Origin: Chrysomallon squamiferum | Taxonomy: Eukaryota > Animalia > Mollusca | Length of the DNA: 64,000 nt | Direction of reading: 5' to 3' | Assembly (NCBI GenBank): GCA_012295275.1 | Contig: CM022673.1 | Coordinates: 20,026,001-20,090,000 of the forward strand | In this document: positions 1 to 64,000 of the stretch, one piece after another | Layout of the letters: each line of letters starts with the position of its first letter | Numbering within the stretch: the stretch's first letter is position 1 | Notes under the pieces: model-generated | Database searches by the model: none | What the model was told of the DNA's origin: nothing | Seen by the model: only the letters and a program-made list of their open reading frames with translations | Position numbers and translations under genes: made by a program

Positions 1-255
1 ACATTACTGACTATTGCAGTTTCTTTGGTCTGAACCTCAAGATAAACATCAGTGTCAAGAACATGTCCGAACAATGTTGGCATCATGATAAAATGCCCAG
101 CAGTTTTAATTGATCAGTCTTTTGCCTTTATTTCTTGAATAAAGACTCAATAATCATATTGATAAAGCAGAATTCAGAGAGTTACTTTTAAGATATGAAA
201 TAACAAAATACACTAATAATATCTGAGGTGAACTGAGTGTTATATTTTATTTCAG

Positions 256-1306
256 CACAAAGAAGAATATCTATCTTTTCTGGAAGCTATTAAAGGTTCA
301 ACAGGAGAAAAAAGACTTGCAGCTCAGTTTATTGCCAGATTCTTTAGATATTTTCCTGAACTAGCTTCAAAAGCAATCAATTCTTTGTTTGACTTGTGTG
401 AAGACAGTGAAATAACAGTGAGTCTATTTTTCTGATTTAATGCAGGACTGAAAGTCAGTTTGCTTTTAATATCCAGTGAGATTTATCATTACAAATGAAA
501 AATGACAAAATATACTTTGCAAATCATTTGCATTTCATGAAGTATATTTGAACATTTTAATTCATACATGCAGCACATTTGTAAATTATTTTCATATGAT
601 GTTCTCACTTATGAATTTGAATTATAAAGTTTCACAGTAAAATAATTTGTTTAATTATTACTTAAAAATAATAATTCCTATATCAAGTTGCAGCATTAGT
701 TATTCAAAATAATATTTTTCATTTAATTTTTTAGTTACTCCCCAAATTATCAACACTGACTTCTGAAATTTCAGTTTAATTCTTTAAATATTAAATATAA
801 TAATAACAGTAAACATTAATTTATTGTTGCATGAAATACAACTGCACCCTGCAGTATGTTTGGATATCACTTAAACACTTTTTTTCAGATCCGGAAACAA
901 GCCATAAAGGAATTGCCGCATTTGTGTAAAGTTTGTCCAGAACATGTTCCCAAGATATCAGAAGCTTTGACTCAGCTACTAGCATGTGAAGACAGCAGTG
1001 AATTCAGCTATGTGCAGTCATCTCTTCTTACCCTTTTCTCATGTAATGCTAAAGGTTAGTTCTTCCAGCCTACTACTGGCTTCATGGCTTTAGAACAATA
1101 TAAGACATTTTGTGACATACAGTGTTGAAAGTTAGATATTTTTATTTAATTTTAAAAAGAAAGAATATATATATATATTTTTTTATATTGTTTTGTTTGG
1201 GGGTGGGGGTGCTAACTATTCTTTTTTTGCATTGATTTTGGTTTTCATATTTATATTAATTAGCTGGTAATTTGTTTATTAATTTTTAATTGAATAATTA
1301 TTAAAT

Positions 1307-1348
<42 letters not shown>

Positions 1349-4300
1349 CATTCAAAATATTTTTAAAATAGTAAACTGTTTTTTAGTACAAGTAAAAGAC
1401 TTTGATAATGTAACATGGTTTATTAAAGGAACACTGGAGGGGATATTTAGCCAAATACTGGCTGAACATGAGGAGGATGATGTGGTACGTGACAGAGCCA
1501 TCAAATTTCTTGTGTTGAAATTAAAAACACTGGAGGAAGATACATTAGACAAAGATGCTGAAGAATTCATCATTACAGAAGCTAAAAAGGTTCTTTTTTT
1601 TCTGTTTTATGAGAAAACAAGCTATTTACATATTAGTGTAATTTAAGTGCATATAATTATTCTATATGTTTATACAGTAAATACAATCTTGAATGTTATA
1701 TTATCTGAAAGAAAAACATGTTTCCCCATTCCTTACAATTGTTCTGTATGAACATATAATAATTTATCTATATATTTTTAACTTCAACATAAATATAAAC
1801 TGTGTATCTCAAATCTCAAATTGAATACTAACAATAGGATTGGACATGTTGTTAATATAGTGATATCTTAGGCTAACAATGTTCATAAAGGCAACTTTAA
1901 AATTAAGGAAAAAATGTCAATGACATGTTAACATATTTGTGCATCCAGACTTTTTATATTTTTATATTTCATGCATTTTTAATATATGCTATGCTAGTTA
2001 TATGGTTTAAAATTACATTTACTGTTATTTCTGTTAAAACAATTGGATTTTGAAGATACTTGTGGATGTCACAAAGGATGAATTTATCTCAATTATGGAA
2101 CTGTTGAAAAATTTGAAAGTCATGAGTACAGTGATTGGACGTCAACAGCTGGTGGATATAGTCACTGAACAGGCAGAACTAGATGAGCCTTTAGAGGTTA
2201 AAAGTTATTTTTTAATTTTAATTTTTAAATGACTGCCAAATATGTGTATTTTTATTAAAATAGTTAAACTTGATGATTTCTTAAATTTTGGAATTGAGAC
2301 AGTTTCTCTTCATATTGTAAACATTATTTTCAGTTGTAACCCTGACATATTAAAGAAATAAACATGTTTTGCTTGCTCAAACAAAGTAACTTCATGTTTT
2401 TATTTGTTAATTAACTGTTTTTCTCCTTATTCCAGCCCACTGACATGGACTGTGTTGACCGACTTATATCTTGTATTAAAATAGCTGCTCCTTTGTTTTC
2501 AGTAAGTAATATGTAGATTGTTATCTTAGGCATTCTACTGTTTATGTGGCAAATATGAATACACATTGGAAACTATAACTGTTACAGTTGCCACAAGTTT
2601 GCATAATTATCTTATTACATAATAAAGTATTGAAAACATTTCATCTTATCTTTTTAACTCCTTTTTTTTTAAACTATTAAAATTTCAAGTGCACCTAAGA
2701 ATAGGATGCTGGATATTAGCTATTTAAGTTGCAGTATGCAATCAAAAAAATAAAATATTACACCTACAGTCTTAATTTGTGGTCTATAGTTAGTCATGTC
2801 AATAATTTAGTTTTTGTATATGATTTATTTTGTTGGTCAAAATAAAAATATTTAATCTTTTCTGTAGTAAACTGCATGTTTTATATATATTGTACAAAAA
2901 TAATTTATAAAATTTATGTATTTATATAGCAGAATGCATATATAGTTTTTTAAACAACAATCAGACTTTAACATTTTTATTGTCATAAAATATTACAAAC
3001 ATAACAAACACTAAAAGGGTCATTCCGTGTCAAATCACCCCAAAAAATTTAAACCTGACTGTCTCAAATTTTTATGAAACTTGGTATACTTGTTGACTGG
3101 GATCCCACAGCACCAAATCTTAGGCCAATTGGACCAGTGGTTTGAGAGATATGGAAGCCCTAATTTTTAGATTTTCGGCCAAAATGGGTGTGTCCACCAA
3201 CCTTTGAACCCTCATATCTCAGGAACTACTGGACCAATCTTTGTAAAATTGGTATTGTTGAAATGGCAGTATGACAAGGATTCCAAATCATAGCATATCA
3301 TATGAAACTATTTTCCCTTATTGCTTTCTCACCAGTTCAACAGTCACAGAGTCATTCAGTCACCCACTTCCCCCATAGTCTTGCAATTCTATCGCCATCC
3401 TTTTTATGCAGAGTACATCTGTCGAGAAGATGCAATAGAAGGTGTATCAATGATACAGAAGATGTCCCATTCACTAACCAACAAGTGTCTTCTTCATTTG
3501 GCCAGTTTAATAACTTAGAAGGTCTGTGAGGGTGCATGAAATGAATGAAGAAATCTTCATGCTCTTCTGAAATGTCCTCAACTAGCCCAACCCATGCCTC
3601 ATTGTCATACAGACAACAAACATCGTTTTGTTTCCTGTCATATCATCCTCAGAATCCTGGACAGATACTAGTTCTGGTGGGTTACTCTGCAGGCTCAACT
3701 TGTAGGCATGCATCTTTGACTTAGACACTGGAACTAACTGGTGAAATTGCTGTGTTCCCTTGACCAATTTGGGCACTTGAAACCTCCCTTCTAGTTCCAT
3801 CTCATGCTTTGCTGTGTGTTCTGGTGTGATGTTGAAAAAGTGAAAGCCTGGAATACTCTTGATGCAGAAGTCCATGATAACCTCACTGGTCAGGACTGGG
3901 TCTGTGTATGGACGCTGCAAACTGGCCTTTGTCAGCAACCTCTTTGCCTTCCAACCCAAAGTCCTTTTCATGATGGCCAATTAACAAAATTGTTCTTATT
4001 TTTATATGGTCCAGCACAGCATCAGTGTCATAAAATAGCGCAGTGAACTGAATTGATCTCAAGACTAGTTTTATCTCAGGCATAATCACTGTATTACTTT
4101 AAAATATAGCAGTCATAGTACTAGTAAATTTACCACTATTCTTATATTAGACATAATAGTAGTTGAAGTAATAATAGTAAAAGTGTAGTTGTAGAAGTAT
4201 CAGTGTTGTGATACCCATAGAAATATTTTTATTCTAGTATTATTACTACTACTGCCAGTAATAATAATAATGATGATGATAACAATAACAATGATAATAA

Positions 4301-7300
4301 TAATCATAATGATAATTAAAGCAATACAAATAGTAGTAGAAAATGTGGATGTATTCTCATAGATGTAGCAGTAGTAGAAGTAGAGTAGGTAGTAGGAATT
4401 ATATTAATAATGTAGAGGGAGTGTTAGTATAATTACTAGAAAAAGTGGTAGGATTAATTGTCAGAAGTAGCAAACTTCGAAATAGCTATTGTAGTAGTTG
4501 TTGATATAATGGTGATGCTAGTAGTAGTAGTGGTAGTAACAGTATTTGTGATAATAAAAGTAGCAGTAGTGGCGATGATGGTGACAGTAGTAGTTGTTCT
4601 AATAATAAAAGTAGTAATAGCACCATTAGTAAAAATAGTAATGGTAGAAGCACTGGTGGTGGTAGAAGTAATACTAGTGGTGGTTGTAGTAGTAGTATTA
4701 GTGGAGGTGCAGGTAATAACAGGAGTTATAATAGTAATAGCAGTACTAGAAGTAACTACTAGTACCAAACGTAGTATCACTGATAATAGTGTCAGTAGAA
4801 AAAGATGTAGTATTAGTAGAAATAGCTAGGAACAAAAGGTAGTGGAAATAGAAAGTAGTAGAAGCTTCTAATTGCCATGTACTCAATAGGGATTTCACCA
4901 GGGGATTTCAAGGAGTTCCTGACATGCCTGAAGCGACACTTCCTGTTAACCCCTTGCGCCTGATTGTGTAGAACATGTCATGCCATTTGGCATCTTTTAG
5001 GCATTCCTTCAGACATGTCAGGTGGATTTAAACTCAAAGATGAGTTTTTGGTCTCAGAGAAGTGTATACATGTAGAAAATGTACATTGTAATGCATTGTA
5101 TCAATCATCTGTGCAGGTATGCATTTTTTAAATCTATATTGTGGCTAAACAAAAAAGATTACATCTCTGAAACTTTTGTATGTTTTAGTTAACATGTGCA
5201 AGATTAAATGTCAAAAAAGGTTGTCTCAAGGTCACATGACGAACCTCAGTTTCAAGGTCATAACAAAGGTCAAAAGGTCAGTTTATCCCAACATTCTCCA
5301 AACTGAATAATAATGGCAGAAACCTGGTCAAATTGCCTTTTCAACAATACCAATTTCATGAAGATTGGTCCAGTAGTTCCTGCGATATGAGGGTTCAAAG
5401 TTGGTAGTTACACCCATTTTGGCCGAACCTTTCTAAATTCGGGGAGCCACATCTCCCAAACCACTGGTCCAATTGGCCTAAAATTTCGTTGAGACTGTTC
5501 GGTTTAACCCATTGGGTGATTTGACATGGATTGACCCAAAATGAGATTTTCAACATTTTTGTTATCAAAACTATATACACATTTTGCTACACACTCCCCA
5601 CATGACAAGATGTCCTGATTTTTAATATGTATGATCAGTAATCAATGTTAACACTGCTTTGTATGCTTCATCTGGACACTGTTGAAGCCAAATTTCTTCA
5701 GTAAGATGTCTCAGAAATTATCTGTCAGTCTCCAGATGAATTAACTAAACCTGCAACCTAACAAAAATAAAATTCACCAGTTTTCTGCAATGCTGGCCAT
5801 TGTGTTGTATGACCTGAACATCTAGGTACTGAAGTTCAAGATACTAGCCTTCTGCTTCATTCACAAAAATAAAATAAACAACAAACAGTGTTTTCTATTT
5901 TCAGAAAAATGTTCACTCTAAAGCATTTGTTGTGTACATCTGTGACCATGTTTTGCCAGTTCTGACACAGTTAGCCCGGCCATCTCCAGAGGTTAATCCA
6001 GAGTTGGAGATTCTAAGATTGTTTGCAGAAATTTCAGAATTTTGTGGTGAATTTGACAAAGCAGAAGAAAGAATGGAAAAAGTTCTTAACAGACTCATTG
6101 TAGGTTGAAATACTATATTTAATTTTATATAAAAATAATGTCTATATCGATCTATCTATCTATCTATCTATCTATCTATATGAATAAATGAAGTAACATC
6201 GTGTTTTGCTGATTACTATCTATTCTGTTCTAAGATAGGTAATTGTTTTGCTTTCAAAATGCTTGCGATAAATGACGAAGTAAGAATCATAAACATAACA
6301 GTATAATGTATTCTGTGAATCCAGTTATTGATAGAATGCTGAATAAAAAAACTAATCACTTTTTAATATCATAAAATCATAAATTGATCAGTTTTAAAAC
6401 TTAGATTACAGATTATTTTTGCTTGTTGATTAGCTCCATCAGAGAAAATTTCAACAGTGTTAGGTAACTTTTGTTTGCAGTCAAATCACAGCAAGTAAAA
6501 AGATAAGAAAACTCTTTTGTGTTTGCTTCAAATGACAGACTTATCACACCTGTGTCTTTATTTGCCTCTGGTCTGGTGATTACAAACATTTTATTGTCCC
6601 TAATTAATACCTGCAACACCTTTTTGGAGTAGTCTCCAAGGATTAGTTGTGTTTATATAATGCAGAGGATTTTTGTTAAACATCAAATGCTTGTAGTCCT
6701 TTATAAGTAACATTTATGTTTATATATATATGATAAATACACATCACAGTATTTTAACTTATTACCACTAATTATTTAATAGAATGAAAAATCAAGCTGC
6801 TTATTTAAATAAAGTTATGCTGTTCTTTATAAAGGTGTTTGACCCATATTAGTTGGGGTTCTTTGATGTTTTTTTAAAAATGGAAATCCCTGAGTCATTT
6901 AACTACCTTAAAATGCAATATGTTTCTAAAATAAAATGCATCTGAAGTTTAAAGATATGTCAAACTATAAATATAAAAAAATAATAATTCTTTGAATGAC
7001 TGCAGCAATGACAGATCAGCTGGTCTTTAAACTATAAACAACAACAAATAAATGTTAAATTCTAATTAATTCTTGCTGAAACTACCCTGACTTGTTTTAT
7101 CAAAGTTATGGGGCTTACGTTGCCAAAAAATGCATGGTTGTTGTGGACCAAACATAAGGGTACACTGGCTCACAGTTTTATTTCAAATTGAAAAGGTAAA
7201 TTTTTTTTATGAGCTTTGCAGTGGAAAAAAAAAGAAAACGATATTTTTTATTAAAAATGTTAGGTTCAAGTATGTAATTTGAAAGATCTTGACAAATCAT

Positions 7301-10189
7301 TCACAACACTAGTGGAATTTTTCAAATCAGACTAAAACTGAAACCACAGTGTCTGTTTGCACTGTTAGTCATTTTAGCAGCATTCAGCCACGTGTCATTT
7401 TGAAGATTTTGGCATGTTTAGCATGTTATTGTGAATACACATACAAACATACAGTTCTGAAAAACATTAAGCTCATTTAACAAATTGGTCCTAGCAGTCT
7501 TGTTGATTTTATGTCTTTTGTATCGATTATTTTTCAAACTACAGTTGGCAAAAGTTTGTCTTTCTTATACTCTGCTAAAATATGGCTGAAAACAGACCAA
7601 ATACTTGTATCAATTTGCATATACCTTTTGAACTGCCAGAAATAGTCAGAATTTATTGTGTGTTTTGTTTCTTTTTGTTACAACATTCGTTTTGTGTTAC
7701 TATTCTTGAAATTAAAGTAAGAAACAATTTGCCTGCTGGTACCTACTAAAGAAAAGATTAAAAATAAATCTTTCTTCATTCTCAAAGTTGTGATATTAAT
7801 AGTTTCAATAAATATTATTACTGCAGCAAAAAACACAATTTCTAATACTTAATATATTTCCTCTAGTTCTTATATCAATTTCTCTGTAATTCAGTATAGC
7901 TAATACAAGTATTTTTATGTGTAAGAATAAAATTTGTTTAAACTAAAATAATGTTTTCACATGAAGTGTGTGATAAAATTCATAACTGTTTTAATTTCAG
8001 GACTACATGCCACTGCCACCATCAGGGGAAAATGAAACTGCAGCAGCAGTGATAGAGGAACCCAAATTGAATTTTTCATATGTGGAATGTTTAATGTTTG
8101 CCTTTCACCAGTTAGGAAAAAAAGATATCCTGGGTTTTTATTAGATGAAGTTAATCAAGAACGGCTAAAAGATTTTAAGCTCAGGTTTGTGGCTGAATTT
8201 TTCATAACTTTGTAAAAGATGTGATATATAATATTAAATTGAAAGTTATGATCATACTGCATGATTATTGAATATTGGTTTTAGTATTTTCCTTTTGTTT
8301 TTTGTTTTTTTTTGTTTCTTATTTATGTATTTATTTATTTTTAATCAGTTTGTTTATTTTAATTTATTGACTGATCGTTTATTTTTTCTCAAGAATTGTA
8401 GATTTATTTTATAAACATTTACAGACTGCAGTATTTTGCACGAGGTGTTCAAGTGTACATAAAACAATTACGAGCTGCTTTGCAAGGAAAAACTGGTGAT
8501 AGTTTAAAGACAGAAGAGGTATGTACCAGACAAATTCAGTTGAAATAATGTAGTTAATGACAATTTGGCAGTGTAATTTTTTTATTATAATTTTAGTGTC
8601 AAACTGTTTTAATTATGTTTTATTTTTTGTATAAAATGAATTACAGTTTTGAATTCAGTGAAGGTATTCTTCATAAAGATTCTCTATTCAGAGATTTTCA
8701 ATAGAACTGCTTCTTCATAAGCAGGTGCATCTTTTTCTTTTTTTGTCATGTTGAATTAACAGCAGATATACAAAGTTTTGTATATTGAACAGTCATTTAT
8801 ACATAATAATTGTGTTAAAATGTTTGTGATTTGTATTAATTCAAGCAATGCTGTGATTTAAACATCTTAGTTAACACACATAGTATTATATCACTGCAAA
8901 TTATCAAATACTACAGCTATTACTACTAGTTTTTGATCAGACAGTGCAAACAATTCAAAATTTATAAGCACTAAAATAAATAGAAGTTTCTGGTTGTTTT
9001 ATTTATGAATTAATAAAAAAGAAAACGAAACAACATTTACAGGTTATGCATTCACATTTTTATATTTAATTTTACTAGAATAAGCTGAAAGTTGTTGCTC
9101 TAAAAACCACATCAAATATCAACATTCTGATCAAAGATCTCTTTCATACACCTCCCGCTTACAAATCTTCAATCACACTCTCCTGGAAGCCACTGCAGGT
9201 AACAAATTGTGTTTCTAAAATGATTTGCAACATTAGGATACAGACAGTTTTTTTTTTTTTTTTTGTTATAGGTTTGATTTGTTTTGTATTCTGCAAATTA
9301 TTTTTCTTTTTTCTTTTATTTATTTATTTATTTATTTATTTTTAAATTTAAACATAACCTGATGTTAAAAATGATAAACAATGTAATAAAATATTAGAAA
9401 TTTTTATTAAGAAATGAGTACTTTTCACTGGCTTTATATACATTGATGAAGTAAAATTAATAATGTTTTGTTTAAATTTCCAGCCAAAAGTAACATCAAA
9501 TTCTAAATCTGCAGTTTTACCAGGGTATGTATCACTGACCAAAATGGTGACAATATTTATTCTTATTATTCTAAAACAATATCATTGATCAATCCCAGAT
9601 TAAAGTAAAGGGATTGTTAGAGGGCTTAACATGAATTTATTATATCGTGTGCATACATGTAATGTTTTGTTTTTTAAGTTGCATATAAGGGGAGATAATA
9701 ATGCACAATCATCATAATGAATAAATGGAATATCAAAATTATGAAACAACAAAAATGTGGAATCTTACATGAACTGATGCATGCACACACACACATGTAA
9801 TATTTTATTCATCCATTATTTAATTTCAGCCAGAAGAGAATTACACCAATAACATTTGAAACAAATGGTACAGGAGGTAAAAAATCAACTCCAAACACAG
9901 TCAGTGTTAAGCATGAAGGAAGACAGTTGTATGCTCCTCCTAGTGGTAAATTTAGCAACAAGGCAGGACATTTTCCAAATACAGGTACCTTCTTATTTTT
10001 TTTAAATCTATGATAAATAAATGTATGGTATATATTATTTAAAGAGATAACATTAGGATCTAGGTGTTACAAATAGTAATTTGATGATTTTGTTTGTTTG
10101 TTATCCTAGGGGTAAGAGGAGGCTGGCAAGGTCGTGGACGTGGTTTCAGAGGTAGAGGTCGTGGCTATACAACATACAACAAATGGTGA
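256..10189 (+). CDS. API5: Apoptosis inhibitor 5 (5'-partial; first coding exon lies upstream of the window)
   Basis: Exons: 256-417, 889-1054, 1429-1589, 2056-2196, 2436-2501, 5905-6099, 8001-8184, 8425-8518, 9079-9198, 9484-9524, 9830-9984, 10110-10189 (TGA). All have GT-AG boundaries. The translation has API5 hallmarks: EKRLAAQFIARFF..FPELA, IRKQAIKELP, GRQQLVDIV.EQA, EEPKLNFSYVECL, RLQYFARG, DLFHTPP.YK, YAPPSGKF, and an RG-rich tail. Exon 8001-8184 has an apparent frameshift (see findings). Confidence 0.95.
3017..5537 (-). mobile_element. Decayed DNA transposon with long terminal inverted repeats (Sola2-like) in an API5 intron
   Basis: The left end GGGTCATTCCGTGTCAAATCACCC (3017) matches the reverse complement of the right end ...GGGTGATTTGACATGGATTGACCC (5537). 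Imperfect TIRs span about 3017-3268 and 5334-5537. AAAA flanks both ends (4-bp TSD candidate). Broken transposase-like pieces lie on the - strand at about 3350-4090 (CAGPYKNKNNFVN / HHEKDFG / KASLQRPY..LT / KGTQQFH / FMHPH..WP..EDTCW). GRG...CYC termini with a 4-bp TSD fit Sola2; the family call is inference. Confidence 0.75.
4150..4862. repeat. Degenerate (GTA/ATA/GTG)n low-complexity tract inside the transposon
   Basis: Continuous imperfect gtagta/gtaata/gtggta trinucleotide repeats. This tract produces the poly-Val and poly-Thr ORFs at 4454-4829. Confidence 0.9.
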
Positions 10190-12075
10190 CTGAAAAACTG
10201 ACAACATGGGCAGTTTTTTATGATTACACTAACAGCATCTGAATGAGAAGGCTGTCTAACTGGCCACATATGTGAATCACTGCATTTCATTAATACAACT
10301 CACTAGATATTTGTGTCCATATCAATTGAAAGTGCTGCTTCAAATGTCGGATGCAAATAAATGGATTATTTGTATAATTATTTTACCACACTCAATGTGT
10401 TTGCTGAATTTAACATGGTGAACTTACTAGAAATGGAATATAGAAACATATACTAGTTCTTTTATATTGTTAGAATAATATAAGTAAATAAAAAACATTT
10501 GTTAATTTAAAAAAATAATCATAAAATACTAGTATTAGAATTTTGTTATCTTGATGCAGTTGTACATCATTAATAAAAAGTGAATTAATAGTTTAATCTA
10601 TTGATTTTTGCACTGATCTTTTTATTGTTACTATTATCATTTGATACATTCAGTATTAAAGCCTAAAATTTTGAGTGTTCTAAAACTGTCTTCAAACATT
10701 TATAAATTTTAAATATTGTGTTTTTTGCATCTTTTGTAACATCTTATTTTAAAATATTAGTTGAAAAAGAACCTGTTAATTCTGAACATGTGAATTAACC
10801 TGCAGTTTTACGCAGAATCATGAAATTCTTATGGATGCAAAAAAAACAACAAAAAATCTTAGAAGTATAATTTTTAGCTGCCATTTTTGTTTTTTAGGAA
10901 AATTAATTTTTTTTAGGAGCTTGTTTGTTTTTGTGGCTTATAAATTTAAAATATATTTTTGGTTGTACACATTAATGGTCTAAAAAAAAATTATGCTTAA
11001 AGTTATTATTTTATTGGTTTGGGTAACTTATCACTGTTAATAAAGTATGACAATAAATTAATAAATTTTAATTTTATTCTTGTTACAATTTGCAATTTTT
11101 TCATATTAATTAAGATGAAAAAATTGCAAACTAAAGTAATTTAAGATGCAGTTTAATGTTGCTTAGAATTTTGGTAATAGTAAACTGAATATCCTTGTCT
11201 TATCCAGAAAAAATTTCAGATGTGTTTATCACTGATGTATATTTGATGAACAGTTTTGAGAATTCATATACTTACAGAAATATCGAGAACTTGTGAAGGA
11301 TGGTGGCAAGTTCTTTATGGAAACATTACATAATTTTGTGATTTCAGTAGTTGATTTGCTTACAGTTGCAGTTCATACCTTTTATTATGTATAGGATAAA
11401 TCGAGCTGAATGCATTAGAAAAAAATGTTAGTGTTGGTATATGCTTGGAAAATCCCAAAATAATGTAAATGTGTTTTGTATTATAGCAGAAAAGAACTTT
11501 TATTTTAAAATGTCACATAGCTGGCATTGAAACTCAGTTATTAATAATGTGAAGTGGTTATTATACACTGAATTAAGAAACAAGTGTGCCAATTAAGTGT
11601 ATTGCTTGATAACTAATTGCTGGTACTATGCAATGTATCAAACGGTTTATTTAACTTTGTAAGTAGAAATATGATTTATTGGTAAGGAGGATCTTTTTTT
11701 TTTGCTTAATCTTAATCATGTATTACAATTACATTTTTAAATAATATTAATTTGATCTAAAAATTATTTTCTTTTCTTTATTGATTTGAAAAAATAAAAG
11801 GCCTTTAAAAATGAGTGTAGATATATTGCTTGTCCCATTCCTTTTATAACCATCTTTGTTTCAACTTTTTAAATTCAGATTAAGTTGTTAATAAATTGGT
11901 GTTTGAAAGTTGTCTTATGATAACTGGTTAACAAGTTTCCAAAAATGTTAAAAAAAACCACTATTAGAAATATCTTTTTTATTGTTTTGATGGTCATTTT
12001 TAATGTTTATACCAGAAATTAATAAATCTAAAACAGCTTAATAGGTCTATCATAATCTTAAATCAACGAATTTTG

Positions 12076-12108
<33 letters not shown>

Positions 12109-12894
12109 TAATTTTTAAAGGACTATTGTTATTAATATTTTCTTCATCACTTTCATTACACACGTTTTAACTGATGAAACAAAAAAATAAGTGTTAGGAA
12201 CTGTTGGCTTTAGTATGGCTGAATATAAAAGTTCGAATAAAGAGGTGCAACTGTAAAGTACTAGTTTATTATTCTGAGACAAACCTCTAGGTAATGAATT
12301 ATGGGTATGGGTGCAATATTTGCTTTAATCAACAGTTGATTTAAGGACATCAAATCATTAAATATTTTGTAAAAAATCACTTAATCCAAACAGATTCAAT
12401 TCTTATTGCAAGTAATTTCCATTAAAGTGATTTTGATCCAGCCATTTAATTTTAAATAAAAGTTTTATTATTATTGTTGTTGTTTTGTACATTTTGGTTT
12501 TTATGTTAAAAATTTTTTTAAGAAATTAAATTAAAAGAAAAAGAAAATAAAGAAAAGTTTATGATACTTTAATATTGCAAGAATAAAAAGTTTTAAAAAT
12601 CGATATTTGTGTTATTACTTTATAATAATATCTTTCGTAGCATGAGCTTATATAATATATTGTGGTGGTATTTGATTTTCGGCGGTTTAACTTCGTGGGT
12701 ATGAGTATTTGGCGTGTGCTATTTAGATACAATAAAAGACAAACGATTGTTTTATACCAGGTAAACATTTATTTATTTTCAATAAAAACAACTTTCTTCA
12801 AAAAATATTCTGAAATTAAATAAAGAAATGCTGATGAGGAATTTAACATTTTTCTTTTTCTTAAAATTTTCTTTTCCATTTTTGGTTCAAATTA

Positions 12895-13007
12895 GAGTTA
12901 CCTGCCTTCGCGTAGTTATGAACATAGTTTACAAATGGCGGTGTAAGAAGAAGATAGATTTAAAAAAAAAAAACCAACGTATTCCGGTAGTCAAAGTGGC
13001 CCTGAAG
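12895..13007 (+). promoter_or_regulatory. Probable promoter / non-coding first exon of the CH-ankyrin gene
   Basis: Local CpG enrichment, a YY1-like CAAATGGCGG at 12932-12941, and a donor CTGAAG|GTAATG at 13007. The next acceptor (ttacag, 13548) precedes the ATG at 13586. Confidence 0.45.
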
Positions 13008-13585
13008 GTAATGCAAAAGAGACAGTTGTGTTTATAACTGTATTTATAATTAATAATACATTTCTAAATTAAATTTTATCAACTAAATTAGATTTATTGA
13101 ATATCTAAAAATGACATCAATGAAAAAAAGACGACTAGTTTCCAGTTTTACCACTAATATTAGTAAAAGAAGATTGATCAAATATAATATTTAATTTACA
13201 TTGTTTCTGTTAAACTTTAATAAAACAATTAACAATTAAATATCAGATTATTAAAATAATAATTCCTTCAAATGCAAAGATAACATAACTATAAATTATA
13301 ATTATTTAAGAATCATCAGAAAGTATAAAATCAAGTAATATCAAAGATATTATTTAATGGTAAAGAATCAAGAAGGTTGTTAATTAAGAAGAGAAAATAA
13401 AATAACACTTAAAGGTATAATATTAACCAAAATTAAAAAAATAATAATACATAAATAAAATATGATTGCTATGATAATAATATTGATAAATCTTAATTAA
13501 ATTAGAGTATGATATATTTGCAATACATATTAGTAAATGGCATTACAGATGGATATATTTCATTGGTAGTATAGCAGTGGAGAAT

Positions 13586-16500
13586 ATGTCTTTAAAAACA
13601 AGAATTCGTGGGTTCACTGCATGGGTGAATCTTCGACTACTTCCATATAACCATCTTCTAAACAATGTCATGATGGATCTACTTACTGGAACAAGCATGA
13701 AATACCTCATAGAGAGTATCACAGGAAGAGATTTTACTAAGATGGAAAGCTTTGATGGGTAGGTGATTATCAGTAAACAGTAATTTATAAATTCTTATTT
13801 TTGTTCCTACAGTTTTTTGTAAACATATACATGTAAATTTATTAATTTATTAATTACATTTGCAAATGTAAACTGAAACTAGGACTACAGTATATTTTAA
13901 TTTATAACCATATTAATATACGTAACTTAATTTTTTAATTTTCAGCTTGAGTCAGCAACAGAAGCAGACTAGGATTGAATGGATTGTACAGGAATTGAAA
14001 CGGTGCAATGTATTACCTTGTGACATGTCTGTTGATTGTCGTATGTTTGCCATGAGGAGCTCAGAACATGTGAGAATGTCATGTTCATAAATTTAAGTAA
14101 ATTTAAAATCTGTGAATAAGTAACTACTATATAATAATAAATGATAATTCACTGTTCAAAATGTCATTAATAGACAAAAATGTAGATGGTATAAAAGGGC
14201 AAAATGTTATCTTATGCAGGAAATGTAAAAGATGGAATTGTAAATTCTAAAAAAGTTTTGAAGTAAAATCTTGTTAATTTGAATACTAATAAATTTTTGT
14301 TTACATTTAAATTTAATTTGAATTAAATAATCAAGAAAAGAGAATAGATTTTAAAAAACAACAACTGTATTTTCTTTTAATATAGGTGTTTGATCTCTTA
14401 TGGCGATTGGTTACTCATGATATTTGGTTTGTTTGGGAGAGAGCAGAATACCTTCAACATGAAGACAGAGATATTCTTACTCAAGTTAAATTTAAAGTAA
14501 TAAAATAAATCTACATTTAAGTCAAATTTAAAAGTAAGAATCTGTATATGACAAAATGTATTTTGTTTTTAGACATTCTATTATTCAAGCTTACTGGTGT
14601 AATTGAAATAATTGAAGAAAAAAAAAGAAAAGAAAAGAGCTCATAATCATAAATTTAGCTATCTATGGAAGCTATCTCTTGTTTTGTTTTGTTTTTTCTT
14701 CTCATTAGTACTATGTGGTAAGTAATTTTCTTTTTCAATAAAGCAAGTTTTTCAGGAACAGATTTTCTGAATTTTTGTTCGAATGCAAAGCTTATTCCCA
14801 CTTCCACTTAATTAAATATTTAATGGTACATCCAAAATAAAAACAAATTATAATTACCAATGATGCAGTGATATTACTAGTAAAACAGAATTAGTTTTAT
14901 TTTTCATACAAATATTTCCATTTCTAAAGTTTCTATATTCTTTGGCTTGATAATTTAATTTTTAAAAAATACCAAATAATTTTAGTTCAAATTCCTTGAA
15001 AAAGTGAGTATTATTTTTTAATCTAATCTAATTTTATTTTTTGTCAGTGGACACCAGAACCGCCTCCAAAAAAGAAGAAGAAAGGAAAGCTTAAGAAATC
15101 TCTTCTCTCTGGTTTTGGATCATCTGCAGTTGTTGAGGAGGAACCAGTTGATGTAAGATTAGTGATAATCTTTATCTGACTCTCATCAATAGTCACATCT
15201 TTTAATTTCAAAAGATCAAGGTTCATTAAATGTTTCTATATGTTTTTCCTTTGTATTTAACTTTTGACAAGCATTATTAATATTATTTACAATATTTGTC
15301 CCAGTATTAGAGGCAAGAAAAGTAAATATAAATAATAAGATAAAGACTAATAAACAAGATTACATATATTTTACAAAGTACAGACTCTTATAAATGAATT
15401 GCTGAAGTATTTATAATTCTATGAGGCAGTTGTTTTTCCATTGGTTGTATTGCTTCTTCACATATTTTTTAATTTGTTTTTTGTTCACAGCTTAAAATAT
15501 GTTAATTAGAATTGAACTGAAAGATGTGGTTAAATGTCCTCAGTTTGTTTGTAATAGCTTTTGCATGTTGCAGTAGTCAGACAGAAAGAAAATATCAGTG
15601 AAAGCTAAGAAGTTTCAAATGTTGTTTTATAGTGGACATACTAATTATGCTAACTTTGGACTTGTTTTAGAATGAACCTGAACAAGAGTGGGTTAAATTT
15701 CCTAATGCTGACTTTATGAAAAATTTCAAAAGAAAGAGAACAGCTGGAAAATTTCCATCACCAGACCAGTGTATTCTACAGTTAGTTAATGCTCAGCTAA
15801 AAGTGAGTCAAATATTTAATTTGTAATTTAAGTATAAAAAGCAAGATGTGATACGAAAAAACTGCTTAAATATATTTTGAAATTGTGATGGCTTGTCATT
15901 TGTTTCAACATCAGTAAATGTTGTAAACTTCTTTTATTTGTTATCTTTTATTATTCATAGATTTCTTTTTATTTTAGATTAAAAATATCAATGGCATTTC
16001 CTTTAACTAATACATATTCTTTTTTTACCTTGTTTCCTCAGATAAATCTGTTAAAAATCACATTATTTTAATTCCAGAAAACCAAAGAAGGGAAGGGAAT
16101 AACTTGTTATGTAAGTTTTAATATTAAATTTGTTTGTTTGTTTGTTGTTGGTGTTTTTTTGGGGGGTAATATACTGCTATTCAAAGGTATCCTTGTTTGT
16201 ATAAATATTTATTAAATTAAAATAACAAATATACTTTTAATAAAACAATTGTTTTTTTGTATGTTTCAGAGCCTGGATGATTTGGTGGATAGTCGAATTT
16301 TATGTACCTTGGTTAATTCTTTTGTTCCCAACACATTTACTACTGATCTGCTGTTAAATGACAGGTAATTGTAAACAGTATTGTTATTATTATATGAATT
16401 CAAAGCAAACAAACTCCAAACAGATGCAGGTTATATTGCTTCATCACATTTCCAAATTTAGTTTAAATACAAATGCAGACTTAATGAACAGAATCGAAAT

Positions 16501-19500
16501 AACTGTTTGGCTTCCTTTTTGCTACATACTTTAACAGATTTGTTGGAACAAAATAAAAGTGAGTAATCACATTTCACATTTTGCATTTTATCCTTTCAAA
16601 GATTTCTTTTTTTAATGTTTTATATCTGGGATGTTTTATGTACATTTTGATTCTAATTTACAGATGGACAATTAATATTGCTTTAAGAACAGCAGAAAAG
16701 ATGTTCTATAATGAGACCCAATTTGACTCTGAAGATCTTGCTGAGGTTTTCATTATGTTTTTATTTTTTTGAGAACATTCTCATGTCATGTGAAAAGTTA
16801 TTTTCAGAGGGATCACTGAGGTTGAATCCACTTTATTATAACAATAAGTTTTAATTTTTTTTTAATAATTATATAGAATTGCATATATCTTTTCTCACTG
16901 CTTCATTATTTTATTATTTTTATTAATTTGACTCCTTTTTAAAAAAAAAATTATGGAGTACTTGCCTTCCGATCCAGTATATGTTTCAAACTCTGAAGAA
17001 AAATTAATATATGTTTAGAACTTAAGGAACTAAATTCATTTAAATTAATATTTATAACTAATCATAAAATTTATTATAGGACCTAATAGTTTATTATAAA
17101 AATGCATAACTAAAACATTTACTGAGAATTTTGTTTTGAAACAATTTTTAATTTTGTAACTTCCAGGCTGATCCGATGGCTGTGTGTGCTTATTTCACAT
17201 TTTTCTTCATGGTGGCATACAAGTTTCGTCAGTGTCAGGCTGTTGCTGAACGTGTGGTATAGTCTCCTTCAGACTACAATAATGTGTTTTAATACTTACA
17301 TTCATACAAAATTAACATATACAAATGATTTTACACAGTTAACTATATCATTTTGCACTAAGACATTCAAAAACAGAAATAAAATATACAACACAACATA
17401 CAGCAGTTTGGTTTCACAGCTTGTTACTTTAAACATTTATTATTTACTCAGGAATTATATTTTTAATATTATTATTATTGTTATTGAAGAATTGGATTAA
17501 TCAGCTTATCAGAGAATGCAATCATGAACTAGAAAAATATCCTGCTGTGGTTTCTAATCTTCAAGAACTGCAGCGTAAGAAGGAGTTGAAGTCGAATATA
17601 GAAGGACATAAAGAAGGTTTGTTTTTGTAGGACAAACTCGTGAATTAAAACATATATGTATGTTTATAGGTATCTGTATATTTATATTTATTAATATGTG
17701 TTAGCTTGTATGTAAATCCATATACAGACTGCCTGTTAGATACGGTATTTGCAACAGATATTTATTCCTGATTTCAATTATTGGTTATGATGAACTTAAT
17801 TAAAACTGTATGTGCTTTGCTTTACTTTTTAATATATTATATTTTAATATTATATATTTAGCTATTCAGAAAATGGAAAAGCGCTTTGATGTCAAGTATT
17901 GCAAGAAATGGGTGGATCATGTAGATACAGTTCAGTCTGATGTAAATATACATCTTTTTTATTATTTAATTAATACATACATATGTAAAGAGAAAAATAT
18001 CCAATGAAGGAAGAAAGTATTTTTATAGTGTTACCATTTCTAATAATTGGTGTAGAATATGAATATATTTTATAATTGTATTTCACGATAAACTTCTTTT
18101 TTTGCTAAATGTAGCAGTATTTGCAGAAAGTATTATGATTGCTAAATTAATAATTTCTCAGTCATTCTTTATTTAAAATTTTAAAAATAATATTACATAA
18201 TTGTTTGTAGGCATGACGCAGGTTTTGATGGAATAAGATAAACCACATTCTACAGATAAGTGATATGCAATGCATGGGGATGCAATGTCATAGATTTTAG
18301 ATGAAATTTGCAAAAATAAGTGCCTTGTTTTAGCATAATCTCATTTTATTAACTGATTTGAGCAAAAAACATGTACAGACATGAAAGTCGAGATGTTTTC
18401 AAAACCATTAATGGTGAAAACAAATTGATCTGTTGATTCATTGGACTTCATTAATAGGCTGTAACTCAATATTACATTGTGCAAACATCTGACTGGTTAT
18501 CCTACACAATTTATAAAAATGTTTAAAATATTAGCTAATAATTTGTTTTTCTGTAGGTGCGGAAAGAAATCCGTGAAAAAATCAAGAGTCGATTTGATGT
18601 GCTGACAGTTCCTAGAAGTATCACAATTAATGACCTGTGTCTGTCATATGTTATTAACCTGGTTTGTTCATTCTCATGGTTAATGCAGGAGTGTTATTTA
18701 ATAATTATATGCTAATAATTTCAAGCTGTTTCTCAATACATATTTTAATGAAAAATTATTTTTATGTAATCTCAGGCACTTGGTAGTTTTTATTTAGTGA
18801 AAGTGAAAGAAACATAAAATTTTATATAATAATATGTCATAATAAGAATAATTAAAATAACATACTGTTATTAAATAATTATATATTGAGAAACACTAAT
18901 AAAAAAATTAATCCTAAAAATAATTACTTTCTAATGATTTTCAAATGTTCAGGGTTACTGGTTAAATATTGCCTACAATTCCAAACATCAAAAAACATAT
19001 TTTGTAAAGACACTCTTGTTGTTTTCTGTTTTCGTTTTATTTGTTTGTTTGTTTTGGTTTTGGTTTTTCATTATTGCTTTACAATGAAATAGAATTTTTC
19101 ATTTGTGTACTTAACCATAATTTATTATTCCAGTATACACTGTACTTTTTATTTTATTTTAATTTTAATTTGTTTTAATTTTATTTAAAAAAAATAAAAT
19201 TATCTTGGTTTCAGAAAAAAACACTCAGAAAAATAACTTCCTAAGTATATTGAATATAGTAAATTTTTCGCACATTTTTTACACTGATATATATTTTCAG
19301 AGCTTGACTAATGGATCTGGCTTTTACAAGGCAGAAGGCAAGGAGATGTTGACTGAAGGAAGGCGACTTGTACTGAGAAACAAAGAGACAGGAGAGTTCA
19401 CAGATGACTTCACTGGAAAAATTAAAGGTTAGCATGTCTTTGATTGAAATAAATAGATAAATAAGTAAACAAACATAAAAACAAATAACAGAATAAAATG

Positions 19501-21594
19501 GTGAGAAAATTTGTGATTTATTTTCTTCATCACATAAAATCTACAGTTCATTGTTTTAAGTGTTATAATTTTGTAGTTTCTGTCAGACATTTGTTGAAAC
19601 TACCAGCTACCAGTGCTGTGGAAATAAATCCTCCAGATTATGCAAACTATGAGGTAAGATATTATTTGACTTTACATTATTATTGACACTAATTTTTTCA
19701 CAGAGCTATAACTGAACTGTTATCTGTTCTTTATTTTGTTCATGAGGTATTTTATTTGTGTGTCTGCTCTCAAATTCTGTTTTCAGTTTCTTTTAGTATT
19801 TTACTGATAAATTTGTTAACAATGATAGATCTTAAAAAAGAATTTCTGTATTTTTAAATATTCTTCCAACATGGACATTTATTATTCATATCTAAAAAAA
19901 ACAACCAGTAACAAAATATTTTCATCAACAAGTTGTGTGTTTTTTTAATGTCAACTGTTCTGTTTTTCACACAGCTTTTCTTTGAAGCACAGAGTCGAAA
20001 CAAACATTTCAAGACAGGAACTCTGTTTCTCTATCAAGTGTTTCCTGGCAACACAATCATGTGGAATCGCATGTTTATACGAGCAGCTAAGGAGAATGAG
20101 GTTGACACACTGGAAAAACTATTGACTTTCTTTCGAGGTCACCCTAGATTTATCAACAGTCGTGAACCTAAGACAGGAAATACAGCCCTACACTGGGCCT
20201 GCAGACATGGACACTATGTAAAAATACAGTAATAATTTTTAAAAGATAAAATTTAAGAAAAATGAATTACTTCTGTTTGTTTTCCATGTTCATTTTCTTA
20301 ACTGACATCATCAAACTCTGGATTGTATTTATAGAACTCTCATGAAATCTATTCTGTCAAAAAAGAAATGCATAGGTGAAATATTCATGGAATTATCAGT
20401 TTGATAGAAGTAGCATAATTTGATTATTTATTATCAGTACAATCTGACAAATATAACAATACCCTTGCTATGAACTGACAGCAGTGGAGGTGTTTTTGTG
20501 ACTAAACAATGTTTTAAGAGAGCACTGAAATCAATACTGGTCACCAGCAGCAATCACTGCATCACATCACTGCAGTTGTTAAGCAAGATCATCCATATCT
20601 GGGCTGGTCTCAAAAGATATTAAACACTGCTGTGATGAAATTCATGTGGTGTGTGACTGCTGACTGCATTTTACTCAACTACAGGCAGCCTATTGGAGTG
20701 TAGTTCCATGCAATTGTTGAACAATGCTGTTCCATTCAAATAACATTAATAAACATGATCATTAAACAACACTGTACAAAAATAAAATTATAATTTGTAA
20801 AATCAAACACTTTTCTTGTTTCCATAACACCTGTGTGTTTCTTTTTTGACAGAATATATTATTTTGAAAGCAAATTTCTACATTAAACAATTACTTGGTA
20901 ATAAGATACTCTTCAGACTGTTTGAGAACATCTGTACTCCTTGTATTAGAGATGAAAAATGGTATTATATCCAAAATACTGTTTGAATTCTATTATTAAT
21001 TTTGAAATTGTTTCTGTCTAGGAAATTGTCGCATTGATGTTAGACCATGGAGCAAATATTGATGCAAAGAACAATTTCCAATGCACACCATTGTATGCTG
21101 CAATTGAAGGTCTCCAGAGAAAAGTTTGTCATGTAAGCTGTTTGTTTTTCATTGTAGCACACATACACACACACACACAAATATAGGGAATACCAAGTTA
21201 CTGTCTTAAAATATCATCTTTATCCTGTGAAGGTGAGAATGTTGAATTGCAGTTCAGCATAGCCTTTAACAATCATGAGCAGGAAAAAGCTGGCATTTTA
21301 AGACAGCAACCAGTTATTTCTTTCCTCTTCGCAATCCTAAATAATAAAAAAATTAAATGAAATTAACTGTTTTATTTCTCAAAACATTGCTTATGACTGC
21401 TGCAGATTCATGAAAAACTTTTTGTTGCCATCAGGACAAAATAGTGCTTAAATAATAACAATTTATTTGTTTTTTTTTTTAAATGAAACCTTTTCAGAAT
21501 GGTAATTTAAACAGTAACTTTCAACAAAACTATAGAAATTTAGCTAGTCATCATATCTTGCCACCATGTACAGTGATTGCAAGATATATATAAA

Positions 21595-21666
<72 letters not shown>

Positions 21667-24600
21667 ATTATAACTGTATATCTAAATCCTTTGCTGTTAA
21701 TGTTATGATAACTGTAAAATAAATTGTTTTCTATTTTTAATTGTTATTAGCTTAATAATAAAGATTTTTAATTTTTCATGTATCTTTTCATAATTAATAA
21801 TGGATAAATTTTGTAAGTATTTATAAATGATTTTTTCTTTGGAACAGCAGTTTTTTATTATTTCTTTACAATAATTAATAATTGTTATATCTCATTACAC
21901 AAAAAAGTAACCTAATTTTTATAATGCAGTTGTTAATTGAATGGGGCTGTGATCTTCACTGTAAGAATGTCAGAAGTCAGACAGCAATAGAGAGCTGCAA
22001 GAATGATGAATTTAGAAAATATCTTACTGGTGAGTGAATGAGTGTAGAATTTGGTCTTTTACATTTAATCCACTATTATAGCTTTTGAGGAAAAAAGATC
22101 AATAAAAATTATTTTTCATATAATATATCAAGACCAAGTGTATCACAGAAATAGTTTTATACTTTACTAAAATACATGGGTAGAGTGAAAGTGAAGGTAA
22201 ATTTTCAGGTCTTCCTTTTATTTCTTTTTTTCTTTTTTTGTGTCTGTTTCTAGCTTTTCTTCTTTTCCTGAATTCTTTAACTACAACACTGAGTGCCCTA
22301 GCTGACCTAGTGCCAGGTTAAATTTCATAAACAAATAAACCTGATAACTGAGAAACATCTCAGATCTGATTTAGAAAACACTGCTACTCTGACATGATCA
22401 TCTGAATAATATTGCAAAATTTTAATCTTTGACATACATCTGTGAGCAAACAGAAATGTTAACTTTTATCTATTGAGGAACTGTTTGAGAATAGACAGGA
22501 ACATGAACATGAATTTATTTATCAAGTCACTAGCCAATGTTTATTATTCTGAACCAGTTGAAGATGTGTTTGTATTTATTACTTTTTTTAAATTTATTTA
22601 TTGAATTATTTATAGTAGTACCATTCCAGCATGTGAATTTTCAGATGGGTAATTAAATAATTAATATCTATTATTTTCATTGAACATTTAACAAATTTAC
22701 AGTGAATAATATGACTATATTTGATGTAATCATAAAAATATATAAGAATTATTAGCAATTACTATTTTTAAATAACTAAACCTATTGCATTACAATGTCT
22801 CTTTTAAATATAGATGTTATTTAATATCAGCAGATGTTGGACAAAACGAGTTTAACATTCCTGGATGTAGTTTAAATACTTTGCATATAAAAAGATGTTT
22901 TAGATAATGAAGTCTGTATTAATGTTCACAAATGTACATCACAAATATTTTAATGTGATACAGTTTAATATTATGGGATAATGTAAGCTTTAAGTATCTA
23001 TGAATGCTGTAATGTTTTTACACAGACTTATATGAACACTATTCTAACATCATTCCACAAATAATGAATGGGGACATGAAACTTTTGGAGGAGGTCATTC
23101 AACAACATCGCTCAGGTGAATACATATTCTGCTCACTGACAAGCAGGTAAGAAATGATTGGAAAATTGAAATTTTGTTATTTAAAAAAAATAAAAGAAAG
23201 AAATGATTTTTGTTATTTCCTGTTTTGTAAAGGTTTTTATTCATTGTTTTTGGCTATGGACTGATTTGTACTGCAAAAATGTAGTATTTAAGAGGGTTGA
23301 TTTTGTGATCTTTCACACTTCTATTATCTGAATGCTTGTTTGCTTGATAAGTCACATCCAAAGCATGTCTAATATATATCATACAGATGTGTTAATGGTT
23401 CAACACTCCTGCACACAGCTGCTTACTATGGCCATAAGGCATCAATACAAGAACTGCTGGATCAGAGAGTTGACATAAATTTGAAAGATTACAAAGGAGC
23501 AACACCACTTCACAGAGCCAAGGACCATGATACAGTACAGGTAAATGTGTTAGAAAGGTACATCTTACAAGCAGTTTTGTTATGAAAAGAAATTTATTTT
23601 TATTTTATTTTATTTTAGTATATTTTAATACTTTTAAATGTTGAATAACTCTTTTTAAAACTTATCATTATTTTTTATGAAATAAACTGGATGCAGATTA
23701 ATTTTTAAAATGTAAAATTGGGTTTTGTTTTTAATCAGATGCTGCTGGAGTCTGGAGCTGTTATTAATGCTGTTGATTCTGAAGGAAACACTCCTCTACA
23801 TGTAAAATGTTATGGAGAAATGGACAAACCTTCAGATTTGTCATCAATTGAGATGCTGCTCTCAGAAGGTGCTGATCCAGTCCGACAAAATAACAGGGTA
23901 AATCTTTAATTACTACTGCTTATCCAAAGAAATAATAAGTTAATAACTGAAAGTTTTAGACAGTTTTATGTACAAGGTGAATAAACATATTTCAAATTAA
24001 AATATTTAAAGTTTTAAATGCATCTACTTTCTGTAAGAGCTGATCATGTATTGATATACGTGTTTTTGAATATGGAAATTATGACTTTGTTTTTTCAGAA
24101 TCTGTTGCCAATTCACTGCTGTGCAATGCAAGGTCGTGTGGATGTAATGAAGATGTTAATAAAAGCTGACACTGATGAGAAGATATTGAAAGCTCTCAAT
24201 AATGAAGAAAGCAGAAATCCTCCAAGTCTTGTCCATTTGGCAATTGCAAATGACTTTCTCCAATGTGCTGAATGGTATAAGTCAGCCAATGTATCTTTAG
24301 CTTATATTTATTTATTAATGTATATTTAACTGATGAACTATAATAAAAAAAATTACATTTTATGTTAATATTAAATAATGCAAGTTTGTGTAGGTGTTTC
24401 TGTTTTTATGTATATTATACAATTTATAATTTCTAACTTAATTTATATCATACAACAATCTTCTTATTTTGGCTGGTCACAGGCTGCTGCAAAATGGGTT
24501 TAAATTTAAGCCTAAAGAAGTTGACATTCTTCTGAAGAGAATTCTCACTGACCAAATCAAACTGTGAGTTGTGAAAAATTTAAATAGTAAAAGCAAAGAT

Positions 24601-26614
24601 TCTGTTTGATTATTAGTGTATTATTTCAGTTAAATATTTTAATCTGGTTAATTATCATAAGCTTGTAATGGTTGTAGTAGTGGTGGTAGTGATAGTAATA
24701 GTGTAGTTGTAATAAGAAAAATAGCAACAGCAGCAATGGCTATAGTCAAAATTCATTTGCAGCTTTACACATCTTTTTGTAATTACAGAACTCATCAGGC
24801 TGATGCTGTAAAGTTTCTGTTAAACTGTGGAGCAGATCCAAATCCCTCCTACCCTGATGGCAATTCGTTAGTATATAACACATTATTTTAGTTCTTATGT
24901 AATTATAATATTTGGTTTGGAAAAATAAACAAATAAAGGAAATAAATAAAATTCATGCCAGTTTAGTGTGTTTGAGAAAAATCTTCTTTTGAATGTTTTT
25001 TCTGAGACTATTTAATTGTAAACTAATAGTAAGGTACAGCTGTTTACAAACAGCAATAACATTTCATTTATGTAAAATTGACAGAATAATTACTTCTATT
25101 TCAAAAAAGTAAAAAAGAAATATACAGAATATTTGTGTTTAATCCAGAATTAATTTTTGTTTTAAACATGTTTTCATACAATTCAAAACATTAATATTCA
25201 ATTCTAATCTGCAATAAAAGTATTGTCATATTTTCATTTGTTACATTTTTCTGTAGTCAAATAATTTACACAAATGTTTGTAATTTTGAGTGAAATGAAA
25301 ATATAACTACTTAAATATGCTTGCTCTAAATGAGAACAACAAAACTGGTAAAAATAAAACAAACATCAAACATAGTTTATATATTTAAAAAAATGTATTT
25401 TCTTCAGAGCTCTCCATTTTGCTGCCAGTCTCCCTGGATCAACAGACATCTTGGAAATGCTACTGGCATATGGTGCCGAGGCAGACTGTGTGAATGATGA
25501 TGGTTGCACACCACTATTTTTTGCTACTCAGGCCAACAATAAATTTGCAGCATGTGTTCTCATTGCTCAAGGAACTAATGTAAGACAGAAAAATTATCAA
25601 GGTATGTAGAAGTTGTTGAATATAGCTAATTATTCAGAGACTGATACTTTATTAGTAAGAATAATTTAATTTCAGTTACCTTAAAAAATAGGCAGAATTA
25701 GTTTTAGATTGAAGAATATTTCTATTAAAATAATCTTACTGATTTGGTTGTATGCCAAATATTTCTGTTCTTCAGAACTTATAATTGATTTTTTTTAAAG
25801 TTTGTATTTACTAATCAATATAGTGCAGTAGTGGCAAAACTATGACATGCGAGGGCATTTTAAGTGACATGCGTGACACTGAGTACCTTGGACATTGATT
25901 TAATATATTCTCAAATATTTTTGGTCTCATAATTACCACCATTGATATAGTGATAGTGTTAAAACTAAAGAATAACACTGTTGTTCAAATACAGGAAAAT
26001 ATTTACATAAATAATATCTTTTATATCAGGCCTTACAGCATTTGACAACATAATGGATTTTGATGAGTGGATTGATTCAGGTTATTTTACTGATGAAATA
26101 AAAGCCCGGTTGAAAGGTATTTTTTTACATAAATCTATTACTAATTTTTATTTATTTTTTCTTTTAGCAATAATCTGAGCTAAAATGATACAAAATTAAG
26201 AGCTTGTTCTGTGTATCATTCTACATGTGTGATACAGCTGATGTTACAAACATTTAAATTCTTCTTTACTTTAAGTTGTTTCTGAGAAATAATTAGTAAG
26301 AATTAGATTTAATTTTTCTGATTTGTGTTACTTTTCCTTTAACAATCTGAAAATCAATAATCAATTTTCTTTTTCAATATCTTTCAGCTTACAATCTGAA
26401 ACATGCTCGTGACCTTATTCGAGCTATTTCAAAACGAGTCAAACCAAATCCTTCTCAGCAGAAATACAATCTCATTCCTTCATCCCAGATGATTCAGCCG
26501 TCATTGTTAAACAGTCCTTATGCCATGAAACCACCTCAGCCGTCATTCAGCCAGAGAAACTCAGCAGTAGCTTTACCACCCATCAGACAGGAGACCTCAT
26601 ATTATTCGTGTTAA
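13586..26614 (+). CDS. Uncharacterised tandem calponin-homology-like + ankyrin-repeat protein (about 1060 aa, 26 coding exons)
   Basis: Approximate exons: 13586-13758, 13946-14069, 14386-14496, 15048-15152, 15671-15802, 16078-16110, 16270-16363, 16664-16745, 17167-17256, 17490-17616, 17862-17941, 18557-18661, 19301-19427, 19577-19653, 19974-20217, 21022-21132, 21930-22029, 23026-23146, 23387-23540, 23739-23897, 24099-24274, 24482-24563, 24789-24866, 25408-25601, 26030-26116, 26388-26614 (TAA). The N-terminus GFTAWVNLRL...DLLTG...LIESITG is CH-like, and a second CH-like block is SLDDLVDSRILCTLVNSFVP. Ankyrin motifs: GNTALHWACRHGH, GSTLLHTAAYYGH, GATPLHRA, GNTPLH, GNSALHFAA, GCTPLFFA. Confidence 0.85.
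21197..21310. repeat. ~114-bp imperfect palindrome (hairpin-type element) in an intron
   Basis: GTTACTGTCTTAAAATATCATCTTTATCCTG (21197-21227) pairs with CAGGAAAAAGCTGGCATTTTAAGACAGCAAC (21280-21310). The centre, ATGTTGAA-TTGCAG-TTCAGCAT, is also self-complementary. Confidence 0.7.
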
Positions 26615-27190
26615 TGTTTAATACTTTTGCTTTCAATTGATTATCCAGCTTCCTTAATGTGCATATTTGTATATTCTTTGTTTTAACAGTTTCCACTTCT
26701 GGTTCTTGATGATGTAATGAATATATTATAATATTAATAGATGTTTTTTCAGAATTACTCAATGACTAGCAGCTAGGTATCTTTTATATATAACTTTCCA
26801 TTGATAGGAAACGATATACCAGATAATAAACCAAACTGACCATTGGCTTGAAAAGCAAACAGAGACGCTGATGACTTGTAAATTAAAAACTATTTTGCAG
26901 TGTTTTCATTGCTTTGTTTAATACAAATAATGAATCTCTTTTATTGTTGTCTACATAACAGTGGATACATTTACCCATATAATTTCACTTCTACAAGTAC
27001 TGGAAGAAGGATTAATACACAGATCTGATATATGACCCTCTTTTCAGTCATTTCAAATTAACAGCTAAGTGTAGAATATACTGAAACAAAGTTGTATTAG
27101 TTTTGCATTTTATAAAAGTTTATATTTAAAAGTTTGAAACCGCAGACTAATTATTTACCAGTATATTTTGATTTTTTCTAAATCTTAAAA

Positions 27191-27800
27191 CAGTGGTACC
27201 TCGACTTACGAGTGCCACAGTTATGAGCAGTCACCCTGTCAATTTTTTGCTTCGAGCTGCAAGCCAATATCCAAGTTACAGTAAACAACATAACATCCAG
27301 CCAGCATCCTGTCTCACTCATTTACCTAACATGGTTACCTTGCCATGGAACATCTCTGGTGTGTTGTGATCACGTTTTGTGCATTATTTTGCAAAAATTT
27401 TCTGGCCATGGATCCTAAGAAAGTGCTGAGAAGAAACAGATGATGTCCATTGAATTAAAACTTGAATTCATAGCAAAACATGAGCAAGGTCTGCATATAG
27501 TTGACATGGCTTGTCAGTATGTACTATACTGAATCAGAAGGAGTCGACAAAGGCTGTAACTGCAGCCAAAGGCGTTAAAATAATTTGTCTGAAATACACT
27601 TTACAAAACCAATTTATTTCTTTACATTCTTTTATTTTGTTTTTATACAATATTTGTTATTTAAAAACAATTTACAAAAAAAAAGAAAACAATGGGGTGG
27701 TTTTGGGAGGCTGGAATGGATTAATGGTAGTTCAATTAATTTCAATTAGGAAAACAGATTTGATATATAAGCTCGGTCACAGAATGAATTAAACTCAGTG
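27191..27800 (+). mobile_element. Tigger/pogo-like non-autonomous element, copy 1 (degraded right end)
   Basis: Begins CAGTGGTACCTCGACTTACGAG. Contains a frameshifted CENP-B-like N-terminal HTH remnant (MDPKK..., MMSIELKLEFIAKHEQGLHIVD, VCTILNQKESTKAVTAAKGVKII). Homologous in reverse orientation to 49755-50525. Confidence 0.8.
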
Positions 27801-28552
27801 TATTACTATTACAAAGCCTATGAATGTAACATGCTTTTAAATTTGATCAGAATTACCAGCAACTTAGTTTTGCTTTATAATTTAAGTTGTTTCTGAGGAA
27901 TAATTAGTAAGAATTAAACAGTAAATTTTGTCGTACTGACAGTTCTTTAACTTGATGCTAATATTCTCTTTCATTAGCTGGAAGTAATATAAATCCAAGG
28001 AGACAAAACCATATACTCATTTGCTTCAAAGCAATTTACTGAATTTATCAGTTTTTAAAATATATTTATTATTTATTATTTACTGTTGGTCTTTTATTTG
28101 TATTGACTAAAATTTTAATAAATATATTTTGTTTTTCTTTTCATTTTGACAATAAATTTATTAATAATTAACCATTAATTTTGTGTTTTATGTGTCTCCA
28201 GTCAGCTACATGAAGTTTTGTTCTGAATATGACAATGCAGATCATGTCACAATTCAGAGGAATTCACACAGTTGATCAGCATTTTACTTCCTATAAATGT
28301 TTTATTTATTATTTAAAAATAAGTTTTCATTCTGAAAAAAGACAATAACTGCATTATCTGACATCTATAAAATCCAATATGATAGCAAAATTAAAGACAC
28401 TTCTTTTAAAAGTCAAATTATGGATAGGGAAATTCAATGAACATTTTCAGATAATAATATCATGAATCCAGTAACAACAACAAAAAACCCACATTAAATA
28501 GTTGATGAACTCGGCACAAAAACACTCAAACATATTTCCATCTAATTTATTA

Positions 28553-29858
<1,306 letters not shown>

Positions 29859-31475
29859 GAGTACCTGTCTGTAATACACTAGTATATATTATACAAAATA
29901 TAATGTGAAATGACCTCACTTAGATTGTGTCTCTGCTTTCTTTGACAAAATCTATAGTGAAGTTAAGGCTGTGCTTTTAACAGGTCAGTCTTCAGAATTA
30001 AAGGATTATTTACTGATGTGAAATTTTGAAAAAATAAACTTTTATTTTATTCATTTATTTATTTATTTTTATTTAATTCTTATACACCAAGCTGACATTG
30101 CCAAACTAGAAAAAACAACAAAAAAGAAAACGAAAACATCTCAATATTATGTCTTTATTGCGTGATTAATTATGAAAAACTGATTATTAATTTGATAGAG
30201 TAAATACTATACGTGTCTATTAATGTCATATATTAATAATTAATCAGAAGTCCACACAATTAAGTAATAAAATAAACAGAAATAAACAGTATTATATGTA
30301 ATACATGACAAATTTTCTTCTTACAAATTCAAATTTATATAATCATGTAGAATTGTAGTATATCGCATGGTAAATACACATAGAATATGATGGGATCAAC
30401 TGTCTGAACTTTAGTGGAATATCAGGATATCCGGTGGCTGTCTAATCATATGTAGAATACAAAGATATCAAGAATCTAAATAAAAACAGAATAGTGGGAT
30501 ATCAAGTGACTACATCTGTAGAAAACCAAAATATCTGGTGTTTATATCCAGTATGCAACAATGAAAAAATTTATAAATTATGTTAAAGATTAGTTTATAA
30601 CATTGATTAATATGTTTAAAAAGTTTTATTTAAAAATAAACTGTCCTTTTTAAAACTTAATAACAAACAATATAATTTACCTTAATGTGATTAAAAGCAA
30701 AAAACATTTAAAAAGATTAAAAAAAGGAAATAAGAGTTGTTTTTTTTTAATTTGAGAAGTTTGTTAACAGCAGTCATGTTCTACAATGAATTATAATTTT
30801 GAGAAAACAAATTCATCAGAAAATAAAATATAATGTTACAAAATTCTTAACTATATTTGACTTCTTGCTAACTATAATAAATTCTGAGATTTTTACATAT
30901 TAAAAATAATGATAATTAACAAATTAGCAAGTTCTAAATATATGTAATAGTTATATGAATGTACAGTTAACAAATAAAGCACCTACATCATAAACTAATC
31001 CAGCTTCTAAACATAAATATATTTAAAAAAAACATAATACTAATATTTTCATACATTTCACTTCATTTTAAACATGTAACAAATAAAGAACTATAGAAAA
31101 AGAAAGAAAACAAAAAGAGGGCAAAAAACACCCTCATATTTCTAAGACATAATCATATATTTGATTAAATTAAAAATTGATTTTAAATTCCATTTTATAA
31201 GCATAAATATATAAGCATTTTGTTATTTACTTTTTGTATTTGAAATGTAGCCATATTGAAAGAATTACAAAATAAACCTAGCAATTAAGATGAAATAAAT
31301 CACTAGCACAAACTTCACTAAAAAACAAATACTGCTGTCAGAAATCTGTAATAGACATGTAAAATGTTTTTCATAAAAAGCTATCTTTTTCATCATTTGT
31401 TGGTCAAGATGTTTTTATAAACAATATCTAAATTTATTTATACAGAATAAACAGAAATCATTAGCATCTTGTTTC

Positions 31476-34400
31476 TCATTTCTTCTGTTGTTCAACACAC
31501 TGTTCTGCTGCAATCATCATGTTTTTTTCACGTTTCAACAAATTTTTCATTTGCTCTTCTTCTTTCTTGCTGCTGCAGATAATAACAAAATGGCTATCTT
31601 TTTTTCGTGCTCTGCCTCTCATCTGGACAAGACCAGTGACAGTGCCAGGCAAATTAAGACAGATAACAAGTTCACACACAGGAATATCTACTCCCTCTTC
31701 AGCCACAGAGGTAGCAATTACAATCTGATATCTCCTGTCATTGATGCCATCAAGAACCCGCTTCTGTTCATTCACACGCATTCCATGATTTGCTGTCCCA
31801 GAGCCATGTCCAACAACAGCAGTTACTGATAGCTTTTGTGATTTCACAAAGCCTATGTCCTTAAGAAATTTACTTAATCTCTTTGCCAGCACTCTTTCAC
31901 GTACAAGAACAAGTGCAATTGGCTTCTTAGGATTTTGCCAGTTAATGTACTCTTTATTTTGTAAAGTAGATAATAGCAGTTTGATCAATGACATTCGTTG
32001 TCCATCAGCCTCAAATTCTGATGTGACCAAAGCAGAATCTTGCCAAACCTTTACAGTCTGATTGAGTTTGTCACAATTCAAACCAAGCTGTGATGCTTTT
32101 TCAAAATTTCCTATTATCTTAGTGTTTAATAGAGGTCTGAGTTCTTCCATGGAACATGGAATACCCATCCCATCCATGTCTTGTAATGACATCATCATTA
32201 TTAATGTATGGTTACGTAGAAAATCTAGATTAGCTTTTATGGCTGTATCTTCACTTTTGGGCTTTAGTAAACCCAAGACATGCATGAAAAGTTTTATTCT
32301 GTCAGGATCATTTAGCTCCTCGGCACATCGCAAAAGTGTCTCCTCGGTCATTCCTGATACTAGTTTAGGCTTGAAAAAGTTCATGAAATAACACTCCTTG
32401 TCTATGTTGGAGATCTCATTTAATTTTAAGTAACAGTTGACTAAGTACACCATCAACTGCTGACGAAAGTCCTCTTCTTCGTCTGTCCTTGGTTCATACT
32501 TGATGTGTAGCAGTGCATTAGACTGGTGCTTTGCCAGCTGTTCCTTTGCAGGTTTTGTCTCTACAATCTGCACCTTAGCATTGCCAAGGTTGTAAAGTAA
32601 CTCTTGTAACATCTTGTATGTTAATTCAAATGTTTCTTTTCCAGCAGGTGAAGCTGTTAGGCCTAGGAGTTTAGGCCTATTGGTAGGATTAAATGGTAAG
32701 TGAAATATCTCAAGAAGATTATTAAAGGGATGCTTCTTTATACAATGGTGAGCTTCATCAAACACTACCAAACTGAAGTCGGACCAGTGCAACTTTTTCT
32801 GGCTAAGTAAGTTGAAACAGTAAGCTATGAGAAAATTAAGAAACAATTAATGTCAAATATAACTATTCAATAATATAGCTAATTAACAGTAAGTTAATAT
32901 AAACGTGTATTTATTTCATTACTTTTCTGCTGAATATATATATATATATATATGAATGGGTGTATCTGTTTTTTATTATCCAGAAAAAATAATTATATTC
33001 CATCTAGCAAAATAAAACAGAAACACAAATTTATTTAATTACTATTTTTATTATGAAAATAATTTCATAAAGTCTATTTATCATTCATCCTCAGTTCACA
33101 AAATATTAAATTAGTAAAACCAACAATAACTACAATGGTAAATAATTATATCTTTTTAGATCTCTGTTTGACATACCAGCTACAGCTACAATGATGTCAT
33201 AATGATAAAGAGGAGTAGGCTCAGATGCTGCAATACCACCAGACAAAGATGCTATCTTCAGTTCACGCATACCTACTTCCCCATTAGAATTGTCAGGAGA
33301 CAATGTTCTACAAAACAATTCATATATATCTGTGACATAAAATGGGTATCATAATTTACATTCTAGACCATATACTTACAATTAAGAGGAAATACTATAC
33401 CACAGATACACATATAATACACAATCGTATTCATGAACAAAATACATAATCAAAATACACCAAATATAGGTAAAAATGCAAAGTTAGCATTCCAAAACCC
33501 AAAATTTGGCCTAAACCAAGCACATTTCCACAGAGATCCATGATTTGTTCTTTGTATTTGGTCAGTTGTTGACATCGCTCTATTGTTTTGTTGTCAAAAT
33601 ATACCCATCCCTCAATTGCCCAGATCACCATTTAGTGCCACTGTGAAATAATGGAAGAATAAAATGTTGTGTATAAAGGAAAAAACACTTTTTTTTTTGA
33701 AGAACTCAGACACAAGAATGTAGTCGGCTCTTCAACTGTATATGATTTTTAATGCATGTACAGCAACCTATTTATCTGTATAGTATATCAACATTCCAAA
33801 ATTGACACAGCACTGGTTCCAGCAATGCCAAGTTTTATATATATATATATATCACAATCTATAGTCTAAAAATACTGACAAATATAATTATGTTTTATTT
33901 TTGACAACAATTTACATACATGAAAATAGTGGAACAACATATAATGTTAAAAAACAAAAAAGGCTAACTTGTCAGGCTAAAATGTTTAAACCACTGATGT
34001 CTTAAATGGAGTCCCTTCTGTCTCAAACACCCAAGTAAGTCATTTATATTATCAATACAACATTTTTATTCTTTAAAAGAAAACAATTTTGATAACTGAA
34101 AAAACAAAACATACTAAAAAGCAACAGATCATAATTCTTATACTGGTATGACCATTACCATAACTGACCAGTGTTTACTGACCCACTTTTGACATTTATT
34201 TACTCCCACAGTCCCATCAAAATCCAGGGGTTGATGTCAAGCACTTTGCCAATCCCTGATGTAAATAGTTTATACCATGTTGAATGATAACAAATGTCAA
34301 ATTTTACTTAGTTTTGATGAAATGTCTTTTCAGAAATATGTACATGCAAACATACATTCATGTATGTATCAACAATTTTTATAGTAGCATTAATATTCCC

Positions 34401-37400
34401 ATTTCAAAATTTTAATTACTTAGACACATCATTTATTTTACTTAAACTGTAATGCAACTGCTACTTTGGAAAGAAAAAAAAGTTGATGGGTTAATTCCAC
34501 TGATGAGTTTCCTTCCGTGTCTGCTATTGAGACCTTTAATTACAGTTATAATTTATATCAAATACTAACAGTTTTGATTTTGTTTACATATTATGACATT
34601 ATCCATCATAGTTGGTCTGAACTGAAAAGGTTAACTACTTAATAGACCCATTTCCTGTTACTAATGAACAAACAAAATCCAAAATGACACATGAATGCAG
34701 ACTTAAGATGGGAATGGTTCAATGTGATTAGCTAGCTTAAGATCTACAACAAATAAAAAATTTTAAAAGTATAAACAGTCGACATGTTTCTTAGAATTAA
34801 TTTCAAGCACAGTGACTGATCCTGGTCCAGCCAAAACAGTATATATACTTTATATTATATACAATAGTATGTTATATAACAAACTGTTAAAAAATGTATT
34901 TCCTTTTATTACATATTTTGGAAAGTACTAAGTCATTTCTGGTTTGACTATTTCAGTGGTTTTAAAACTGATTTTTACTTTTGATAAAAAATGTCATTAA
35001 TGTACAAGAAAAAACAACAACAAACACACACAGAAAAACACAGACACACAGAGTTCATTTATTCACCTTTTAAACTTTTTATGAGACAACTGTTCTCGGA
35101 GGTATTTAGATTGCTGTATCACCAATAAAATTTTGTCTACCAGAAAAAGAACAGGTCTGCTTGGGTTTGCTTCCAACATATGGCTAATTGTCATGGCTGC
35201 CACAAGTGTCTTACCAGTTCCTATAAAATAAAGATAAAAAATTATAAAATAAATTACTGTTAAATAAAATAGTATATTAATTAAAACAAGAAAAAAAAAA
35301 TTCATAACAATATTGAAAAGAAGCTGAGAAATGTTACTAGCTGTGATTTCTGCTGTCAGTCAGCAGTGCAGTAATGGCAGGTAATTTTACAGTGAAGAAT
35401 AATACTAGATTCTTTCTTCTTTTTTATTTAACATTTTTTTTTTTTTTGTTAACATATTTTAGCACTAGTCATATTGAACAATGATTTAAACTGATCTTCT
35501 TTAAGTCTGAGAAATACTGAAATTATAAGTGACAGAATCACTGAATTAAACATCAGTAACTATTATCTGTCTATACCAGATTCAATTTTATATTGTCTCA
35601 AATACATTTTATATAATGTTGATGTATTATTAACTTTAACATACAAACACAAGGACACACCTCTATCCCTCTCTCTCTCACTTACTCTTCAATGCCCTTT
35701 TTACAAGTTAAACTGACTTTTCCTTAAACCACTCCTAAGCTTGCATTTGAAATGAAATACAAACTGACCTGTTGGCAAGAAGATTACACTATCGCTCTGC
35801 ATCACTTTGCTAAATAGTTCCACTTGGTATGTGCGCGGATTTGTTTTTACTAGATTATCATAAGCTCTATCATATGCTTCATCTTCAGTCAGAGTTTTTC
35901 TTACATCTGGCAAACTCCTTTCAGGAGCCTTGGTGTTGGCAATCTCCTTCTGGTGATCTTTTCCTGTCAGATGTGCTTTGTAAGCTTCCTCTGTATTCAT
36001 GGGTCGATCACACAACAGACAATAAAACTTAAAATAACCTTCAAAACGATTTATTTTGGGTTTTTCTGCCCTTTCAAAAAAAGTAATTGTTTCAGTAGTG
36101 CTATCCTTATAATACTTCAAGTCTTCCCTTGCCAGATCTGAAACATCGTCAGAAGGAAAATTACCTGTTTTCAGAAATTCACTGCAGTTACTTTCAAAAC
36201 TTATTAAGTCACTTTCTTCCACACAATCAGATTTTTTTTCAGAAAAGGGTTCTAAATTTGATCTCATACTATGCTCATAAAGATTTTCATCAAGATTAAT
36301 TCCTGAACAATTCCTGTTTTTCAAAGGATAATATTTATTTAACTTTGTACCATTTTCAGTTACTTCCTCTTTACTTTCATTTCCTGAATCTGATGGCGAT
36401 GTTGCAGTATATGCCTTTGTTGTGGGTACAAGTACAGAGGTTGTAATTTTTGGAATCACCATTTCTTGTCTGTTTTTATTGTTGCTGTAATTTGTCATAT
36501 TTTTTGTCTTACCAATATTGTCATTGTTTGTATCAGGATTCTGGTTACCATCTGGGTGTGACATGCTGGATAAATTGCTAGGTGGTGGTCTTAGGGTACG
36601 TAAAACATCACTGGACTGAATTCCTGTGTTGTCACACTGTATAGGTGGCAAGTCCTCACTTTTAAAGTCAGCAATTACTTGTGTAATTGGTGAACTGAAT
36701 AATGGAACAGAGGACTTGAGATTATTTTCAGTATTTACTAATTTACAACTCCTGATTCCATCACAGGTAAGTGTCATTTTCTGTAAATGTTTTGCTGAAT
36801 TGAAATGCTGAATAGCACTTTCTTGTCCACTACACTGCAAAAGACATATCTCACAGAACAAAGGATAAGTTTTCCCCAGCTTTTCTTGCTGCTTTCTTTC
36901 TGCAAGTTTCTTGTGTTTCTTTCCATTGATATGTTGTGTTGCATGCAGCCTTGATGTTAGGTCTATGTTGCAAACATAACAATATCCTGTTGTTCCATTA
37001 AACTTATATTCAGGCTTATTATAATCCCAAGTATTTTTATTCTTTTCTATTATTTTAGTTTCTTTCTCACTGAAGAATATTTGTTTTGCTTTTAAATGAT
37101 TTTTTCCTTGAAAATGTTCTCTGGCATGTGACCAAGATGTCAAAACAATATTACAAACATTGCAGAAACCACGAGAACCATCAAAACTATATTCCTGTTT
37201 AACACTGGGCTCAGAGATCAAAATATTTGCTAATGTTCCTGAAGATGGATGCACATCATCTTTAACGCAGTGTTTAATTTTACAAACAGTTTCATTACAA
37301 ATGCAATTTTCATTACTTTCTGAATAAAGACTTCTGTCCCTACAGTTTTCACCAATGTTTGCAGCTGAATATGATTGTTGCAAATCACTTAAAGCTGAAA

Positions 37401-38367
37401 TATCTCTCTTGCTGTTGAAATTATTTGTCATAAACATATGTTGAACAGATGGCATTGCACGTGTAATATTTCCACCATCAACCTTTAAGCACAAATCTTC
37501 ATCACTGAGAGTCTGACAGCTACTGGGAGACTTTTGTATAAAATTGTTTCCTGGCGGCAATTTATTTGTTTCCTTATTTGACAGAGGGTTTTCTTTTTCT
37601 GGGAATGATCTATTAGGAAACAGATCTGTAACTGCTGACTTTAGGTTTACCTTTTCAGCAACATTATCATCTTTTGTGAAGTCAGTCTGAGGAAATATTG
37701 ATCTTTTTTTATGCTTTTCAATTGTAAAATGTTGTTCAGCTGGTATAAGTCCAGTGATTAGTGACATTCCAGGCACAGCTGTCTGAACAGAGACCGAATT
37801 TTGTTGACATACATTTCCAGCATTTTGTTCGTATGGAACCTTAGCTTCCACTGCCTTCTTTATATGTTTTGCACTCATAAAATGTTCATGTGCATTTTTT
37901 GCACTAGAAAACTGTACTTTACACAAGAAACAAGACAGCTCATTAATATAATTTATATTATTCTGTAATTGTTTCTTGTTGTGTTTTGTACCAGTCAGAT
38001 GTTGTTGGGCATGTTGAACAGATGTGAGCTCTATATTACAAATATAACAGAAACCACGAGAACCATCAAAGTCATAAGGTTTGGAACTGCTTGTTGGATG
38101 TTCCACTACTGGAAAACACGCAATCTGCTGCTCTTCTCGTCGTTTTAATCTGTCAAGATGGGCAGGGCTTGCATTATGCTCATTATGTTGTTTCACAGAA
38201 TTGCACTTCACATGACAAACATCACAGTCAAAAGCAGAAAGATTTGAAACAGAGTTAGCTCTCCTTTTGTGATCTTCACTCATAAAATGTTGTTGAGCAG
38301 GAAATGGGCCAGAAAATTTCTTGTGACAGACCTCACAGAACAGTGGAATTTGCTGACCATTTTCCAT
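31476..38367 (-). CDS. Multi-zinc-finger (matrin/JAZ-type C2H2) RIG-I/Dicer-family DExD/H RNA helicase (about 1410 aa)
   Basis: Exons 38367-35769, 35220-35067, 33307-33177 and 32824-31476 (TGA) total 4233 nt and are phase-compatible. There are eight C-x2-C-x12-H-x5-H fingers. Helicase motifs: Q (PRTYQVEL), I (LPTG|TGKT, split by an intron), Ia (LVDKILLVIQQ), II (FDEAHHC), III (GLTASP), VGHG, V (ATSVAEEGVDIP), VI (QMRGRARK). The start ATG at 38367 is inferred. Confidence 0.9.
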
Positions 38368-40657
38368 TATTCTCAATGGATAATTATAATGAGAAGATTT
38401 ATGATAGAATAAACATTTATTTGCTGAAAAACAGAATATTAATAAACTAAAACTTGAAATTTTACATTATAATTATTTCAGCTTGAAAAAGAAAGCAATA
38501 TAGATCTCCAGTTTCAAAGAAAGACAATTTAAAAAAAAAATTTACCAACAAGATGGTAAAAATATTTCCTTTCATTTGTTTTATCACCACTGACATGAAA
38601 AAGGAAAAACATTTTCAAAAATCACATTGAGATTAATTCCAATTATATCATTCTAAATAAAATTAATTTCTGTAACTGTAATACATAAAAAGGCAATAAT
38701 ACATGATATTCTAACAAGTTAATAACATAAAAATCTTCAATTAAACAGGGTAATACAAATGGTTTCATATTATCAACAATATTTTCTGCTTTAATTACAC
38801 ACAATGTAAATCAATTTTGACATCTGAGACATCTGTAACTGACAAACAAAACAATGCTACACACATGATCATTCTATTTAGAAAAGTTGAATACTATTAA
38901 TATATGAAAACATGAAAAGTAACGAATATATTTCACATTTTATAAAACTGCCATATCATGGTAAACTTGTGAATTAATTATAGTTTAATATTATTTACCT
39001 GGAATTGTGCATTAACATATAAAATGAAAAATGGTGAAGATTTAGTTCTGTGTTTCATGGAGATTTCAGTCATACATTACAGTAAGCAGAGAAATCTCCT
39101 CTTTTTGAAGCTGTAATATATGGCTATTTTTTGCTGTAGTTATCAGAAAAACAGATTATTCTTAGTAATGTCTTTATTGAAACAGACATCTGCCATAATT
39201 AAACTTGATATGGTGACCCAAGATACAACAAAAAGTTTCACTGACTTAATACAGGCCATGTCTTAACTGGCTTGTCATTCACAGATGGTGTTGTATGAGT
39301 AAATGTGGAATTATCAGCAAAGTAGTATGCAACTTTTTGTTTAAAAGCATAGTGAAATCATTTTTATATATGCTGGAAAAAACAACTGAAAAATCTTATT
39401 ATCTATGAGAAAATTATAGTGGGCCTCTCTGGTTTAGTACTAAGATATTATTCATACATTTCATATAATGGTAAACTTGAAATTATGTCTGCACTTTGTC
39501 AGCAGAGATTTTTCTCACCTCAGCAGATGTTTTACTGAAAGGCAACTTGATAGTGAAAAGCATATTCTGTTGGTGTTTTTAAAGCGAATTAATAAAGATC
39601 AACCAGACAATGCTTTAGAAGTGTATTAAGCTGTGACTGTTAAAGGTTTTATTCTTTACTTTTCTTATTTATTTTATATTCTAAATAAAGATTTAGCCTG
39701 TATCCATGTTGTTTACCTGTATTGTCAACCTGCTCTTGCAAAAATGTAACAGGAAGTTATATTATTTCACTGAAAATAACTAAACTAATGACTATACATT
39801 TTTGACCAGTTCTAATACTTGTAGCATTAGATACAGTGGTTAACATTCTGAGACAGTGAAATGCCAGAGCATATCAGAAGGTGGATGTTTCAAATTATCA
39901 TCTGTAAGTGCATTTTATTATCCTTAATTGTTGACTTGTATGTTTAATATAAATGAATTAGTAAGTTACTGAATGAACTGTAAAACAGACACATACTAGA
40001 CATAGTGATAACATTCATGAAATAAAAAAATGCACACTCCTTTTATTAAAAAAAAAAAAAAAAAAGCTAAACACTAGTTTTGAATGATCAGAACTTTTTT
40101 CATGAACATGCAAATGTTAACACCTATGGTGGTATAAAAGACAAAACAGATAGATCTGACAAGCAAAATATTGACCTGTTGGCATGTTATTTGAATTTAA
40201 AAAAAAATATTTTGTTTAATATATATCTGTCCTAGAGTCAGTCTGAGTTTACAAATCAAGGTTTGAAGATTACCATAATAATAATTATAAAGCCATTTAT
40301 GTTGAGTGGTACTAGTAACTATGTATGTGTAGTCCGTGCGTATCATTGTATGTCACTATGTGTGCTTAGTATTTTATATTTTTTAAATACTTACTAGTCG
40401 TTAAAATTCAAACTGAGATTGCAGTTAATGAATCATACGATTCATAATCTGAAAATCGTTCTGAAAAACAAAATGAAACTAGTTTCAATAATTCACTGTT
40501 AAAACCCAATTTTTTTAAACCGTCTTTCCATTTTATTTAGAAAATAAATTCTGAATCTGTTTATAATATACATTAAAATTAAATTTCATATTAATACACA
40601 GAAATACTCGCATTTTGTGTTTATAATACCTTTGACTTTACAACAAGCCAGGTATTC

Positions 40658-40668
40658 GGGAATACCCC
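40658..40668 (-). promoter_or_regulatory. NF-kB consensus site near the putative 5' end of the ZnF-helicase gene
   Basis: GGGAATACCCC; its reverse complement GGGGTATTCC(C) fits GGGRNNYYCC. It lies in a locally GC/CpG-richer patch next to minus-strand donor-like sites (about 40394 and 40629). Confidence 0.4.
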
Positions 40669-42601
40669 AACCACGTCTACTAAACCGATTCTGTATAATG
40701 GTGCTCCGGGTGTTAGACACAGAGGGAAACCAGTCTGTCATCACTATTTTTTTTTTTTATTTTTTTGGGGAAATGGGAATTTAGAAATAAAGATTGTTTC
40801 TTTTTAAATAATTTATATAAAATACTGAATTAAATTATTATTTATTTTAAAACCAAAAGAAATATTTTATTGAAGAGTTGTCTACGTTGTATTTTCTTGA
40901 TAACACTTGTTATCTCTCACTTTTTGTTTTTCAGCATGAGCATGTGTGTATGTATTTCTGTTATACACTTTTTATATTACCATTAAACATAATAATAATA
41001 AATGACTATTTTCCAACAACATTTTCGGCAATTTTATATGACTGAAAGGAATTTAATTAATTCTGCGCTTTCAACCACTTTATTTTGAATGTCACACATA
41101 ACAAGTTTGTTATAAAATCGGTCCAAAAATTATCAGATGAAATGTCATTCAAAGAAATCAGTAATAATAATAATTTGATGAGGAAAATAAATCCAATTAA
41201 CGTATATTTTACATCAAGACGATCTAGCCTCTGTTATAACAGTGTTAACTGTATAGGGCTTACAGTACGTATAATGGTATGGTGGCAAACATTTATTACA
41301 TTAATTTCTCTTTTTTTTTTTTTACCTTTTTAAATGTTTTTTTTTTCTACTCAATACAAGTGGAAGAGAAATTTCCTATATTTTTGTCTGAAATACAATA
41401 TTTATTGCCTTATAATAACTTTCTCGGCAAAACAAACGAAAGTATGACTATAGTTGAAATAAAGCAAGTGACAAAAATCCCGTATTACTATTTTTATATC
41501 ATCATTCTTTAGCTGGCACAACAATAACAAAAGGTATTCAAAGGCAGAATTGTCCTTCCTAAAGCAGGTTGTCTGGTTATCCTACTTGTTATAAAACTCA
41601 AAATGATTATGACTGAAAAGGAACACAAAAAACATTTAAAGCAAAATTAAATATATATTTTGAGATCTACAAGAGAACCAAATAAAAGGGGAGAATAAAG
41701 GAAAACTGTGGTTTTGAAAAAACAAACTTTGCTTAACCTGCAGTTTTTTTTTAGTTGATTATTTTCCTTTGGCTAATTATACATTTACTTTAACATGCCC
41801 AATAGGTAAATTTGAGAGATCTTTAAAAAATAAGTATAGCGTTACTATTCATTGTGTCGATGTGTTGTTTCTCGTTTAAATCTATAATTTTTAATCTCAC
41901 CCATGTACTTCTAAAACACATCTTCCCCTAGTCAGTATTGACAGTGCCTCTTTCAGATCTCCCTGAACATCAGTAAATCACAGGACTGTCAACAAATGAT
42001 AAACATGTGGCAAAGGGTCCAGAGTCATTTCTTTTTTGAAGTTTGGTATGTTGGTCAGTTAACAAATTAAAATGTTGATGTCAAGATTTGTCGATATCCT
42101 ACTAAACACTTGGAAATCCATCTTGGTGTTTACTGTGCATGCATATTTCCAAAAAAGAGGGCATTTTAACATTTAGGTTTTAACCTAAATTAAACCTGCT
42201 GAAATAGTAAAAGTTGCATAAAATACACAAAATTAGTGTTGATTTGACAAACATGTAATTAAGTCTATTTTGTGAGGTTGTTAAACTTTAGATGTTGTTT
42301 ACATATGCCGCATGTGTATTATGTTACATAGAAAATGCATGCATTCATACAGTATATATAAAGAACTAAATACAGGCTCCTGAAACAAGGACAGTGCTAA
42401 AAAGAGCATGTGTGTGTATACACACACACACACATACACTTTTCTTTTGTCTACTTCAGATGTTTCTAAAACTTTACAGAAATATTGAAAATGTTCTACC
42501 AAAAATTAAAAATATGAAAGAGAAAGAAAAACAATTAAAACATTTCCAACTTTTCTTTATTTCATCACAGCTTACATCGCATACTACACCTCAGCAATGT
42601 A

Positions 42602-42648
<47 letters not shown>

Positions 42649-43045
42649 CTGAATCTATCCAACACATTACAAGTATAATTATTTATCTGGAATAATAATA
42701 TTTTAAAATAAATGTTTTCAAATATTTCTAATGTAGATATCTTCATTCCAACATAATGTTCATCAATGGGAATAATAGCAAGAACATCATGGTTCTGTCG
42801 TGTCTGGGATGTAACAGTTGTGAACCACAGATGCCATAGATCTCTCTTTTTTTGTTGTGAACAAGTATCTACATGAAAATGGAGATACTTACACATTTAC
42901 TTACACAAATGCACAAACATACACAAACAGATCTAGTATGATAGGTATGTAAGCAGACATAAAAACATCATGTAGAAATACATTGGTTCTTTTTGGCACA
43001 TCTGGTAAACATTCCTTTGTTATTTAACATGAACATGAAATGCTG

Positions 43046-43748
43046 TATGTTTTATTTTATTAAAAGGTTAGTATATTAATAATACGTACAGTGTGTTATG
43101 TGTATTAATTTGAAATTGTATATTTAAAAATACATCAAATATTTCTTACTTTGTTTCCCTTCTATGGGAAGGTAAACTCCCAGACTGATGTAATTACACG
43201 TGAATGTTATCCATAAAAGAACAGATATAACACTGGACCAGTCATGTGGATTACATTCTGATCCAATTTGTAATATGTTTCTATCTATTTTTACCCAAAA
43301 GGTTTTTGATTCATTGCATTCTATTTTCAAGTCTTCATGTTGTGAAGACATAAAACCTTTTATGATTGTACATCATGAGACAATCCGTACTGACTGAACC
43401 GGAAGTACAGAATAAGATATGGAGCAGTAGCCATCACATCTGAGGACTTCACATAAGAGCTGCTTCATAGCAAGCCTTGACACAAACGATTAATTCCCTA
43501 ATTGGTAATGCATCATACACATTTGTTGGAAGTACAAAGAACGTTTTCTGATGCAAAGGACCCTTTGAAGTGAATATTCTTTAGTGGAACAGAAAAAAAA
43601 AAGAAGAAGATATATATATATATATAGTATACAGAATATCACCAATATGTTGAAATATTTGATGTATTTTTAAATATACAATTTCAAATTAATACACATA
43701 ACACATTGTATTATTAATATACTAACATTTTAATAAAAATAAAACATA
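43046..43748. repeat. ~100-bp near-perfect inverted repeat pair (43046-43145 / 43652-43748)
   Basis: Direct comparison shows the inner ~50 bp identical in reverse complement, with only about 2 substitutions and 2 small indels overall. Confidence 0.9.
43150..43578 (-). pseudogene. Frameshifted exon resembling a farnesoic-acid O-methyltransferase-like (Methyltransf_FA) domain
   Basis: Strong acceptor (polypyrimidine tract...ctaaag|, 43579) and donor (|gtaaga, 43149). The translation is split across frames: ELIVCVKACYEAAL ... KIECNESKTFWVKIDRNILQIGS ... CNYISLG. This recalls the VKAC.DA / C.E.R.FW.....I.VG pattern of that domain. The donor phase matches the acceptor at 42869. The domain call is from memory of the pattern only. 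Confidence 0.4.
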
Positions 43749-46394
43749 AAAATAATAATGATACTGTTTACTGGTTTCTGGTAGATTCTAATTATTAACT
43801 GATGTTCTAAAAAGTATTAATAGTATTATAATAGAGAGGTTGGAAATCTCTCTCTTGTAATAATAATAATAATAAATTAGCCCCTGCTGAACAGACATAT
43901 CTATGGAAACACACTATTTTGTTTGTATATATATGTGTGTATACCACAGGTGACTAACAAATATCTGTTACATTCAGCCAAATTGCATGCTCACTGATGT
44001 GATTACATACGATTACCTTTTATGCACTATTTATTTTATTTCATTTTACTTATTTAATTTTTAATATTTTATTTTTAATATTTTTATATTGTGGTTAATG
44101 AGTATTGTTAACTTTTCTGAAAAACCCCCAAATAAATAAATTAAATGTGAATATATGTAGTGCAGGTTTATATTTTATGTTGCTATGAGAGAAAATGTTA
44201 TTACTGTTGATAAGGAACATATTTTATGGCACTTCCTGTTTTGTTAAAATGTATAACTTATACATTCTTAGACTATAAGAATGGACAGTGGAAGAAATAG
44301 ATAAATAAGTTTGGGACAAGCAAAATATGACTTGGTTCATGTTGTTTATTTTTTATTTATTTATTTATTTAGTTTGTATTAGAAACTGAACTAATTTTTA
44401 TAAAATTGGTATTGCCAATCTCACACACACATACACACACACAAGAACTTCTTTACACATATAAAATTACGATATTGTATATATTTATATTATAACTGAT
44501 TGTCAATGTAATGTTTTATTTCAATGCCATAACAGTCATATTACTTCATGCAAGAATTTTTCTCAGTGGAATCAGCATATAATAATAAATAAACATTAAA
44601 CAAAGACTAAAACAAATATATAAATAATAAAATAATAAAATATATAAATAAATAAACATTAGTTTTCCACTCACATGTCGTTCTAGACCTAACTGAGTTT
44701 AATGTAAATATTTATATAAGAATGACATATGGATGAACGTTAGTATCCCTCAATGACGTATGCTAAGTTATTGGTCACCATGAAAGATATTTCACAAAAC
44801 TGTTACCCAAAACTATTATTCAATAACAAAGAATGATGTAGAAAGACAAAGACAGCTTGTGTGTATATGTTAAGTCAAACGCACTTGTGTCAATTTAGTG
44901 CATAAACAACTTATTTCCATTCTGTTAGTGAACACTAACTGGCATGTCAGCAAGATGACACAAAACTTTCAATACAAAATTATAATTTTTTTGATAATTA
45001 ACTTTATTGTTTAAAATTATTATTATTATTTTATTTTTTTATTAATATCCTTTGACTTTTCAGTTTTTGGTTTAGTTTAGCTGTGTATATACAAAAAATA
45101 ATATATCTACAATTAATTCTCAAGATAGTATGTCACAGAGCGTAACTGTCATCAAATGGTGCATCTTTGAAATCAGCAAAAATTAGTCAAAATTTTTGTT
45201 TATTCTCATTCGGAGGGAGCCAGACAATCACAATATGTCCAGAGCTATGGAAATTAAAGGTGCTAATACATATTCATTACAGTAATACTTCATGATTATA
45301 TGTTTAACAGAAACAAGGTGGGATATATCGAGCCAATTGGCTGTTTTGAAGCATGAAATCCTGGCTCTATTCCACACCAGATCTATTACAGGGCTTATTT
45401 CTTGTCCAACAGAAGATTTTTTTAAAAATGCATGCAGGAAGTAACATTTTATTGACAAGCATTTAATTGACAAATATTAAATATGAATTGCTTTCATTTC
45501 TAAATCGAGCATTCAGAATAACCAAGTAATACTTTTTACAAAATATTCATAATGAAATATTATTTATAAATTAATTAAAACGTATAAAATTATATAAAAT
45601 ATTTAGAATCACATATAATTTTCAAAATACACAATTATAGTTTATCACCAATTGTCAGTATTTCATTGAGATTTATAAATGCAGAATATTTTAATTTATT
45701 CAACTTTATTATTAGAGAACCTTTGATATTTAATAATAGAAATCTGGCTAGTTTTCATAATTTAAAGCTTCCAAAATTTTGCAGATTATGTATACATTTT
45801 TAGACAAAAGGATATTCTAAATTTCCAATTTTTCTATGATCCCTTTTTGCAGCTTCTTCCTGGAAATGCTTCCATACTTTGAGCTGTTTTGAATCAGGGA
45901 ATGAAATGATATAAATCCTGTGCTATGTTCCACTTCAGAATTTCCTTCTCAGTGGGTGGACGAGTTCTAAATGAAACAAAATAAAATAACTGTTACTTCC
46001 TGTAAACAAGTAATATTATTTTCTCAATTATCAGCTTTGTGTAAACATAACTGAAATAAAAAACATAAAATAATTGTTGTCAGAAACAAATACATTTAGT
46101 TGTACACTAAATTATTGTCAACTGTTTCTTTATACCACACAGAACCAGATATAAACTTTTAACATAACATTACAACTGGAAATATGGTGGGTCATTCTGC
46201 AAAACCTACATAAAAATTTATATTTTGCTGTGTACTCTGTATGGTACTAATGTGTCCCAAAAATACATTAACTGTTTAACTGAAAAATAAAGCCAGAATT
46301 TTGTTAATTAAGTATGATCTATATAAATAACATCTGTATTATGCTGATGAGTCCTCAAGTTAACTTGCCAAATTAACATTCAATAGTTAAGGTA

Positions 46395-47188
46395 CCGTAT
46401 ATACTTGTGTACAAGGCGACCTTATGTATAAGTCGATGTGTATTTTAAGACCAAACATTGCATCATTTTAGGTATTACTTGTGTATAAGTCGACTGTAGG
46501 TTCCAGGCACCGTCACTATTTTTAGACCAGTGTGACAGTGCCATGAAGGCCTACATTGTACGCCTACTGTAACATAACTTTCACGAGCTGTAACTTGCAC
46601 GAACATACCAAAATAACGTAAATGCATGTATTGCACGAGCTATAGCCTAAATGTATCATAAATAGTATCTCTTTAATGTAATAGGTCTAACATGGAGACC
46701 TAACTTACCGTTATATTTACAAAATTTGTCGGTAGTGGATATTAATGACGATTGCAATATTATTTCACCCAATTCTTTACAGTTAAACAAGTGAGTTTTG
46801 TTAATGAAATTAGGACCGATATTTAGTGCAATTTGGCAGAGAAGTCTGCATTCCTAGATCATTGCAAGACGCCGTAAGGCATAATGCCGTACTGATGGTT
46901 TTCTCGCTTTAAAATGTATTTTTATTTCATTAAACGGAAGAATATCATGTTTTACATTCATATTTGGTTTTGTTAATTCTTTTTTCAAATTGTTTTATAC
47001 GATAAAATTATATTTTTGAAAAGCCGAAAGACCGCGATTATTTTAGATGCATCCCGTAGCAAAAAAATAGTCAAAATGGCGACGCTTCAGGAACAGCTAC
47101 AAAAGCATTACCTATGTATAAGTCGACCCCCCAAATATTACCTTAATATAGTCTCCCAAAAATTCGACTTATACACAAGTATATACGG
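46395..47188. mobile_element. pogo/Tc2-like MITE (about 794 bp)
   Basis: TA-CCGTATATACTTGTGTACAAGGCGA ... TCGACTTATACACAAGTATATACGG-TA: about 25-bp TIRs, TA TSD, and internal repeats of TGTATAAGTCGA. Confidence 0.88.
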
Positions 47189-48482
47189 TAATTGATGTCC
47201 CTATGAGATTAATAAAACTCATAAAAAAATATATATATTATTTGACAATTAAATGGTTTGTACTTTTTTAAATGTTAAGAAATGTCTTTTCTAAAATCAA
47301 TTCACATACCTATATCAGTAAAAATTAAGAATCAAATTTAAAACTACACACATATTTTTTTGATGCACACAGTAAAAATAACAAAAAACAAATTCATAAC
47401 TAGATTTATATTCCAAGTTGATGATAACAAATAAATTCAAATTATTGTAACTTTACCATTTAAAAAACCCAATAAAGGAATAAAAAAAGTTTAAAATTAT
47501 CTAGTTTGAAAAATAAGAAATAAAAGAATATTTTTAAAATCTTACTTGTAAACAGGTGGTGTCAGTTGTGACTTTTTCTTTCAGAATTCTCACTTTGAAT
47601 TTGTTCTACTGAAAACAAAAAAACAAGTTATAATATGAAAATTAATATGTTCTGTATACTTTAAAGTTGTTTTATTTTTATTATATAAGTGTTCATTATT
47701 TTTTTTTTTTTTTTTTTAATACCATTTTATTTATTAATGAAACATTAAATCCCAAACAAAATCTAAGAGTCCATAAACAAATCCAGGTGGTTTATAGCAA
47801 GGATCCCACATCTTATAAATGGGTTCTTATCCAGTATTCTTACAAATTTACAACAGCACCCTCCCATAAATGTTTTAAAATTTTATTTCATGTTATAAAC
47901 TGTTTCCCCATCACTGGTGATATCTACCCCAGTTTCTGAAATCGTGTAGTAGAGCTGCACTGATGACTGTAATATTAATTTAACAGCTCAAACATTTTGA
48001 GTAGATCTGCCTTCGTCAGTTCCAGTCTTTCAAATGGTTATTATGAAACACCTGCTACATCACCTGATGTGTAAATACAGAGGCAGATAGATAGATGGAC
48101 ATAGATATATAATATCTATAAGTTTCAATAAATAAGATATAAAATATAACCCACAACCCAATAATTTGATTTAACAAAATAAAGTTTATTCTGTAATCTA
48201 CCCACTTTCCTTCCAATGCCATGTCACAGTAAAACACATTATCAGCTGGTGGTTGGTAACAAAGCATTTGCCATCACTTCACCAACAATATGCTCACTTG
48301 AATACCAGAATGCATACAGCACTGAAACATAACAATACATTTCTATATTTTATTTTTATTTTTTAAATGACTTGACTTATACGTGTGTGTGTGTGTGTGT
48401 GTGTCTGCACCAGCAGGAGTGTAAAACATTCAAATAAATATAACATAATTGTAATAAGTACATTAATAGTTAAGTCATATTA

Positions 48483-48690
48483 ACCTCCCACCGATGTGGT
48501 GCTCAAGGACATCTGAACCTTTCCTAGACTACTTTGACAACACCTGTGTGTCCAGAGCCTTTGTCATATTCAGCCCCCACAACTTCCAGGTGGATCCATT
48601 CCTCCACTTACCATCTGGAGAGTCATTGATAGCATACAGAAAAATCAGGCCCTGCGTAGTGTGCCACCAGCAAAGCATGTAAGACACCAC
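48483..48690 (+). mobile_element. Short MULE-transposase-like fragment
   Basis: GC-richer island translating FLDYFDNTCVS ... TIWRVIDSIQ across frames, resembling C-terminal parts of animal Mutator-like transposases. Confidence 0.4.
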
Positions 48691-49754
48691 ACCCACAAAC
48701 TCCAGTCAAAGCTGCACAAACAGTGCACTGACAGGCGTGACAACAGTAAGACTTTTTATATATTTATGAGGGACTGAACTAAAAGCACCTAGCATAAACT
48801 AAAGATATATGAATACTGATCTTTATACGAGAAAGGTCATACGGGGTACCAAGACAAAATAAGAATCTGCACGGAGGACAGATTAAAACATTAAAAATTT
48901 TGGTATAATAAATGTTATTGACACAGGTTAATTGACATTACTCCCTATCAAAACAAGAATAGACAATTCAAATTGCTTACCATACTTGTCCGTAAAAACA
49001 ATGTCATTCAAAAACATTGGTTTCCTTGCCTGACTGAACTCTCGTCTTGACCGTTTTCTTCGCTCTCGCTGCTTAATTACTGAACTGAATTAAACTGAAA
49101 AAAAATTAACGTGCTAATCTGAACAAGCTGTTGTGAAGCACGTCTACGACGGCCGCGCTTTCTGACAGGTCAGCGGGCGTGTCCGTCGCAGAAACTTAAT
49201 TACCAAATGCCAGCCTTTTTATAACAATGCCATGGAGTTGAAAAATTAGCGGAAACAATAAAAGAGCAGATGAAGTTACAATTAAAGTTACGCAATTTCA
49301 ATTCCATCGCAAGCAAATAAAAAGAGTGGATGTGATTTGAAGTAACAATTAAAGTTACGCAATCTGAATTCTGCGACAACTGCCTACAAATACTGTAATT
49401 AACAAGAACTCAAAAATAATTATTTTCATTTATTTATCACACACACACACACACATAAATTTACAATTTTAGATTAGCCTGGGGAAAATTGCAGAAACTT
49501 TTTGCCATACTTCATACTTAATTAAAATATATTCATAATACTGCACTAATCTTTACAGCGGTATTTGCTCGTGTTAGTAAAGTCTGCCACTATAGTTCTA
49601 AAATAACTGCGCGTTATTGTTGAATTAATACTGGGATCATCCTAATCTTATTATAAGCATTTAGAAAGATGCTCTAAGTTGATAATAATAAACATAGTAA
49701 CAGAAAACTAGTCTTTTCCATCATTCCAAGTAACAGTCAAACTATCTGGGAATA

Positions 49755-50525
49755 CAGTGGTACCTTGACTTACGAGTTTAATTCGTTCTGTGACCGGGCT
49801 CATAATTCAATTTGCTTGTATATCAAATCAAGTTTTCCAACTGAAAATAATTGAAATACCATTAATCTGTTGAAGCCTCCCCAAAACCACCCCAATTTTT
49901 TGTAACATGTTTTTAAATAAGAAAAATGTATGTATAAATGACAAATATTGTATAAAAACAAAATAAAAAAGAATGTAAAGAAATAAACTGGTTTTGTAAA
50001 GTGTACAGGGTTAGGGTTTCTCTATCTTTTCATGGACATAGGCCTGCAGCTTAGAAATTATTTTAACTTCTTTTACTGGAGTTATAGCCTTTATCGACCC
50101 CTTCTGCTTCAGTATCGTACATATCGTAAAAGTACTATGCTGGTACTGCATTGTAGTCACTTTGATTACACGCACACCTAACTCATGTTTTCCTGTGAGT
50201 TCTTTCATTAATTCAATGGACATCATCCGCTTCTTCTTCTCACACTGTCCTTTGTACTCACTTTCTGAGGATCCATGGACATTTTGCAAAATACTGCACA
50301 AAATGCGATCACAACACAACAGAGATGCTTCCACGGCGAGGTAACTACGTGAAGCAAATGAATGAGATGCGCGATGCTGGGCAGATGGTGTGTTATTCGT
50401 TGCACTAACTAGCGGCGGCATATCTGAAGCTCACTCATAACTCAGATTTTGGCTGGCAACTCAAAGCAAAAAATCAACCAAGCGACTGCTCGTAACTCAG
50501 TAAACTCGTAATTGCGATACTACTG
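49755..50525 (-). mobile_element. Tigger/pogo-like non-autonomous element, copy 2
   Basis: TA-CAGTGGTACCTTGACTTACGAG ... CTCGTAATTGCGATACTACTG-TA. The - strand encodes KKKRMMSIELMKEL..KHELGVRV...STFTICTILKQKGSIKAITP.K.VKIISKL...HEKIEK (Tigger transposase N-terminal HTH); the catalytic domain is deleted. Confidence 0.88.
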
Positions 50526-51069
50526 TATTCATAAAGTATTAGTGGTATGATTATTCATTAGCACCTTTACTTCTGTCGCATTGGAAGTGTTGTGATTGTC
50601 AGGCTCCCTCCTTTGGAAGTCAGATGAAACATAAAATTATAATATAAGTGTGCATCACTGAAACTTGACAATTTTCTACGGGGCGATAACCAAAGATGCT
50701 GTTACAGACAATATAAACAGTTTACAACTGCAAGTGACCTATGCATTCAGATTATGGTTCTGAATCTATTTTTTTATTATTATGCAGTCATTTAGATAAC
50801 TTTTATTATTATTATTAGTAGTAGTAGTAGTAGTAGTAGTTGTTGTTGTTGTTTTTATCTTATTTGTTTTTATGGATGTTATGCATGAAAACCCGAAGAC
50901 TGCAAACTGACCTCTGTATGATGGTAGTAGTTTTCAAAGAAAATGTACTAATTTCATACATAATACAATTAGCTATAATACTAATAAATATTTTCACTGT
51001 TATGAAAGTTAATATATGTATTTATTTTGTTTTATTATATTCTATATGTGGCAAGTGAGCTGTTTGACT

Positions 51070-51915
51070 GGTCAATGGAAAAAAGTCACAAGAAAATAAA
51101 TCACATACACGTCACAGAATAATAATTAAAAAAAAGACAGGAAAAAAGATCACAGAAAAAAAGGCATTATTCTAAGTTCAGTAATGGAATCATACAGAGC
51201 AAAAACGGTGGTACTAAGATCTGCTTACACGGTTTTATGTATACGAAGCATTCAGCTCGTAAAGACAAGTTGTGGTCGAAGTGTGTCAAAAATTTCAGTG
51301 GTCAGTATCGTGGCAGCATGATAAGAGATTTACAGTTGGTAAACCCAGTAGACTGATCACAACCACACTGCATAAAAAGCACAAGTTCGACTCATTAAGG
51401 TTCGAAATACAGCAAAGACCCAGAGTGCCAACATTAGAAACAAACCTAGCCACATCCTAGCTCAAGCCCTCGCCCAGTGTGATAATGAGGTTCGTGCAAT
51501 GATACCTTGCTTAACCAGCTGCCATCTCCTATGATTCCTAGAACACTTTAAGACCTTGGTGACTTATCAACAATTCCTGCAAACTGTTGGTTATAATCCT
51601 GAGCAGTTTCTTTTCATACTCTAATGACCTCCTGAACTGTGAAGTGTGCATGCTCTGACAATGAATACCAGTCCAAGAACCAACAACATCTGCAAGGGAT
51701 GGAACAATAAGTTTTTCAACCTTGTTGGCCATAATCATCCATCCAGTCTGGCAAATCATTGAGTGGTTCCAGCTAGAATAAGGTTCAGTTCGCACCCAGC
51801 CACAGAAAAGATTTAACAAGGCATATGTGCGGCTTCAGAAGCACCTAAGCAACTTATGCGAAGATCGTGTCATGGCCGTAAAAGTGAACCAGAGTTCTAG
51901 CACGGGGTTGGTTGG
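51070..51915 (+). mobile_element. Decayed Mutator-like (MULE) element with FLYWCH-like remnant
   Basis: Left end with repeated GAAAAAAGTCACA-like units. SKNGGTKICLHGFMYTK...LWSKCVK (FLYWCH-like) at about 51198-51290. PPEL*SVH...PRTNNICKGWNNKFFNLVGHNHPS (MULE C-terminal motif) at about 51628-51745. Contains stops and frameshifts. Confidence 0.75.
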
Positions 51916-52604
51916 AATATTCGCTTAACCCATCTAAATTAGTGAACAGATTATGAAAAACTGTATGTACTACTGAACTGTTGAACTAAGATATTTCTTC
52001 TTCAATTTTTTTTTTTTTTTTTCCCCCCACGATTTGAGTACAGCATATATGAAAATATAAACATTTATCTTGCAGGCCGAGTTATTGTAATCAGAATAGC
52101 ATTAATATTATAATCTGGTACTGGACTGCTTATTCGGCTTCCAGAAATCTGGAAATAACAGAAAAGCGACTTTTTTTAAACTATTTAGTTTTGAATTTGG
52201 TATGCTGGCTGTAGTTCGAAGCAAACTTCATAGGAAGTCAAATTAACCACATACAATTACGATTTAATTGATTAAATGTGGGTTGAAATGATACCAGAGG
52301 CGGATGCACTATCTTGGTTAATAAATCATTAACTTTATTTAGGCTCATCACTTCGCGGCATAATATTAGTTACAGGCTGTGTCTCCTTATTTGCTTCATA
52401 AAGTCCATTCCTACATTGAAACAGATTCTTCAAAAGTTGTATTCTAAAATCATTTCTTAAATCTTATCTAAATAGAATTCAGCTTCTGCTTTATTTATAT
52501 AATAATAAAATTCATATCAATGAACTTGTAATATTTTAAAATTCCAGTTTTTGTCAGATGCTTTCTCTCTGTAAAATGTTTTGATTACCGGTCTCAGGAG
52601 GAAA

Positions 52605-53225
52605 AGGTACTCAAAAGGTAATTTTTATTATTATAAAATTGTACCTTCATGCCAAAGAAAACTGCAACTTGTTAAAAGAAAAGAAAAAAAAAAAAGAACC
52701 CTCTACTAATTAACATTACAGATTTTAAAAATAATTTATCCCTAAATGTATTTCATCACGATCATTTCCTTATGATTAATTTGGTACAAATATAAAAATT
52801 GTAGTATATATATATATAGAAGTAAAGTTATGAATTTTCAAAGATTTTTTCTTTTTTTTCTTTCCTTTCTTCTTTCTTCTTCTTTTTTTTTTTTAGTCTT
52901 GCACAGATGAATTATTTTACCAACAAAATAAACATATTTTGCAGAGTTGTGTAAAATTTAGACTATTTGAAACACATAGTATGACATACTATGAAATTAG
53001 CTTTATCAGTGACAATCTCGCTCCAGAATGGGCCCTTAAAAATAAATATTTATTCAAAATTGCAATTGCAAACAGCACGCAAATACCAAATATTAAAAAG
53101 TTCATAACTTTGGAACTATTGGACTAACAACTTTGAATTTTGTATTGTTGAAATCAGGATATAAAGGTCTACAATTGTGAAGTCAACCTTGTATTTTTCA
53201 AACAGAAAATTACTTTTGAGTACCT
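52605..53225. mobile_element. MITE with ~20-bp TIRs (possibly Kolobok-like)
   Basis: AGGTACTCAAAAGGTAATTTT at 52605 versus AAAATTACTTTTGAGTACCT ending at 53225. The TSD is not cleanly preserved, so the family is uncertain. Confidence 0.55.
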
Positions 53226-53814
53226 TATAGTTAAATACATTTGCGGATTTTACCTTTGTTTGTTTGTTTTATATTTTAAATATATATTTAGCCTTAGTCA
53301 AGAAAATTTGAAAATCCTGAAATCCGGCTCATTTCCGATCCCAAGCTAGCCGGATAAATGGTTCTGTACCTGTACCGACTTTTAGAACAGATTTATTCAT
53401 TCTGATTTTTTGTTGGTCTAATTCAAACACAAAACAAAATATGTAAATGACGTACTTAGCGGTAATATGAACAAAATTAAGTGATTTTTTTCTGTAATAA
53501 AATCTCAGTCTGATGTATTCAACAAAATTAGGAAAATACATATAAATAAATAAATAGATCTGTAATAAACAAAATAACCACTCGGTAATTCACTTCAAAG
53601 GACATCATAACAACAAGGAAACAGCACTTTTGGCTGACAAGGCTAAATCAATCGTTTTATGATCGTTCGCACCATTTTACGACATCGTTATGACCGACAT
53701 CTTGAACTTCGGGAACATGGCCAAATAATATGCATTGGCGTCTTTAAAGAAAAAATTTTTTACAACAGTTATTTCCCTTAAGGTGATAGATGTCACTAGT
53801 GTTGATATTTTATA

Positions 53815-63940
<10,126 letters not shown>

Positions 63941-64000
63941 CAGGCTATCAGATAGACTGCATGTGTAAAACAATACTAGAACATTAAACATATTTAGGAT

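What the first reader, a model, noticed from the sequence alone, without database searches (positions are those of the whole stretch)
31476..38367. RIG-I/Dicer-type helicase whose N-terminus is an array of dsRNA-binding-type zinc fingers instead of CARDs
Seen in sequence: one uninterrupted 2.6-kb coding exon holds eight C-x2-C-x12-H-x5-H fingers and also the helicase Q motif and first half of Walker A (PRTYQVEL...FLPTG). The fusion therefore cannot be a gene-joining artefact. Three more in-phase exons complete an SF2 helicase (DEAHH, GLTASP, VGHG, ATSVAEEGVDIP, QMRGRAR). Established: this motif set typifies the RLR/Dicer/DRH family; canonical RLRs are CARD-CARD-helicase-CTD; fingers with this long His-His spacing (JAZ/ZNF346, ZMAT3/Wig-1, ZFR) bind dsRNA. 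Inference: this may be a non-canonical dsRNA sensor or effector in which tandem fingers supply RNA recognition. I do not recall a characterised protein with this architecture, but I cannot verify that it is undescribed.
Basis: partly seen in the sequence, partly recalled or inferred. Interest (0 to 1): 0.88.

Follow-up and report, generated by a model that had tools for sequence, protein, structure and literature searches.

The report
Zinc-finger Dicer-like helicase family in animals
This is a real, spliced snail-type gene for a helicase of the Dicer/RIG-I kind that carries eight zinc fingers in front and has no signalling or RNA-cutting part; it belongs to an old, apparently undescribed family found from sponges to molluscs that likely grips double-stranded RNA and would act as a helper or brake in RNA-based defence rather than as a RIG-I-style alarm.

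Summary
Observation confirmed. Four exons (minus strand, GT-AG introns) give 1410 aa: eight C-x2-C-x12-H-x5-H fingers, then an intact Hel1-Hel2i-Hel2 helicase ending 42 aa after motif VI. RNA contigs show introns 2 and 3 removed (3 of 3 RNA runs laid) and exon 2 continuing into exon 1 (2 of 3). The architecture is a family, with named members in eight phyla (sponges, coral, crinoids, hemichordates, flatworm, nemertean, brachiopod, molluscs), annotated as uncharacterised or as 'RIG-I-like' or 'Dicer-like'. The interpretation needs correcting. The protein lacks the RIG-I C-terminal domain as well as CARDs, and its helicase falls outside the RLR clade. It groups with Dictyostelium HelF (dsRBD-helicase, RNAi suppressor) and RdRP-fused helicases (99/95 in the 52-row tree; 85/94 in a 42-row tree). 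In that lineage the slot before the helicase holds interchangeable nucleic-acid-binding modules: dsRBD, a RIG-I-CTD-like domain (HHalign 94%), or fingers, plus Z-alpha in corals. Best reading: a dsRNA-binding ATPase with no output domain of its own, acting as cofactor or gatekeeper in dsRNA defence. Binding, ATPase activity and role are untested. Ten literature searches found no description.

The parts
35769..38367 (-). Coding exon 1 (2599 nt): start codon, eight zinc fingers, two long S/N/T/E/K-rich linkers, Q motif and first half of Walker A
   Evidence: homologue P0001 aligns from residue 1
38269..38337 (-). Finger 1 (aa 11-33)
   Evidence: best PDB hit ZNF346/JAZ finger 2mkd/2mkn, E 0.0038
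38158..38226 (-). Finger 2 (aa 48-70)
37981..38049 (-). Finger 3 (aa 107-129)
37864..37932 (-). Finger 4 (aa 146-168)
37702..37743 (-). Half-finger remnant (His half only, aa about 209-222); the matching place in P0001 is a whole finger
   Evidence: alignment
37096..37164 (-). Finger 5 (aa 402-424)
   Evidence: fingers 5-6 match Xenopus ZFa 1zu1, E 1.8e-4
36913..36981 (-). Finger 6 (aa 463-485)
36787..36855 (-). Finger 7 (aa 505-527)
35953..36021 (-). Finger 8, helicase-proximal (aa 783-805), 82 aa before Walker A; this spacing is 73-93 aa in 72 of 80 family entries
35221..35768 (-). Intron 1 (548 nt, GT-AG, phase 1), splitting Walker A
   Evidence: loose ends in RNA runs X1 and X2
35067..35220 (-). 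Coding exon 2: rest of Walker A and motif Ia
33308..35066 (-). Intron 2 (1759 nt, GT-AG, phase 2)
   Evidence: joint in 3 of 3 RNA runs
33177..33307 (-). Coding exon 3: motifs Ib and Ic
32825..33176 (-). Intron 3 (352 nt, GT-AG, phase 1)
   Evidence: joint in 3 of 3 RNA runs
31476..32824 (-). Coding exon 4: DEAHH, motif III, helical insertion Hel2i, Hel2 with motifs IV-VI, one predicted C-terminal pincer-like helix, stop
   Evidence: fold from homologue P0037
31190..31475 (-). 3' untranslated part covered by the same spliced RNA contig (true end not known)
   Evidence: X2 record 11 runs 31190-32824 without a joint

Best explanation
The gene encodes a 1410-aa protein with eight matrin/JAZ-type zinc fingers and an intact Dicer/RLR-type helicase, and it likely works as a double-stranded-RNA-binding ATPase that would gate or assist dsRNA defence without signalling or cutting on its own. 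Shown: the spliced gene, the architecture, intact ATPase motifs, no CARD, CTD, DUF283, PAZ or RNase III, and conservation from sponges to molluscs. Inferred from trees: the helicase belongs to the lineage of Dictyostelium HelF and of RdRP-fused helicases, not to the RLRs. Inferred mechanism: (1) widely spaced fingers on flexible linkers bind long dsRNA by avidity, without sequence specificity; (2) the helicase-proximal finger, at a nearly fixed distance from Hel1, stands in for the missing CTD or dsRBD and helps load the Hel1-Hel2i-Hel2 clamp; (3) ATP turnover lets the clamp move along or let go of the duplex; (4) with no output domain, the effect is on other proteins: it shields dsRNA from, or delivers it to, Dicer, RdRP, ADAR or RLRs, or clears proteins from it, as HelF, LGP2 and DRH-1 are reported or recalled to do.
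For: Gene and splicing. Finger class: (best PDB hits are the dsRNA binders ZFa and ZNF346). Family. In 80 of 523 protein entries held that carry a finger, Walker A and a family-profile score over 300, all fingers lie before the helicase, Walker B is present in 78 of 80, and the tail after motif VI is 39-56 aa in 56 of the 60 with a detectable motif VI (entries include isoforms and my model, and the profile was built from family members). Fold: AlphaFold model of homologue P0037 (pLDDT 79.4) aligns to RIG-I residues 244-778 at Z 26.7, rmsd 4.6, 497 aligned. Tree: family 100/100; family+HelF+RdRP-helicases 99/95; with Dicers 96/90; RLR/DRH a separate 100/100. P0043 shares a cluster with D. discoideum HelF Q86L44. 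Loss of helF makes cells hypersensitive to RNAi (PMC2175303, passages). RdRP helicases are a clade apart from Dicer helicases (PMC4791657, passages). Sister proteins carry other nucleic-acid-binding modules in the same slot: dsRBD, a RIG-I-CTD-like domain (HHalign 94.2%, E 1.1e-7; reversed control 0.7%), and Z-alpha plus fingers in Montipora.
Against: No binding, ATPase, localisation, induction or knockdown data exist here. Fingers of this class also occur in spliceosomal proteins and TUT7 (U1C, Prp11, ZMAT2, ZMAT5; weak hits), so dsRNA binding is by analogy. Finger 8 has no net positive charge in its C-terminal 14 residues in this protein. The best structural matches are RIG-I and MDA5, not Dicer; I know of no solved HelF or RdRP-helicase to compare (recalled). 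The HelF/RdRP grouping was only 85/94 in the 42-row tree, where a sister relation to RLRs was not rejected (p 0.071). The trees hold no named animal Dicer, plant DCL, MDA5, LGP2 or eukaryotic FANCM. Most trochozoans, molluscs among them, are reported to have lost DICER2 and the endo-siRNA route (PMC11114477, passages), which weakens an siRNA-cofactor role in this animal.
Confidence: 0.55

Rival explanations
1. It is a non-canonical antiviral sensor that triggers an interferon-like response through its disordered linkers or a partner, in effect an RLR with fingers instead of CARDs.
For: RLR-like fold; Z-alpha in coral members; lophotrochozoan RLRs graft many N-terminal domains (PMC8998645, passages); AU p 0.071 in the smaller set.
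Against: No CARD, death fold or CTD; outside the RLR clade (AU p 0.014); true RLRs coexist in the same species; the family tree follows animal phylogeny with few paralogues seen, unlike the expanded mollusc RLRs.
Confidence: 0.17
2. It is a housekeeping or germline RNA-processing factor (nuclear RNP remodelling, handling of endogenous structured or repeat-derived RNA) with no role in defence.
For: Matrin-type fingers occur in splicing factors; few copies per genome seen and a species-like tree; ordinary neighbours API5, ankyrin, DUSP, RuvBL; transcripts present in 3 of 3 RNA runs laid. HelF is called a nuclear suppressor in a paper title (reference list).
Against: Finger number varies from 1 to 13 and linkers diverge fast; no named member from vertebrates, arthropods or nematodes turned up, which is odd for a core factor; all characterised relatives act on dsRNA silencing or sensing.
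Confidence: 0.22
3. It is a FANCM/Hef-like DNA translocase whose fingers bind DNA.
For: Same helicase superfamily; archaeal Hef-like proteins appear among weak hits.
Against: Archaeal Hef forms a separate 100/100 clade; identity 21-23% against 28-32% for HelF-like proteins, and motifs II, IIa and VI follow the Dicer/HelF pattern; PDB Hef E 1.8e-13 and FANCM E 8.7e-12 against 8.8e-24 for ancestral Dicer helicase. Eukaryotic FANCM was not in the tree.
Confidence: 0.03
4. The fusion is an assembly or gene-joining artefact.
For: None found.
Against: Fingers and Q motif share one exon; RNA supports all three junctions; the architecture recurs in eight phyla.
Confidence: 0.01

Closest known systems
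Dictyostelium discoideum HelF (DDB_G0294407, Q86L44)
   Same: Stand-alone Dicer-type helicase with an N-terminal RNA-binding module and no nuclease, CARD or CTD; same helicase clade; shared motif Ia D[KR]xxLVxQQ, DEAHH and LTASP.
   Different: HelF uses a dsRBD and has a longer tail; here there are eight zinc fingers on 840 aa. Core identity to HelF-like proteins is only 28-32%. Orthology is not shown: the three subgroups form an unresolved fork.
Helicase domain of RdRP-gamma proteins (oomycetes, Dictyostelium, Hydra, Nematostella per PMC4791657; Plasmopara, Pythium, Riccia, Endostelium here)
   Same: Same helicase clade; a zinc-binding module sits just before Hel1.
   Different: No RdRP domain here. 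Their N-terminal module resembles the RIG-I CTD; the finger-8 region does not (0.6-0.9% probability).
RIG-I-like receptors (RIG-I, MDA5, LGP2, nematode DRH-1/3, lophotrochozoan RLRs)
   Same: Hel1-Hel2i-Hel2 fold with a pincer-like helix; intact ATPase motifs. LGP2 also lacks CARDs.
   Different: No CARD, no CTD, the chain ends after the first pincer-like helix, and the clade is separate. The 58-genome RLR survey screened first for PF11648; 'zinc' occurs 0 times in its main text.
Dicer / DCL helicase domain
   Same: Sister group in the tree (96/90); best phmmer hits are ancestral Dicer helicase and DCL4.
   Different: No DUF283, PAZ or RNase III, so it cannot dice.
JAZ/ZNF346, Xenopus ZFa, Wig-1/ZMAT3
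   Same: C-x2-C-x12-H-x5-H fingers on long linkers; Wig-1 is reported to bind dsRNA (PMC3274543, passages).
   Different: Those proteins have no enzyme domain (recalled); here the array is fused to an ATPase.

Membership tests
RIG-I-like receptor | SF2 helicase with Hel1-Hel2i-Hel2 and intact ATPase motifs | tested here: met
   motifs; fold of homologue P0037 against RIG-I, Z 26.7, rmsd 4.6, 497 aligned
[quoted passage not shown]
   stop 42 aa after motif VI; spliced RNA runs through the stop; no PF11648 hit; a profile of 16 RLR C-termini hits no family member below E 0.01
RIG-I-like receptor | N-terminal CARD or other death-fold domain (RIG-I/MDA5 type; absent in LGP2) | tested here: not met
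   Pfam scan of exon 1 at E<=1 gives zinc-finger families only
RIG-I-like receptor | Helicase nested in the RLR/DRH clade | tested here: not met
   RLR clade 100/100 without the family. A mere sister relation: AU p 0.014 (52 rows), p 0.071 (42 rows)
RIG-I-like receptor | dsRNA-stimulated ATPase and signalling to MAVS | not testable with these tools
   needs biochemistry and cell assays
Dicer | DUF283, PAZ and two RNase III domains after the helicase | tested here: not met
   none in family members scanned
Dicer | Helicase nested among Dicer helicases | tested here: inconclusive
   outside the 11-row Dicer clade (98/93), but those rows are fungal or unnamed; no named animal Dicer or plant DCL was in the tree
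HelF / RdRP-associated helicase lineage | Helicase in one clade with HelF and RdRP-fused helicases | tested here: met
   99/95, 97 SH-like, 85/94; the grouping was first suggested by search ranks, not fixed beforehand
HelF / RdRP-associated helicase lineage | dsRBD (HelF) or RdRP domain in the same chain | tested here: not met
   no dsrm or RdRP hit
HelF / RdRP-associated helicase lineage | Effect on RNA interference | not testable with these tools
   needs knockdown with small-RNA sequencing
FANCM/Hef | Helicase in the Hef clade with Hef-type motifs | tested here: not met
   archaeal Hef separate at 100/100; motifs differ; eukaryotic FANCM not sampled
Matrin/JAZ-type zinc finger | C-x2-C-x12-H-x5-H spacing on long linkers | tested here: met
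   8 fingers; PF12874 and PF12171 above cut-off
Matrin/JAZ-type zinc finger | dsRNA binding | not testable with these tools
   by analogy to ZFa, ZNF346 and Wig-1 only

The most novel reading that the evidence does not exclude
Animals carry a further, overlooked family of duplex-RNA helicases beside Dicer, RLR/DRH and FANCM. It dates to the first animals, descends from the HelF/RdRP-helicase lineage, and uses a zinc-finger array (with Z-alpha in corals) as a CARD-free, CTD-free dsRNA recognition device. It would be a separate arm of dsRNA defence, kept in molluscs that lost siRNA machinery and in abalone that lacks MAVS, and lost in vertebrates, insects and nematodes. The RIG-I-CTD-like domain in front of its RdRP-fused sisters would point to RLRs having been assembled by shuffling the same parts.
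Probability: 0.4. Interest if true: 0.87.

Novelty: new variant of a known kind. Interest (0 to 1): 0.72.

Why it matters
RLR and Dicer surveys in invertebrates select on the CTD or on RNase III (PMC8998645, PMC11114477; passages read), so this family is likely to be missed, and databases label members 'RIG-I-like', 'DHX58-like', 'dicer-like protein 1' or 'dicer 2-1'. It offers a concrete candidate for how molluscs handle dsRNA when they lack DICER2 and, in abalone, MAVS (PMC11103948, passages), which bears on farmed oysters and abalone. It also ties an animal gene to HelF and RdRP helicases and shows a RIG-I-CTD-like domain on the N-terminal side in that lineage, which bears on the origin of RIG-I-like receptors. 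The predictions can be tested with purified protein and knockdown in oyster or coral models.

Tried and rejected
Docking of finger 8 plus linker on the helicase (P0037 residues 238-297 against 298-819): no answer, score 0.00, alignment not used; no evidence either way. The second structure job was mis-aimed: P0504 is the start of the RdRP domain of P0397, not its N-terminus, so the CTD-like fold rests on profile comparison only and no fold search was run on that model. ESM Atlas: all hits under 0.9, leads only; no result was obtained for P0037. Hef and FANCM are not among the rows shown in the fold searches, which does not exclude them. ISRE-like motifs: none exact upstream of the gene; one 1-mismatch site at 40469-40480 among 6 found against 5.7 expected by chance; rejected. 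My first exon-3 boundaries were off by one or two bases; 9 frame-keeping alternatives were listed and RNA chose 33307-33177. No whole genome is held, so copy number and the presence of RdRP, MAVS or RLR genes in this animal were not checked. No named family member came from vertebrates, arthropods, nematodes or annelids, but many hits are unnamed, so absence is not shown. Earlier-findings look-ups were blank. The HelF paper, a JAZ-dsRNA structure paper, the Wig-1 binding paper and Martens 2002 were not held; I saw at most their titles in reference lists.
Full report
Observation. The window is AT-rich, intron-bearing animal DNA. On the minus strand one exon, 38367-35769, encodes eight C-x2-C-x12-H-x5-H fingers and runs into the helicase Q motif and half of Walker A. 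Three further exons with GT-AG introns complete a 1410-aa protein with all helicase motifs; it stops 42 aa after motif VI. Pfam gives zf-met (8 stretches, E 2.6e-36), zf-C2H2_jaz (E 8.8e-23), ResIII, DEAD and Helicase_C, and no CARD, CTD, dsRBD or RNase III. Five public runs hold the stretch. I laid 4 of them (X1, X2, X3, X5) on 29000-35400. Introns 2 and 3 are removed in 3 of 3 RNA runs and not in X5. In X1 and X2 a contig leaves exon 2 and continues with the letters that end exon 1. The RNA runs are one study and contigs only, so level and tissue are unknown, and RNA cover of exon 1 was not examined.

It is a family. The exon-4 protein finds the same architecture in gastropods, bivalves, cephalopods, Lingula, Lineus and two hemichordates. 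An index-free search adds crinoids, Macrostomum, Montipora corals and the sponge Oscarella; Sycon is confirmed. That makes eight phyla. The nearest named protein is from Gigantopelta aegis, 70% identical over the last 640 aa, so the window is probably from a related gastropod (inference). Of 523 protein entries held, 80 have a finger, Walker A and a family-profile score over 300. These include isoforms, cluster-mates and my model, and I set the threshold after seeing scores. All 80 have every finger before the helicase. Finger number is 1-13, the last finger lies 73-93 aa before Walker A in 72 of 80, and the tail after motif VI is 39-56 aa in 56 of 60. The window's protein keeps a half-finger where Gigantopelta has a whole one. 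The array changes freely while the last finger and helicase stay fixed.

Fold. An AlphaFold model of the short hemichordate member P0037 (38-row alignment; pLDDT 79.4) has confident fingers, low-confidence linkers, a confident last-finger-to-helicase stretch, and a Hel1-Hel2i-Hel2 core with one long C-terminal helix. Its best matches are RIG-I, MDA5, LGP2 and DRH-1 (Z 26.7, rmsd 4.6, 497 aligned, RIG-I 244-778). The match ends before the RIG-I CTD. This is a homologue's model, not the window's protein.

Placement. FastTree on 81 and 72 helicase cores and IQ-TREE LG+C20 on 42 of 81 and 52 of 72 rows agree. For the 52-row tree I dropped 5 long branches, Macrostomum among them, and 15 rows to save time. 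The family is one clade (100/100) whose branching follows animal phylogeny. RLRs and DRHs form another (100/100), including RLRs of Lingula, Glandiceps and Potamilus, which also have the finger protein. Archaeal Hef is a third. The family joins amoebozoan dsRBD-helicases and RdRP-fused helicases (99/95 at 52 rows; 85/94 at 42 rows), and these join Dicers (96/90). Forcing family plus RLR together was rejected at 52 rows (p 0.014) and not at 42 rows (p 0.071). One row I had labelled Dicer (P0393, weak DUF283 only) fell beside the RLRs. No named animal Dicer, plant DCL, MDA5, LGP2 or eukaryotic FANCM was in the trees. Core identity to the window's helicase: HelF-like 28-32%, RdRP-fused 25-29%, Dicer 24-29%, RLR 20-25%, Hef 21-23%. 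P0043 clusters with DDB_G0294407/Q86L44, which PMC4894637 lists as HelF (passages).

The N-terminal slot. In this lineage the region before Hel1 repeatedly holds a nucleic-acid-binding module. HelF-like proteins have dsRBDs. Coral members have Z-alpha plus fingers. RdRP-fused members have a four-cysteine domain that matches RLR CTDs by profile comparison (13 against 16 sequences; 94.2%, E 1.1e-7; reversed control 0.7%; weak Pfam hits). The finger-8 region does not match that domain. This interchange is the main indirect argument that the fingers serve to bind duplex RNA. The closest solved fingers are those of ZFa and ZNF346; weaker hits include splicing factors and TUT7.

Mechanism. I commit (0.55) to a dsRNA-binding ATPase with no output domain that gates or assists dsRNA defence. 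The steps and their status are in Best explanation. Rivals: endogenous RNA-processing factor (0.22), CARD-free signalling sensor (0.17), DNA translocase (0.03), artefact (0.01).

Literature. Ten full-text searches combined RIG-I-like, Dicer-like, helicase, zinc finger, zf-met, U1-type, JAZ, matrin, Z-alpha, HelF, RdRP, mollusc, oyster, coral, sponge and Lophotrochozoa. None listed a paper describing this architecture. I read passages only, from PMC9334734 (the Aplysia member's locus id occurs 0 times), PMC11103948, PMC2175303, PMC11114477, PMC8998645, PMC4791657, PMC4894637, PMC11293857, PMC10159624 and PMC3274543. I opened no supplements; tables of the RLR and immunome surveys could list members. 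The library lacks most subscription journals, so 'undescribed' means not found in these searches. Motif names (Ia-VI), RIG-I domain borders, and the roles of LGP2 and DRH-1 are recalled.

Verdict. A real gene and a real, ancient animal family. It has an RLR/Dicer-type helicase fold but is a member of neither family. New variant of a known kind; interest 0.72.

Noticed in passing
P0397, P0398, P0390, P0042, P0515, P0446, P0423, P0415, P0445 (N-terminal 125 aa): RdRP-fused helicases of oomycetes, a liverwort, an alga, an amoeba and unnamed contigs begin with a four-cysteine domain that matches the RIG-I CTD by HHalign (94.2%, E 1.1e-7): the RLR domain order reversed. I did not search print for this specifically.
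   Followed up: partly
P0381 cluster / P0474 (Montipora): Coral family members carry a Z-alpha domain before two fingers, and their motifs IVa, V and VI are altered, so they may be weak or dead ATPases.
   Followed up: partly
P0368 (Nucella lapillus): A second copy with five fingers, no DExH match and no Helicase_C hit at E<=1e-5, possibly a pseudo-ATPase paralogue. Mytilus, Babylonia and Dreissena also show two copies.
   Followed up: no
P0215 (unnamed) and P0067 (Symbiodinium): A separate small clade of stand-alone helicases with C-terminal Z-alpha or dsRBD.
   Followed up: no
P0145, P0021, P0367, P0370, P0122: Family members are labelled 'dicer 2-1', 'RIG-I-like', 'DHX58-like', 'Dicer homolog 3a-like' and 'dicer-like protein 1' in public records; such labels may inflate Dicer or RLR counts.
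   Followed up: partly
window 28556-30009, minus strand: Dual-specificity phosphatase gene about 1.5 kb downstream on the same strand; one intron (29374/29707) is removed in run X2.
   Followed up: partly
window 232-10010 (+), 19912-25606 (+), 56128-61739 (+): Exons of API5, an ankyrin-repeat protein and a TIP49/RuvB-like ATPase; an ordinary neighbourhood with no second copy of the helicase among ORFs of 62 aa or more.
   Followed up: partly
window 38424-38430 and about 40395-40750, minus strand: An acceptor-like site 56 nt before the ATG and possible untranslated upstream exons, judged by eye; not tested against RNA.
   Followed up: no
window fingers 3, 5 and 6: These three fingers share a Y-x-F-[DN]-G leader, which suggests duplication of one finger unit within the exon.
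   Followed up: no
P0379 (unnamed): A 1093-aa protein with two helicase cores in tandem scoring close to this family; not placed in a tree.
   Followed up: no
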